This document shows positions 1 to 57,987 of a stretch of 57,987 bases of DNA, one piece after another; the first letter of the stretch is position 1, and the number at the start of each line of letters is the position of its first letter. The DNA lies in the IMG/VR virus record IMGVR_UViG_3300032265_000041, positions 1 to 57,987 of that record; one strand, written 5' to 3'. The notes under the pieces were generated by a model. The model saw only the letters and a list, made by a program, of their open reading frames with translations. It ran no database searches and was not told the origin of the DNA. The position numbers and the translations under genes were made by a program. This stretch comes from a virus (lineage: Duplodnaviria > Caudoviricetes).

Positions 1-11
1 AGAACAAAGAG

Positions 12-2159
12 ATGGATATGGCGGAAGGTGACAGTAGTGCAAAATATAAAGTAAAAAGTATCGGGCATGATACCCGAGGTGATTACTATATTAGCCCAAG
101 CACTAGAAAGAAAGTTTATAAAAGTGGTGTCAAAGTCAGTGATCACGAAAACCCTAAAACGGGTGAGCACAAAGGTGTGGCGGAAGGTGAAGTAGTTCCA
201 TTAGGTAAAAAACATCGTGGTGATTTAGCAGGCATACATTCATGTCCCAAGTGCGGGGGCGAATTACAAGGTGGTAATTATATGGGTCAACGTGTGAAAG
301 TATGTCAACCATGTAAGCAAGTTTATCTACCACCAAATTCAGGTATTGATCAACAGGGTAATAAAACTAACGAGCAAGGTGTGGCGGAAGGCAAGGACGA
401 CAAAATTGCTCAACTAAAGAAAGACCATGACACCGCAGTTCATTGGAGTAAGAATGAGACAAGCCCGCAGAAGCGTGAGGCTGCTCGTCAGAAGGCTGAG
501 AAGATTAAAGCACACCTAGAGAAACAATATAAGCAAGGTGTGGCGGAGGACGATGCTGGTGATGTTGAACAGCGGTTTGCTGCTAAAATGGAAAAAGAAA
601 AACAGCGTTTAGCAAAAATAAAACAGACTGATCCAGAAGCATACAAGCGTGAAATAGCCAAGCGTAAAACTTCATCCAACATTCCCCCTGTGTCTACATT
701 TGAGCAACAAGGTGTGGCGGAAGAAGCCAAGCATGGCCTATATTATAATGTAAACAAGCGCAAGAAGGCCGGCACCAGTAGACCTGCAAGCAGTCCCAAA
801 GCACCCACAGCACAGGCGTGGAAAGATGCTGCTAAAACTGCTAAAAAAGAAAGTGTAGCAGAAAGACAACTTGACGAATTTGTACCAGCATTGGCAGCGG
901 GTGCAGGTGCATTAGCACGTGGTGCAGCAATGGCTGGAGGTGCTGCACTAAAAGGAGCTCAAGCATTAGGTGGCGTAGCATTAAAGGGTGCTCAAGCAGT
1001 TACACCGAGCCTAGTAAAAGGCGTACAATCAGCAGGCAATGCTGTTACAAAAGGTGTGCAAGCAGTTACACCTGGTGTTGCAAAAACTGGACAAGCAATT
1101 CAAAAAGTTCCAGGTCAAGTTGAAAAAGGATTGATAAAAGGATTTGACATGCTGAATGCTCTTGTTCCTGGGGGAATCTTTAATCCTGATGGAAGCATGA
1201 AAGGGTCGCAATATCTAACAAAATATCTAACGCCACAACAAATTCAACAAGCACAGCAACAACCGGCACAAAAGCAACAGCAAGGTGTGGCGGAAGGCAC
1301 AGAAAAACGCTGTATGCAGTGCGGCATGAAAAGTTGTAAATGCCCAGGTACTTCATGTAAGTGCAAGCCTATTGCAGGCTGGGTGCCTGGCAAGGGATTC
1401 AAGAAGGCTATGGACGAAGCTGCCAATGCTGCACAGCAGGCCGCTATTGCTATTTCTAAAAAGAAAGCAATGTCAGAAAACCCAGACTGGTACAATGACG
1501 AAGCAAACAGCATGTCCAGTAGCCAATTAAAAAGCCTATATAAACATGCGATGAAATTACGCCAAGCAGTTAAACAAATGCAGGCACAAGGTGATACATT
1601 AGAACCATGGCAGCAAAGTAAAGTTACCAAAGCCGCTGATTACCTAGATGCTGTGTTCAATGCAGTGGATGACGAGCATGACATGGGCGAGCAGACTGAA
1701 TTAGAAAGTGTGGGCGTTCCATCATACGGTGTAGGCGGCTATCGTAATCGTGGTGATGACGAGAGACACGATCTAGATGATCCAGAACTACAACAAAATC
1801 GTCAAGAAGTCACATCCTACAATATTACTATCGACGGCAAACCAATCAATCCCAAACCAATCTTTGGACGCAGTGCTACTATTGCCTGGGGCAAGAAACA
1901 TGCTGCCACTGGCGTAGATCTTTCCAATGCTATGATATCTCCAGTTAAGCATACTGAAGATGCCTATATGGAGTCACTACAAAATATGTTAGAGCGTTCT
2001 GTTAGTCAGGCACAACATAATCTAATGGTAGGTGTTGCACACAATCCAGCATTTGCCCAAAAGGTAAAAGTTAAACGAGCTGTTGGACAAGAATTTGCTA
2101 ATGCAGATCAAGGTCACGACATTAGCAAACTACCAATACGTGTTCCAAAAAAGAAATGA
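12..2159 (+). CDS. Modular, probably head-packaged polyprotein with repeated [Q/K]GVAE junctions; likely 5'-truncated by the window
   Basis: 715-aa ORF with no in-frame stop upstream inside the window. Unrelated short modules (Zn ribbon, basic helical, amphipathic 11-mer, Cys-rich) are separated by GVAE or hydrophobic-x-E motifs resembling T4 prohead-protease cleavage sites. Confidence 0.7.
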   Translation: MDMAEGDSSAKYKVKSIGHDTRGDYYISPSTRKKVYKSGVKVSDHENPKTGEHKGVAEGEVVPLGKKHRGDLAGIHSCPKCGGELQGGNYMGQRVKVCQPCKQVYLPPNSGIDQQGNKTNEQGVAEGKDDKIAQLKKDHDTAVHWSKNETSPQKREAARQKAEKIKAHLEKQYKQGVAEDDAGDVEQRFAAKMEKEKQRLAKIKQTDPEAYKREIAKRKTSSNIPPVSTFEQQGVAEEAKHGLYYNVNKRKKAGTSRPASSPKAPTAQAWKDAAKTAKKESVAERQLDEFVPALAAGAGALARGAAMAGGAALKGAQALGGVALKGAQAVTPSLVKGVQSAGNAVTKGVQAVTPGVAKTGQAIQKVPGQVEKGLIKGFDMLNALVPGGIFNPDGSMKGSQYLTKYLTPQQIQQAQQQPAQKQQQGVAEGTEKRCMQCGMKSCKCPGTSCKCKPIAGWVPGKGFKKAMDEAANAAQQAAIAISKKKAMSENPDWYNDEANSMSSSQLKSLYKHAMKLRQAVKQMQAQGDTLEPWQQSKVTKAADYLDAVFNAVDDEHDMGEQTELESVGVPSYGVGGYRNRGDDERHDLDDPELQQNRQEVTSYNITIDGKPINPKPIFGRSATIAWGKKHAATGVDLSNAMISPVKHTEDAYMESLQNMLERSVSQAQHNLMVGVAHNPAFAQKVKVKRAVGQEFANADQGHDISKLPIRVPKKK
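172..1294 (+). repeat. Dispersed in-frame direct repeat AAGGTGTGGCGGA (5 exact copies)
   Basis: Core GGTGTGGCGGA at 174, 378, 537, 711 and 1284, all in the reading frame of ORF 12..2159. Four copies extend to CAAGGTGTGGCGGA. A degenerate copy, ATGGCGGAAGG, lies at 18-28. Confidence 0.95.
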
Positions 2160-2947
2160 AAATCAACGATTTATTAGAGTCAGACGACTACGAAATACAT
2201 AACCAAGAAAAACTAGATCGAATACTGGTCAAGTTATGTGAGATGGTCATCGAAGCACAACAAGAAGATAGTGAATACTATGGTATGGTTGCTGCCGGTG
2301 TCCTCGATCCTGATAATAATTTAGCTGCTGGAGTAAACTACCCACATGAAGAAGGCGGTCGTGTCCATGCAGAAAGAGCCGCAATGGAATTATATGAAAG
2401 CCAATATGGATCACCTGTTCCCAAAGGCAGTATCATTATTACAACATTAAGTCCATGTAATGAACACGCAGATAGGACAGCAGACGGACGCCACGGCGAA
2501 AGTTGCACTGAACTAGTAAACAATTCTACAGTTCATAAAGTCTATTGCGGATATCAAGATCCAAGCCAAGGTGACGACGAACACGATGAAAGAACATTCA
2601 CTTTAGAAGAAACTCGCAATCCTGTCATCCGTGCTCTTTGCAAAAAGTTTGCAGATACATTCCTAGATGGTCATGTTTCTGAATCAGCAGCTTGGCATCG
2701 TAAAGCTGGTAAAAGTAAAACAGGTGGGTTGAATGCCAAGGGCATTGCCAGCTATCGTAGAGAACATCCGGGTAGCCACTTACAGAAAGCTGTAACAACT
2801 AAACCCAGTAAACTAAAGCCTGGAAGTAAAGCAGCTAAACGCCGTAAATCATTCTGTGCTAGAATGGGCGGCAGTAAAGGTCCAATGAAAAAGCCAAACG
2901 GTGAGCCTACCCGTAAAGCCCTAGCATTGCGTAAGTGGAACTGCTAA
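2156..2947 (+). CDS. Zn-dependent (CDA/RibD-like) deaminase domain fused to a basic C-terminal phage domain (DUF6321-like)
   Basis: HAE motif (RVHAERAA), TLSPC-x15-C and VYCGYQDP as in RibD-type deaminases. The C-terminal GGLNAKG..RRKSFCARMGG..LRKWNC domain is recalled from phage proteins. Confidence 0.7.
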   Translation: MKINDLLESDDYEIHNQEKLDRILVKLCEMVIEAQQEDSEYYGMVAAGVLDPDNNLAAGVNYPHEEGGRVHAERAAMELYESQYGSPVPKGSIIITTLSPCNEHADRTADGRHGESCTELVNNSTVHKVYCGYQDPSQGDDEHDERTFTLEETRNPVIRALCKKFADTFLDGHVSESAAWHRKAGKSKTGGLNAKGIASYRREHPGSHLQKAVTTKPSKLKPGSKAAKRRKSFCARMGGSKGPMKKPNGEPTRKALALRKWNC

Positions 2948-3141
2948 TGCGTATTTCTGAACTTGTAGAAAACTTTGCAGATGGGCGTCATCCTGAAGAT
3001 AAAGGTGACAGTAAACGTCACGGCATCAATACCAAGGCCGGCGTAAGTAGTCTGCGTAAGACTGCCAAACAAGGCGGACGCAAAGGACAACTGGCACACT
3101 GGCTGGCCAACATGAAAGCTGGCCGAGCAAAAAAGAAATAA
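2947..3141 (+). CDS. Small basic protein with an MRISELVE leader
   Basis: TAATG stop/start overlap at 2945-2949; Lys/Arg-rich, 64 aa. Confidence 0.7.
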   Translation: MRISELVENFADGRHPEDKGDSKRHGINTKAGVSSLRKTAKQGGRKGQLAHWLANMKAGRAKKK

Positions 3142-3143
3142 AA

Positions 3144-3241
3144 TCAAGTGCCGATTTACCTTTAAGCCACATTGGCTGTACTACGAAAAAACAGGGAAAG
3201 CTCATAGTTAGGGGTCCTCGGATGCCCGGTTAACCACTTGA
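3144..3241. ncRNA. Candidate structured non-coding RNA
   Basis: Intergenic 98 nt closed by TCAAGTG/CACTTGA, with internal stems AGCCA/TGGCT and ACTATGA/TCGTAGT (the latter on the minus strand with one G-U pair). Confidence 0.35.
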
Positions 3242-3267
3242 CATGATATTTAACAATAAATATATCC

Positions 3268-3810
3268 ATGTATAACTTTATAAAACAACTGCAAGAAGGC
3301 AGAGTAATTAAAAAATTAGAGCAGGTAGCCTTGCCCTATGCTCGTGACGGTCTTGGTCGTAGTTTGAGTAAAAAAGCAATAGACTATCATTATGGTAAAT
3401 TATACGGCGGATATGTGACTCGATTCAATGCTGGAGAAGGTGACCCAGATTTTAATGAAGCCGGTGCATTCTTGCATAGCATTTATTTTCCACAAATGCA
3501 ACCACCGAAAGGATCAAACCAACCTAGTGGTAAATCTCTAGAATTTATCAATCAGCATTTTAAAAGTTTTGATAAGTTTAAAGAAAAGTTTGAAAAAACT
3601 GCCATGGGCATACAAGGCAGTGGTTGGGCCTATCTTGCCAAGAATGGTGAAATCAAAACCATTGTCAATCACCAAATTAAAAACGATATTATACTATTAA
3701 TAGATTGGTGGGAACACTCTTGGGTGATGGATTATCAAGCCGATAAAAAAGGTTATTTGAATAATCAGTGGAAAATTATCAATTGGAATATCATAGACGC
3801 CCGTTTATAA
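3268..3810 (+). CDS. sod: Fe/Mn superoxide dismutase
   Basis: LPY, first ligand His in DYHYGK, second His in AFLHSIYF, QGSGW, and DWWEH with the Asp and His ligands. Confidence 0.9.
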   Translation: MYNFIKQLQEGRVIKKLEQVALPYARDGLGRSLSKKAIDYHYGKLYGGYVTRFNAGEGDPDFNEAGAFLHSIYFPQMQPPKGSNQPSGKSLEFINQHFKSFDKFKEKFEKTAMGIQGSGWAYLAKNGEIKTIVNHQIKNDIILLIDWWEHSWVMDYQADKKGYLNNQWKIINWNIIDARL

Positions 3811-3818
3811 AATAAACA

Positions 3819-3847
3819 TTGACACTGCTCCTTGTATAGCGTATACT
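3819..3847 (+). promoter_or_regulatory. Sigma70-type promoter
   Basis: TTGACA-17 bp-TATACT, followed by an AAGGAG RBS before ATG 3868. Confidence 0.8.
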
Positions 3848-3867
3848 AGCTAACAAGGAGATTTTTT

Positions 3868-4140
3868 ATGAGTAAAGCGTTCGGAGCCCCAGAGCAGGCC
3901 AAAATTAAACAAATCGTTGCAGAGGGAATGACGGTAATGCAGGAAATTCAAGACCTAACTGAAGGTCTCAACGAAACCATCAAAGCTGTGGCGGAGGAAT
4001 TGGAAATCAAGCCCAGTGTTATTAAGAAGGCAATTAAAATTGCACAGAAAGATACATGGGATCAAGTGTTCCGAGAATTCGACGACTTGGAAACTATTGT
4101 AGACATTAGTGGTCACAGCTTCCGTCGTGAAGATCAATGA
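3868..4140 (+). CDS. Small dsDNA-binding protein (T4 DsbA/GapR-like)
   Basis: 90-aa helical protein with an IK..AEELEIKPSVIKKAIK pattern; good RBS. Confidence 0.55.
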   Translation: MSKAFGAPEQAKIKQIVAEGMTVMQEIQDLTEGLNETIKAVAEELEIKPSVIKKAIKIAQKDTWDQVFREFDDLETIVDISGHSFRREDQ

Positions 4141-4433
4141 TTGAAATATTCAAGCCAACGATAGACTGGATCAAAGATGACTACCGTACTAATCCTTTTC
4201 GCTTCTGCATTGAGTTGCTTGCTTGGGCTATTAGCATTGGGTGTTCGATTACAATGGCTATTACAGTCCCCAACCCGCCCTTACTATCTCTCTATCCTAT
4301 TTGGATCCTCGGCTGCGGTCTCTATGCTTGGGCTGCTTTTACTAGGAAAAGTTTTGGCATGCTGGCTAACTACATCCTGCTGGTCAGTATAGATTCTATT
4401 GGCCTAGTTAGAATGTTGGCTAAATATTTTTAA
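4137..4433 (+). CDS. Small membrane protein
   Basis: About three hydrophobic segments; ATGA overlap with the upstream gene. Confidence 0.7.
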   Translation: MIEIFKPTIDWIKDDYRTNPFRFCIELLAWAISIGCSITMAITVPNPPLLSLYPIWILGCGLYAWAAFTRKSFGMLANYILLVSIDSIGLVRMLAKYF

Positions 4434-4435
4434 GA

Positions 4436-4497
4436 ATGGTACGATCAGCCATAATTGATCATCAAGGTATGTGTATGCCGCAAATTACACAAGGGAG
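4436..4497 (+). promoter_or_regulatory. Tandem hairpin (possible pseudoknot) element in the DNA polymerase leader
   Basis: GATCA-GCCATAAT-TGATC (4443-4460) and TGTGTA-TGCCGCAAAT-TACACA (4470-4491), each preceded by GGTA and lying directly before the AAGGGAG RBS. Confidence 0.5.
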
Positions 4498-4503
4498 AAA
4501 AAT

Positions 4504-7173
4504 ATGAGTTATGTAGATGCTCGGTGGGACCGAGAGAAGGACATTGTTCAGGTTATTGAACGTGATCCAAAGAAAGGCAGGTTGTATCAAGAATATCCTG
4601 CAAAGTATATGTTCTATTACCCAGATCAACGGGGTAAGTATAAATCCATTCACGGAGAGAATCTTTCAAAAGTTACCGCACGTAACTGGAAAGAGTTCAT
4701 TAAAGAACAGAAAATTCACAGCGCACACAAGTTATACGAAAGTGATATCAATCCTGTATTCCGCTGCCTAGAAGAAAACTATCTAGGTAAAGATGCTCCA
4801 AAACTAAATGTAGCGTTTTTCGACATTGAGGTAGACTTTGATCCAGAACGTGGTTATAGCACCCCAGAGGATGCGTTCATGCCAATTACTGCTATCGCTG
4901 TTCACCTACAATGGTTAGACACACTTGTATGTCTTGCAGTGCCTCCAAAGACTCTTACGATGGAGCAGGCAGTAGAACAAGTTAAAGATTTTCCCAACAC
5001 TATGTTGTTTGAAACAGAATACGAAATGTTGGATACATTCTTAGACCTTATACAAGATAGTGATGTACTAAGTGGTTGGAACTCAGAAGGTTTTGATATT
5101 CCATATACAGTAAATAGAGTAACAAAGGTTCTCAGCAAGGAGGATACACGTAGATTCTGCTTGTGGGACCAAATGCCTAAGAAACGAGAGTACGAAAAAT
5201 ATGGAAAAGCGGCTGTTACTTATGACCTCGTTGGTCGTGTTCATATGGACAGTCTCGAGTTGTATCGCAAATACACCTATGAAGAACGACACACTTACCG
5301 ATTGGATGCTATCGGAGAAATGGAGGTAGGCGAAACAAAGACTGTATATGAAGGTACACTGGACCAACTATACAACAATGACTTTCGTAAGTTTATCGAA
5401 TACAACAGGCAAGATACTGCACTATTAGATAAGTTAGATAAGAAATTAAAATTCTTAGATCTCGCCAGCACTATTGCACATGAGAACACTGTGTTGATTC
5501 AAACCACAATGGGTGCTGTGGCTGTAACTGAACAGGCCATTGTAAACGAAGCCCATCACCGTGGATTAATTGTGCCAAGTCGTCCTAAACGTGATGAAGA
5601 TGCTATCAATCAAGCGGCCGGTGCATATGTTGCATATCCAAAGAAAGGTCTTCATGACTGGATTGGATCAATGGACATTAACTCACTATATCCATCTGTT
5701 ATTCGAGCATTGAACATGGGTCCGGAAACTATTGTGGGGCAACTACGACAGGATTATACCAAGTCAGAGATCGATGCTAAGATTGCTAAAGGTTCTAGTT
5801 TTGCGGCTGCATGGGAAGGTAAGTTTGGTAGTAACGAATACGAATTTGTTATGGCACAGGATCGAACTAATGATATTATTATCGATTGGGAGAATGGCGA
5901 AACGGATGTAATGAGTGGCGCACAGATCTACGAACTAATATTTGAAAGTAACAAGCCTTGGATGATGAGTGCTAATGGCACAATCTTTACACACGAACGT
6001 GAAGGTATTATCCCCGGACTACTAAAACGCTGGTATGCTGAACGTAAAGAGATGCAGGCCAAATTAAAAGAATGTATTAAAGCGGAGAATAAAATTGAAG
6101 AAGAATATTGGGATAAAAGACAGTTGGTTAAGAAGATTTTACTTAACAGTTTATACGGTGCTATTCTTAATGCTGGTTGCCGTTTTTTCGATAATCGCAT
6201 TGGTCAGTCAACCACCCTTACAGGGCGTGGAATTGCCAAACATATGGCAGGAAAAATCAACGAAGTAATTACAGGAGAATACGATCACGTGGGTAAGGCC
6301 ATTATCTACGGTGATACAGACTCTGCATATTTTAGTGCTTACAATTCGTTAAAAGTTGAAATTGCCAAAGGTCAGATACCGTGGGATAAGAATACAGTGG
6401 TACAACTGTATGATACAATTGCCGACGAGGTCAATTCAACTTTCCCACAATTTATGCTAGATGCACATCACTGTCCAAAGTCACGTGGTGATGTTATTAA
6501 AGCAGGACGAGAAATCGTTGCTATCAAAGGCCTGTTCATTACCAAGAAGCGTTATGCTGTATTGTATTATGACAAAGAAGGAAAACGCAGTGATATTGAT
6601 GGCAAACCAGGTAAGATTAAGGCCATGGGCCTGGACTTGAAGCGTAGTGATACTCCGGAATTTATGCAAAAGTTCTTGGAAGAAGTACTGACCAAAGTGC
6701 TGAATAATGCACAAGAAGAAGAGATCTTAGGCATGATTACAGAGTTTAGAACTGAGTTTAAGGCAAGACCTGGTTGGGAGAAAGGCAGTCCTAAACGTGC
6801 CAACAACATTGCCGAGTATCAAAAGAAAGAAGAAAAACAAGGCAAGGCCAATATGCCCGGACACGTTCGTGCTAGTATTAACTGGAACACTCTAAAGCGC
6901 ATGAACGGTGACAAATACAGTCAACAGATTGTTGATGGTATGAAAGTTATTGTCTGTAAGGTAAAGGCAAATCCATTAGGTTATACAAGTATTGCATATC
7001 CAGTCGATGAATTGCGTTTGCCGAAGTGGTTCCAAGAACTGCCGTTTGATCATGCAGAAATGGAAGCTACTATTATTAATAACAAGCTAGATAACCTCAT
7101 CGGTGTTCTAGACTGGGATCTCAATTCCACAACTGAAACAAATACATTCCACAGCTTATTCAGCTTTGACTAA
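4504..7173 (+). CDS. gp43: Family B DNA polymerase (T4 gp43-like)
   Basis: Exo motifs FDIEV and GWNSEGFDIPY; polymerase motifs DINSLYPS, KILLNSLYG, YGDTDS and KKRY. Start placed at 4504 (MSYVD) after the RBS. Confidence 0.97.
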   Translation: MSYVDARWDREKDIVQVIERDPKKGRLYQEYPAKYMFYYPDQRGKYKSIHGENLSKVTARNWKEFIKEQKIHSAHKLYESDINPVFRCLEENYLGKDAPKLNVAFFDIEVDFDPERGYSTPEDAFMPITAIAVHLQWLDTLVCLAVPPKTLTMEQAVEQVKDFPNTMLFETEYEMLDTFLDLIQDSDVLSGWNSEGFDIPYTVNRVTKVLSKEDTRRFCLWDQMPKKREYEKYGKAAVTYDLVGRVHMDSLELYRKYTYEERHTYRLDAIGEMEVGETKTVYEGTLDQLYNNDFRKFIEYNRQDTALLDKLDKKLKFLDLASTIAHENTVLIQTTMGAVAVTEQAIVNEAHHRGLIVPSRPKRDEDAINQAAGAYVAYPKKGLHDWIGSMDINSLYPSVIRALNMGPETIVGQLRQDYTKSEIDAKIAKGSSFAAAWEGKFGSNEYEFVMAQDRTNDIIIDWENGETDVMSGAQIYELIFESNKPWMMSANGTIFTHEREGIIPGLLKRWYAERKEMQAKLKECIKAENKIEEEYWDKRQLVKKILLNSLYGAILNAGCRFFDNRIGQSTTLTGRGIAKHMAGKINEVITGEYDHVGKAIIYGDTDSAYFSAYNSLKVEIAKGQIPWDKNTVVQLYDTIADEVNSTFPQFMLDAHHCPKSRGDVIKAGREIVAIKGLFITKKRYAVLYYDKEGKRSDIDGKPGKIKAMGLDLKRSDTPEFMQKFLEEVLTKVLNNAQEEEILGMITEFRTEFKARPGWEKGSPKRANNIAEYQKKEEKQGKANMPGHVRASINWNTLKRMNGDKYSQQIVDGMKVIVCKVKANPLGYTSIAYPVDELRLPKWFQELPFDHAEMEATIINNKLDNLIGVLDWDLNSTTETNTFHSLFSFD

Positions 7174-7181
7174 AATATTTG

Positions 7182-7210
7182 TTGACATTTACCCTAAATC
7201 TAAATAAACT
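7182..7210 (+). promoter_or_regulatory. Sigma70-type promoter with overlapping TAAATA late-type box
   Basis: TTGACA-17-TAAACT; TAAATA at 7201-7206. Confidence 0.65.
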
Positions 7211-7227
7211 TATACAAAGGAAACATT

Positions 7228-7962
7228 ATGAAAGATATTCTACAAGACATCGTTGCTCACACCAACAAACTGGGCTTCTTAAACATTGTAAAAATTACAG
7301 GTACAGAAGCTAAAACATTGATCGACTCTATGGCAGATGACCGTAGTGTTATCATGTATGCAGAGACTACCAATCCGCATCCCGACATGATTGGCACATT
7401 TGGTATGCCACAGCTTGAGAAACTTCGCTATCTAGTAGATGGTAAAGAATATCAGGAAGATGCTAAAATTGAAGTTGTCACAGGTCAACGCAACGGTGAA
7501 GAAATCCCAGTCGGTCTCCACTTTGAAAACAAAGATGGCGACTTCAAGAATGACTATCGCTTTATGAATCAAGACATTATCAACGAGAAATTAAAGACTG
7601 TCAAGTTCCGCGGTGTTAACTGGCATGTTGAAGTTGCTCCAACTGTTGCATCTGTTCAGCGTTTCCAATTCCAAGCGGGTGCTAACACAGAGCATACAAC
7701 ATTCTTGGCTAAAACAGATGGCGACAAGTTGATCTTTACATTTGGTGATGCTGCAAGTCACGGTGGTGAGTTTGTATTTGCCACAGGCGTTACAGGTAAG
7801 ATTACCAAAGCATGGACATGGCCTGTTGCTCCTGTATTAGGTATCTTGAAGATTGCAGATGCCAACAATGCTAAAATTGGTTTTAGTAACGATGGTGCTA
7901 TGCAGATTGAATTAGACAGCGGCATTGCAACCTACAAATATATTATTCCAGCACAGGCATGA
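7228..7962 (+). CDS. Probable sliding clamp (gp45-like)
   Basis: 244 aa, beta-rich, ends in YIIPAQA like clamp C-termini, and directly follows the polymerase. Assignment rests on size and synteny. Confidence 0.55.
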   Translation: MKDILQDIVAHTNKLGFLNIVKITGTEAKTLIDSMADDRSVIMYAETTNPHPDMIGTFGMPQLEKLRYLVDGKEYQEDAKIEVVTGQRNGEEIPVGLHFENKDGDFKNDYRFMNQDIINEKLKTVKFRGVNWHVEVAPTVASVQRFQFQAGANTEHTTFLAKTDGDKLIFTFGDAASHGGEFVFATGVTGKITKAWTWPVAPVLGILKIADANNAKIGFSNDGAMQIELDSGIATYKYIIPAQA

Positions 7963-8330
7963 TAAAAGGGATATCCCAGGGCGGGCGTTATATTACGGTA
8001 ACTGGAGGTAGTCCTTCCAACCCCTATATTTCGCCTGGCAGTCAATCAGCAGGCATGATGCGCTATAATACCAACATGAATACTGTAGAAGTGTATGACG
8101 GAGTATCATGGAAAGAGATTGGTTCAAGTTACGCCGGCATATCGCTAACTTCCGAGGCCGAGGCATTACTTGATTGGGCTCGTAAGAAGCGTGACGAAGA
8201 ATGGCAAATGCAATCATTGGCTAAAGATCATCCTGCTGTTAAAATTGCCCTGGACAATTTAGAGAAGGCAAAACTACAATTAGATGCTACAATAATATTA
8301 AGTAAAGAACATGACACATCAACAAGTTAA
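7959..8330 (+). CDS. Hypothetical protein
   Basis: Overlapping start/stop coupling; contains GMMRYN...VEVYDG.SW. Confidence 0.7.
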   Translation: MIKGISQGGRYITVTGGSPSNPYISPGSQSAGMMRYNTNMNTVEVYDGVSWKEIGSSYAGISLTSEAEALLDWARKKRDEEWQMQSLAKDHPAVKIALDNLEKAKLQLDATIILSKEHDTSTS

Positions 8331-9942
8331 CCTAACACCACTACAGAAGGATTATGCTGTATATCTTCCCGCAATTTCCTCGTTCTACAGCACCTATATT
8401 GCTAAACAACGCCTAGAAAAGTTTATTGCCGACGATCGTATTCCTGCCGGATTTGATCGAGGTATTGAGGGTATGAACTTTCTTAATCCAGAACAAGGTT
8501 ACTTCACTTACAAATATGGTTTGTATTCTGCAGGTCACGCACAATTAGATCTACAAAAGAGTCTTGTACAAGAATCTATGATACAACAACGTGATCGCAA
8601 TAACACAATGATTCTAGGTGACTCCGGTGGATATCAGATTGGTAAGGGCGTTCTTAAGTTTGACTGGTTAGACTTCGAAGGCAAGGAAGCTACAAAGACT
8701 CGTCAAAAGATTCTAGAGTGGTTGGAAGTGACTGCTGATTGGTCAATGATGCTGGACGTTCCAACATGGGCATGTGATCACATTCACAGTCCAAAGACAG
8801 GGTTAAAAACATTTGAAGACTGTTTAGACAAGACTCGTTATAACAACGATTACTTCTTAATGAACCGGTTAGGTCAGACTAAATGGCTTAATGTGCTACA
8901 AGGTGGTGATTGGGAAACTGCCGAGAAATGGTACGACGGTGTTAAAGAATTTAGCGACCCTAAAGGTAAGTATGCAGGGCGCGAAGCAGAAGGTTGGGCC
9001 TTTGGTGGTGCCAACATGTGCAAGATGGATATTACTCTCAAGCGTATAATGACCTTGAGAGAAGATGGTTTGCTGAAGGGCAAAAACTGGATCCACTTCT
9101 TGGGAACAGCGCAACTTGACTGGAGTTGTTACTTGACGTTAATTCAAAGACAAATTAGGAAACATATCAATGAAGAGCTTACCATATCTTTTGACTGCGC
9201 CTCACCGTTTATTGCAACAGCGCACGGACTTGTCTATACGAACGCCCAACACACGCCAAAAAGGTGGAGTGTTATTATGGACAAAGCCCCAGACAACAAA
9301 TCACTATCAGGATCAGACATCCCGTTCCCATTCGAGTCAAGTATTGGTCGCAGATTAACAATGGCAGATATTGCCTATTACAATCTAGGTAAACGCAAGA
9401 CTGATGCAGAATTAGGTAGTGTTAAGTTCGATCATTTGAATCCAGATCATTATAATGTTGTTCCACGCCTTAACAAACTAGGTAGAATTCCAAATAAAAC
9501 ATCGTGGGATAGTTTTGCCTATGCACTAATGATGGGTCATAATGTAGAGTGCCACATTGTTGCGGTGCAACGTGCTCAGCAATTAATGGACATTGAAATT
9601 GCTAAAGTCAAAGATCGACTAACGTGGAAACAATGGAAGAAAGTCAAAGGTTCTGATATGAGTGATGAACATAGCGACTGGGTTCCCCGCAACATTTTAT
9701 ATTTTGCTAGCCTAATTGAGGACCTGTTTAACACAACAACTAAAGCAGAAGCGTTTGACATGATTGATAAAGCTGGTCCTTTCTTACGCAGTTTAGAAGG
9801 TGCTCGCTTACAGGGCGGTCCTGCTCAAAATACATTTGGAAGTTTATTTGAAATTGAACAAGTTACATCAGTTGATGAAATTGATCTAGCTAATCCAGAT
9901 GATGACGAATTGAGAGCACTCGAAGAAGCTATAGGAGAATAA
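8311..9942 (+). CDS. dpdA: tRNA-guanine transglycosylase-fold protein, probable DNA 7-deazaguanine insertase (DpdA-like)
   Basis: TGT motifs in the correct order: DSGGYQ, MMLDVP, VLQGG, AFGG, IHFLG, SFDCASP and late HN. Clustered with queD- and queE-like genes. Confidence 0.8.
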   Translation: MTHQQVNLTPLQKDYAVYLPAISSFYSTYIAKQRLEKFIADDRIPAGFDRGIEGMNFLNPEQGYFTYKYGLYSAGHAQLDLQKSLVQESMIQQRDRNNTMILGDSGGYQIGKGVLKFDWLDFEGKEATKTRQKILEWLEVTADWSMMLDVPTWACDHIHSPKTGLKTFEDCLDKTRYNNDYFLMNRLGQTKWLNVLQGGDWETAEKWYDGVKEFSDPKGKYAGREAEGWAFGGANMCKMDITLKRIMTLREDGLLKGKNWIHFLGTAQLDWSCYLTLIQRQIRKHINEELTISFDCASPFIATAHGLVYTNAQHTPKRWSVIMDKAPDNKSLSGSDIPFPFESSIGRRLTMADIAYYNLGKRKTDAELGSVKFDHLNPDHYNVVPRLNKLGRIPNKTSWDSFAYALMMGHNVECHIVAVQRAQQLMDIEIAKVKDRLTWKQWKKVKGSDMSDEHSDWVPRNILYFASLIEDLFNTTTKAEAFDMIDKAGPFLRSLEGARLQGGPAQNTFGSLFEIEQVTSVDEIDLANPDDDELRALEEAIGE

Positions 9943-9943
9943 T

Positions 9944-10201
9944 ATGGCAACACGTAAAAAGAAAGTAGATGTTATTATGTCTGCTGATATTGCAGAAATG
10001 ACAGGACCTAAAGTAGTTAAAGGTAATCACTTAACAGTAACTACACACCCGGACGGTCGTACTGAACTTGTTTGGGACGACAATGCATTGTTAGCAGAAG
10101 TTCGAACAGCATTGGAATCAGCAGAACTAGCGGCAATGAAACCTGCTGTTCGAGCAAAGGTATCAACACGTAAGAAAAAGGAAAAAGCAAATGGCAACTA
10201 A
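9944..10201 (+). CDS. Hypothetical protein
   Basis: AGGAG RBS; contiguous with neighbours. Confidence 0.7.
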   Translation: MATRKKKVDVIMSADIAEMTGPKVVKGNHLTVTTHPDGRTELVWDDNALLAEVRTALESAELAAMKPAVRAKVSTRKKKEKANGN

Positions 10202-10403
10202 AAAATCAGCAGTAAAAAAGATTAGCGATAAACTAGTTAAAGTAAATGAATCATTTACCGTTAATATGTATGACAACGGTTACATGATTGAAATCGGCGG
10301 GCGTAAAGCAGATGATGATTGGGGCAATGCTAAAATCCTTGTCAGCACTATTGAAGAACTAGTAGAGCTCATCAAAGAAGCTAGCGAGATGGAGAGAGAC
10401 TAA
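10191..10403 (+). CDS. Hypothetical protein
   Basis: AAGGA RBS; overlaps the upstream gene. Confidence 0.7.
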   Translation: MATKKSAVKKISDKLVKVNESFTVNMYDNGYMIEIGGRKADDDWGNAKILVSTIEELVELIKEASEMERD

Positions 10404-10405
10404 TC

Positions 10406-10921
10406 ATGACACAGTATACCGTTAGAACATACTATAAGAAATCTTGTGAACAACATGAGTATTTTTTTAATCGTAAAATCAAAGGTGCAAAGATCATTGT
10501 TAAAGATGGTTTCCGCAGTGCAGAATTTACTGTAGAAACTAGCGATGACAAGTTTCCAGAGTTTAACTTTACAGAAGTCTCAGGTGGTGATGGTAGGAAG
10601 GATAGCGTTAACTTGTTTGATTGCTTCGGCGACAATGTTGAGAGCACAGAACTTATAGAAATGTTTGACGGTGGTTGCTGGGGCGATATCGAGTTTGAAG
10701 GTCTTACTTTAGAACAAGAAGAAGAACTTGAAGAACTCATTAATGAGGAAGGTGCATACGCTCTAGAAGAACACGGTGACGGTGATTGGTACCTCGACGA
10801 AACAGAATGTTGGGTATGGGGTCCATTAGAAGTTGAAGATGAAGAAGGCAATGTTCGTATTGTATGTGCAGATGCAGACGGCAATATGGTTACTTTTGAC
10901 GACGAAGAAGATGAAGAATAA
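10406..10921 (+). CDS. Highly acidic hypothetical protein
   Basis: About 49 of 171 residues are Asp/Glu (hand count). Confidence 0.75.
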   Translation: MTQYTVRTYYKKSCEQHEYFFNRKIKGAKIIVKDGFRSAEFTVETSDDKFPEFNFTEVSGGDGRKDSVNLFDCFGDNVESTELIEMFDGGCWGDIEFEGLTLEQEEELEELINEEGAYALEEHGDGDWYLDETECWVWGPLEVEDEEGNVRIVCADADGNMVTFDDEEDEE

Positions 10922-10937
10922 TTGGGCAATCAATATA

Positions 10938-10966
10938 TTGACTCATACTATAAAACCTGCTATACT
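10938..10966 (+). promoter_or_regulatory. Sigma70-type promoter
   Basis: TTGACT-17-TATACT, 6 nt before ATG 10973. Confidence 0.75.
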
Positions 10967-10972
10967 TAATTT

Positions 10973-11485
10973 ATGAAACGAGATTACACAACTGGTGAAG
11001 CAGACAACATTCAATTCTTTACAGGCGTAGAGGTTGAGCACACGCCTGCATTTGGAATGATGACCTTGTTTGTAACAGGAGTGCATCCTATAGAAGAAAT
11101 TGCTCTAAACTTAAATGGTGCAGAGCATATCTTCTTCGGTGCCAACCATAGTTTCAATCCACAAAATAATTTAGATTGGCAACGTTGGGAAACTATGATT
11201 GAATTCTTTTTACGTAAAGAATATCTATGTAGTTTAGATATTCCAATGAGTGCTGTAGAAGAATTTAATGAAAACGGTCTAAATGATTACAATAACTTTA
11301 TTCCGCAAATTCGTGTTCCTATTCCTTACATTAAATTGTGGAACTACAATACAATGATTAAAATTGATGATAAAGATTTTAATGCAACTAACCCGGGTGT
11401 ATGGTCTCACAGTCTACATACACTTAAGGATCGTAGTAAGTTTACAGACTGGTCACAATATAAAGATGATAAGATATTAAAGTGA
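10973..11485 (+). CDS. Hypothetical protein in the deazaguanine cluster
   Basis: 170-aa ORF, translationally coupled to the QueD-like gene. Confidence 0.75.
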   Translation: MKRDYTTGEADNIQFFTGVEVEHTPAFGMMTLFVTGVHPIEEIALNLNGAEHIFFGANHSFNPQNNLDWQRWETMIEFFLRKEYLCSLDIPMSAVEEFNENGLNDYNNFIPQIRVPIPYIKLWNYNTMIKIDDKDFNATNPGVWSHSLHTLKDRSKFTDWSQYKDDKILK

Positions 11486-11856
11486 ATAAAACTTACATTA
11501 GAGTACGTACAGAATTTGAAGGATTCCACTTCTATCCAGGTGCAGGTAAAATTAATCCTAAAATTGCATTCCTAGAAAAAGAACATCGTCATATGTTCAA
11601 AGTAGAAGTAAAGATTTCAGTCGACCACCTTGATAGAGAATTGGAGTTTTTTCTAGTCAAGTGGGCGCTACAAGATTTCATCAAATCAGGCAATCAAAAT
11701 CATAAGAGCTGCGAAATGATGGCAACAGATATTTTACAACAGCATCTAATTCCTAACTACGGAGACCAGCGATACTACGAGATCACAGTTTCCGAAGATG
11801 GAGAATCAGATGGTATTGTAGAATATATCCCAACTTTATCAATAACTTCCAATTAA
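11482..11856 (+). CDS. QueD/6-pyruvoyl-tetrahydropterin synthase-like protein
   Basis: T-fold metal-site pattern GFHFY...HRHMFKVEV...SCEMMA; GTG start. Confidence 0.65.
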   Translation: MNKTYIRVRTEFEGFHFYPGAGKINPKIAFLEKEHRHMFKVEVKISVDHLDRELEFFLVKWALQDFIKSGNQNHKSCEMMATDILQQHLIPNYGDQRYYEITVSEDGESDGIVEYIPTLSITSN

Positions 11857-11866
11857 GGAAATTCAA

Positions 11867-12094
11867 ATGGCAAATCTTTCTGCCCATGTTCAAAAAACTC
11901 TCCGCATGAAACCCGAAGTTACTCGGATCTTTGACGATCTCGATAACTGGTTGGACTATTGCCGGTTCAATATGATTGCATTTAATCCTAGTGATTTGTA
12001 TCGCAGTCAAGATTATCGCAACTTCCAACGTGGTCAAGAATATCTTGAACGTAAGGCTCGTCGAGAAAATCGAGCACCACGTCAGGACTATTAA
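11867..12094 (+). CDS. Hypothetical protein
   Basis: AAGGA RBS; fills the gap between QueD-like and glycosyltransferase genes. Confidence 0.7.
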   Translation: MANLSAHVQKTLRMKPEVTRIFDDLDNWLDYCRFNMIAFNPSDLYRSQDYRNFQRGQEYLERKARRENRAPRQDY

Positions 12095-12095
12095 A

Positions 12096-13193
12096 ATGGC
12101 AAACGTCTTTCTAGTTGACCTAGAAAGTGTTTCGACTAGGTACACGGGTGAATGGAAAATTCATGTACCTAGTCTGCTTTCAAAGGAAGGACACAATGTT
12201 CAAATTATCTCTGGCCCTACGGATATTCCTTCTGCCACTACTCCTGGCGCTTTCCTTAATTTTGGTGGTACCAATATATATAAGGCAGACCAGGTTGGGC
12301 AGATGGGTCGACTATTTTGCAGTGGAGCCGTTCATCCCGGCGATCACTTTGTGTTTACTGATTCTTGGCACCCAGGTATCATTAACCTAAAGTACATGAG
12401 TGAACTGTTACAGATTCCTGTAACTACACACGGATTATGGCACGCTGGCAGTTATGATACACAGGACTTTTTAGGTCGTCTTGTTGGTGCTAAGAAATGG
12501 GTTAGACATGCTGAGAAGAGTTTCTTTTACGCATTTGATCACAACTACTTTGCTACAGACTTTCATATTAGAATGTTTGTAGACAACTTGTTAGAAAATG
12601 GTTACAAATCTGAAAATGCTTGGTATGAAGAAGATTTTGCTGATTACCAAACTAGTGGCAAGATTGTACGTACTGGCTGGCCTATGGAGTATATGGACAA
12701 TACATTGACCATGTATAAAAATATGCCCAAGCGTGATTTAATCTTGTTCCCACATCGTATCGCACCTGAGAAACAGGTTGAGATATTCCGCAATTTAAAA
12801 GAACACTTACCACAATATGAGTTTGTTGTTTGTCAGGATCAACAACTATCTAAAAATGAATATCATAACTTGCTAGGCGAATCTAAACTAGTTTTTAGTG
12901 CCAACCTGCAAGAAACATTAGGTATTAGTTGTTACGAAGGCGCCATTGTAGATGCTATTCCTATGGTGCCAGATCGATTATCTTACAGAGAAATGTATTA
13001 CGATACATTTAAGTATCCTAGTATATGGACTGAAAGTTATGAAGCATATGAGGCTGCTCGCCCTGCATTATGCTACAAGATTATTCAATATATGAATAAC
13101 TACGAACAGTTTAAATATCAGGTTCGTAGACAAGCAACAGACTTAACAGAACACTTCTTTAGTGCAACTACATTGTTGGAGAATATTAAATGA
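12096..13193 (+). CDS. GT-B (GT4-like) glycosyltransferase
   Basis: HRIAPEKQ and the E-x7-E motif ETLGISCYE. Start reassigned to 12096 (MANVFLVD). Confidence 0.8.
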   Translation: MANVFLVDLESVSTRYTGEWKIHVPSLLSKEGHNVQIISGPTDIPSATTPGAFLNFGGTNIYKADQVGQMGRLFCSGAVHPGDHFVFTDSWHPGIINLKYMSELLQIPVTTHGLWHAGSYDTQDFLGRLVGAKKWVRHAEKSFFYAFDHNYFATDFHIRMFVDNLLENGYKSENAWYEEDFADYQTSGKIVRTGWPMEYMDNTLTMYKNMPKRDLILFPHRIAPEKQVEIFRNLKEHLPQYEFVVCQDQQLSKNEYHNLLGESKLVFSANLQETLGISCYEGAIVDAIPMVPDRLSYREMYYDTFKYPSIWTESYEAYEAARPALCYKIIQYMNNYEQFKYQVRRQATDLTEHFFSATTLLENIK

Positions 13194-13651
13194 ACTGGTT
13201 TTTAAATATGCTTGAACGTCTAGGACGTAAACGTATTGTAATGGATAGACAAGATAATGAACCTTACCTTGAACGCTACTACATTTTTCTTAAAGATCGA
13301 AAGCACTTCCCCTTTAATGTGTTCATTCACAAGTTTCTTAAGTCAGACCCCGATGATGTGCATGATCATCCATGGCCTTACGCTACGATTATCTTAAAGG
13401 GCGGATACTATGAATGGACTCCTATATTCGATGGAGAAGGAAAGAAGATTGCAGAAACATGCACATGGCGCGGCCCGGGGCACTTCCGTACTTGTAGTGC
13501 TGATAGTTATCATCGTATTGAGCTCGATCCTGCTGTAGAATGTTGGACTATGTTTATGCCCGGACCACAAAAACGTGAATGGGGATTCCTTGTCAATAAC
13601 AATTGGATCCACAATGATGTTTATCTTACAAACCGTGCAACTCATGAATGA
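13190..13651 (+). CDS. Cupin-fold protein
   Basis: HDHPW...GGYYE...HRIEL cupin metal-binding pattern. Confidence 0.7.
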   Translation: MNWFLNMLERLGRKRIVMDRQDNEPYLERYYIFLKDRKHFPFNVFIHKFLKSDPDDVHDHPWPYATIILKGGYYEWTPIFDGEGKKIAETCTWRGPGHFRTCSADSYHRIELDPAVECWTMFMPGPQKREWGFLVNNNWIHNDVYLTNRATHE

Positions 13652-13919
13652 CAAAATTAAAGAAGCATTGGGCATTTTACAAGAAGAATGTGCCGAAGTT
13701 ATTGTAGAGGTTAGTAAGTGTAATAGGTTCGGAATTGATTCATTACATTACAAAACAGGCCTAACACATAACAAAATGCTCGAAGCAGAAATAGGCGATG
13801 TTCTTACAATGGTTGATATTTTGATCGAGCAAGGTGTATTAGATATACAGGCATTAGAACAGGCCAAGGTTGCAAAGAAAGAAAAATTAAAAATTTGGTC
13901 CACGATTTATGCACAATAA
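13644..13919 (+). CDS. MazG-like nucleotide pyrophosphohydrolase
   Basis: LQEECAEV...EAEIGDV motifs. Start reassigned to 13644. Confidence 0.75.
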   Translation: MNDKIKEALGILQEECAEVIVEVSKCNRFGIDSLHYKTGLTHNKMLEAEIGDVLTMVDILIEQGVLDIQALEQAKVAKKEKLKIWSTIYAQ

Positions 13920-13923
13920 CTTG

Positions 13924-13952
13924 TTGACAGGCCTAAATAAACTCTATATACT
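13924..13952 (+). promoter_or_regulatory. Sigma70-type promoter with nested TAAATA
   Basis: TTGACA-17-TATACT; TAAATA at 13934-13939 within the spacer. Confidence 0.75.
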
Positions 13953-13961
13953 ATACATATT

Positions 13962-14816
13962 ATGAAAATTAAAGTATCTGAATTATTCTATTCTATCCAA
14001 GGCGAAGGACGCTTTATGGGAGTCCCGTCTGTGTTCTTGAGAACATATGGTTGCAATTTTACCTGTCAAGGATTTGGTATGCCTCGCGGAACATTAAGCA
14101 CAGAGGCAGATGATATTGCTAAACGGGCTGTTGAATTTACAGAATATAAATCACTGCCGCTTGTTAGCACAGGTTGCGACAGTTATGCAAGTTGGCATCC
14201 AGCATTTAAAGATTTAAGTCCAACAATCGAAGTTGAAGGACTTGCTAACAACATTGTAGCTACATTACCATTTAAAGAATGGCGTGAAGAACATTTGGTT
14301 ATTACAGGTGGTGAGCCATTGCTAGGTTGGCAACGTGCATATCCAGAATTGTTGGATCAGCCCTGTATGAAGAACTTAAAAGAAATTACTTTTGAGACTA
14401 ACGGCACAATGCGTTTGACAAAAGACTTTCGGCAATATCTACTTAACTGGACATTAGGCAACAAGTCGAGAGGCAAGGATGCACTTACATTCTCAATCAG
14501 TGCTAAACTGCCTTCAAGTGGCGAGTCGTGGGAAGATGCAATCAAGCCAGAAGTGGTATTGTCATATGAAGATGTTGGACATGCATACCTTAAATTTGTT
14601 GTAGCAACAGAACAGGATATTGAAGATGCATTAAAGGCAACACAACAATATCGTGATGCTGGATTTAAAGGCAATGTATATCTAATGCCGGTCGGTGGTG
14701 TAGAAAGTGTATACAGCGTTAATAATAAAACTGTTGCATTGGCTGCAATGAAACACGGTCTCCGTTATAGTGATCGGTTGCAGGTGCCGTTGTTTAAGAA
14801 TGAGTGGGGAACTTAA
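13962..14816 (+). CDS. queE: 7-carboxy-7-deazaguanine synthase (radical SAM)
   Basis: ELFYSIQGEG, VFLRTYGC, ITGGEP, FETNG and C-terminal RLQV. Confidence 0.88.
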   Translation: MKIKVSELFYSIQGEGRFMGVPSVFLRTYGCNFTCQGFGMPRGTLSTEADDIAKRAVEFTEYKSLPLVSTGCDSYASWHPAFKDLSPTIEVEGLANNIVATLPFKEWREEHLVITGGEPLLGWQRAYPELLDQPCMKNLKEITFETNGTMRLTKDFRQYLLNWTLGNKSRGKDALTFSISAKLPSSGESWEDAIKPEVVLSYEDVGHAYLKFVVATEQDIEDALKATQQYRDAGFKGNVYLMPVGGVESVYSVNNKTVALAAMKHGLRYSDRLQVPLFKNEWGT

Positions 14817-14817
14817 T

Positions 14818-15255
14818 ATGAAAAAATTTGTTAAAAAACTGTTTGGCATTAAAGAGCCATATGTGCGGACTTTTGAAGAAGAAGAACGTATTAAAGCAAT
14901 TGGCGATGCAGCCGCAGAAGAATCTAAACGGATTGCTGAAGAAAAGAGGATTGCCGCTTTATCTCCAAAAGAAGCTGCAACTGAAAAGAAAGAGCCTTAC
15001 ATTATGGTTCTCAATACACATGTCAATATGGACAATGTGCGTAATGGATTCTTTGAGCTTGACTGGAACGAATACTTTGTGTTACAATTAAAGAGTGCTG
15101 GATACACAGGTGAATCAGATGAAGCTGTTGTGGATCAATGGTTTAGTGAACTTTGCAGAAATGTTGGTGCCGAAGAAGGCGTTAATATGGACCGTAGAGG
15201 TGCTGGATATATCAACGTAAATAATTTAGGTAACGGAAAGTCAGAGGTTTCTTAA
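14818..15255 (+). CDS. Hypothetical protein
   Basis: Start reassigned to 14818 (MKKFVKK), immediately after the queE stop. Confidence 0.7.
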   Translation: MKKFVKKLFGIKEPYVRTFEEEERIKAIGDAAAEESKRIAEEKRIAALSPKEAATEKKEPYIMVLNTHVNMDNVRNGFFELDWNEYFVLQLKSAGYTGESDEAVVDQWFSELCRNVGAEEGVNMDRRGAGYINVNNLGNGKSEVS

Positions 15256-16247
15256 TGTCAAAGACATATATTCTCGTGGATACTGCAAATACTTTCTTCC
15301 GTGCTCGTCACGTTATTCGTGGCAGCTTGGAAGATAAAGTCGGTATGAGCCTAGCTACAGTATTAGGTAGTGTACGCAAAGCATGGCGAGACTTTAAGGG
15401 CAATCACGTTATATTCTTTCTCGAAGGTCGAAGCTGGCGTAAGGACTTTTATGCTCCGTACAAGCGACAACGCACAGAAGCTCGTGCGGCACAAAGCCCG
15501 CGTGAAGCAGAAGAAGATCGTGTATTTTGGGAAACATTTGATAACTTTAAAGATTTTATTACTGTAAAGACTAACAGCACAGTCCTGCAACATCCACAAT
15601 TAGAAGCAGATGATTTAATTGCAGGATGGATACAAAATCATCCAGAAGACACCCATGTGATTATTTCGACAGATGGCGACTTTGCACAATTGATCGCACC
15701 TAACGTGAAACAATACAATGGTGTGATGCAGATTACAACAACACATCAGGGATACTTTGATGAAAAAGGTAAGTATGTTGTTGATAAAAAAACTGGATTA
15801 CCAAAAGGGCCACCGGAGCCAGAATGGTTATTGTTTGAGAAGTGTATGCGTGGCGATACTTCAGACAACATCTTTAGTGCATATCCAGGAGTACGCGAGA
15901 AAGGTACAAAAAACAAAGTTGGTCTACGTGATGCATTTGCCGATCGTGATTCCAAAGGCTATAATTGGAACAATCTCATGTTGCAACGTTGGACCGACCA
16001 CGAAGGTGCCGAACATCGTGTACTAGATGATTATACTCGTAATGTTAAATTATGCGATTTAACAGCACAGCCCGAAGACATCAAAGCACTAATGAAAGAA
16101 ACAATTGAAACGGCAACTACAGCTGATAAGAATATTTCACAAGTCGGTATCCGTTTGTTAAAACTTTGCTCAGAATTTGATCTAGTAAAGATTAGCGAAC
16201 AGATACAGAGCTATGCAGAACCGCTTAATGCAAGGTACATCAAATGA
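15255..16247 (+). CDS. rnh: RNase H / 5'-3' flap exonuclease (T4 Rnh-like)
   Basis: LVDTAN, WRK..Y..YK..R, EADDLI, STDGDF.QL and GDTSDNI. Confidence 0.9.
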   Translation: MSKTYILVDTANTFFRARHVIRGSLEDKVGMSLATVLGSVRKAWRDFKGNHVIFFLEGRSWRKDFYAPYKRQRTEARAAQSPREAEEDRVFWETFDNFKDFITVKTNSTVLQHPQLEADDLIAGWIQNHPEDTHVIISTDGDFAQLIAPNVKQYNGVMQITTTHQGYFDEKGKYVVDKKTGLPKGPPEPEWLLFEKCMRGDTSDNIFSAYPGVREKGTKNKVGLRDAFADRDSKGYNWNNLMLQRWTDHEGAEHRVLDDYTRNVKLCDLTAQPEDIKALMKETIETATTADKNISQVGIRLLKLCSEFDLVKISEQIQSYAEPLNARYIK

Positions 16248-16726
16248 TCTCAACTGCTAAAGTATTAATACCCAATAAAGAATGGTTAGTCCGCGACGAG
16301 AGTCGTAAAATTGGCAGTATTGCCAAAGGTAAAAAGGGCTATAGCTTCTTACATAAAGGATATCAAATAGACTTTAAGAATCTAGCAGATATTAAAACAC
16401 AATTTGGTATTGCAATATTTGAAGAAGGTATTAAGAAGGTTAAAAAAGATATAGTGGAAGGCAAGAATTATTACATCTACGATTTTCCATGTAGTAGTAA
16501 ACCTTACGAATCTGTATACAGCGTTAAAAAGAAACTGCCGTTATATGCCAAAAGTGCTAAAAGTAAGAGTCAATATTGTGCAGGGCATTACATTATCCAA
16601 TTTAGAAAAGGTTGGGTAAAGAGTTTCTGTCCAAAGTTGATTACCTTAGAACGGTATCCTTATCAGGGGCCGTTTAAAACTGAAGCAGAGATGAAGTCTG
16701 CATTAAATAATGTGAATAAAGCATGA
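16244..16726 (+). CDS. Hypothetical protein
   Basis: Coupled 160-aa ORF. Confidence 0.75.
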   Translation: MISTAKVLIPNKEWLVRDESRKIGSIAKGKKGYSFLHKGYQIDFKNLADIKTQFGIAIFEEGIKKVKKDIVEGKNYYIYDFPCSSKPYESVYSVKKKLPLYAKSAKSKSQYCAGHYIIQFRKGWVKSFCPKLITLERYPYQGPFKTEAEMKSALNNVNKA

Positions 16727-16944
16727 AACAACTTAACACATTACCTATAGAAGACTTCCTAGACAAGGCTCGTGTAGCAATTAAGTCAAATCAAAAGAAT
16801 CTTACATTAACTATTAAAGAAGTGACAGATCTTCAAAATAGTTTAAGTGTGGTTATGACTAGATTAGCAGGAGAACTAGACCAAATGACATCAACTGCAC
16901 AGCCCAGTACTGTAGAAATTAAGATGGACGGTGGCAAATTCTAA
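16723..16944 (+). CDS. Hypothetical protein
   Basis: Coupled ORF ending in DGGKF. Confidence 0.7.
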   Translation: MKQLNTLPIEDFLDKARVAIKSNQKNLTLTIKEVTDLQNSLSVVMTRLAGELDQMTSTAQPSTVEIKMDGGKF

Positions 16945-16988
16945 TTAAACCTGCTAAATATATACGCACTTTTCGGAGAATGTATATA

Positions 16989-17288
16989 ATGAGTCGTCCT
17001 AAGCCCAGAGTTATTTTAGAAGTCACTAGTAAAAAGACCTATAAAACAGAACAAGTACTAGAAGCTGATGCTATCTGGGCTGTATTCTTTCAGGATAAGC
17101 CTATCAATTTAAAGACCAGCAGTATTGTGGCTCAACAATTAGGTCCAAAATATAAGAAAGTTAGTTTCTCAAATAGTGGACATGCAATTAATCTTGCCGA
17201 AAAGCTCAATAAGCAATTCAATACCACAGAATTCGCTGTTTTTAAATTGGTAACTGGAGATAAGTTAACCAATGAATCAAAAGACTGA
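16989..17288 (+). CDS. Hypothetical protein
   Basis: MSRPKP start gives better GGAG spacing than 16980; TAAATA at 16955-16960 upstream. Confidence 0.7.
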   Translation: MSRPKPRVILEVTSKKTYKTEQVLEADAIWAVFFQDKPINLKTSSIVAQQLGPKYKKVSFSNSGHAINLAEKLNKQFNTTEFAVFKLVTGDKLTNESKD

Positions 17289-17649
17289 CATAACCAAATA
17301 CGTAGCAGAACAATCTGAGCTGCCCACGGACGACAAATCCCTTAGAAAACTGATTAGAGACTGGTGGATCAATCCTCGCCAAAAGGTCAAAGGTGGGTTG
17401 AGACTGTCCGACGACGGGTTTGCCAGACTAACTACACAATTCAAATCATATAAAGTAGCATTTGATCAACCTGTAGAGTATACAAATCAACTGATTATTC
17501 GGTTGGATAACTTTATAGACTGCCCTTGGTATCTTACCAAAAAAGAAATTTATGTTTTTAATGACAAAATGGCTGTGCAATTAGTGTTGTTTTCTGGCAA
17601 CATTGCAAAATTTAGCACCGCAAAGGCAAAAAGTCTCAAATCCGCTTGA
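17272..17649 (+). CDS. Hypothetical protein
   Basis: 125-aa ORF with GGAG RBS. Confidence 0.7.
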   Translation: MNQKTDITKYVAEQSELPTDDKSLRKLIRDWWINPRQKVKGGLRLSDDGFARLTTQFKSYKVAFDQPVEYTNQLIIRLDNFIDCPWYLTKKEIYVFNDKMAVQLVLFSGNIAKFSTAKAKSLKSA

Positions 17650-17674
17650 CATAGATACTGTTTCCGTGTATAAT
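17646..17674 (+). promoter_or_regulatory. Consensus sigma70 promoter
   Basis: TTGACA-17-TATAAT, a perfect consensus. Confidence 0.88.
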
Positions 17675-17736
17675 TAATACATACTGAAGCATAAGGCAAT
17701 CAGTATTTAAATTAACCCAAACACTGAAAGTTTAAA

Positions 17737-18816
17737 ATGGCAGAGCAAATTAGTTCAAACCGCACCGTTACACCTAACGAAGCCAAGCGCTCTATTCGTA
17801 AGTGTATTAAAATCCAACGACCTGTGTTCATGTGGGGCCCTCCCGGTATTGGTAAATCCGACATTGTTAAACAACTTGGCGACGAACAAGGTCGCGAAGT
17901 TATTGACGTTCGTTTGTCACTGTGGGAACCTACTGACATTAAAGGTATTCCATATTACAATAGCACTGAAAATACTATGACTTGGGCTCCTCCTGCAGAA
18001 TTGCCCACAGATCCAGAGTCTACTGCTATCTTGTTCTTGGATGAATTGAACTCTGCGGCTCCTGCTACACAGGCAGCGGCTTTCCAGTTGGTACTGAACC
18101 GCCGTGTTGGTACGTATGTATTGCCAAAAGGTGTTGCTATTGTTGCCGCAGGTAACCGCGAAACTGACAAGGGTGTTACTTATCGTATGCCTGCTCCGTT
18201 GGCAAACCGGTTTGTTCACTTGGAATTGAAAACTGATTACGAAGATTGGTTGAATTGGGCAACTGCTAATCGTATCCATGAACAAGTGGTAGGTTATGTC
18301 GGCTTTGCTAAACAAGACTTGTATGACTTTGATCCAAAGAGCTCAAGCCGGGCATTTGCTACCCCACGTAGCTGGTCATTTGTTAGCGAATTGTTGACAG
18401 ATGACGACTTGGACGAGGGCACATTGACTGACCTGGTTGCAGGTGCAGTTGGTGAAGGATTAGCATGTAAGTTTATGGCACACCGTAAAGTGGCAAAACA
18501 AATGCCTAAGCCAGAAGATATCTTAAGTGGAAAAGTTAAGAAGTCCGATATCAAAGAGATCTCAGCAATGTATTCTTTGACTGTGTCACTATGCTACGAA
18601 CTCCAAAGTGCCGATCAGAAGAAGATCAAAGGTTGGGATGCTATGGCAGACAACTTCTTTGGCTTTATGATGGATAATTTCCCAACCGAATTGGTTGTTA
18701 TGGGTGCAAAGGTTGCGTTGACTAACTATCAACTGCCGTTCGATGCTAGTAAGATGCAGAACTTTGATCGGTTCCATGCAAAATATGGCAAGTACATTAT
18801 CCAAGCAATGGAATAA
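17737..18816 (+). CDS. MoxR-like AAA+ ATPase
   Basis: Walker A GPPGIGKS, Walker B ILFLDE, AAGN, PLANRF and TPRSW. Confidence 0.9.
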   Translation: MAEQISSNRTVTPNEAKRSIRKCIKIQRPVFMWGPPGIGKSDIVKQLGDEQGREVIDVRLSLWEPTDIKGIPYYNSTENTMTWAPPAELPTDPESTAILFLDELNSAAPATQAAAFQLVLNRRVGTYVLPKGVAIVAAGNRETDKGVTYRMPAPLANRFVHLELKTDYEDWLNWATANRIHEQVVGYVGFAKQDLYDFDPKSSSRAFATPRSWSFVSELLTDDDLDEGTLTDLVAGAVGEGLACKFMAHRKVAKQMPKPEDILSGKVKKSDIKEISAMYSLTVSLCYELQSADQKKIKGWDAMADNFFGFMMDNFPTELVVMGAKVALTNYQLPFDASKMQNFDRFHAKYGKYIIQAME

Positions 18817-18820
18817 AATT

Positions 18821-18840
18821 GGCCCGTAAGGGCCTTTTTT
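18821..18840 (+). terminator. Rho-independent terminator
   Basis: GGCCC-GTAA-GGGCC hairpin followed by T6. Confidence 0.8.
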
Positions 18841-18842
18841 AC

Positions 18843-18871
18843 TTGCTCTTTTGATAAATTCAATGTATAAT
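18843..18871 (+). promoter_or_regulatory. Sigma70-type promoter
   Basis: TTGCTC-17-TATAAT upstream of ATG 18900. Confidence 0.65.
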
Positions 18872-18899
18872 ATATACTTAGACACTAACAAGGACCAAT

Positions 18900-20150
18900 A
18901 TGACAAGCGTAATGAAAACTGAAAAAGTTAAAAAACCCGTAGCTACCAAAGAGTATACACAGGCAGAAAAGAATAAGATTGTTGAGAAGTTGGTCACAGC
19001 CCGTATTGGTCTGCTGTTGCGCCACCCTTTCTTTGGCAATTTGGCAACACGTATGAAGCTGATTGATGCGTCAGACTGGTGTGCTACATTGGCCACAGAT
19101 GGTCGTAACTTCTATTACAATAACGACTTTGTTAATAAACTTAAACCCAAAGAAGCAGAGTTTGGATTTGCACACGAAGTTCTCCATAATGTATTTGACC
19201 ACATGGGCCGTCGTGATCATCGTGACCCTACTCTATCAAACATTGCCGCAGATTATGCCGCTAACCAAATTCTTAAAGATGAACGTATTGGTGAAGTACC
19301 TACATTCATTAAAATCTATCAAGATAACAAGTATCGTGGCATGAGCTATGAACAGATCTATGATGACATTTACGAAAAGGCCGACAAGATTGACATCGGT
19401 TCGCTAGGCGAACTATTGGACGAGCACTTAGACGGTGATGACGAGAGTGACGGGGAAGGCGATGGAGAAAACAAGGGCAAAGGTCGCCCAAAGTTGACTG
19501 CTGAAGAAAAGAAAGCTATCCGCGACGAGATTAAGGAAGCTATGGTAGCGGCTGCACAGGCGGCAGGTGCTGGCAAAGTTCCTGCAGGTATCCAACGCAT
19601 GATCAGTTCTTTCACTGAACCTAAAATGGACTGGCGTCAAATGTTGCGTATGAATATTCAAAGTATTCTGAAAAGCAACTTTAGTTTTAGCCGCCCTAAT
19701 CGTAAGTCACAGCACTGTGGTGCTATCTTGCCAGGCATGATGAACGAAGAAACAATTGATGTTAGTGTAGCAATTGACATGTCTGGTTCTATTAGTGACT
19801 CTATGGCAATGGATTTCCTAAGTGAAGTTAAAGGCATCATGGATGAATATCAAGACTTCAAATTGGACTTGTGGACATTTGATACTCGAGTGTATGGCTA
19901 CCAACGTTTTACAGGTGATACGGCTGATGAGATCTTATCTTACAAGTGCCAAGGTGGTGGTGGTACTGACTTCGATGTAAACTATGACTTTATGAAGAAT
20001 GAAGGTATTGAGCCAAAACGATTTATTATGTTTACTGACGGTTATCCTTGTGGTAGCTGGGGTGATGAGAACTACTGCGAATCTTTGTTTATTATTCACG
20101 GTAACGACTCAATCGTTTCTCCATTCGGCCAGACTGCGCATTATAAATAA
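18900..20150 (+). CDS. Metallopeptidase-like + VWA domain protein (DUF2201-like), MoxR partner
   Basis: HEVLH (HExxH), MIDAS DMSGS, GGGTDF and FTDG. Confidence 0.85.
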   Translation: MTSVMKTEKVKKPVATKEYTQAEKNKIVEKLVTARIGLLLRHPFFGNLATRMKLIDASDWCATLATDGRNFYYNNDFVNKLKPKEAEFGFAHEVLHNVFDHMGRRDHRDPTLSNIAADYAANQILKDERIGEVPTFIKIYQDNKYRGMSYEQIYDDIYEKADKIDIGSLGELLDEHLDGDDESDGEGDGENKGKGRPKLTAEEKKAIRDEIKEAMVAAAQAAGAGKVPAGIQRMISSFTEPKMDWRQMLRMNIQSILKSNFSFSRPNRKSQHCGAILPGMMNEETIDVSVAIDMSGSISDSMAMDFLSEVKGIMDEYQDFKLDLWTFDTRVYGYQRFTGDTADEILSYKCQGGGGTDFDVNYDFMKNEGIEPKRFIMFTDGYPCGSWGDENYCESLFIIHGNDSIVSPFGQTAHYK

Positions 20151-20161
20151 GTAGGTAGATA

Positions 20162-20458
20162 ATGCCATTAAGCAGAGGTGAGATCAATCCATTAGGTGTT
20201 CTGAAGTTAAGGAAACTCTCCTTTATTCCAGAACACTTTGGTAAAATCTCAGTGGACCAATACGTCGATATCAAACTTATCGACCATTGGATTAGCTACA
20301 ACTTAAATAGTAGGTATGCAATAAAGAAGAAGATAACATTAGACCCTAATAAAAAAATGGTCGATGTTATTGAAATAGGTATAGAGGATCCCAGAGAGAT
20401 TACTATGTTAACTTTAGGGTGTCCCTACTTACATAAAACAATAAAGGATAAATTTTAA
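20162..20458 (+). CDS. Hypothetical protein
   Basis: TATAAATA at 20142-20149 upstream. Confidence 0.7.
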   Translation: MPLSRGEINPLGVLKLRKLSFIPEHFGKISVDQYVDIKLIDHWISYNLNSRYAIKKKITLDPNKKMVDVIEIGIEDPREITMLTLGCPYLHKTIKDKF

Positions 20459-20459
20459 A

Positions 20460-20708
20460 ATGGAAAATCAAGAACAAGCTCAAGTAGCAACTGAAGAAGG
20501 TGTAGCACCTCAAGCAACTCAACCAGAGTTAAGCATTAATGATCTTCAAAATCTACGTGGCATTATTAATGTAGCAGTCAAGCGTGGTGCATTTGAAGCC
20601 GCAGAACTAACCGCAGTTGGTAGCGTGTATGATCGATTAAATGCGTTTTTAAATGCAGTAACACCTGCACCGCAAGCACCTGCACCAGAACAGGCTCCAG
20701 AAGCCTAA
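20460..20708 (+). CDS. Hypothetical protein
   Basis: Contiguous 82-aa ORF. Confidence 0.7.
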   Translation: MENQEQAQVATEEGVAPQATQPELSINDLQNLRGIINVAVKRGAFEAAELTAVGSVYDRLNAFLNAVTPAPQAPAPEQAPEA

Positions 20709-20720
20709 TAGGAGAATCAC

Positions 20721-21332
20721 ATGAAACATGTGGGAAAAATGAAGAACAATGGAGCTAAGGTAGTAGTTGCATATCGTACATTACCGGGCGATCCGCTAAG
20801 TGCCTTAGTTGTAGGTACTAATAATCTAGGTGATACTTATCATGACTCATTGATGAGTACTGTTCAAGATAATAGCGCACAACAGGCAAACGAACTTGCA
20901 GATATTCTTGCTGTTCGCAGATTCCCCGATGGTAGCAATATGTTAGAATTCTTACACAGACGTGGAAATCTTAAAAAAGTTTCCACTAACGGTGTATTGA
21001 TGACTCCTACTCCGCAAACAAGCATTTCGTTAGATGAACTGAATGTTTTGATTGCAGAACAAAAAGGTATTACGTTAGATGAGTTAGCCGTTACTGATGG
21101 CATTACTCCTAATCCAAAGAGTAAGAAATCCGATCCTACTAAAACTACCAGTGCTAGCGTAAATGGTGAGGAAGAGATTGTAGTTGTCGAAACTGCTGAA
21201 GAAGATATGACTCCTGCGCAACTTCGTAGCAAGGCAGATGCATTGTTCAAGCAAGCCCAAGTCTTGCGTAAGCAAGCAGACGCTATCGATCCTCCGAAGA
21301 GCAAGAAAAAAGCCTCCGTAGAAGTTGAATGA
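20721..21332 (+). CDS. Hypothetical protein
   Basis: AGGAG RBS; 203 aa. Confidence 0.75.
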   Translation: MKHVGKMKNNGAKVVVAYRTLPGDPLSALVVGTNNLGDTYHDSLMSTVQDNSAQQANELADILAVRRFPDGSNMLEFLHRRGNLKKVSTNGVLMTPTPQTSISLDELNVLIAEQKGITLDELAVTDGITPNPKSKKSDPTKTTSASVNGEEEIVVVETAEEDMTPAQLRSKADALFKQAQVLRKQADAIDPPKSKKKASVEVE

Positions 21333-22213
21333 GCCAATCTGAAGTAGTATACCTAAACGCACTGCGAGACATTTTAGATCACGGTGAGGATCGTCCTGAT
21401 AGAACAGGAACAGGTACTCGCAGTATCTTTGGTCTCCAAATGCGTTTTGATTTGACAGAGGGCTTTCCTGCTATCACTACAAAGAAGTTAGCATGGAAGG
21501 CCTGTGTCAGCGAACTGATTTGGTTTATCGAAGGTAGCGGTGACGAATATCGTTTGAGAGAAATCCTACACGGTGATCGTTATACTGATAAGAAAACCAT
21601 TTGGACTGATAACGCACAATCTGACTATTGGGTCAAGCAACGTCTCCAACGTCATCCAGGTGATCTAGGTCGTGTATACGGGGTGCAATGGCGCAGGTGG
21701 CGTAAGCCGTTGATCCGTGTCAACAAGGTTGTGCTACAAAATCACGATCAGTTAATTGAGTTGATCAATAGTATTAAAGATGATCCGTACAGTCGCAGGC
21801 ACATTATCAGTGCATGGAACCCAGGAGAACTGGACCTAATGGCACTTCCGCCATGTCACATGATGGCACAGTTTTATGTTAGCAACGGGAAGTTAAGTTG
21901 CCAAATGTACCAACGTAGTGCTGACATGTTTTTAGGAATGCCCTTTAATATTGCATCATACGCATTGTTTACGCATATGATAGCACAGGTTTGTAATTTA
22001 GAAGTTGGCGAGTTGATTATAAGCGTAGGTGATGCTCACATTTATGACAATCACTTTGATCAGGTAAAGGAACAATTAGCTCGTAAGCCATTTGCATTAC
22101 CAACATTAAATTTGAATCCAGAAATTTCTGTTATTACAGAATTTGATATGAATGATATTAATCTAGACGGTTATGAAAGCCACGAAGCCATTAAGGCTCC
22201 AATGGCTGTTTAA
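21329..22213 (+). CDS. thyA: Thymidylate synthase
   Basis: DRTGTGT, LPPCH, YQRSADMFLGMPFNIASY (Asn gives dUMP specificity) and DAHIY. Confidence 0.95.
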   Translation: MSQSEVVYLNALRDILDHGEDRPDRTGTGTRSIFGLQMRFDLTEGFPAITTKKLAWKACVSELIWFIEGSGDEYRLREILHGDRYTDKKTIWTDNAQSDYWVKQRLQRHPGDLGRVYGVQWRRWRKPLIRVNKVVLQNHDQLIELINSIKDDPYSRRHIISAWNPGELDLMALPPCHMMAQFYVSNGKLSCQMYQRSADMFLGMPFNIASYALFTHMIAQVCNLEVGELIISVGDAHIYDNHFDQVKEQLARKPFALPTLNLNPEISVITEFDMNDINLDGYESHEAIKAPMAV

Positions 22214-23451
22214 ACTACTAATACTTCAATAACTCCGACAGGCCCTTGGAAATCTTCAAGGGCCTTTCCTATTACAGCGTTAGAACTATCTGTAGGTAGT
22301 TTAGCACAAGCATGTCCTAGACGGGCACTAGTTACTAGAAGATCACCCTTTTTAATACTGCCTATAATTTTGCACGGAACACGGCCTTTTAAGGCAATAT
22401 AGGGGTGAGTTTCGTCGGTTCCGGCGTCGGAATTCATCATATAGGCTGGGTTTTTACTCACTATGCCTGCAACTGCGGTACTGGCACGTTCTTCACATGC
22501 TGTCACTTCTTTAGCTCCGCCAATTACAACTACGGTTCCAACTTCATATGGCATGTCGGCAGCATAGCGTTCTGCCAAATCAGCGTAACGTGCCTGAGAT
22601 GCAATAGTGTTTAGGACTCCTGTGCTAGGGTTAAACGTAATACCAGCATTTTTATATATGGTACCATTATTAGAAATAAACGGAACGTTAAATGCAATGT
22701 TGTCTGTAGAATTTTGGGCAGTAATACCGGTAGTTGATACAGCAGTAGTAGCACTAACTGCAACTAATGCCTCGGCAGCAGTTCCCCAAAATACATAACC
22801 TTGTTGTGTTTGCGGGTTATACGAAGATCCGGTTATTGCATCAGCACCGGCTAATGTAATACCTTTTTTAATAATTTTAAATTTAGAATATAAATCCGAT
22901 GTAGTTGTAGGAATAAAATCAGTTCCGCCATAACTTGAAATGGTAACAACAGGATTAGTACCAATTTTAGCTTTAAGTATTGTGTAGCGGTTTGTTTCAT
23001 CTTTCGGTTCATTAACTCCTGTCCATGCTGCATTAACAGCAGCCGATGTAGCTGGTCCAACTAATACAAAACTGCTACCATCAAATGCACTTAGCTGAGA
23101 GTTAGTAGAATCCCACCATAAGTCACCTTGAACAAAATTATTAACTGATTCTCGATTAACATCAGTTGATATTCTTAAACTAGCAAGTCCTTTAAAAGAC
23201 TTACCATCATACGAAACAGTTAGTTGTCGAGTTGTGCTATTAAACCAAAGCTGACCTTGTAACGGTTTGGAAGGAAAATTTGCCGAAGTGTTTGAAAAGT
23301 TTTCTAAAAGTTTTACAAAGTTTTCATTAACTATCTCTCCGTATCCAGAATAGTTTCTACCAACAAATGTTAAGTTAGTAGTAAGGTCAGTAGAAGCATC
23401 GTTAACTGTAGTAAGAACGCTTCCGTTGGTTTTATTTAAAATATATGGCAT
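22210..23451 (-). CDS. Tail fibre/baseplate-associated protein with a C-terminal chaperone-like (peptidase G2/IMC-like) domain
   Basis: Shared fibre N-terminal domain; C-terminal YADLAERY...GRVPCK...GDLLVTS. Confidence 0.7.
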   Translation of the reverse strand: MPYILNKTNGSVLTTVNDASTDLTTNLTFVGRNYSGYGEIVNENFVKLLENFSNTSANFPSKPLQGQLWFNSTTRQLTVSYDGKSFKGLASLRISTDVNRESVNNFVQGDLWWDSTNSQLSAFDGSSFVLVGPATSAAVNAAWTGVNEPKDETNRYTILKAKIGTNPVVTISSYGGTDFIPTTTSDLYSKFKIIKKGITLAGADAITGSSYNPQTQQGYVFWGTAAEALVAVSATTAVSTTGITAQNSTDNIAFNVPFISNNGTIYKNAGITFNPSTGVLNTIASQARYADLAERYAADMPYEVGTVVVIGGAKEVTACEERASTAVAGIVSKNPAYMMNSDAGTDETHPYIALKGRVPCKIIGSIKKGDLLVTSARLGHACAKLPTDSSNAVIGKALEDFQGPVGVIEVLVV

Positions 23452-23467
23452 AGTTTATTCTTTAATA

Positions 23468-25714
23468 TTAATATAATGCATTCCATGTGGATCCGTTATA
23501 GAATACAGGGTATGGGAATGCAGGGAACCCTTTACTTGCAGGATTCCACAAAGTACCATCCGCAACAGCAAACATTCCTGCTACAGGATTCGAAGGAGCC
23601 CATATTGATACCTCCAGTGATAATACATTACCTAAGGATATTTTACTTACATTAAGATCACCACTTATATTAACATTCCCCACAGTAGTAATATTACCAT
23701 TGACTGTTAATTGACCTATATAACTAGGTAGTCCAATTGTCATAACTGACGAAACAGGTGCTGTACCAGTAAAATATATAGTGTACCCAGTTGGATCATT
23801 AGCACGAACTGTGAAGGGACTACTATCTAATAGAACAATATTGCCGGAATGCAATTGTGATATTACATTTCTTAGATTTTTTGTAGGACCTGCTACAGCA
23901 ATTTTACCAAGACCGGCACCATCGTCATTGTCAGCAATCCTAGCTACAAAATCAACACCATATGTATAATTGACCACGGTTGTGGCAGTTGTTCCAATTG
24001 TTGCAGTACTACCAACATTTAATTTTCCGCCAATACCAACACCACCAGTTACTACTAATGCGCCGGATGCCGTACTTATACTAGATGATATATTATTGAT
24101 TGTAAGGGTACTTGTTGTACTTGTACTAGCACCAATAAATGGTATACCATTTTGATATAAACTGCCCAAAACATTTAAGTTTGCGCCAATACCAACATTT
24201 CCACCAAAAAACACATCAGCAGTTGATGTACTTGCTGTTAATACATCAGTAATCCCGCCAGATGCGTTTTGTGAAAAAATTCTAAGATTATTACTGCTAT
24301 CAACATCAACATTCCATGTGCTGTTAGATTGGCCAGATATATTATTGATGCCAGGCCAACCCAATATAATCTGACCACCTTCGCCAGTAGTTGATCCAAC
24401 AATTAAATTATCGTTAGCATATACTATCCCGTTTGCAATAACATCTACATCAAAAGTTGCAGTACTTGTAACATTAAACCTATGTGCATCTATTTCTATA
24501 CCGGTAACATATCCAGGACTGTCCATATGCCCAGGTATTGGATCAATAATAGCACTAATTCTGTTAACAAGAGAATTACTAATATTCCAATCTTCTTCAA
24601 AATAAATAGCAGCACCATCAAGGCGGGTTGTTATAGGACCCGCTAACCCATTTGTTGGTTTTATTACTAAAATATCTTTGTTAAAAGTTGAAGTATTAGT
24701 AGCAGTTAAACTTGATACAATAATGCTAGTAGCAGTTATGTTAGTTGATGTTAGACTTGTTATTGCACCAGTAGTAGCGGTTATGTTAGTAGCTGTTAAT
24801 GTTGTTACATACATGCTAGTAGATACAACACTAGTTGCGGTAACAGTACCGCCCACAAAGATACCTTTTCCAACACCAATACCGCCAGCAACTACTATAG
24901 CACCGGTTGTTGTACTAGTTGAAGACGAAGTATTAGATGAAGTATAAACGTCATCAGTTTTAATAGAAATAGTAGTTACAGTGGTATATTGAATGTCCAA
25001 TTCTTGTGCAATAATTTTTCCTGCAGTAATTATATTACTATATATAGTATCACTGTATATAGATCTTCCTGTAATTGTTCCATTAGACCTTAAATCACCA
25101 AACATAGTTAAACCTTTGGTGATACTAAAAGTTAATCCCGCAAAATCTGGGGATAGATAATTAACTGGAAAATCCAAATTAGTTGTAAATGATGCGGTTG
25201 TTATTAAACCAATTGTTTCTCCATAGTTTTTCAATAATGTAACTTTTTGAGTTACTCCATCTATATTTTGAACAGGATGTTGATCCGAAGGAAGTATCCA
25301 TCCATTATCGCCTATGCTTTTCTTAAACGGTGGTCCTACTATTGTCCAAACACTTCCATTCCATGCACTTAATTGAAAATTACCCGAATCCCACCATAGA
25401 TCCCCAGTTGACGGATCTGTAGGAACAGTCGGGGAAACTATTGCACCTGTTACTGGTTTAAATTTACCGTCGTATACTTTTAATCTTCTTGCTGTTGTAT
25501 CATACCATAACTGACCAACTAATGGACTACGGGGTTGCTTACTTGTAGAGTTTGCAGAATTTGCCAATAATTTTACAAAATTATTATTGATATATTGACC
25601 ATATGCATTAAGGTTTTTGCCAACTAGGCTAAGACTAGTAACAGATTCGTCTACTGTATTATCTGCTAATATCAGTAATGTAGTACCGTCAGTGTTTGAA
25701 ATTTTATAGGCCAT
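23468..25714 (-). CDS. Tail fibre protein
   Basis: Shared N-terminal domain (SLSLVG..YG..NFVKLL..GQLWYD); Thr/Ser-rich GA.VV.GG.G.G repeats. Confidence 0.75.
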   Translation of the reverse strand: MAYKISNTDGTTLLILADNTVDESVTSLSLVGKNLNAYGQYINNNFVKLLANSANSTSKQPRSPLVGQLWYDTTARRLKVYDGKFKPVTGAIVSPTVPTDPSTGDLWWDSGNFQLSAWNGSVWTIVGPPFKKSIGDNGWILPSDQHPVQNIDGVTQKVTLLKNYGETIGLITTASFTTNLDFPVNYLSPDFAGLTFSITKGLTMFGDLRSNGTITGRSIYSDTIYSNIITAGKIIAQELDIQYTTVTTISIKTDDVYTSSNTSSSTSTTTGAIVVAGGIGVGKGIFVGGTVTATSVVSTSMYVTTLTATNITATTGAITSLTSTNITATSIIVSSLTATNTSTFNKDILVIKPTNGLAGPITTRLDGAAIYFEEDWNISNSLVNRISAIIDPIPGHMDSPGYVTGIEIDAHRFNVTSTATFDVDVIANGIVYANDNLIVGSTTGEGGQIILGWPGINNISGQSNSTWNVDVDSSNNLRIFSQNASGGITDVLTASTSTADVFFGGNVGIGANLNVLGSLYQNGIPFIGASTSTTSTLTINNISSSISTASGALVVTGGVGIGGKLNVGSTATIGTTATTVVNYTYGVDFVARIADNDDGAGLGKIAVAGPTKNLRNVISQLHSGNIVLLDSSPFTVRANDPTGYTIYFTGTAPVSSVMTIGLPSYIGQLTVNGNITTVGNVNISGDLNVSKISLGNVLSLEVSIWAPSNPVAGMFAVADGTLWNPASKGFPAFPYPVFYNGSTWNALY

Positions 25715-25718
25715 AATT

Positions 25719-27230
25719 TTATGTCTTTATAATATAGTAAGTAGTTACTGTTCCGCCCTGTGGAAGTGTACTCGATGCAGATAACGACGGAATATAAAAC
25801 ACAGTGGTACTGAGCGGTGTACCATACTTGACTCCAATTACTGAAAACAGCCCTGCATAAGTAATTCTCGACACCTGTGATCCGTCACATTTTAACCATC
25901 CGCCCGGAGGAACATCTCCTGCATAAAGTTGCAATGTGCCTGTCGTAGCATTGTAGGTTGACGAAACTACATTGGATGAATATATGTTTGAAACATACAT
26001 GGATCTAAAATAGTTAGTTGCTGTTCCAATGTCATAACTGTTATGATTATTAGATACCATTGCAACGCCAGATCCATTTGATGTACCAACTGTTATTCTA
26101 CCAGTAGAGGTTGTTATTCCTCCAATTTTTATTCCGCCCGTTATATAAGTGTTACTTCCTATTGTAGTAGTACCTGATATATTTGCGGTAGATGTAACTG
26201 TAAATGCTCTGTTAATAGTTACTTCACCATCAATTGATGTAGCTGTACTTATGGTAACTAAAGAATTTCCAACAGTTACTATATCTTTACTAATTCTAAG
26301 AGAAATCTTTCCAGAAGATTTATTGTTTAATAAAACCGCATCATCCCCATCTTTATATAATTGAATATAATCAAGAGTTGCACCACCGACTACATCAATA
26401 ATCAATCCATACTGGCCTTTAATATTAGATGATAAAGAATTAGGCTGTCTATACTTAACTCGTCCTGTTATAAGTTGACCATCTTTTGAAATATCACTTT
26501 TTCTTAAAAATTCACTACCCGAATATGGAGTATTAGAAACTTGCAAAGATAACGCAGTATTTGCAATTCCATTAAGAATTGCATAGTTTCCCGTATTTGT
26601 ATCATTAAAGAAATTAATTCCAGGAACAAGTGTAGTAAATCCCGAAATCACAGGATTAGGATTAAACGTATCGTTAGAAATAATAGATACAATTTGTCCA
26701 CGTATATAATTAAATATTAAAGGATATTCTACAGGAGGATCAGTATTACTTAACCATGACCCTGCTTCAACTCCGGTCTTATCACCACCAGTTCCTACAG
26801 TTGGACCAACTGTGGTCCATATATTACTATTGTATATCTTAAGTTGATTAGTAGAAGTATCTACCCAAATATCTCCGTTCTTCAATACCACACCGGTAGA
26901 ATTTCTTGGATCAGTGCCTTGTTGATAAATTCCATTAGCACTTGGCCAGCGGGTAGCACTTGCAGTGCCGTCCATAATACGTAAAACTTTTTTGGAAGCA
27001 TCACTAGTATCATACCATAGCTGGCCTTCTATTGGATTTTCTGGAGGGATGGGGCTGGCAAAGTTTTCTAATAGTTGTAAAAAGTTACCAGCAATCTTTT
27101 CACCGTAGTTAGGATAGCCGCGGCCTACTAAACTTAAACTTGTATCAACAGTATTAATTCCTGGTGGCATATCTGGTACTGTAACTGTACCAGTCTTAAT
27201 AGGATCTGAAAATCGTAGTGTATATGACAT
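25719..27230 (-). CDS. Short tail fibre-like protein with tail collar domain
   Basis: C-terminal PGGWLKCDGSQVSRITYAGLFSVIG..YG...YIIKT collar signature. Confidence 0.8.
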   Translation of the reverse strand: MSYTLRFSDPIKTGTVTVPDMPPGINTVDTSLSLVGRGYPNYGEKIAGNFLQLLENFASPIPPENPIEGQLWYDTSDASKKVLRIMDGTASATRWPSANGIYQQGTDPRNSTGVVLKNGDIWVDTSTNQLKIYNSNIWTTVGPTVGTGGDKTGVEAGSWLSNTDPPVEYPLIFNYIRGQIVSIISNDTFNPNPVISGFTTLVPGINFFNDTNTGNYAILNGIANTALSLQVSNTPYSGSEFLRKSDISKDGQLITGRVKYRQPNSLSSNIKGQYGLIIDVVGGATLDYIQLYKDGDDAVLLNNKSSGKISLRISKDIVTVGNSLVTISTATSIDGEVTINRAFTVTSTANISGTTTIGSNTYITGGIKIGGITTSTGRITVGTSNGSGVAMVSNNHNSYDIGTATNYFRSMYVSNIYSSNVVSSTYNATTGTLQLYAGDVPPGGWLKCDGSQVSRITYAGLFSVIGVKYGTPLSTTVFYIPSLSASSTLPQGGTVTTYYIIKT

Positions 27231-27232
27231 TA

Positions 27233-27862
27233 TTAAACTCCGCTAGTCAGGCTCTGAACACGCACAGTATAATCAATTTGGATCATTCTGTTTAGTGACT
27301 TTTGCACAGGATGGAAAATTACATGAGTCAATAAATCACCAAGACCTGCACCATCTAGACTATACCCTTTGAGTCCTAATTCGTCAAATACAAATGCACC
27401 GTCGGAATTTGTAGAATTATCAAATGCTGCTTGATTACTAGGTTCACTAAAATCCAACAAACAACTAACTAAAATATCAGTATAGGATGCGCCTGCAACG
27501 TGTCTAGTTTCCATAAAATTTCTAGAAGGATCTAAATCACTGGGCCGCTTGGCATCAACTGTTTTAACATACGTTTGGTTATATAGTTGAGCCGCAGTTC
27601 CAATAACGTTCGGAGTAAGATATGTAATAATACCTGTCTGATCTACCCGTGTCCCTCCGTTACCAAACACCATTTCTGCAATAGTGCCGTATCCCTGATT
27701 ACTAATACCACGAGCTAATGCAATACTAAAGTTTTCATAATGAATAGCATTACGTTTATCAATAAAAACTTCTTTAGTTTCGGGATCAAATATCTTAATG
27801 TGGCCCTGAACACTTACAGTTCCTTGTTCATTTGGCTTAGTGGTCGATGTTGTATTATTCAT
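27233..27862 (-). CDS. Virion structural (baseplate-associated) protein
   Basis: Location in the tail module; GHIKI, FGNGG, FDELGL and IDYTVR; TATAAATA immediately upstream. Confidence 0.6.
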   Translation of the reverse strand: MNNTTSTTKPNEQGTVSVQGHIKIFDPETKEVFIDKRNAIHYENFSIALARGISNQGYGTIAEMVFGNGGTRVDQTGIITYLTPNVIGTAAQLYNQTYVKTVDAKRPSDLDPSRNFMETRHVAGASYTDILVSCLLDFSEPSNQAAFDNSTNSDGAFVFDELGLKGYSLDGAGLGDLLTHVIFHPVQKSLNRMIQIDYTVRVQSLTSGV

Positions 27863-27867
27863 AATGA

Positions 27868-27875
27868 TATTTATA
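27868..27875 (-). promoter_or_regulatory. T4-type late promoter TATAAATA
   Basis: Exact T4 late consensus on the minus strand, 5 nt before the ATG at 27862. Confidence 0.7.
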
Positions 27876-27880
27876 CTGTA

Positions 27881-28759
27881 TTAAAATGCGGATGTTGTAG
27901 ATCTGTGCCATAAATTAGTAGCAACACATATGTAAGTATATGTATTATCATATGATATATTTCCAACTACTCCTGTACTAGTGCTATGGAGAGGAACAGC
28001 TACTGAAACTATACCCGGACCGCTCGGACCGGATGGACCCGATACTCCAGTAAATCCTTGATTCCCTTGTGGTCCTTGTGGTCCTTGTGGTCCTTGAGCT
28101 CCGACTGGGCCGCTTGGTCCCAGAACACCAGCAGTACCCGATGCTCCGCTTGGACCAGATGGTCCTGCTGCCCCAGTTGGCCCTTGTGGTCCAGTTCCGC
28201 CCGGACCAGATGGTCCAATTGCTCCGCTTGGGCCAGTTGTCCCAGGTAAGCCATTCGGGCCTGACATACCTTGTGGGCCGGATGGGCCGGATGGACCGCT
28301 TGGGCCAGATGGACCAGATGATCCGTTTGGACCAGATGGACCTAGATTACCTGTTGTTCCTGGATTACCAATCGGGCCGCTTGGGCCGCTTGGTCCAACA
28401 CTTCCAACAGGTCCCGATGCTCCCGATGGTCCACTACCTCCGGTTGCACCAGATGGTCCCGATGGTCCAATACTGCCTGCTCCGCCAGGGCCAGATGGTC
28501 CACTTGGGCCAGTTCCGCCCGGGCCAGTTGGCCCCGATGCCCCCGATGGTCCACTTGGGCCAGTTCCGCCCGGGCCAGTTGGCCCCGAGTTTCCCTGCGG
28601 GCCGCTCGGCCCAGTAGGTCCCGCAGAACTGATAATATTCAACTGATTAGATAATTGTTGAAAAGACAACCGTTTTGCTAATCTGTTATCAGACACTATG
28701 AAATAAGTTTCGCTAGTGCTGTTAGTGGATAATATCGGTAATTGGTTAATATTTGGCAT
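27881..28759 (-). CDS. Collagen-like (Gly-X-Y) fibre/decoration protein
   Basis: About 200 aa of GPS/GPT/GPQ triplets; locally GC-rich. Confidence 0.9.
   Translation of the reverse strand: MPNINQLPILSTNSTSETYFIVSDNRLAKRLSFQQLSNQLNIISSAGPTGPSGPQGNSGPTGPGGTGPSGPSGASGPTGPGGTGPSGPSGPGGAGSIGPSGPSGATGGSGPSGASGPVGSVGPSGPSGPIGNPGTTGNLGPSGPNGSSGPSGPSGPSGPSGPQGMSGPNGLPGTTGPSGAIGPSGPGGTGPQGPTGAAGPSGPSGASGTAGVLGPSGPVGAQGPQGPQGPQGNQGFTGVSGPSGPSGPGIVSVAVPLHSTSTGVVGNISYDNTYTYICVATNLWHRSTTSAF
28494..28588. repeat. 44-bp direct duplication (51-bp period) in the collagen gene
   Basis: GATGGTCCACTTGGGCCAGTTCCGCCCGGGCCAGTTGGCCCCGA at 28494 and 28545. Confidence 0.85.
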
Positions 28760-28772
28760 TTTTTAAAAATCC

Positions 28773-31700
28773 TTAATTTGACGTTAATGGGTTATTATTT
28801 TCGTCTAACAAAGGTGATCCATTTTCAGTAGTTAATGTGTTAACACTACGAGCGATGCGATCTCCTCCGTAGTAGTATTTATCGGGTAATTCTGCAGGTC
28901 TTTCTTGCAAGAATTTAGCCGGAAGTGTAGTACTATCCATGAGTGACACAGTTTTATTCGGATCAGTTAGCGGAAGGGCAATACCATTCCACTCTGTTGA
29001 TCTATCAAAACCCTTCTTAACAAGTGTTAATTTAATTCTGTCGTCAACTCCATTAGCAATATTTAACACTAACCTCTGATCAGCTGGTAGATAAAAAGAC
29101 AGCGGCCACGCTATCGTTATTTCTGCTGCAAATCCAATGCCCCATCCATTAAACATAGTGTTGTGACCAACACTAGTTACGGTATACTCATTACCATTAT
29201 TAGTTTGCATTATCCATCCGGGTTGTATTTGAGTTGTATAGGAATTTTCCACTATTACAAATCCCGATCCTATTAGCGGTTGATTACCGGTTACATCATT
29301 CCTAATAACAATTGGACCTTTTTTTAGAATAACAGTAATATCAAATTCTGGAGGTAGATAATTTAATCCTCTGTATACGTAACCATTTACTGCATCAGGT
29401 TCAACAGATCCGGTATATACCCAAACTTGATTTGTTGTAGTCACAATATATGATGTACCAATTATATTAGTATTTGGAATATCCTGTACAGTTGCAGTCG
29501 ATTCAATAGTTATATTTTTAGTATCGGGACTATCATAAGATAAAGTGGTATCATGAACAAATATTCCGTCTTTTCTTAATAATCGACCACCGTAAAATAC
29601 TTGTACTTGATCAACAGTACGAATTGGTAAACTAGTAAGCGGTGCAGTTTGTAATGCTATTCCATCACTAACAATAACATCAGTAGTGTTAGGTATTGTT
29701 ATTGTCTGTGTATTGAGATTAATAATGTATGTAGATGTATTAGCAGTTGTATAATGAACTTGTGTACTAATTGTTTCAGCAAATGGAATAGTTTGATCAG
29801 GACTCTGATCAATTACTTTAGTTCCGGCAATGTAATAAAGTCCGGGAGATGTACCCAATGTACCTCTTCGTAGCTGTCTTAAAACATTCTTATCTGCCTT
29901 CATAAATTCAATACGCTCGCCGTCAATAATAACAACGCCGGGAATATTTTTACTTATTAGAGGCGGAGTAAGTGCTGCAGAATCATCAACATATATTTCA
30001 GTATCAGTAAACGATAATGCACGAGTTAACTGTGTGGTATTTTCTTTAGACAATCGTTTAAAATGTGTTCGGTTAAACATATCGTTAAAGATTCGATAAC
30101 CTAAAACAGCAGTAGCTAATCGTTGATCAACCATGCTTCTAATAACAATAGAATCAGTAGATACTATAGGATTTGCATCGCTAATTTGTATTGTCATTTG
30201 ATCATCTAATATACCAAAATCTAATCCACTAGTTAATGGGGTTCCATTTAATTGTACCCAAACATAATTTATATTAGTTACCGGACGAGATATTTTAAAT
30301 CGTCTATTTGGATTTCCATCAAACCGTTCTGTCCTTATTACCATATCATCAGCATCATTATATGTAAGAACTTTAATTTCACCAGTAGATGTACTTAGGC
30401 TTAGATTTAATGTTGTTCCGACAATATCATATTCATAATCTTTATCAGCACCAGTTGGTAAATCTACAATTGCAATTACATCTCCAATCGATAGTCTTAC
30501 AGAAGATGTATCAATTGTTACAACTTTTCCAGAAACTGTAAAATCAAATCCAGCAGTTATTTTAATTCCGTTTCTATAAACACGAATTGTTTGGTCCGGA
30601 GGATAATGATTAAATGTTCCTTGATTATTAATTAAGAATACATTGTTAGTAGGTGATGTTACTTGATAGTAATCAATATGCGGAGGTATTAATTGTTTGC
30701 GTACCTGTGTGATAGGATCATAGTGCTCAACTATAGTTTCGGCAACAACTGGTTCTATGTTACCCGGACTGTGAGTAAGAGAGGTTGAAGTAGTAGATGT
30801 GTTAATAACAATAACCTGCTCACTAATCTCATTAAAGTAATCATGAAATGTTCCAAAGAACCAGGCTTGTGCAGTATTTACAAAACCATCAGGCAAATTA
30901 AATACCTTAACAGCAGCACGATGACTTGTTTCATCAACTGGTTCAAACTTATAATATATAGTACTCGAAGTTGTTATTGCAAGTCCATTAACTGTCACGT
31001 ATACACTCTTAACAGAATCAAAATCTGCTAAACTAACTACAGTGGCAGTTACATCTACCGTAGTTGTTATTGCATTGTCAATTACACCAATTTCGGTATA
31101 AGTATCGGAACGGCCGCCGCCGATACTAATAATAGTATATCCTAAATAACCACTAACAGATTGAGGACCTACTACAATTTCATTAGTTTCCCAATCAATA
31201 TAAAAGAACGGACTATCTAAAACAGTAGGAATATCTGTACTTATACTAAACATTCTACCATCAAATGAAACTGTAATATTATTATTGCTAGGTGGAACTA
31301 TTCCTAATTTTCTACGGGTAGTAACATTCGGTAAAATATCTACAGAGTGAGTAAACACCACAGGGGCACCGTGGAATGTTTTTGTATAAACATTTATTCC
31401 AATGCTATCAGATGCTTGTCCGGGTACAAATTCTTCCGGGGCATGACTGGTATTGGCTGTATAGAATCCATCACCGTCAATAATGATATCTTCGGGATTA
31501 ATACCTAATGCAAGATTGCGAGTTAATCCAGTCCAGCTCCCACCGGATATATTACTATCAAGAAGATTTGAATTTTCATCATATGTCCAGAACTCTATCT
31601 GATAAGTAGTATCGCTCGGATTTAATGCTTTGGACAGAGTAGAGTTAAATGCTACAGCCCTAGTAGACGTATGAACTTCTGTAACTATTACAGTTGAGGT

Positions 31701-34700
31701 GTTAAATCCATTGGTAGTAGTGCTAATAATATTAGCATGTTGACCCACCGTAATACCAGTAGTGGTATTTAATATAACAATATTATCACCCATAACAGCC
31801 GTAGCTGCTACTTTGGCTTTTGTATAATACCCAATATTATCAGCATATGCAAAAGTATCAAATGGATTTAAATCAGAGCCTTGCATCCATGCTAAAGTAC
31901 TGCCAAATGGCAACCCTTCGATTTGTGTTTTAGGATAATCAATACCGGTCATTAATTGACCCAAATCCATCCCCGGCATACTAGATGTTGCAGTATAGTA
32001 ATTTAAAATACGTTCAGTTGCATTAAACAATTCAACGCTCTTATGATAACTTACTTCTAACAATTGAGAATCAGTCGGAATATAATTTAAAAATATTAAC
32101 TTGCTGAATTTCTTTTCATAACCATTATACTCAGAAGTATAATACTGAATACTATAATCCGAACTCATTGCAACCCGACCGTCTACATACACATCAATCT
32201 TAAACTTGTCTTTCTCTGCTACCCAATTTAATACAAACTCATTAGTATAACCGTTACAAATAAATCTATCAACTACAATAGTGTCGCCAATTTGATTAGT
32301 ATCACTAATACGATCAAATTTCATACCAATTAAATTAGTACGAACTTTTCCATTAATTAGATTTGCATATGCAGTACCGTTAGTGCCCAATGTGCCGCCG
32401 ACTAATGTAATTATTGGAGATTTTGTATATCCGCTTCCGGGATTAGCAATTTTAATAGATGTTACTTCTCCAGATCCAATATATGCAACTGCGGTTGCAG
32501 TGGTTCCAACATCACCATCGGCATGAGTGATTTGCACCGCAGGAGCACTTGTATATTCAGATCCAGGGTTGCTAATTGAAATACTACCGATTGTATATTT
32601 GTAATTGTCTGCCCAAGCCTTCCAAGGATACGATGTTAGTTGACTGCTTTGTTCAAACATACCTGTAGATTTATTATATACAGACGGTAGATCAAAGTCA
32701 GATGTAAATGTTTGTGTCGGTTCAATCACTGTATGATTAGCAGTAAAACTACGAACAGTTGTATGATAAGGTTTAACCTCAGCTAGATATTGTTCATAAT
32801 AATCACTACTAGAGATCTTATATACAGGACGTTGATCCAATGTACCTGCATAATTAACAACAGTAATGAAAGATGTCTTAAATGCCCAATCTAATAATTT
32901 CTGTTCAGACAATGCATACTTAACGGCTTTGAAGAAGAACAGATTCCAATTGATCTTAAGATCGTTAACAAATATATTATCACGCAATGCCGCTAATATA
33001 TACTGAAGTTCGATATCGGGTGTTTGGTCAAATAGTGTTTGGTCAAACGTACTGCGTTGGTCAAATCCGTATGTACTTGCAGAAAGGTTCCAAATGGTAT
33101 CTAATATTTGTATTGTACCATTTTCACTATAAACAATATTGTAGTCGTTGCTAAAAGAACCATCAATAGCTGTCTTTTCTAGGATGATATAATTGCCCAA
33201 ACCACCATTCTTAACTTTAACATACTGTCCGTTAGTTAACGTTAATTCATTAACTTGGTAAACATCGTCAACAGTAGCAACATAGTCTAAAAAGGGATTG
33301 TAATCAGTGCTAGACCAATCTACATATTTCCAATATAAAGGAGTGTTGTACTGCTGAGTTCCTGTACGTGTCCATTGATCAGTGCTTAAATCATAAACAA
33401 ATTTAGACCACTTGCCATTAAACTGGGTATCAGCTATTACGATAACAGTATATTGACGTACTAACAAAGTAGGTGCTACAGTAAATCCAGAACCTGCATT
33501 AACAATAGTGGCAGAAATAACTCTACCCATACTGTCAATCTCTGTAGTAATTAATGCATCAGATTCAACATCATTAACAATTTTAACTGTTGGAGAAATC
33601 TTATATCCAAATCCGGAACTAATGATTTGTACACTGCGGATTCTTCCATTATCAATAGTACATGTTAATTTAGGTAATTCAAATAACCTAGTATTAATAA
33701 CCAATAATCCTTCATTGTCTTCTACTGTTTGATCGTATTCATGAGTATATGGACTAGGAATAGTATCTTGTTTGTTTAAATTTATAAAATCATAATTTCC
33801 AGAAATTCTATTCTTAATCAAAATATTGTTAGTAAATTCGACTAAATTTCTTAATGCTTCTAATCTATCTTTAAACAATGTTTGCTGAGGTCTGATACCA
33901 ATACCATAACGTGTTCTAGATGTTAATTTAGGATCAGGAACAGAATTTCCTAATTTATCATGACCTAATAAACTATCAAGCAATTTCTTTTCAAGTAAAG
34001 CGTTTGGTCTGCTGATTGCAGATCCTTCTTGTAACAATAACCATTCTGTATGTCGAAGTGTACTAGTTGCCGGATTATTTTTATTTGTAGAATCAGATGC
34101 AATGTTTAAATGTATTCTATCACCTACTAACATTGACCCAACATTAGCTAATGCCACTGAATCACTATCTAATATAGCGGCATACTTTAAACCATATACT
34201 GTGGGATCTGCAATCATAGAAGCAACTTGATATGCATTTGTTCTTCTGTTTGTCGAGTCAGGTACTGTAATTTTATTCTTAACCCAATAATAGTAACGAT
34301 TGCTAAATGAATTAGTTACAGAACTATAAACTTGTTTGACAGAAATAACACTGTTATCAGCAAATTTAGGTTGGCCACTAATGCCTTCTGTTAGACCGGC
34401 AGCAGTATCGGCAATAGAACTCCATTCGCTAGGAAGATATGACGAACCGACCCATTCATAAACATCAATAGTTGCTCCGGGGAATAGTTTGCCCCAATTA
34501 TTCTTTCTATATGATAAATCACTTTGCTCGTACCATTGATACTTAACAGTGCTTAAATCCCACCATAGTTCACCGACATGTTCATGCAACCAGTTAGTAT
34601 CTGTGTCATTTACTGTTCCTGCTATACCTATAGAATATACAGCAGGATCAAACGCTGATTTATATTTCAATTCTTGATCAGCAAGTCCTGCAATTTTTCC

Positions 34701-37700
34701 TTTTAAAGGATCAATGATATCTAAATAATCAACTACTTCTTCTGTGAAAGAATTAATCAATGTTACTTTCTGTATAGCATTGGTCATTATTAGACTATCT
34801 TGCTCTCTTAATACATTATAACCAAATACAGATTTATCAATCTTATTAAATTGATAGACCGCATTTGTAGTAGCGTTAGATGATTTAGCAGGTGCTCCAA
34901 CATATATAACATCATCATCTACTGCAATACTAGTACCGTAATAAGAACCTTCTACAATTACTTCGGTTTCTAAATCATCTGCTAATACATATCTAGTATG
35001 TCGTTTATGATAAACATACACAGTACCTATATTTTTAATTACCCCATAGAACGTTGTTGATTTAGCATCAAATGTAGATTCAGAAGTTGATTTTGTTTTA
35101 TCAAACGTAGTATGTAAAGATTTATTATCACCGATCGCAGAAATAATTAGTGTATTGTTATCGGTACTTATGTCAACATCGTGCCCAAATTTCATTCCAT
35201 CACCAGATATAGGATTAGATAAAATTGCATCTAATACAAATAATCCAGATGTTGCTGTATATATTGCAACTGCGCCAATTGATAAATCTTCATTTACATA
35301 AGTAGGAGCAGATATTGCCAAATACGACCCATCTCCGGATACAGTTACTTTTTCACCAAATCTACCTGTACGAGTTGTTAAGGTAAAGAATGGGGAAATT
35401 ATAGTCTGTAAAAATGTTACGTTAGTTCCTGTGAATATACTTACAAGTCCAATACCGTCTGAATAACCAGGAGCACCGATTGCTATTACGCCTGCATTAT
35501 CAGACCCACCGATACTATATCCCCATTGGCTACTAGTTGAAACTGTAGAAGTTGTAATTTTTTTAACATAATTGACACGAACTGTAGATGTCGTTGCATT
35601 TACGTTAAACGAATATACTGTCCCAGTCCCTGTTGTTAATGTACCAGGTGCTCCAACTAATAATAATTTTGTACTTGTATTTCGTTGTACATAAATTGAA
35701 GAGCCAAATCGTTGAAAGTTAGTTGCATCTGGGGCTCGTACCACCGCCTTAGTAGATGCTTCTAATATAGAGATATCGACACTACTAATTTTTACTATCC
35801 CTTGCTGAATTAAAGATGACGGAGTAGTTGTGCCTGGATTATATACGTGACTAACCCCGGGGGCTCCTACAAATATCAATCCATAATTAGTATTAGTAAA
35901 TGTTATATCATCATAAACAACACAACTACCAAACTCAGTAGCAGGTGTCGTGATATCATAATAAGGAGTTACATCATCATTTAAGAAATACGAGAATAAT
36001 CCTTGAGATTCTTTATCTATTTTTTTATATACAGCAACTTTACCAAAGATGCTACCATCGTTATATGCAGGTGATCCTATAACAAAAATGTCATTACCTT
36101 TTCGTTTGCTGATACTATAACCAAATTGTTCATGGTTAGTAGAGACAGAGGTAGCAATTGAACTATAGTTATTAACCTTTTCATATACCGCCCACGTCTC
36201 GGGCAAATACTTATTGCCAGCTTTTGATCTGTCAACAGTATCATTAATCCAAAATTTTGTATTATCAGGTAAGTTCAATAATTCGGTATCAGAAGGAAAA
36301 CTATCGTAATTAGACACTCGAGCAGATGTAAATTTAAACAATGCGCCCGGTTCAGGCAACTCAGCATTTGTTATAGATGCCAGTGTCGATGCTACTGTAA
36401 ATCTTGTTTTTAAAGGAACACCCGTAACTCGATAGACTCCATTAATTTGAGTGTTAAACTGAGATACAGACACAATATCACCTACTGATAAGTTATGGTT
36501 GATATTAGTTATAAATGTAATCTCAGCAGTCGGTGAACTAACAAATACTCCCGTAACCCCAACATCGGATCTGACGTATCTAACAACATCCCAACCACCA
36601 TTTGGTTTAAATCCTATCCATATAGTGTCGCCTTCGTTTATATTATTGTTATTAGCAATGTCTAACAAACTGTTTTCGTTATATGCTGTTGCAGTTACAT
36701 CATCTAATCTTACATAACCCGCAGTGACTAGCTTAAATTCAAAATCAATATCTGTCTCGACGGAGAATGTTGATGCAGGAGTATAATCTTCTGGAACAAT
36801 GATTCTATCGCTACTAGTGCTATAGTAAATTAAATCATTAGCAATTATAGGTTTAGAATCTACAAATTTAATAATTTGTGGATTTTCAATAAACCTGCCC
36901 TCTGCTAAAGGTACTTCTAATTCTTGATAAGTTTCATACGATCCATAATGACCGATACGAAATGCCCATTCTTCTGAATAGTCTAGTCTACCTTGCAAGT
37001 TATGGAGACTAGCTTTAGCTAGTTTAGTAATAGCATTACGGGTGCCTTTTTCTTTAATAAATCCTTGATAGAATTTATATTGAGCAATAGGATTTGTAAA
37101 AATATTATTTAGATATACTCGCGGTGTATAACCAGTTAAATGCTGTGCCATCTTTTGTTGGGCACTGTCAAAGTTATCAATATCCGAACTATAAAAATCT
37201 TCAAATTGATTGATCTTATAATCAAAGTTTGGTAATAACCCTGCAACTGGTTTTTCTCCCAACTTAGTCCACAATATAAAATCAAATTTAACAGAACCCA
37301 CTACATTCTTAATGGCCGAATAGTATTGGCTATTAAAGCGAACAATATCTCCATATTTGTAATCAGTGTATTGTGCCCAATCTGTTATCTGGGCGCTGTC
37401 GTATACAAAGCCAGGACTAAAATAATCACCGTTCCAATTTGCTGTACGGAATCCTGTTAACTTCATCCTGCGCTGACGATATCCGGTTTCAATGTCATAG
37501 ATAACATCTTTAAACACTGTTGCATTGTTAAAAACCATTGCGTGTTCTTTCTGAACAGAATGGATAGTAGCAAAATAAATGCCATCTGTGGAGTTTACTG
37601 TTTCAATTGTACAGATACCGTTATCTCTATTAACAGAAATATTATTTTGAGGGAATGAAATGCCATCAGCCTTTAATAAACTATATTCATAAAAACTATC

Positions 37701-40700
37701 AAATATATTATCTACTACCGTATTAATAAAATTATATTTTATCTTTTCTGCAAATGGACTTAGCGTTATTACGCTTTGATTGGCCCAATTTTGTGTGGTC
37801 CAGTACAAGAATTCTTTGGCCGAGAATGACCAATTGATCGCGGAATTAAGTTCAGTATTGTAGTCATCAAAAATAAATCCCTGATCTGTTAACCATTCCC
37901 CATAACCTATAATCAAGTCATATACTTCTTGTATTGTAGAAAATTCTGTCTTATACGGAATTTGTGTAACTTCAGTTTCAAATTTAATAGCTGTCTGCAC
38001 AACTGCACCACCGGTAATAGGCAATGATGGTAAAATTTGGAAATACGATACATTAAATACTGAACTACTTTGGTGACTAACTGTTACTCTATAAAAATTA
38101 TTACCATAAGAAACAAACTGTCCTACTTGATAAAATTTACCAGTAGTAGCAGAGACTGCTGTAGTAGTATCTGCTGCACTAAGATTAGTTGCTCCTGCAG
38201 ACGATCCACTACTCCATATTACATAAGGTGCAGAAACTCCACCAACTGTTATAGTAGGAGTATTAGAATTTCTAATAGGTGTATAAACATTAAAATAAGG
38301 ATTAACAGTGTCATACCCCTGTACTGCATATTTGTCGTTTATTTTTTGTACAACTAAACCAGATATGCTTGCAGATTTTACAGGATTACTAGTGTTTAAA
38401 ATTAAATTGTAATCTTCTTGAGGCAACAATGCACCCGGACTTGTACTATTAGGTTCGTATGCATCGATAACAATTTGCAATTTATCTTTGCTAACAAACC
38501 CGCCAACTTTATAAAATAAGTTAAAATCAATGTAGATCAAATCTTGTCTTAATTGATCAACATATTTTGTAGATCGTTGTTGACCTATTTCAGATATATA
38601 AACGCTATAACCGCTGGTTTGTGTTTTATTAGCATCGTCGTGAATGTTAACTGCGGTAATATTTAAAAATTCTCCAGCAGTTCCATATGTCCATTGTCCC
38701 GCAGCATTTTTAATTATTCTGCTAGGGTCATACATTAGAGATGCATAGACAGCAGGCTTTGTTAGTGCTAACAATTTTTGTACAACGAACGGCCAATAAC
38801 TGCTACGGCGCCATGCTGTTTCTGCAGGTCCTTGATCACCAAATTTCCATCCTTGCCTCTTATTATATGCGGTAATATTGTTTACTAAACGCACAGATGG
38901 TGTTACTAAATTGCCGGCTGTGTTAACTGGCAACATAGATAATAGACCAGGTCGAGCATAAACAGGATTACTACTGTTATTGTGGCGATTAAAGCCGTTT
39001 GATAAATCAGTCCATAATTGAGTGTTAGTAGATAGGTAAGGGGCATCACCGTATTCTGCAGACCACCATGTCGGTTCTTCTGTAAATCCTAACATTTCCC
39101 AAGGATGAGTATGGGGACGATCGGTATCGTAGAAATATTTAAATACACCTCTCCAATATCCCGGAACATACGTTGAACGGGCTGCATTATAGCTACCTGT
39201 ATAATTCCATGTAAAAGGGTTAGCGTCATTAAACGAATTATTAGTAGTATAATCTATACCGTAAAATCCAGACCATTTTATAAATTCGCCTTGTAGGATA
39301 GAATTAATTTCAGTTACTGAATAATCGGTAGTTCTAAATGCACTAGGTATTATGCTGTTAACATCTATCAATTCTGGTCTGTATTCTGCTTTAATGTTAT
39401 TGTAAACACGCTTTTCAAATTCAATAATAATAGCATCTCTATAATCATTATAGGCTAGCATTATACTGCCATCATGTCCCTGGATAACATTTACAGGAGT
39501 AAGATATGTATTATCTTCAAATAAGCTAGGGATAAATTTTGGGAACAAACCTAATTTAGTAGGAGTAGCAGGTACAAAAGATCCTTCGGTACTATAATAA
39601 TCATCAACAACTAATATATCACCGGTTGTTAAAGATTTTAAAATTTGAATAGACGAATCGTTAGTTACAAATTTATAATCGCGATCTCGTAATATTTGTT
39701 CGCCATTTAAGTAAACAATAATAGAACGTAGGCTTAATGTAGTAAGACTAAAATCACTAACAATAGGATATACAGTATTACGAGAATCTGTTATAGTCCA
39801 TGTTCTAGTAGTTTTATCAGTACCGTATGCGATCATATCTGATAGATAGTACGGAGATAATAAATCTTTGTCTGCATTTATTTCTTTTAATGCTCTATCA
39901 AGACTTCCCACAGGATCAGTTTGTGTATCAATTTCGGAAATCTTTTTTAAGAACGACAACTTAAATTGATTATATTGATCAGCTGATTTAGTTAATGCAT
40001 CAATTACACTGTGTTCTTTCTTACCAATAAAGAAGTTTGCAAATGCTAATGGGTTAGCATTAGATACTAATCTGTTACCATAATAGGCAATATTAGAAAT
40101 ATCTCTTAAATTACTAACGCCAGGATACTTACCAATAAATTTTGGAGATTTAATTATAGCAGTATGTAAATGATCGCTTAACTCACTTAATGTTAGAGAA
40201 GTAATAGGGCCATTTAATGGATTGTTAGTTAACGATAAAGGTAGTTCATAATATCCATTATCATTTGCAGTACGATTTGTATAAATGTTTATTAGTACGT
40301 TGTCGTCAATTGTCAATGATGGATTATTAAAATAGATTTTACCAAGGTGTGGAGGAAATTCGTAATTAGAAGTGAAAACATTATTAACAAATACTTCTAT
40401 TTTCAAAGAATCCGTGGCAGGCAAATCAATAACATCAATTACAATAGTAGAAGTAGTGGATTCTGTAACTGTTAGAGATTGAATAATAGGGATTTGATAA
40501 GGTGCAGAAGTTATCCAAACGTTCCCATATGTACCATCATTTACAAATTTAAAATATGTATCACCGGTTGAAATCGTATTAACTGAATTATTAGATTGTG
40601 CAATTTCAATTGTGTCTGCCATGAAATAATTCTTGAATAGGAAACTTCCAACACCTGAACTATTTTTATATTTTAAAGGAAATCCCAATACAGGATCATT

Positions 40701-42104
40701 GGAACCTGTACCGACATCATAACTAAAAATCTTATTACCTGTAAAATTACTTAAATGATGCGTAATGTCACTATAGCTGTTTCCAGTATTGTCAAATAAA
40801 TCAAATAACGGTGCTTGATTTAGTATATCATGTTGTTGAGCATACTGCCATGTACCGTTATTAAACCACCAATTGGTCCTAGCATATTTCGTACCCGAAT
40901 TTATTCCTACGGTAACATCGCTAGTTATCTCGTTGGCTATCTTTAATGTTAAAGTTAAATTTCCATTTATTTTAATATAGTCAACTTGATAAATTTTATT
41001 ACGAACAGAAGGATCTATATCAGCTGTAAAGATAACCCGATTACCTTGCTCTAAAAGAACACCGTCGACATAATATCCAGCAGTACCAGCTACTTTACTA
41101 AATGCATCAGTTGTTATGTTGTCTATCAAATCAATATTGTTGATACCAAGTGATCCAAAATTAAACAATTTAATATCTGCATTAAATTCAATAATTGGAC
41201 GTTGTGCTCTTTTGTTAGCAGGATAAACTGGAAGACGATTATTAGCAGCGGCACTATCTGCAATTATGCTCGTGTGAACCCATCTATTATAACGCGACCA
41301 TGGGTTACCATCTCGACTTGCACGATTAATGGTTATATATTCCGGTACAATTGGTAAATTTCTAGAACTGTCAAACGGATAATCATCATACTCGTTAACT
41401 CCAAAACTATCGATAAAAGAACTTTTAATACTTTGAGACCCTAACAGTAATTCATAGCTGACTAGTTTAATACTGTTGCCAACTCCTTCTACAATAAACT
41501 CTTTTTCATAATAAGAGGAAGGAATAACTGTTCCTGTAAACCGTAGTTTCATGCCGTTTGATAGCGGCAATGCTAGATCGTATAATGATATTGTTCCAAT
41601 ATTCAATGTATAATTTTGCTTGCCTACTATGTTTGTTTCTATATTTCCTATAGAGGTAGTATCAACAACAATTGTTTCCGGCCCATTGACCATCCAATAG
41701 TATTCTGTATAGTTTACTAACTTATCCCAATCTATTCTAGGATCAAAGGAATACATCTCCGATCTAAACATTTTATCAAAGTTAGTATTTTGTCCGCCCT
41801 TGGTAGCAATTTCGTTAGTTAAATCGTCAATACCGATTACATCATTAACTGTACCTAATTGATCTTTAATTACTAGTGCAGGTTCTAATTGATAATTTCT
41901 ACGAAGTGGTAATGACTCTGCAATATAATTGTCAGTTGAAGAAACATATGTGGGAGTTAATTTAGATCCAATGTACCCATCAATGCGTTCTAGTTGAGGA
42001 GGTTGTATTAGTTGATCAATAGTGCTAGATAAGAATTTTGCATTCTTATCTGTTCTAAATATTTCAGGTAGTAGATTGATAGACTTGATAACTTTATTTG
42101 CCAT
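28773..42104 (-). CDS. Giant virion structural protein (probable baseplate wedge gp7-like) with FG-GAP propeller repeats
   Basis: 4443-aa uninterrupted ORF directly downstream of gp6, as gp7 is in T4; repeated FG.S...VGAP motifs. Confidence 0.7.
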   Translation of the reverse strand: MANKVIKSINLLPEIFRTDKNAKFLSSTIDQLIQPPQLERIDGYIGSKLTPTYVSSTDNYIAESLPLRRNYQLEPALVIKDQLGTVNDVIGIDDLTNEIATKGGQNTNFDKMFRSEMYSFDPRIDWDKLVNYTEYYWMVNGPETIVVDTTSIGNIETNIVGKQNYTLNIGTISLYDLALPLSNGMKLRFTGTVIPSSYYEKEFIVEGVGNSIKLVSYELLLGSQSIKSSFIDSFGVNEYDDYPFDSSRNLPIVPEYITINRASRDGNPWSRYNRWVHTSIIADSAAANNRLPVYPANKRAQRPIIEFNADIKLFNFGSLGINNIDLIDNITTDAFSKVAGTAGYYVDGVLLEQGNRVIFTADIDPSVRNKIYQVDYIKINGNLTLTLKIANEITSDVTVGINSGTKYARTNWWFNNGTWQYAQQHDILNQAPLFDLFDNTGNSYSDITHHLSNFTGNKIFSYDVGTGSNDPVLGFPLKYKNSSGVGSFLFKNYFMADTIEIAQSNNSVNTISTGDTYFKFVNDGTYGNVWITSAPYQIPIIQSLTVTESTTSTIVIDVIDLPATDSLKIEVFVNNVFTSNYEFPPHLGKIYFNNPSLTIDDNVLINIYTNRTANDNGYYELPLSLTNNPLNGPITSLTLSELSDHLHTAIIKSPKFIGKYPGVSNLRDISNIAYYGNRLVSNANPLAFANFFIGKKEHSVIDALTKSADQYNQFKLSFLKKISEIDTQTDPVGSLDRALKEINADKDLLSPYYLSDMIAYGTDKTTRTWTITDSRNTVYPIVSDFSLTTLSLRSIIVYLNGEQILRDRDYKFVTNDSSIQILKSLTTGDILVVDDYYSTEGSFVPATPTKLGLFPKFIPSLFEDNTYLTPVNVIQGHDGSIMLAYNDYRDAIIIEFEKRVYNNIKAEYRPELIDVNSIIPSAFRTTDYSVTEINSILQGEFIKWSGFYGIDYTTNNSFNDANPFTWNYTGSYNAARSTYVPGYWRGVFKYFYDTDRPHTHPWEMLGFTEEPTWWSAEYGDAPYLSTNTQLWTDLSNGFNRHNNSSNPVYARPGLLSMLPVNTAGNLVTPSVRLVNNITAYNKRQGWKFGDQGPAETAWRRSSYWPFVVQKLLALTKPAVYASLMYDPSRIIKNAAGQWTYGTAGEFLNITAVNIHDDANKTQTSGYSVYISEIGQQRSTKYVDQLRQDLIYIDFNLFYKVGGFVSKDKLQIVIDAYEPNSTSPGALLPQEDYNLILNTSNPVKSASISGLVVQKINDKYAVQGYDTVNPYFNVYTPIRNSNTPTITVGGVSAPYVIWSSGSSAGATNLSAADTTTAVSATTGKFYQVGQFVSYGNNFYRVTVSHQSSSVFNVSYFQILPSLPITGGAVVQTAIKFETEVTQIPYKTEFSTIQEVYDLIIGYGEWLTDQGFIFDDYNTELNSAINWSFSAKEFLYWTTQNWANQSVITLSPFAEKIKYNFINTVVDNIFDSFYEYSLLKADGISFPQNNISVNRDNGICTIETVNSTDGIYFATIHSVQKEHAMVFNNATVFKDVIYDIETGYRQRRMKLTGFRTANWNGDYFSPGFVYDSAQITDWAQYTDYKYGDIVRFNSQYYSAIKNVVGSVKFDFILWTKLGEKPVAGLLPNFDYKINQFEDFYSSDIDNFDSAQQKMAQHLTGYTPRVYLNNIFTNPIAQYKFYQGFIKEKGTRNAITKLAKASLHNLQGRLDYSEEWAFRIGHYGSYETYQELEVPLAEGRFIENPQIIKFVDSKPIIANDLIYYSTSSDRIIVPEDYTPASTFSVETDIDFEFKLVTAGYVRLDDVTATAYNENSLLDIANNNNINEGDTIWIGFKPNGGWDVVRYVRSDVGVTGVFVSSPTAEITFITNINHNLSVGDIVSVSQFNTQINGVYRVTGVPLKTRFTVASTLASITNAELPEPGALFKFTSARVSNYDSFPSDTELLNLPDNTKFWINDTVDRSKAGNKYLPETWAVYEKVNNYSSIATSVSTNHEQFGYSISKRKGNDIFVIGSPAYNDGSIFGKVAVYKKIDKESQGLFSYFLNDDVTPYYDITTPATEFGSCVVYDDITFTNTNYGLIFVGAPGVSHVYNPGTTTPSSLIQQGIVKISSVDISILEASTKAVVRAPDATNFQRFGSSIYVQRNTSTKLLLVGAPGTLTTGTGTVYSFNVNATTSTVRVNYVKKITTSTVSTSSQWGYSIGGSDNAGVIAIGAPGYSDGIGLVSIFTGTNVTFLQTIISPFFTLTTRTGRFGEKVTVSGDGSYLAISAPTYVNEDLSIGAVAIYTATSGLFVLDAILSNPISGDGMKFGHDVDISTDNNTLIISAIGDNKSLHTTFDKTKSTSESTFDAKSTTFYGVIKNIGTVYVYHKRHTRYVLADDLETEVIVEGSYYGTSIAVDDDVIYVGAPAKSSNATTNAVYQFNKIDKSVFGYNVLREQDSLIMTNAIQKVTLINSFTEEVVDYLDIIDPLKGKIAGLADQELKYKSAFDPAVYSIGIAGTVNDTDTNWLHEHVGELWWDLSTVKYQWYEQSDLSYRKNNWGKLFPGATIDVYEWVGSSYLPSEWSSIADTAAGLTEGISGQPKFADNSVISVKQVYSSVTNSFSNRYYYWVKNKITVPDSTNRRTNAYQVASMIADPTVYGLKYAAILDSDSVALANVGSMLVGDRIHLNIASDSTNKNNPATSTLRHTEWLLLQEGSAISRPNALLEKKLLDSLLGHDKLGNSVPDPKLTSRTRYGIGIRPQQTLFKDRLEALRNLVEFTNNILIKNRISGNYDFINLNKQDTIPSPYTHEYDQTVEDNEGLLVINTRLFELPKLTCTIDNGRIRSVQIISSGFGYKISPTVKIVNDVESDALITTEIDSMGRVISATIVNAGSGFTVAPTLLVRQYTVIVIADTQFNGKWSKFVYDLSTDQWTRTGTQQYNTPLYWKYVDWSSTDYNPFLDYVATVDDVYQVNELTLTNGQYVKVKNGGLGNYIILEKTAIDGSFSNDYNIVYSENGTIQILDTIWNLSASTYGFDQRSTFDQTLFDQTPDIELQYILAALRDNIFVNDLKINWNLFFFKAVKYALSEQKLLDWAFKTSFITVVNYAGTLDQRPVYKISSSDYYEQYLAEVKPYHTTVRSFTANHTVIEPTQTFTSDFDLPSVYNKSTGMFEQSSQLTSYPWKAWADNYKYTIGSISISNPGSEYTSAPAVQITHADGDVGTTATAVAYIGSGEVTSIKIANPGSGYTKSPIITLVGGTLGTNGTAYANLINGKVRTNLIGMKFDRISDTNQIGDTIVVDRFICNGYTNEFVLNWVAEKDKFKIDVYVDGRVAMSSDYSIQYYTSEYNGYEKKFSKLIFLNYIPTDSQLLEVSYHKSVELFNATERILNYYTATSSMPGMDLGQLMTGIDYPKTQIEGLPFGSTLAWMQGSDLNPFDTFAYADNIGYYTKAKVAATAVMGDNIVILNTTTGITVGQHANIISTTTNGFNTSTVIVTEVHTSTRAVAFNSTLSKALNPSDTTYQIEFWTYDENSNLLDSNISGGSWTGLTRNLALGINPEDIIIDGDGFYTANTSHAPEEFVPGQASDSIGINVYTKTFHGAPVVFTHSVDILPNVTTRRKLGIVPPSNNNITVSFDGRMFSISTDIPTVLDSPFFYIDWETNEIVVGPQSVSGYLGYTIISIGGGRSDTYTEIGVIDNAITTTVDVTATVVSLADFDSVKSVYVTVNGLAITTSSTIYYKFEPVDETSHRAAVKVFNLPDGFVNTAQAWFFGTFHDYFNEISEQVIVINTSTTSTSLTHSPGNIEPVVAETIVEHYDPITQVRKQLIPPHIDYYQVTSPTNNVFLINNQGTFNHYPPDQTIRVYRNGIKITAGFDFTVSGKVVTIDTSSVRLSIGDVIAIVDLPTGADKDYEYDIVGTTLNLSLSTSTGEIKVLTYNDADDMVIRTERFDGNPNRRFKISRPVTNINYVWVQLNGTPLTSGLDFGILDDQMTIQISDANPIVSTDSIVIRSMVDQRLATAVLGYRIFNDMFNRTHFKRLSKENTTQLTRALSFTDTEIYVDDSAALTPPLISKNIPGVVIIDGERIEFMKADKNVLRQLRRGTLGTSPGLYYIAGTKVIDQSPDQTIPFAETISTQVHYTTANTSTYIINLNTQTITIPNTTDVIVSDGIALQTAPLTSLPIRTVDQVQVFYGGRLLRKDGIFVHDTTLSYDSPDTKNITIESTATVQDIPNTNIIGTSYIVTTTNQVWVYTGSVEPDAVNGYVYRGLNYLPPEFDITVILKKGPIVIRNDVTGNQPLIGSGFVIVENSYTTQIQPGWIMQTNNGNEYTVTSVGHNTMFNGWGIGFAAEITIAWPLSFYLPADQRLVLNIANGVDDRIKLTLVKKGFDRSTEWNGIALPLTDPNKTVSLMDSTTLPAKFLQERPAELPDKYYYGGDRIARSVNTLTTENGSPLLDENNNPLTSN

Positions 42105-42105
42105 A

Positions 42106-45100
42106 TTAACTGCCGGTTACAATTGATGTTGTGTTTAGTTGTGATGCAGTAATTGCATCAATAATTTCTATATCAAACACTGTTGCGCCACTAATAAAAA
42201 TCTCGTTAGTTAAACATGCTACTTCGTATAAACTTCCAAAATTATTTGATTTAGAAACTATTACAAAGTTTGTAATATCAGGTGTTAATAAATTCATCAC
42301 ATACGTTACTAACTCGCTAAAGTGGAATGATTGTCCAAAATCCCAATTAGATAGAGCAAAGAAATCATTAATAGCATATAAAATTCTAGTCTTTAACTCA
42401 TTATCACTAACTGGTCTAGATGAATTTTTTACTGCCTTAAATGTTGCTTGTAAATTAGAATCTGCCTTACTACCAAACAATACTTTATATTTTACAGATT
42501 GAAAAACAATTTCATCACTAATAGTTTTAATTGTTTCTAGCGACGACGAAAAGCTATTTTCTAGGCTTTGACTAGTAGGAGCAAGAGGAGCAGTACCGGA
42601 TCCAGTAGATAACCAATTCCTATAAGCTGTATCATATGCCGATGTTAACAAATATACATCTACAATATTACTCTTGCTAGGGTCAATTCTTCTGTCTTCA
42701 CCACTATTATGTACATAGTGGAATTTTAAATCACTACGACCAGGAAATGCAAAATAATTTGGTTCATATGTCCAGCTGTTATTCAATTTTACATAACTCT
42801 TTACTACATTTATAGATGGGTCATAAAAATAATATAAATCACCATCGCTAGGAGTACTGGAAGTTATTTTAACATCATCTTCTGCAGGGTATGATACAAT
42901 ATTGGTAGATGTTAATACATAGCGTAATCCATCTGATAGTTTATAAAAATAAACAAACTTGTCTAGATATCCAGTATTTGTGCTAGTGGTTAACGGATTA
43001 ACTAGATTATTAAATGTGTCAGGATCTGTAATCTGTCCTGTATTATTGTAATCGTAAAAACTTACTTTAACTTTTTTAGGTTCTACATACCCGTCAGGCT
43101 CTACAACTGCATTGTCAATTTGCCATTGATAGTCTTTACGTATACTAACAGTAGATGTCGAAGCATTATCTATATTAATTGAAAGCACTGTAATAACATC
43201 TTTAACCACTGTATCATTAGTAAAATCATAATTAACTGCATTAGGATCAATAAAGAATGCCGTTTCTTTTTTACTTTCAAATATATAATCTGTAATTCTA
43301 TATCTTATTGAGTAATTTTTTCCTGTCCATACAAATGCAATCATCCAACTAGAGTCGTTACCTGCATTATCATAAGTTCCTTGTTTAGCTAAATCAAAAG
43401 GACTTACTAAATCTATATTAACATCAGAAATAATGCTCCAAGTCCGAGTTATTTTAGAAAAAGTTAATCCAAATGTCCGATGACCCATGCAAAGATTTAC
43501 TAATTCAGTTTCAAATTCATAAGAAAATATATTTACAAACTTAGGAATAATACTAACAGGAATGGCATCCCCGGGAATAATATTGTTTAAGATGATAGGT
43601 CCAGTACCATCATTTAATGTGCCAGCACCAAAATTAGATCCATCACCAATGACCTGCATAACAGTAGCCCACAAATAATCAACGGTAGTGGAATTTTTAG
43701 TAGGTGTAAGTTTTCCAGTTTCTGTAAAATAATATTGAACATTGTCCACTATCGGAGGAACAAATTTAATTAACGATCCTGGAGAAACATATTGTAAATT
43801 ATTAGAAGTAAAAATTCCAACGGTAATTGCAATATTAGAATTTTTAAAATAACCTCTAGATTGACCAGATGTTTTATTAACTTGTGTCCATGTTAATTCT
43901 AAATCTTGTAAATTGAGTTGACTATATTGATCGAGATAGAAGGACCGTAACTCAGTAGAAGCAACTACTGGTTCCAATTGTTGTTTAATTGCAGCGAATA
44001 TTTCATTGCGACTTGAGAATTCAAATTCAAAATTATTCTCTAGTGTCTTTTTATACACAATACCATCAGTTGCAAATATATTTGTCTTACTGTATTTGCC
44101 GCTAACATCACTTAGATCAAAATACTTACTTAGGCCACTAGATACTCTATTAATACTTTTAACTTTAAGGATATCACTACCCAGTGTTAATGGTGCGATA
44201 TTATAATCTTCAGCAGTAACCATTCTATTTTGCACATAGAAGGATTGTGGTGCTTTACTTTGTATGCTAGCATTAGATTCTGGACCGGAACTATTAGATA
44301 CTGTATATTGTAATCCCATAGTTAATGTTAATGTCTGACCTTGCCCATTCTTATTATAATAAGGAATATTAATAACAATGCCATTCATCTGTTCAGGCTT
44401 AATAGCATATGTAAGTCCATTACTCTGTCTATAGAATAATCTAAATTGACCTTTTGGTAAATTACCAAAACTACCATCAGCAAAATTCAAATCAATTTGG
44501 TCTTGATCTCTACTTGTAACACTGTAGATATTTCGTACATCATTATTCAAACTATTATAGATAACATTATTACCTACAACATCAGATACTTTAGTCCATA
44601 ATGTAGAATAAGAATTATTATTATCTAATTGCCATAACCATACATCTGTATCATTAATGTCGGCGGTATTAACTCCGACAATTTCGTTAGGAACAGGTGA
44701 GTCAATACTAAAATTTGATAAGTTTAACGACCCTTGACGGAAGTGAGCAAAGAATCCGGTGTTAATACTTCCCGATCCTTGATTATCATTTTTATAGATT
44801 AAACTAAACGTGCTATGGGGACGAGGTGCTTCTTCGTAAATTGATGTTTTTCCAGAGATTGTTGCAGGAACAATCTCAAAATTCATAGATGTGCCGTTGA
44901 TGTTTTTTAAGAAACTATAAACAGGAATATCGGTGTTAGAACTATTAACCCTATATTGTTCTGTTAAAATACCATCAATAGTTTTTCTATCGGCAGGCTT
45001 TCCAAATACTGCACTACCACTCATTGAAGAATTTAAAATTGTAATAAACTGTTGATACCAATTTGAATTAGTAGGATCATTCCATCCGATAGTAGTATTG

Positions 45101-45510
45101 GCTAAATTGACACCGTTACCGTCAATAACATTATCAGTTGTAGAAATACCTGTAACTTTTAAGAAACCATTAGCAGGTGAATTACGCTTAGGTACATAAC
45201 TGATTAATTGTGCTAACCGTAAGATACTGTCGCGGCGTTGTGCTGTTTCTAAAAAGTTTTCACGGGCATTTAAATCAATACGGAAACTTAGGTTCTGACC
45301 TAGATATGCAATAAGATCAATAAGAGCAACATATTCACTACTATCAATAAAATCATTAAAATCTTCTGGAAAGTTTTCCTGAAGATATTGAATCATTGTA
45401 CGGCGTAAGGTTTCAAAGTCGTAACTTTGAAAGTCGGCATTGCGGAAACTCTGATAGATCTTTTTCCAGTCTTCAGCCACTAGCAGTTTGTTATTTGTAG
45501 ATGGAATCAT
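42106..45510 (-). CDS. gp6: Baseplate wedge subunit (gp6-like)
   Basis: DFETLR, ENFLETAQRRDSILRLA, FADGSFGNLP and QNRMVTAEDY. Confidence 0.85.
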   Translation of the reverse strand: MIPSTNNKLLVAEDWKKIYQSFRNADFQSYDFETLRRTMIQYLQENFPEDFNDFIDSSEYVALIDLIAYLGQNLSFRIDLNARENFLETAQRRDSILRLAQLISYVPKRNSPANGFLKVTGISTTDNVIDGNGVNLANTTIGWNDPTNSNWYQQFITILNSSMSGSAVFGKPADRKTIDGILTEQYRVNSSNTDIPVYSFLKNINGTSMNFEIVPATISGKTSIYEEAPRPHSTFSLIYKNDNQGSGSINTGFFAHFRQGSLNLSNFSIDSPVPNEIVGVNTADINDTDVWLWQLDNNNSYSTLWTKVSDVVGNNVIYNSLNNDVRNIYSVTSRDQDQIDLNFADGSFGNLPKGQFRLFYRQSNGLTYAIKPEQMNGIVINIPYYNKNGQGQTLTLTMGLQYTVSNSSGPESNASIQSKAPQSFYVQNRMVTAEDYNIAPLTLGSDILKVKSINRVSSGLSKYFDLSDVSGKYSKTNIFATDGIVYKKTLENNFEFEFSSRNEIFAAIKQQLEPVVASTELRSFYLDQYSQLNLQDLELTWTQVNKTSGQSRGYFKNSNIAITVGIFTSNNLQYVSPGSLIKFVPPIVDNVQYYFTETGKLTPTKNSTTVDYLWATVMQVIGDGSNFGAGTLNDGTGPIILNNIIPGDAIPVSIIPKFVNIFSYEFETELVNLCMGHRTFGLTFSKITRTWSIISDVNIDLVSPFDLAKQGTYDNAGNDSSWMIAFVWTGKNYSIRYRITDYIFESKKETAFFIDPNAVNYDFTNDTVVKDVITVLSINIDNASTSTVSIRKDYQWQIDNAVVEPDGYVEPKKVKVSFYDYNNTGQITDPDTFNNLVNPLTTSTNTGYLDKFVYFYKLSDGLRYVLTSTNIVSYPAEDDVKITSSTPSDGDLYYFYDPSINVVKSYVKLNNSWTYEPNYFAFPGRSDLKFHYVHNSGEDRRIDPSKSNIVDVYLLTSAYDTAYRNWLSTGSGTAPLAPTSQSLENSFSSSLETIKTISDEIVFQSVKYKVLFGSKADSNLQATFKAVKNSSRPVSDNELKTRILYAINDFFALSNWDFGQSFHFSELVTYVMNLLTPDITNFVIVSKSNNFGSLYEVACLTNEIFISGATVFDIEIIDAITASQLNTTSIVTGS

Positions 45511-45558
45511 AATTTTATTGTTCTATACCGTATTTATTGTAATAATAAACTTAGTATA

Positions 45559-45996
45559 TTATTGTATCCTTAGGCCAATTGACTGGTCAAATGTTAACTT
45601 CATGTTAGCAGTTTGATCAGTTCCTTTCATTTGCAGAGTTAATTCTAATTGATAACCGTTAGGATATTCTGTTAAATCTATCTGCGTCGGAGTTACTCTG
45701 GGATCAAATGTACAGATACTATTAATATCTGCTGTCAAAGCATCTCGTACTTGATCAGTTAACGGTTCCATTAATAGATCCCAAATAATACTTCCAAATT
45801 TTGGATTCATCAATCTTTCACCTTTTTTAGTATTAAAATGATTTAATATATCCTGTTTGATTAATTCAAAATCATATAGACGAGTATTGGCAGTAGTGTT
45901 ATCAACCGAACTGAACCCTTTATAAAAGTGACTAAGTTTTGTTACCGTTGGTACAGCAATACCGGCATTATTAAGTTCAATTGTTTTGTAGGCCAT
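45559..45996 (-). CDS. gp25: Baseplate wedge subunit (gp25-like)
   Basis: IKQDILN.F.T.KGERLMNPKFGS.IWDLL.EP and DPRV. Confidence 0.9.
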   Translation of the reverse strand: MAYKTIELNNAGIAVPTVTKLSHFYKGFSSVDNTTANTRLYDFELIKQDILNHFNTKKGERLMNPKFGSIIWDLLMEPLTDQVRDALTADINSICTFDPRVTPTQIDLTEYPNGYQLELTLQMKGTDQTANMKLTFDQSIGLRIQ

Positions 45997-46003
45997 GATG
46001 TAT

Positions 46004-48322
46004 TTATTTTCCTAAAGATGAGCCGGTTTTGACAGGAGTTCCATCCGATGTTGTTAGAATAGTACCGCTACCTGTACCAACTACACCTCCAGATAATTGC
46101 GCCAAGAAGCATTCATAAAATCCTTTCTTAGTAGAATAGATATCAGGTGTACAGAAGCCAACTGAGTGAATAGCTTTTTCGACATACCCTGGGTCAGACT
46201 GGGGTGCTTTGCATCTATCTAACATATACAAAACACTAACTTGAGCGGCAACTTGCGGAGTGGCTAACAATTCGGGATTATCAACCAAGGCAGTTGCAGA
46301 ATTGACTAGTTTCTTATCAAATAACATCTTGCTGTATCGAGTATAGTTTGCACGGCCAGTTAATTGAATGTATCCTCGACCAACAAACTTTGCGCCATCC
46401 CCTGTTTCTGTATTACCTAGTCCTTTACCCTTACTAGTTGTGGAACCGTATAAGAATTCAGGAAGACTATTGTTAGGATTACCTGCATATTTGGCCGCTA
46501 GATCAGCATCCCCTTTGAATACACTAGGGAATACCTGTAGCAATCTAGCCGCAGTGTAATTAAAGTTTTCTGTTGTTAGTTTCCAGCGACATTCTCCACC
46601 TGCAATACCCAACAATGATGCAACAGCATTAGGTGTTGTTAATCCCAATTCTGCTGCGGCAGCTTTGATTGCAGCAATACCTGCTTGACTTGCACTATTA
46701 TTAATGTCTTTGGCAAATTTAGGATCGCAAGTTCCCGGAACAATTTGAGGAGTATTTGCTGGATCTTGAATACCTGTTGCAGGACTATCTGCTACACCAC
46801 TACTTGCACGACTTTGTAAACTTGCATCAGTTGCGGCGGAACTAAATTGTCTAGGATTAACGTTCTCATGTTGATCCCAAGGTTCATGTGTTGGAACACG
46901 TTGCATGATACTACTGATAGGATCTGCTTTAAAGAAGTTACCATTGGCCCACCCTGCTTCAAACTTTCTATTAGGTAATGAGAACAATGACAACATCGGA
47001 GGAGTCTCTGCTGTATCAGCCGGATCTGCTGCGGCTGCTGCTGGACCATTCATATGTATTAATGCCGCCGATTCATAATAGTTACCAGTAGCACCTACGT
47101 TAAAATTAGCACCGGTGCTTTGTTTCATATCACCTTCAGATGATAGACTCATTGTACCTGCGGAGGTTATCTTAGCATCCTTGCCAGTTAATAAATTTAA
47201 ATCATTTATAATCGTAAGATTGTGTGTATCACCTATTGTAGTATCTAAACTATTACGTATAGCAATCTTAGCATTATCATCAACAACTAGGAAATAATGT
47301 CCTGTAACGTTTGTTTCCATATTTTGCAAAGCACGTATATTGATATTACGTCCTGCTTCCATGTTAATATCCCTATCAGCACGGAAGTTAAAGTCTGCTT
47401 CAGTGTGAATACTTACGCTATCTTGTGCATAGATATCTAACTTGCCGGCACTGGTCATTTCAATCCATGCTGTGCCTTTACTATTAGCAATATAAATTAA
47501 ATCTTGTGTATTGTGTAATAAGATTTGATGACCAGTTCTTGTTCTAATTCTAACTAATTCATTTTGTCCATTAACATCGCCGTCGTCCATAACAAAAGTA
47601 CTACCGCCTAATCGACTGACTGGTGCTTGTGTATTGCCTTCGTACCCAATCTTTCCTCGTTTAGCGCCAGGACTAGTATCTAAAGGACCGGGTGTACTAA
47701 TACCAAATACGCCACTAGGTACTTCTCGTCTAGCACTAGAAGATGTCACTCCACGAACATTATCAATTAATAACCCCTGAGCCAATAATCTGTCAGCAAA
47801 TGGATGAACAGGTTTTGCAGTTCTATCAATATTAGGTGTATCTACTTTTAGACTAGACGAATGTAATTCAGCCACCGGCAAATAATCAGTGCCGTACTTT
47901 TGACGTTGTTCCGCAGTAACCGCAGTTTGTTTAGTGGCGGCAATCCCGGGTATCATGTGATTCTGGAATTCGGATGGTACACAACCTATCCAATAACCTT
48001 GGTTAGGATCTCCGTCAATGAAAATGACCATAACTTTAGTACCTACATCGGGTGGTACCATCCACATACCGTAAGACTTTTGTACATCATTAAAGTCACT
48101 GCTATTAGTTCCTTCGTACCTAACTGATGTCGATCCAGCAAATGGACTTAGATATCTAACAATGTAAGTGTCTGCTTGGATACCTATGTTAGATTTAATA
48201 CCTTTGAACAGAGCAACTTCTACACTACCCATGTAGGTAGGGTCTAATAGGTTAGTAACCTCGGCAATAAATGGACCAGGACTTGGTAATTTAGCGCGTG
48301 ATCTTGAATCAATACCCGACAT
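46004..48322 (-). CDS. gp5: Baseplate hub/spike protein (gp5-like) with C-terminal GH19 lysozyme/chitinase domain
   Basis: N-terminal OB-fold (DPTYMG, PPDVGTKVMVIF), beta-helix repeats, and GH19 motifs ENFNY and LGN...GDG.KFVGRGYIQLTGRANY. Confidence 0.8.
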   Translation of the reverse strand: MSGIDSRSRAKLPSPGPFIAEVTNLLDPTYMGSVEVALFKGIKSNIGIQADTYIVRYLSPFAGSTSVRYEGTNSSDFNDVQKSYGMWMVPPDVGTKVMVIFIDGDPNQGYWIGCVPSEFQNHMIPGIAATKQTAVTAEQRQKYGTDYLPVAELHSSSLKVDTPNIDRTAKPVHPFADRLLAQGLLIDNVRGVTSSSARREVPSGVFGISTPGPLDTSPGAKRGKIGYEGNTQAPVSRLGGSTFVMDDGDVNGQNELVRIRTRTGHQILLHNTQDLIYIANSKGTAWIEMTSAGKLDIYAQDSVSIHTEADFNFRADRDINMEAGRNINIRALQNMETNVTGHYFLVVDDNAKIAIRNSLDTTIGDTHNLTIINDLNLLTGKDAKITSAGTMSLSSEGDMKQSTGANFNVGATGNYYESAALIHMNGPAAAAADPADTAETPPMLSLFSLPNRKFEAGWANGNFFKADPISSIMQRVPTHEPWDQHENVNPRQFSSAATDASLQSRASSGVADSPATGIQDPANTPQIVPGTCDPKFAKDINNSASQAGIAAIKAAAAELGLTTPNAVASLLGIAGGECRWKLTTENFNYTAARLLQVFPSVFKGDADLAAKYAGNPNNSLPEFLYGSTTSKGKGLGNTETGDGAKFVGRGYIQLTGRANYTRYSKMLFDKKLVNSATALVDNPELLATPQVAAQVSVLYMLDRCKAPQSDPGYVEKAIHSVGFCTPDIYSTKKGFYECFLAQLSGGVVGTGSGTILTTSDGTPVKTGSSLGK

Positions 48323-51300
48323 GTAATCCCTTATTCATTATCTTATCTAATGGGCTAGTGCCCTGTGTTAAACTTCCAAACTTTGATGTTACTGCACTGG
48401 CCAAACTTCCGCCAAGATTTGATACATCGCCTAAATTAGATTTAACTGATCCTAGCAGTCCTTCTACTGAACCAAGTGATCCAGTAATACCAGATAGTTG
48501 AGATCCTGCAGACATAAGTTTTCCACTTAACGCAGATAGATCAGTAGAGTTTAATTGACTAGTTAAGTTTGACAAAGGATTAGAAGGTAAAGAACTTGCA
48601 CTCAATATGTCCGATGCTACTGAGGCAGGTAAAATATTTCCTGGAATTTTAGATATATCAGCAACACCAAATGCTGCGGCTAAGGACTTAGGACCCTTAT
48701 TTTTAACAAGGTCAGCAAGGAATTGTTGATCAATTGGTGCAGCCGGAGCAACAGTAATTGGTTGAGACGCTGGCAAGTTTGCTAGTTTATCTGCTGATAC
48801 ATAATCTAACACTATACCTTGAGATGCAATTGCCGATAAATCAGTGTTGCTAGGGATAGACTTAGACAATGTAGCCATCTGATCAAGCACTTTACTTTTT
48901 AAATCTCCACTAAGCCCGGATAGTTGAGCAGGATTAATTCCAAACTTGCCCGCTAATGCTGCTGGATCATTCGGTAACCCAGCAGTTAAAGATTTTAATT
49001 TATCTCCTATGCCGCCTGCAAGTGTGGATGCGCCTGTTCCTAATCCTGCAACTGCTGACAATGCATTAGTTCCAACACTAGCTGCTAGACCAGAAAGAGA
49101 AGTAATATTAGTAGGTAATTTAGCTGTCTGAGAAATTAAATCTGTAGCAACTGTAGTAAGACCAGTTGCAGCTGAGGCAGTATCAAGTTTAATAGTTGCC
49201 CCCTCACCTATGCCTGAGCCCGTAACACCGAGTAACGATTGGGCCGCATTAGCTTTAGAAACAATATTAGAAGCTAAATCAGTTGTTGCATTAGATATAG
49301 GAAATGCATTCTGAAGAGTATTACCTATTTGTCCCAAACTAGCTGCTGATCCCAATGCCGATTGTGCGGATGTAAGTAAACCAGATGTTTGTAATCTAAT
49401 ACCCGAGGCCAATTGATCAACCCCGCCCGGAATACTTCCAAATACCGATGACGCTGCGGTAAGCTGGCCTATACCGGCAGAAACTGCACCGCTAACTTGA
49501 GTCAATAACCCGTTAACTGTCCCACCTAGTCCGCCTGCTTGTCCAATAAAGTTACTCAATGCTCCGGGAAGGCCGGGGCTAGGCAAGCCTCTACCCAATT
49601 GGGTTAATAGATTTGCGCCAGATGCCCGATCCCCTGCATTAATAGATTCAGTTGTATCGGTCACTACTGCGGTCAATGGATTTGGAGTTTGCTCTTGTCT
49701 CTTAGAAGGATCAGTAGGTGATTCATTACTACCTAGTTCGAGTTGGCCAGGAACTCTTAAAATTTCTAATGTCTGTTTGAATTGGCCTTCTTTAAAAGAG
49801 CTGTTTACTTTAGTAACTCTATAAACTCCACTAAACGGAACCTTCTTTGTATCAAAATATACTTGGCCGCCGTTTTCAAATGTATCAATGTCTATAGGAT
49901 TTCTAAAATTAACTGTAATTAACACTTCACTAAAATTATGTGCAGCTTCACCATCTGCCGTTTTGCCACGTGCTCCAGGTTTGGGATTATAATTACCTAT
50001 ACCGCCTGTGACTAGAAAGAAAGGATCGCCCAGTATATCCAATTCTCCAGTAATCATAGATGCTTTAGAGTTAATAATAGCATCGTGCATATTTCTAGCT
50101 AATATGCTGTAAGGATCATCGGATGGTTGTCCGGCATTAGGGCCAGTTCTGTGTACCTCAGTAGCTCTAGGGTCTGCACGAGTAGTAGATTGTGCATTTT
50201 GATCAGAAGGTTGACTTTGGTTAGAGTCTCCTTTTACTTTTACATTAGGGCTATTATCTTTGGCTAGACCTGATCCCGGACTATCTGTATTACCCATTGC
50301 ATTGGGCATAGCTTCAAAGAACAATGTATTGAAATTTAATTTAAAATTCATTACATCGATGTTCTTACCAGTATAAACGTAATTGTATTCACGCAGACTT
50401 AATAAATTTAAGGTCGATGCATCGATCTTTGAGGTTCCGTAATTAGGAATTTTAGTATAATGAACCTTATACGGGGATACTACATAGGTAAATTTCTGAA
50501 AAGGTTTACGAGTTATTTCATCGATTGCACTCTGATTCTCAACTTCTATCTTAATCAGAAAATACTTAACCATTCCGTATTCGTCAGGATTTCCCGTTTG
50601 TCCTATAGTTGATAATATATCCCTAACATATTTGCTATCCCTAATTAATGACGCAATACATTCATGAATATTTGCTCCATCTGAGAATTGTACTTGAGGT
50701 GTCTTTGGGGCATATTTTATAGCCTCCGGATCTTTAGACTGTTCTTGAGCACTAGGCTGAGGAGTTTTGTCGGCCTGCATGGCATTGGGTTTAGTGTCGT
50801 TGGCCGGATCATTAAATTTATATAAGGTGTTGTCTTTAAGTAATTCCGAAACCGGGCTTATTGCAATCTCACTATTTTTATTTTCAATGAATCCTAAATT
50901 ATCATCCCAATCCATAAACTTAATAGCATATAGATCGTGTTTGTCTTTATTGGACGTATTTTTACCTGCCTTGTCTGCTTCTACTACCTGTTCCTTAACA
51001 TTCTCGATTAGATCTTCCAATATTTCTCGTACAGTTGTGCCAGCCATATTAGTAGGTTTTTTCAATTTGTTAGGATTTCCAAAACCCTTTTCATTAAAAG
51101 GAACGCCTGCACATCTGTATTTTGTACCTTTTTCAGTAACATCAACTTCTAATCCTGTGAATCCAAATACAAAATACCTAGTAGCATCTGGAACTATTTC
51201 AGGATCTGGAAAACTAGTACTATCAGGATATCCTACAAAATCCATTTTTAAAAGGAAACTAGCTGTAGCATAAGATGGATATCCTGCTGCTACGGCTGCA

Positions 51301-51944
51301 ACTTGAATAGATTCTATAAATCCGTTGATACTGTAGGGTTCTATAATTTCAAATTTAATACCCGTAGGAAGACTTGTATTACTCTCTTCCGAAAATCCCA
51401 TTATACTTTCGATCTCAACATGATCAATAAACATATCAAATCGTCCGGGACTATTTTTATTAAATCCACCTATCAATTGTTTAACAGATTCAGCACTTTG
51501 TATAATATCTGTTTTACTAGAAACGTAATCTCCTAACTCAGATGCTACTACAGTAACTTCTGTTTTAGTTAATGCTGTTGCATTTTTACTATTAATTGAA
51601 TCAGTTCCTTTACCACCAGACTTTGCAATAATGTAATCCAATGCACTATCTCTATATTTTGTAGGATCATTTACATCATCTTTCTTTAATGCGGCTAATG
51701 TAAAATTATAAGTGAATGATCTATAACGATTTAAAACATTTTGAGATTTAGATTGAACAACTTTGGACGGTTTATCGCTTTTAGGAGTTGCAGGAACAGT
51801 CTTACTAACAATTGATGCAGATTGTCTTTTTAATCTAGCAGTTTCTGCGTCACTTTGATCAGGCGCAGGAGGTGGGGCAGGAGTATCATCATATGTCCCG
51901 CTAATGACATTTCCTAATTGATCATATTCTCTAGTATCTGCCAT
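48309..51944 (-). CDS. Baseplate hub-like structural protein with an Ala/Gly/Ser-rich C-terminal region
   Basis: ILGDPFF and FSGVYRVTKVNSSF..GQFKQTL hub-type motifs; position between gp53 and gp5. Confidence 0.6.
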   Translation of the reverse strand: MADTREYDQLGNVISGTYDDTPAPPPAPDQSDAETARLKRQSASIVSKTVPATPKSDKPSKVVQSKSQNVLNRYRSFTYNFTLAALKKDDVNDPTKYRDSALDYIIAKSGGKGTDSINSKNATALTKTEVTVVASELGDYVSSKTDIIQSAESVKQLIGGFNKNSPGRFDMFIDHVEIESIMGFSEESNTSLPTGIKFEIIEPYSINGFIESIQVAAVAAGYPSYATASFLLKMDFVGYPDSTSFPDPEIVPDATRYFVFGFTGLEVDVTEKGTKYRCAGVPFNEKGFGNPNKLKKPTNMAGTTVREILEDLIENVKEQVVEADKAGKNTSNKDKHDLYAIKFMDWDDNLGFIENKNSEIAISPVSELLKDNTLYKFNDPANDTKPNAMQADKTPQPSAQEQSKDPEAIKYAPKTPQVQFSDGANIHECIASLIRDSKYVRDILSTIGQTGNPDEYGMVKYFLIKIEVENQSAIDEITRKPFQKFTYVVSPYKVHYTKIPNYGTSKIDASTLNLLSLREYNYVYTGKNIDVMNFKLNFNTLFFEAMPNAMGNTDSPGSGLAKDNSPNVKVKGDSNQSQPSDQNAQSTTRADPRATEVHRTGPNAGQPSDDPYSILARNMHDAIINSKASMITGELDILGDPFFLVTGGIGNYNPKPGARGKTADGEAAHNFSEVLITVNFRNPIDIDTFENGGQVYFDTKKVPFSGVYRVTKVNSSFKEGQFKQTLEILRVPGQLELGSNESPTDPSKRQEQTPNPLTAVVTDTTESINAGDRASGANLLTQLGRGLPSPGLPGALSNFIGQAGGLGGTVNGLLTQVSGAVSAGIGQLTAASSVFGSIPGGVDQLASGIRLQTSGLLTSAQSALGSAASLGQIGNTLQNAFPISNATTDLASNIVSKANAAQSLLGVTGSGIGEGATIKLDTASAATGLTTVATDLISQTAKLPTNITSLSGLAASVGTNALSAVAGLGTGASTLAGGIGDKLKSLTAGLPNDPAALAGKFGINPAQLSGLSGDLKSKVLDQMATLSKSIPSNTDLSAIASQGIVLDYVSADKLANLPASQPITVAPAAPIDQQFLADLVKNKGPKSLAAAFGVADISKIPGNILPASVASDILSASSLPSNPLSNLTSQLNSTDLSALSGKLMSAGSQLSGITGSLGSVEGLLGSVKSNLGDVSNLGGSLASAVTSKFGSLTQGTSPLDKIMNKGLHVGY

Positions 51945-51945
51945 T

Positions 51946-52245
51946 TTAAATTCCTAAGGCCGCCTTAATAGAACTAAGTTTAGGTAGATAAATTTTAACT
52001 CCTGCTACCATATCGTAGGTAGGATCTTTAATTTTACTTTTGTTTCTAATAGCAAATACCCACCATAGATTAACGTCACCATATAAATCATATGCTAATA
52101 AGTCTGGTCTATTATCATAGGTACTGGTAACTTCAAATAAGATATCATCTGCTTCTGCAGGAATATCTCTAAAATTCATTACATCAAGATAACCGTTTGA
52201 ACTATTTGTAGAATAGTAAGGGCTAGTTTTACTGTATGTTGCCAT
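51946..52245 (-). CDS. gp53: Baseplate wedge subunit (gp53/LysM-like)
   Basis: RPDLLAYDLYGDVNLWWVFA.RN. Confidence 0.8.
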   Translation of the reverse strand: MATYSKTSPYYSTNSSNGYLDVMNFRDIPAEADDILFEVTSTYDNRPDLLAYDLYGDVNLWWVFAIRNKSKIKDPTYDMVAGVKIYLPKLSSIKAALGI

Positions 52246-53351
52246 TATAAGATTCCTGATTTTCTAACACTAGCATCTGATAACCAACCAGATACTGTAA
52301 ATTTCTGCATCTCTGCTCTGCTGTACATTGGTACACAGGTAATTGCAATAGTTGATACAATTGGTACGCTAGCTAAACCATAAGGACTAGCAGTCTTTTG
52401 TCCCAGAGTAAAGTAATCTACACCATCCGGAAGTTCTATACGGAAACTGCCAATTGCTACTGGTACATTGGCTAACATATAATCACCATATGCATCTAAT
52501 CGGCAAACTGGAGGAGGTGCCCCACTCATAACTTCACCACCTGATTTCATTTTGGTCAATGCTCTTAATAAATGAACTGTGGCTAGATATACGGCTGCAT
52601 CTTTTTCATTCTGTACTGTAAATTTTCCTGTGATGCTAATACTACTAATAGAACTACGTTGATAAAAATTAATTGCAAAGTTACTATGCATAGGATTAGA
52701 ACTTGCATAGTCGGCTTTTTGTTCATAACTAATTGAAGGGGTGTAGGGAAATATAATTGCACCAAGCGTAGATAATTCTTTAGCAGATCCACTAGTCACT
52801 GATGTTAGATAACTATGAGGAACACGAATCTTAACTCGTAGATCTTTAGATTTAATTTCGCCGCCAATACCTTTAACAGTTGGCTCTGCTGCGGCCACAG
52901 CCGCAGGTTCTGCTCCTGCAGGAACACCGGGGACAGATCTAGTACCGGGAGCATCTACAATTGATTCCCCATTGCTTAATGAATCTTTTGCAGGGACTGA
53001 TGTATCACCTACAACTTCAGCATTGGCTTGTTTATCTGCAGATGCTGCATCGGTTGCAGAAGGATTAGTTGCTTCGGGACTCTTAACTGTAGTAGTAGGA
53101 TCTTCTGCGGCTTTGGCGGCATCAAGTTCTTTTTTCAATGCTGTGAGTTTTTGATTTTCTGCATTAAATGCTAACCTAGCAGCTTCTGCTTCACCTGTTC
53201 TTCCTAATGCCAATCTTTCTGCTTCGGTACCGTTTTGATAGGCGGCAGATTGTGCAACAGCCGTTTGTGCGGCAGTTAGTTCTTGCCGCTTCGCCAATAC
53301 CACTTGATATTGGGCTTCCCATTGTGCGTCTAGTTCTGCCGTCGTAGCCAT
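52245..53351 (-). CDS. Baseplate/tail-tube initiator-like protein (gp48/54-like)
   Basis: IFPYTPSI and GAPPPVCRLDAYG; N-terminal coiled-coil extension. Confidence 0.55.
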   Translation of the reverse strand: MATTAELDAQWEAQYQVVLAKRQELTAAQTAVAQSAAYQNGTEAERLALGRTGEAEAARLAFNAENQKLTALKKELDAAKAAEDPTTTVKSPEATNPSATDAASADKQANAEVVGDTSVPAKDSLSNGESIVDAPGTRSVPGVPAGAEPAAVAAAEPTVKGIGGEIKSKDLRVKIRVPHSYLTSVTSGSAKELSTLGAIIFPYTPSISYEQKADYASSNPMHSNFAINFYQRSSISSISITGKFTVQNEKDAAVYLATVHLLRALTKMKSGGEVMSGAPPPVCRLDAYGDYMLANVPVAIGSFRIELPDGVDYFTLGQKTASPYGLASVPIVSTIAITCVPMYSRAEMQKFTVSGWLSDASVRKSGIL

Positions 53352-53411
53352 TATCGTTCCTTTGTATGCTATTTAACCAATAAATAAAATGCTAACTTAA
53401 TATCTAAATGG

Positions 53412-53439
53412 TTGACACCATCCATTTATATGTTATACT
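53412..53439 (+). promoter_or_regulatory. Sigma70-type promoter
   Basis: TTGACA-16-TATACT with a TGn extension. Confidence 0.7.
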
Positions 53440-53463
53440 AACATAAGGAATAACAATAATAAG

Positions 53464-54390
53464 ATGAACCTTATACCAACAATACGAAAAGTAAAATACT
53501 TAAACAATAGAGATCTGTTAGCAGAAATACACCGTAGTAAATGTAGTTTTTCAAGTTTTATACAACCTGACTACAATCAACACGATATTATTTTAACAAG
53601 TCTTGACAAAGTTAATATCCGCACAATCGCAGATGCTAAACGTGCAAGAGCTAAAAGAATAGGACTTATTGCATTTGCCATTGCCCGTAACGGCGGCGAT
53701 AAAAAAACCAAACTAGCAGAAGTTACACCAGACTATTCTACAGTAGCTAAGACTGATGTTATTATCCGCATAATGACATTTGATCATATTCCGCTAGCAC
53801 CTGGTCGTAAGAAGACAGTCAAAAGTACAGCAGACGGACATGAGAAAGTAAACTTTCCTCCATTCCAACATTGGAAATATGACGAAGTTACTAATGAACT
53901 AGTTTGTGTTGGTAAATCACATTGGAAAGGCCCGTTAGATACAGGATACTTTAGCAAAGATCACGGCCGCATTACTGAAAATCTAGGTAAGATGTTTATT
54001 AAATTAAGCGAACGCTATGCCCAAAGAAGTAACTGGCGTGGTTATACTTACATTGAAGAAATGCGGGGACAGGCTATTTTACAGTTAAGTCAGATTGGAC
54101 TACAGTTCGATGAGTCTAAATCAGAGAACCCATTTGCTTACTACACAGCAGCCGTAACAAACTCGTTCACCCGCATCCTAAACATTGAGAAGAAAAGTCA
54201 AAATATTCGTGACGACCTGTTAGAAGAAGCTGGACTAACTCCTAGTTCAACAAGACAGAACGCTCACGAATACGCAGACGAGATTGCTCGCCAAGCTGTG
54301 TTATATAAAAATATGCGTATGCCCAAGAGTGAAGAAGAAGTATTTGAAGATGGTGATGGTGACGGTGAAATTGATGAAACTAAACCTTGA
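53464..54390 (+). CDS. gp55: Late-transcription sigma factor (gp55-like)
   Basis: YLNNRDLL, LGKMF..L.ERY...NWRGYTY.EEM and FD..KS.NPFAYYT; adjacent to gp47/gp46. Confidence 0.85.
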   Translation: MNLIPTIRKVKYLNNRDLLAEIHRSKCSFSSFIQPDYNQHDIILTSLDKVNIRTIADAKRARAKRIGLIAFAIARNGGDKKTKLAEVTPDYSTVAKTDVIIRIMTFDHIPLAPGRKKTVKSTADGHEKVNFPPFQHWKYDEVTNELVCVGKSHWKGPLDTGYFSKDHGRITENLGKMFIKLSERYAQRSNWRGYTYIEEMRGQAILQLSQIGLQFDESKSENPFAYYTAAVTNSFTRILNIEKKSQNIRDDLLEEAGLTPSSTRQNAHEYADEIARQAVLYKNMRMPKSEEEVFEDGDGDGEIDETKP

Positions 54391-54415
54391 CATTTAAAAT
54401 ACATCCTGCTAGACT
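54387..54415 (+). promoter_or_regulatory. Sigma70-type promoter
   Basis: TTGACA-17-TAGACT with TGn; AGGAG RBS downstream. Confidence 0.7.
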
Positions 54416-54435
54416 CGTAACTAGGAGAATAATAA

Positions 54436-55449
54436 ATGCCGTTGTTTAAAAAAGTAGCTTGCATGACAGATATTCATTTTGGCCTAAAGTCCAATAGTAC
54501 AACACACTTACGTGATTGCGAAGAATTTATAGATTGGTTTATTGCAGAAGCTCAGAACGCAGGTTGCGAAACTTGTATTTTTCTCGGAGACTGGAGCCAT
54601 AATCGAAATAGTCTAAACTTGTTTACGCTAGATAGCAGTCTACGCTGTCTAGAAAAGCTAGGTGCTGCCTTTGAACAGTTCTACTGGTTTCCAGGTAATC
54701 ACGATTTGTTCTACAAGGACAAGCGAGACATCCATAGTAGTGCGTTTGGACGCCATATTCCCGGCGTAACTGTCGTAGACTCTATCACCACTCTAGGCGA
54801 TGTTACCCTTGTGCCGTGGCTAGTCGGAGATGAGTGGAAGTCTATGAAGAACTTAAAGAGCAAATATGTGTTTGGACACTTTGAATTGCCCAAGTTCTTT
54901 ATGAATGCAATGATACAAATGCCCGACCACGGTGAACTTAGGGCAGAAGACTTTACAGGACCGGACTATGTATTCAGCGGTCACTTCCATAAACGCCAAA
55001 CTAATCAGAAAGTAATCTATATTGGTAATGCGTTTCCACATAACTTTTCAGACACTGGAGATGACGACCGAGGTATGATGACATTAGAGTGGGGCGGTGA
55101 GCCGCAATTTATCAATTGGCCCGACTGCCCGAAGTATAGAACTGTTAAGTTAAGCGATCTTATCGACAAGAAAGATGAGATTATGAAGTCAAAAATGCAT
55201 ATCAAAGTTAATTTAGATATTGATATCAGCTTTGAAGAAGCAAACTTTATCAAAGAAACATTTATTGCAGATTACGATATCCGTGAAATTAGTCTAATCC
55301 AGGATAAAACTAATCTAGACGGAACTATCGATGACAATCCAGATGCTACATTTGAAAGTGTTGATCAGATCGTGACAGAACAGTTGATCAATATTGAGAA
55401 TGGCCAGTTTGATAAGACTACACTACTTGAGATTTATAATAACTTATGA
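54436..55449 (+). CDS. gp47: Recombination nuclease (gp47, Mre11/SbcD-like)
   Basis: DIHFG, LGD, GNHD, GHF and SGHFH metallophosphoesterase motifs. Confidence 0.92.
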   Translation: MPLFKKVACMTDIHFGLKSNSTTHLRDCEEFIDWFIAEAQNAGCETCIFLGDWSHNRNSLNLFTLDSSLRCLEKLGAAFEQFYWFPGNHDLFYKDKRDIHSSAFGRHIPGVTVVDSITTLGDVTLVPWLVGDEWKSMKNLKSKYVFGHFELPKFFMNAMIQMPDHGELRAEDFTGPDYVFSGHFHKRQTNQKVIYIGNAFPHNFSDTGDDDRGMMTLEWGGEPQFINWPDCPKYRTVKLSDLIDKKDEIMKSKMHIKVNLDIDISFEEANFIKETFIADYDIREISLIQDKTNLDGTIDDNPDATFESVDQIVTEQLINIENGQFDKTTLLEIYNNL

Positions 55450-56267
55450 TAATTGATGCATTTATGTTCTTCAACGAGTTTGATATTTTAGAAGGAAGAC
55501 TCGAGTACCTGTATGATCATGTAGATTACTTTGTGTTAGTCGAAGCTAATATTACACAAAGTGGCGATCCCAAACCTATGCATTTTATGAATAACATGCC
55601 TAGGTACAAAAAGTATCTAGATAAAGTTTTATATTTTCCATTTATTACTAGTCGTAGTGATTACAACTATGATAAATTGCCCGGCGAGGAAAGAGATTAC
55701 GATACAGGTCCGTGGCAACTAGAAAATGCACAAAGAAATTATATCTCAAAAGCGTTGGATCTATTTGAAGATGATGCTATTATAATGATTAGTGATTTAG
55801 ATGAGATTCCCCATAGAGCATGTATTGATATTACTAAGGACTACTTTTCAAAAGGTTGGGATAGACTAAGTGTTCAACAAGATCATTTTTCCTACAACTT
55901 TAAACAGAAACAAATTGTTCCTATTTTAGGTACCACTATTTCAACCAACAAGGTTGCTAAAGAAGTTACGCCGCAAGGACTTAGAAATGCAAAATACGGG
56001 TTTGGTGTTATTAATAACGGCGGATGGCACCTAACCTATTGGGGTGATGTAGAGACTATTCAATATAAGATACAGACATTTGCGCATCAGGAACTGAATC
56101 AAGAACAATTTAAAGATCCAGACCATATTAAAGAAAAGATTCGTACAGGGCAAGATATGTTTAATAGAAATAATCCGTATGTACTAACACAGCCTGGCGA
56201 AATTCCAGAAGATGTTATGAACATCTTTGGAAAGATTCAAGATAAAATTGCAAATTCTATAAAATAA
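55446..56267 (+). CDS. Glycosyltransferase family 17-like (beta-1,4-GlcNAc transferase-like)
   Basis: DAFMFFNEFDIL..RL..L...VDYFVLVEA, E..QRN, SDLDEIP and GGWHL. Confidence 0.85.
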   Translation: MIIDAFMFFNEFDILEGRLEYLYDHVDYFVLVEANITQSGDPKPMHFMNNMPRYKKYLDKVLYFPFITSRSDYNYDKLPGEERDYDTGPWQLENAQRNYISKALDLFEDDAIIMISDLDEIPHRACIDITKDYFSKGWDRLSVQQDHFSYNFKQKQIVPILGTTISTNKVAKEVTPQGLRNAKYGFGVINNGGWHLTYWGDVETIQYKIQTFAHQELNQEQFKDPDHIKEKIRTGQDMFNRNNPYVLTQPGEIPEDVMNIFGKIQDKIANSIK

Positions 56268-56270
56268 TAC

Positions 56271-57987
56271 ATGTTTAAACTAAAGAATATAACCGTAAAA
56301 AACTTTATGAGTGTGGGGAATCAGACTCAAGCAGTCGATTTTGATAAACAAGCACTGACATTGGTGCTGGGCAGTAACCACGATCTAGGCGGCGATGACA
56401 CAGGATCACGCAATGGAACAGGTAAAACTACTATTGTCAACGCATTAAGCTATGCATTGTATGGACAAGCGTTAACTAATATCAAGAAAGAAAACTTGAT
56501 CAACAAGACTAACGGTAAGAACATGTTGGTCACTGTTGAGTTTGAGAAGAACAATACCAAATATCGTATTGAGCGAGGTCGTAAACCCAATGTTCTACAA
56601 TTATTTGTCAATGATAATCAACTGAAAACAGATGAGTCAGAAGATGATAGTCAGGGTGATAGCCGAGAGACGCAAAAAGCAATCGAACAGATGCTGGAAA
56701 TGTCACATACAATGTTTAAACACCTTGTAGCATTGAACACTTATACAGAACCCTTCCTATCTATGAAGGCTGCAGAGCAACGTGAGGTCATTGAACAGTT
56801 GTTGGGCATTACATTACTAAGTGAAAAAGCCGAGGCCCTTAAATTATTAGTCAAAGAAAGCAAGGATCTTATTCAGAAAGAAGAGTTTAAGATTGAAGGT
56901 ATTAAGGCTGCTAACGAAAATGTACAGAAAAGTATCAATAGTCTAGAGATTAAGAGCAGTGCTTGGGAAACTAAAAAAGAAAATGATATTGAAGGACTAG
57001 GTCGTGCTATGATGCGATTAGAGAATGTTGACATCGAGTCTGAGTTAGCTGCTCACTTACAGCTTAAACAGTGGAATGAGAACAATGTTAAGATTCAAAA
57101 CTTGAATAAACAGAAGGCTACATTAGAGTCCGCAATGGGGCAGGCTGAAAAATCAGTTAAGAAGTATGAAAAAGATTTGGCTAGCTTGTCCACTAAGATA
57201 TGTCATGCGTGTGAGCAAAAGCTACATGATCATAAACACGAAGAAATGACTTCCACTGCTACACAGCATCTTGAGGAATCTCAGAAATACTACGATAAGG
57301 TTACGCAAGACTTCACTAAGATTGTCGAAGAAGTTGCGGCGATTGGAGAACAGCCGCATCGCCCTCAGACATTTTATGATACAGAAGCAGAAGCATTAGG
57401 TCATAAGAACAACTTAGACGGTCTTGAAAAGAGTTTGACCGCTAAGATTGATGAATCAAATCCGTATCAGGAACAAATAACTGAACTTAAGAAGACTGCT
57501 ATCCAAGAGATTACGTGGGATCATATTAATCAGCTTACTAAACTGAAAGACCATCAAGAGTTCTTGCATAAGTTGTTGACTAATAAAGATAGCTTTATCC
57601 GTAAGAAGATCATTGATCAGAATTTAAGTTACTTAAACAAACGGTTAGGTTACTATATTGACAAGTTAGGATTGCCACATCTTGTTGTATTTCAAAATGA
57701 TCTAACAGTTGAGATTACTCAACTAGGACAAGATCTAGACTTTGATAACTTATCTCGTGGAGAACGCAATCGTTTGATTTTATCCATGAGCTTTGCATTC
57801 CGTGATGTATGGGAAGGTTTATATCAAAGCATTAATTTATTGTTTATTGATGAATTAGTTGATGCTGGTATGGATGCCGCAGGTGTAGAAAGTGCCCTAG
57901 CGGTCCTAAAAAAGATGGCACGAGAACGCAATAAGAATATATACTTAATATCACACAAGGATGAATTAGTAGGTCGTGTAAACAATG
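56271..57987 (+). CDS. gp46: Recombination ATPase (gp46, Rad50/SbcC-like), truncated at the window end
   Basis: Not in the ORF track. Read by hand: MFKLKNITVKNFMSVG, Walker A NGTGKT, Zn hook CHAC, LSRGE signature, Walker B LFIDE and ISH. Confidence 0.9.
   Translation, partial: MFKLKNITVKNFMSVGNQTQAVDFDKQALTLVLGSNHDLGGDDTGSRNGTGKTTIVNALSYALYGQALTNIKKENLINKTNGKNMLVTVEFEKNNTKYRIERGRKPNVLQLFVNDNQLKTDESEDDSQGDSRETQKAIEQMLEMSHTMFKHLVALNTYTEPFLSMKAAEQREVIEQLLGITLLSEKAEALKLLVKESKDLIQKEEFKIEGIKAANENVQKSINSLEIKSSAWETKKENDIEGLGRAMMRLENVDIESELAAHLQLKQWNENNVKIQNLNKQKATLESAMGQAEKSVKKYEKDLASLSTKICHACEQKLHDHKHEEMTSTATQHLEESQKYYDKVTQDFTKIVEEVAAIGEQPHRPQTFYDTEAEALGHKNNLDGLEKSLTAKIDESNPYQEQITELKKTAIQEITWDHINQLTKLKDHQEFLHKLLTNKDSFIRKKIIDQNLSYLNKRLGYYIDKLGLPHLVVFQNDLTVEITQLGQDLDFDNLSRGERNRLILSMSFAFRDVWEGLYQSINLLFIDELVDAGMDAAGVESALAVLKKMARERNKNIYLISHKDELVGRVNN

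What the first reader, a model, noticed from the sequence alone, without database searches (positions are those of the whole stretch)
12..2159. In-frame cassette array: a DNA repeat that doubles as a putative protease site separates unrelated peptide modules
Seen: five exact copies of AAGGTGTGGCGGA (core at 174, 378, 537, 711, 1284; spacings 204, 159, 174 and 573 bp) plus a degenerate copy at 18-28. All are in frame and read [Q/K]GVAE, and the intervening sequences are unrelated to each other. Every copy uses GTG-GCG, although this AT-rich genome visibly favours GTT/GTA and GCT/GCA; the VAE at about 855 in the same ORF uses GTA-GCA. The conservation is therefore at DNA level as well as protein level. 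Established: T4-type prohead protease cleaves after Glu in hydrophobic-x-E motifs of head proteins. Inference: this is a protein-coding repeat/spacer array in which short effector modules are gained, lost or shuffled by recombination at the repeat, packaged as one polyprotein and released by cleavage. It resembles an integron or CRISPR array in layout but sits inside a single ORF. This is the best candidate in the window for an undescribed system.
Basis: partly seen in the sequence, partly recalled or inferred. Interest (0 to 1): 0.87.

Follow-up and report, generated by a model that had tools for sequence, protein, structure and literature searches.

The report
In-frame cassette array in phage polyprotein
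A gene of a giant T4-like freshwater phage strings together small interchangeable protein modules with a short linker that is identical even at the DNA level and resembles a cut site for the phage's head-maturation protease.

Summary
Window ORF 3-2159 (its 5' end is cut by the contig edge) has five exact, in-frame copies of AAGGTGTGGCGGA, reading [K/Q]GVAE, between six unrelated basic segments.

- **Family size:** 943 cluster representatives share modules, in different orders.
- **Linker frequency:** GVAE occurs 298 times in the best 150 representatives, against 2.4 expected.
- **DNA-level conservation:** 53 of 79 distinct junction contexts use exactly GGT-GTG-GCG-GAA, against about 0.5% expected from codon usage. 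Neighbouring modules are only 72-86% identical at DNA level.
- **Breakpoints:** homology between loci starts and stops at the linkers.
- **Protein-level constraint:** P1 Glu and an aliphatic P3 are kept while P2 and P4 vary. This is the T4 gp21 type of site (L/I-x-E).
- **Phage type:** the contig is about 16% of a T4-like jumbo genome, and 5 of 5 larger relatives encode the S77 prohead protease.
- **Leaders:** free-standing copies of modules, many polyproteins and the two genes downstream in the window begin with M-[R/K]-x-x-E-F-I-x-E-type leaders, which resemble the T4 capsid targeting sequence MKTYQEFIAE. These leaders use ordinary codons.

Best reading: a chain of internal-protein-like head cargo that is cut at the linkers, with the frozen linker DNA serving as the crossover point for cassette exchange. 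Cleavage, packaging and the recombination role are inferred, not shown.

The parts
3..2159 (+). Mosaic polyprotein ORF, open at the contig's 5' end (718 codons read; first ATG at 12).
   Evidence: There is no Pfam hit. 943 cluster representatives share one or more modules.
18..29 (+). Degenerate junction ATG GCG GAA GGT, reading M-A-E|G, at the start of segment 1.
   Evidence: L045 has …SVAE|GSGGTKYKIKSIG… at the equivalent place, and its DNA homology to the window starts at 19.
171..188 (+). Linker 1: AAA GGT GTG GCG GAA GGT (K-G-V-A-E|G).
   Evidence: Homology to L045 ends at 190 and homology to L001 starts at 180.
375..392 (+). Linker 2: CAA GGT GTG GCG GAA GGC (Q-G-V-A-E|G).
   Evidence: Homology to L001 ends at 392. 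Contigs of other runs diverge at 391-394.
534..551 (+). Linker 3: CAA GGT GTG GCG GAG GAC (Q-G-V-A-E|D).
   Evidence: The 94%-identical tract shared with L002 starts at 529.
708..725 (+). Linker 4: CAA GGT GTG GCG GAA GAA (Q-G-V-A-E|E).
   Evidence: The L002 tract ends at 723, and dozens of loci start homology at 705-741, mostly 706-720.
1281..1298 (+). Linker 5: CAA GGT GTG GCG GAA GGC (Q-G-V-A-E|G).
   Evidence: Homology to many loci starts at 1277-1311. Loose contig ends lie at 1298.
27..185 (+). Segment 1 (GDSSAKYKVKSIGHD…; pI 8.9 computed for residues 1-58, which include the 5-residue MDMAE lead).
   Evidence: Homologous cassettes occur in L045, L056 and P0151 in other contexts.
186..389 (+). 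Segment 2: CxxC…CxxC zinc-ribbon-like cassette (pI 8.5).
   Evidence: In family 2, 12 GVAE-bounded copies have 10 different upstream and 11 different downstream neighbour families. The heptapeptide QVYLPPN from this cassette occurs 51 times in the 150 representatives.
390..548 (+). Segment 3: helical cassette (pI 9.5).
   Evidence: In family 1, 16 copies have 14 different upstream and 15 different downstream neighbours. This is the only part of the single-sequence model with pLDDT near 90.
549..722 (+). Segment 4 (DDAGDVEQRF…; pI 8.2).
   Evidence: In family 3, 8 copies have 8 upstream and 8 downstream neighbours. It is 94% identical to a cassette of L002 that has unrelated flanks.
723..1295 (+). 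Segment 5, composite (pI 10.1): a KHGLYYNVNKRK… cassette ending at SVAE, then an Ala/Gly-rich repetitive part.
   Evidence: P0151 carries the Ala/Gly-rich part after …EGVTE|EQLDEF….
852..863 (+). Non-canonical junction S-V-A-E with ordinary codons (AGT GTA GCA GAA).
   Evidence: Homology to about 50 loci ends at 844-869. VAE sites not preceded by Gly mostly use ordinary codons.
1296..2156 (+). Segment 6, composite (pI 8.6): a Cys-rich cassette, an NPDWYNDE… helical cassette (from 1476, after M-S-E at 1467-1475) and C-terminal cassettes.
   Evidence: Separate homology tracts lie at 1282-1470, 1476-1690, 1746-1947 and 1985-2157. phrog_16759 matches residues 663-701.
2156..2947 (+). Next gene: dCMP/cytidine-deaminase domain plus DUF6321, starting with the leader MKINDLLE|S. 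Its start overlaps the polyprotein stop (ATGA).
   Evidence: Pfam. The leader scan finds 2 of 143 window ORFs, against 0 of 445 internal Met controls. DUF6321 is also a terminal cassette of polyproteins L018, L032 and L045.
2947..3141 (+). Free-standing copy of a cassette, with an 8-residue leader MRISELVE|NFADG… Its start overlaps the upstream stop (TAATG).
   Evidence: It is 60% identical (E = 4e-20) to an embedded cassette of L046. The same cassette follows QGVAE| in P0167 and P0168.

Best explanation
Window 3-3141 is part of an internal-protein-type cargo locus of a T4-like jumbo phage.

**What is shown.** ORF 3-2159 is a polyprotein made of small, basic, unrelated cassettes. An 18-nt unit, CAA-GGT-GTG-GCG-GAA-GGC, joins them and encodes Q-G-V-A-E|G.

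**Inferred, step 1.** The chain is taken into the prohead by a T4-CTS-like N-terminal leader, or by an N-terminal module that resembles the capsid protein's N-arm. That end is missing from the window but is present in relatives.

**Inferred, step 2.** The S77 (gp21-type) prohead protease cuts after the Glu of each aliphatic-x-Glu junction. This releases the cassettes as separate small proteins that travel with the DNA, as T4 IPI-III do.

**Inferred, step 3.** Because every cassette is flanked in the same frame by the same DNA, general recombination or template switching between linkers swaps, adds or removes whole cassettes without breaking the frame. This can happen within a genome or between co-infecting relatives. 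Cassettes that keep the consensus linker stay exchangeable, and that keeps the linker's synonymous sites frozen.
For: **Architecture**
- There are five exact in-frame copies in the window.
- Of the 150 best representatives, 124 carry GVAE, 298 sites against 2.4 expected, with a median segment of 69 aa.
- The 176 GVAE-bounded segments fall into 117 families with almost as many different neighbours as copies.

**Frozen DNA**
- The exact 12-mer is used at 69 of 98 sites, and at 53 of 79 distinct contexts.
- The expected frequency is about 0.0045 (my arithmetic from the codon frequencies).
- GCG is used at 84 of 98 sites against 6.4% background, GTG at 81 of 98 against 20%, and GGT at 95 of 98 against 45%.
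- CAA precedes the motif in 67 of 68 cases, and GGC follows in 42 of 58.
- Linker codon identity is 0.80 over 4,156 pairs with unrelated flanks and 0.845 next to diverged homologous modules, whose own value is 0.635.
- Orthologous module codons are 0.65-0.72 conserved.
- In a DNA-seeded sample, 102 of 103 matches are in frame, and 48 of 75 other GVAE sites carry the exact 12-mer.

**Breakpoints**
- Homology tracts begin and end at the linkers.
- All 3 recent events found between loci at 95% identity or more have a breakpoint at a linker.
- Contigs of four runs diverge at the linkers.

**Protease-site signature**
- Of 24 one-nucleotide variants, 15 are synonymous, against an expected share of 10/36 (p = 4e-4).
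- All 9 non-synonymous variants keep P1 Glu and P3 Val or Met.
- In 150 proteins, P1 is Glu in 262 of 265 linker-context sites, P3 is only V, I, M, L or A, and P2 and P4 vary.
- T4 gp21 cuts after L/I-X-E (passages of PMC9026906).

**T4-like setting**
- Baseplate genes, gp55-like and gp46/47-like genes are present.
- S77 protease and gp23 homologues are found in 5 of 5 larger relatives.

**Targeting**
- The leader M-[RK]-x-x-[ED]-[FL]-[IVLF]-x-E starts 124 of 4,973 ORFs, against 16 of 16,700 internal Met positions.
- By my count of the rows printed, 13 of 33 free-standing module copies begin with it.
- It abuts the same module start residues as QGVAE does.
- It resembles the T4 CTS MKTYQEFIAE (passage of PMC8442874).
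- In the window only the two genes after the polyprotein carry it.
- The other common N-terminal module aligns with the capsid protein across its L-x-E site (hhalign probability 92.8%, E = 4e-7).
- All six window segments are basic, as the T4 IPs are.

**Control**
- The leader is conserved only as protein and uses background codons.
- Non-canonical [VILMF]-A-E sites do too: GCG is used at 1 of 37 such sites.
- So the frozen DNA is specific to the internal canonical linkers.

**Complex model**
- Protease plus a linker-bearing L001 segment scores 0.69, best of 3 controls 0.00.
- The mark was reached by 58 of 80 solved complexes and 2 of 110 mismatched pairs; these counts hold only roughly because my own alignment was used.
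- The runs agree in at least 82% of contacts, and the partner's pLDDT is at least 62.
Against: **No direct evidence.** Nothing here shows cleavage or packaging. No deposited phage genome carries the family: 1 record of 50,697 matched, over 38 residues only.

**Window N-terminus missing.** No leader can be shown for the window's own ORF.

**Capsid protein site differs.** The capsid proteins use Leu rather than Val at P3. Their true maturation site is uncertain, E33 or E41, because residue 41 aligns with residue 12 of mature T4 gp23*.

**Complex interface is off the linkers.** The confident contacts are partner residues 40-44 and 59-71, inside a cassette, not the linkers at 19-22 and 87-90. The pass therefore says nothing about cutting at GVAE.

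**Gene setting.** The gene lies among replication and metabolic genes. None of 7 full-length genes has TATAAATA upstream, although that motif is nearly absent from these loci.

**Short homology.** About 18 nt is short for homologous recombination. From recall, T4 recombination falls sharply below roughly 50 bp.

**Exchange without frozen DNA.** Exchange also occurs at junctions with ordinary codons, at 852-863 and 1467-1475.

**Few recent events.** Only 3 were found.

**Lineage limits.** The two most complete relatives have 0 exact 11-mers, although they do have polyproteins.

**Leaders are not universal.** In 15 of 33 free-standing copies no [VILMF]-x-E precedes the module start.

**Data source.** All loci are metagenome assemblies, so some cassette orders could be chimeric.
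Confidence: 0.6

Rival explanations
1. The chain is an uncleaved multidomain protein of the polyvalent type. QGVAEG is a fixed hinge that is never cut, and the protein acts as one long string, packaged or not. Linker identity serves only cassette exchange.
For: The N4 virion RNA polymerase and several plasmid polyvalent proteins are delivered unprocessed (passages of PMC5512222). No cleavage data exist here. The complex model does not place the linkers on the protease.
Against: Selection keeps P1 Glu and an aliphatic P3 while P2 and P4 are free. A passive hinge does not need that pattern. The same cassettes exist as free genes with short leaders ending in aliphatic-x-Glu, so they work as separate units. 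No hallmark polyvalent-protein domains were found in 9 chains scanned.
Confidence: 0.17
2. The frozen codons serve translation or mRNA biology rather than recombination. One version is a rare-codon pause (GTG, GCG) that lets each cassette fold before the next emerges. Another is a purine-rich signal that stalls ribosomes or guides an RNase.
For: GCG (5-6%) and GTG (9-20%) are rare codons in these genomes, and the motif lies exactly at domain boundaries.
Against: The common codons are equally frozen: GGT at 95 of 98 sites against 45% background, and CAA at 67 of 68 against 72%. Non-canonical junctions between cassettes use ordinary codons. Homology breakpoints coincide with the motif. No conserved flanking sequence exists that could build an RNA structure.
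Confidence: 0.12
3. The chain is cut in the cytoplasm by a host protease or another phage protease, or it cuts itself. In this reading it is a way to make many small early proteins in equal amounts, and none of them is packaged.
For: The gene sits among replication and metabolic genes, and no late-promoter motif was found.
Against: The leader resembles the T4 capsid targeting sequence. The alternative N-terminal module resembles the capsid protein's N-arm. The site matches the specificity of the S77 protease found in 5 of 5 relatives. No protease domain was detected in the chains scanned. T4 IP genes also lie outside the head gene cluster (recalled).
Confidence: 0.08
4. The pattern is an artefact: chance repeats, or mosaic orders created by metagenome misassembly at a shared short repeat.
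For: All relatives are assemblies. Logan contigs break at the linkers.
Against: 0 of 100 shuffles reach the observed count. The 17-mer is in frame in 102 of 103 matches across 80 loci. The same architecture appears in 943 cluster representatives from several sources. Linkers are shorter than usual assembly k-mers, and reads span them.
Confidence: 0.03

Closest known systems
[quoted passage not shown]
   Same: The phage is T4-like and relatives carry an S77 protease. The units are small and basic. The short N-terminal leader has the E-F-I-x-E core, like MKTYQEFIAE. The cut motif is aliphatic-x-Glu. The cargo behind a conserved leader is highly diverse, and the T4 review itself suggests the CTS is a way to load varied proteins (passage).
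   Different: T4 IPs are separate genes, each cut once. Here up to 7 GVAE sites join unrelated units in one frame. The internal sites are frozen at the DNA level while the leaders are not. Homology to the T4 IPs themselves was not tested. Packaging and cleavage are not shown.
Polyvalent proteins of phages and conjugative elements (Iyer et al. 2017, PMC5512222; abstract and passages read)
   Same: Both are mosaic chains of many domains in one polypeptide. Both are thought to be delivered with the DNA and possibly processed by proteolysis. Both combine domains in many ways.
   Different: Described polyvalent proteins are built from large enzymatic and DNA-binding domains and often carry their own metallopeptidase. 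Here the units are about 50-70 aa and almost all are unknown to Pfam. The word 'linker' occurs 0 times in that paper's main text, and I found no conserved junction described in the passages read. Its supplementary files could not be seen.
gp38 adhesins of T-even phages: conserved glycine-rich motifs separating hypervariable segments (PMC3157838; abstract and passages read)
   Same: [quoted passage not shown]
   Different: The glycine-rich motifs form the structural core of one folded domain, and their order is fixed. Here the units are independent and unrelated, and their order varies. The motif also looks like a protease site.
PeSL regulatory cassettes of T4-type hyperplastic regions (PMC2839356; abstract read)
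   Same: Short repeated DNA elements flank non-essential genes in T4-type phages and mediate modular shuffling by recombination.
   Different: PeSLs are intergenic promoter plus stem-loop units that move whole genes. This element is 18 nt, lies inside an ORF, is translated, and moves parts of a protein.
Integron gene cassettes (attC sites plus IntI)
   Same: The layout is similar: an array of unrelated cassettes separated by a recurring short site, with cassettes found in many orders.
   Different: No tyrosine recombinase is present in the window or in 5 relatives. The site is unstructured, translated and in frame. Exchange presumably uses general recombination.
Ejection and inner-body proteins of phiKZ and SPN3US-type giant phages (PMC10052503; passages read)
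   Same: Head-internal proteins are cut at several x-x-Glu sites by a gp21-related protease, with motif A-X-E and Val preferred at P4.
   Different: Those cuts remove or fragment propeptides of single proteins. A chain of unrelated exchangeable units with a DNA-frozen site is not described in the passages read.

Membership tests
T4-type CTS-targeted internal head proteins | Encoded by a T4-like phage that has a gp21-type (Peptidase_S77) prohead protease. | tested here: met
   The contig has T4-like baseplate genes plus gp55-like and gp46/47-like genes. PF03420 is above cut-off in 5 of 5 larger relatives. It was not found in the window itself, which is only about 16% of a genome.
T4-type CTS-targeted internal head proteins | A short N-terminal propeptide ending in aliphatic-x-Glu, resembling MKTYQEFIAE. 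| tested here: inconclusive
   This is met for the two downstream genes (MKINDLLE, MRISELVE), for 20 of 225 family proteins and for 13 of 33 free-standing cassettes (my count). The N-terminus of the window ORF itself is missing.
T4-type CTS-targeted internal head proteins | Small, basic mature proteins. | tested here: met
   The six window segments have pI 8.2-10.1. The median GVAE-bounded segment is 69 aa.
T4-type CTS-targeted internal head proteins | Physically present in heads and cut by the prohead protease. | not testable with these tools
   There is no cultured member. The complex model passed its controls, but its interface is not at the linkers.
T4-type CTS-targeted internal head proteins | Sequence homology of the mature parts to T4 IPI, IPII or IPIII. 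| not tested
   No T4 IP sequence was fetched. T4 IPs are themselves unrelated to one another (passage), so this is a weak criterion.
Polyvalent proteins (Iyer et al. 2017) | 2 to 15 domains in one polypeptide, combined variably, in a phage or conjugative element. | tested here: met
Polyvalent proteins (Iyer et al. 2017) | Built from that study's characteristic domains (metallopeptidase, ParB, ArdC-N, primase, methylase, kinase and others). | tested here: not met
   Pfam finds none of these in the window ORF or in 8 large relatives. Among further members only HicA, GP88, GNAT, DUF6321, DUF6886 and a glycine zipper appear.
Integron-like cassette array | A site-specific tyrosine recombinase acting on the recurring site. 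| tested here: not met
   PF00589 gives 0 matches in the window and in 5 relatives, while the control rings in 14 of 14 genomes.
Integron-like cassette array | Cassettes delimited by a recurring DNA site and found in varying order. | tested here: met
PeSL-type shuffling elements | An intergenic promoter plus terminator stem-loop flanking whole genes. | tested here: not met
   The element lies inside one open frame and is translated. Its flanks are not conserved, so no stem-loop is possible.

The most novel reading that the evidence does not exclude
A phage-encoded, in-frame cassette system. One 18-nt element serves both as the crossover site for exchanging protein-coding cassettes through the phage's general recombination machinery, with no dedicated recombinase, and as the site the prohead protease cuts after translation. 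A population of jumbo phages would thereby maintain a combinatorial, rapidly reshuffled library of small proteins injected with the DNA. Known toxin-type domains such as HicA are among the cassettes.
Probability: 0.4. Interest if true: 0.88.

Novelty: new variant of a known kind. Interest (0 to 1): 0.78.

Why it matters
If this reading is right, it extends the T4 internal-protein idea, in which a short targeting and cleavage signal loads arbitrary proteins into the head, into a modular genetic system that mixes dozens of unrelated small proteins in one gene.

It offers a simple explanation of how jumbo phages diversify their injected cargo. It also points to a large pool of uncharacterised candidates for anti-defence or host-takeover proteins: 117 families among only 176 segments examined.

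The case is unusually clear as an example of a sequence constrained at two levels at once. The peptide is constrained at P1 and P3, and the DNA at all synonymous sites. The leaders, which carry the same kind of site, act as an internal control because their codons drift freely.

The leader and linker rules give a direct way to predict head-packaged proteins in uncultured T4-like phages. They could also be reused to load several proteins into T4-type capsids from one construct.

Tried and rejected
**DNA search of deposited phages.** blastn of window 1-2400 found nothing.

**Late promoter.** TATAAATA occurs upstream of 0 of 7 full-length genes. The motif is almost absent from these loci (20 in 744 kb), so the test says nothing.

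**Single-sequence AlphaFold2 model.** Mean pLDDT was 50.6 and pTM 0.26. That is too poor to judge whether linkers are exposed, so I ran no fold search on it.

**ESM Atlas.** No usable hit.

**Genome-wide signal (Chi-like).** Rejected. In five relatives the 11-mer occurs 0-4 times, and only inside the local gene cluster.

**Internal translation starts at the in-frame GTG.** Rejected by inspecting. The GTG is directly preceded by the Gly codon with no spacing for a ribosome-binding site, and cassettes start with G, D, E or A, not Met.

**Recent common descent as the reason for identical codons.** Rejected. Adjoining modules are only 72-86% identical at DNA level, and their codon identity is 0.635 against 0.845 for the linker.

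**Read-level search for deletion variants.** Only Logan contigs were available. The four 'joints' have 20-26 nt on the shorter side and may come from other genomes that share two linkers, so I do not count them as deletion variants.

**Habitat labels of runs.** I drew no conclusions from the labels of low-share runs.

**Literature.**
- 'GVAE' plus 'phage' returned 1 irrelevant paper.
- DUF6321, DUF7230 and DUF3008 returned 0 papers.
- 'polyprotein', 'prohead protease' and 'ejection proteins' returned nothing that describes such chains, judged from the listing only.

Full report
**1. The observation**

ORF 3-2159 on the + strand runs off the 5' end of the contig. It reads 718 codons, and the first ATG is at 12. 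It holds five exact copies of AAGGTGTGGCGGA at 172, 376, 535, 709 and 1282. At up to 2 mismatches the window has 8 matches against a mean of 0.70 in shuffles, and 0 of 100 shuffles reach 8.

All spacings are multiples of three, and every copy reads [K/Q]-G-V-A-E. Positions 18-28 (ATGGCGGAAGG, M-A-E-G) are a degenerate copy. A relative has a junction at the same place. The six segments between the copies belong to six different similarity families.

The codon argument holds for the contig. GTG is 9% of Val codons and GCG is 5% of Ala codons in the 46 other ORFs. Six of the ORF's nine GCG codons lie in the linkers, counting the degenerate copy. The other VAE (SVAE, 852-863) uses GTA-GCA.

**2. 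The setting**

The window is the whole record held: 57,987 bp, estimated at 16% complete. It is a fragment of a T4-like myovirus. It carries:
- gp6-, gp25- and gp5-like baseplate proteins and tail fibres;
- family B DNA polymerase;
- a gp55-like late sigma factor, a gp47-like nuclease and thymidylate synthase.

Larger relatives are 83-356 kb, and one has terminal repeats at 322 kb.

The genes next to the ORF are a dCMP/cytidine-deaminase domain fused to DUF6321 (2156-2947), a 64-aa ORF (2947-3141), a Fe/Mn superoxide dismutase and the polymerase. In the closest relative, L001, the genes upstream are a cytidylyltransferase-like gene, a ferritin/Dps-like gene and an unknown one.

**3. A large mosaic family**

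A scan of IMG/VR returned 80 loci. Different parts of the window protein match them separately. Their ORFs are chains of small modules in different orders, with many …QGVAE| junctions.

HMMER against 1.84 billion cluster representatives found 943 proteins at E ≤ 1e-3. Among the best 150:
- 124 carry GVAE, 298 sites against 2.4 expected from composition;
- the consensus is [E/K]-Q-G-V-A-E-G;
- the median distance between sites is 69 residues.

Cutting at GVAE gives 176 internal segments in 117 families. The commonest families have almost as many different neighbours as copies: 16 copies with 14 upstream and 15 downstream families, 12 with 10 and 11, and 8 with 8 and 8. These proteins were chosen by likeness to the window protein and are 50%-identity representatives, which favours diversity.

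Pfam recognises almost none of the modules. Exceptions among further members are HicA toxin, GP88, GNAT, DUF6321, DUF6886 and a glycine zipper. Every source name is 'hypothetical protein', apart from two automatic domain names.

**4. The linker is frozen at the DNA level**

In the window plus 80 loci, 98 GVAE sites in 51 ORFs use GGTGTGGCGGAA 69 times. Codon use at the motif, against the rest of the same ORFs:

| Codon | At the motif | Background |
|---|---|---|
| GGT | 95 of 98 | 45% |
| GTG | 81 of 98 | 20% |
| GCG | 84 of 98 | 6.4% |

From these frequencies the exact 12-mer is expected at about 0.45% of sites (my arithmetic).

After collapsing to 79 distinct contexts, 53 are exact. Conservation spans about -5 to +13 and drops to background on both sides. 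The Gln before the motif is CAA in 67 of 68 cases (background 72%). The Gly after it is GGC in 42 of 58 (background 33%).

Controls:
- At conserved residues of four orthologous modules the major codon holds 65-72%.
- In 54 pairs of diverged homologous modules, codon identity at identical residues is 0.635 in the module and 0.845 in the adjoining linker. In 4,156 pairs of junctions with unrelated flanks it is 0.80, against about 0.44 expected from codon usage by my arithmetic.
- Other [V/I/L/M/F]-A-E sites in the same ORFs use ordinary codons. GCG is used at 1 of 37 non-Gly I/L/M/F sites and 5 of 19 non-Gly Val sites.

In the 80 loci analysed, 102 of 103 matches read QGVAEG in an open frame of 100 or more codons. 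Of 75 other GVAE sites in those ORFs, 48 have the exact 12-mer.

In five relatives the 11-mer occurs 0-4 times, always within the local cluster. So it is not a genome-wide signal.

**5. Breakpoints**

DNA homology between the window and other loci begins and ends at the linkers:
- 19-190 (L045);
- 180-392 (L001);
- 529-723 (L002, 94% identical, with unrelated flanks);
- starts at 705-741, mostly 706-720, for about 50 loci;
- starts at 1277-1311 for about 20 loci.

Homology also breaks at two non-canonical junctions, SVAE at 852-863 and M-S-E|N at 1467-1475.

Neighbouring cassettes have different closest relatives and different divergence, from 81% to 94%.

Among pairs of loci at 95% identity or more, only three events were found, and all three involve linkers:
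- a cassette replacement with both breakpoints in linkers (L194/L206);
- a 177-nt insertion at a linker (L007/L127);
- a replacement with its left breakpoint in a linker (L096/L128).

Logan contigs of the probable source run and three other runs end or diverge at 170-192, 391-394, 705-723 and 1298. These are contigs only.

**6. Protein-level selection, separate from the DNA**

In-frame exchange alone would conserve the peptide, so I looked at variants. Of 24 distinct one-nucleotide variants of the 12-mer, 15 are synonymous, against an expected share of 10/36 (binomial p = 4e-4). The 9 non-synonymous ones are GMAE ×3, GVSE ×2, GVTE, DVAE, SVAE and GVEE. All keep Glu at P1 and Val or Met at P3.

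In the independent set of 150 proteins, residues in linker context are:

| Position | Residues seen |
|---|---|
| P1 | E 262, Q 2, K 1 |
| P3 | V 262, I 8, M 8, L 3, A 3 |
| P2 | A 262, then E, T, S, D, V, K, G, Q |
| P4 | G 262, then S, D, P and others |

This is the pattern reported for T4 gp21 (L/I-X-E, cut after Glu; passages of PMC9026906). It resembles the giant-phage proteases too (A-X-E; passages of PMC10052503).

Peptidase_S77 and gp23 homologues are present in 5 of 5 larger relatives. Their capsid proteins have an invariant L39-x-E41|S. The exact maturation site is uncertain, though, because residue 41 aligns with residue 12 of mature T4 gp23* and a second x-L-E33|N lies nearby.

**7. 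Targeting signals**

The 64-aa ORF at 2947-3141 is a free-standing copy of a cassette that is embedded in L046 (60% identity, E = 4e-20) and that follows QGVAE| in P0167 and P0168. It starts M-R-I-S-E-L-V-E|N-F-A-D-G, written in ordinary codons.

I found 33 distinct small frames whose match reaches the first residues of a cassette. In 18 of them the residues just before the module start are [VILMF]-x-E. By my count of the printed rows, 13 begin with an M-R-x-x-E-[F/L]… leader, and 15 show no such site.

The leader M-[KR]-x(1-3)-[ED]-[FL]-[IVLF]-x(1-2)-E starts 124 of 4,973 distinct ORFs in the loci, against 16 of 16,700 internal Met positions. It also starts 20 of 225 family proteins, and there its last Glu abuts the same start residues that follow QGVAE elsewhere.

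In the window a slightly relaxed pattern matches 2 of 143 ORFs (0 of 445 internal Met controls): the deaminase-DUF6321 gene (MKINDLLE|S) and the small ORF.

The T4 capsid targeting sequence is given as MKTYQEFIAE. The T4 internal proteins are described as highly basic and cut once next to it (passage of PMC8442874). In T4, residues 4 and 7 matter for targeting and residues 8 and 10 for processing (passage).

The leaders here share E-F-I-x-E, and all six window segments are basic, pI 8.2-10.1.

A second common N-terminus (MNNEFK…) aligns with the capsid protein across its L-x-E|S site and N-arm (BLASTP E = 1e-4; hhalign probability 92.8%, E = 4e-7).

The leader's codons follow background usage. 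So a protease or targeting function alone does not freeze codons. Only the internal linkers are frozen.

**8. Interpretation**

Shown:
- a family of chains of exchangeable cassettes;
- a junction conserved as DNA and, separately, as an aliphatic-x-Glu peptide;
- breakpoints at the junction;
- T4-like phages with S77 protease;
- T4-CTS-like leaders on the same cassettes.

Inferred:
- the chains enter the prohead and are cut at each junction into internal-protein-like cargo;
- the identical in-frame DNA is where crossovers or template switches exchange cassettes, and this in turn keeps it identical.

No tyrosine recombinase is present in the window or in 5 relatives. gp46/47-type recombination nuclease genes are present. 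General recombination is therefore the likely machinery.

**9. Results that cut against this reading**

- There is no direct evidence of cleavage or packaging.
- No deposited phage carries the family.
- The N-terminus of the window ORF is missing.
- The capsid site uses Leu at P3.
- The complex model passed its controls: score 0.69, best of 3 controls 0.00. The mark was reached by 58 of 80 solved complexes and 2 of 110 mismatched pairs, roughly, because my own alignment was used. The runs agree in at least 82% of contacts, and the partner's pLDDT is at least 62. But the protease sits on the inside of a cassette (partner residues 40-44 and 59-71), not on either linker.
- 18 nt is short for homologous recombination (recalled).
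- Exchange also occurs at junctions without the frozen DNA.
- The two most complete relatives have no exact 11-mer.
- Only three recent events were found.
- All data are assemblies.

**10. Novelty**

The parts are known kinds:
- CTS-loaded internal proteins of T4;
- mosaic polyvalent proteins (PMC5512222, whose main text has 0 occurrences of 'linker');
- recombination at conserved motifs in gp38;
- recombination at PeSLs.

I found no description of an in-frame chain of unrelated cassettes joined by a DNA-frozen protease-type site in the searches. I therefore rate it a new variant of a known kind. The bolder reading, a recombinase-free in-frame cassette system, remains open.

Noticed in passing
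window 2156-2947 (+): The dCMP/cytidine-deaminase domain fused to DUF6321 starts with a CTS-like leader (MKINDLLE|S). This raises the possibility that a deaminase is loaded into the head. DUF6321 also ends several polyproteins and many unrelated PHROG families.
   Followed up: partly
window 28773-42104 (-): There is a giant ORF of 4,442-4,443 aa between the tail-fibre and baseplate genes. It matches phrog_10938 'virion structural protein' (E = 0, residues 563-1570) and has a weak head-closure-like stretch.
   Followed up: partly
window 3983-3995 (+), in ORF 3868-4140: AAGCTGTGGCGGA is a one-mismatch copy of the 13-mer and reads A-V-A-E-E. It lies inside a 90-aa protein of phrog_12534 / 'transcriptional regulator' type. 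It may be chance or a relic.
   Followed up: no
L001/L003/L009/L048/L062 N-termini; L018 C-terminus: A motif …[aliphatic]-x-E|S-x-x-G-G-T-S-x-G-S-[IV]-A-[ST]-V… resembles the capsid protein's cleavage region and N-arm. It occurs at the N-terminus of many chains and, in L018, at the C-terminus after L-K-E|D.
   Followed up: partly
P0215, P0218 (family members): A HicA-type toxin domain sits as a cassette inside chains. These chains also use a second recurring junction, …EEVEQ[IL]DE…, twice each. This suggests other linker types in other lineages.
   Followed up: no
window 864-1295 (+): The Ala/Gly-rich part of segment 5 has short internal repeats (KGAQA…, KGVQAVTP…; a 21-nt tandem at 888-927). 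A homologue in P0151 lies next to a glycine-zipper match.
   Followed up: no
L001 7807-8274 versus window 3810-3868: The closest relative has an HNH endonuclease gene between the superoxide dismutase and the regulator-like gene, and the window lacks it. A second HNH-type gene lies at window 18900-20150.
   Followed up: no
window 3268-3810 (+); L001 3203-3646: A Fe/Mn superoxide dismutase lies next to the locus, and in the relative there is also a ferritin/Dps-like gene. These are oxidative-stress genes in a phage.
   Followed up: no
window 13962-14816 (+): A QueE-like radical SAM gene hints at 7-deazaguanine-type DNA modification.
   Followed up: no
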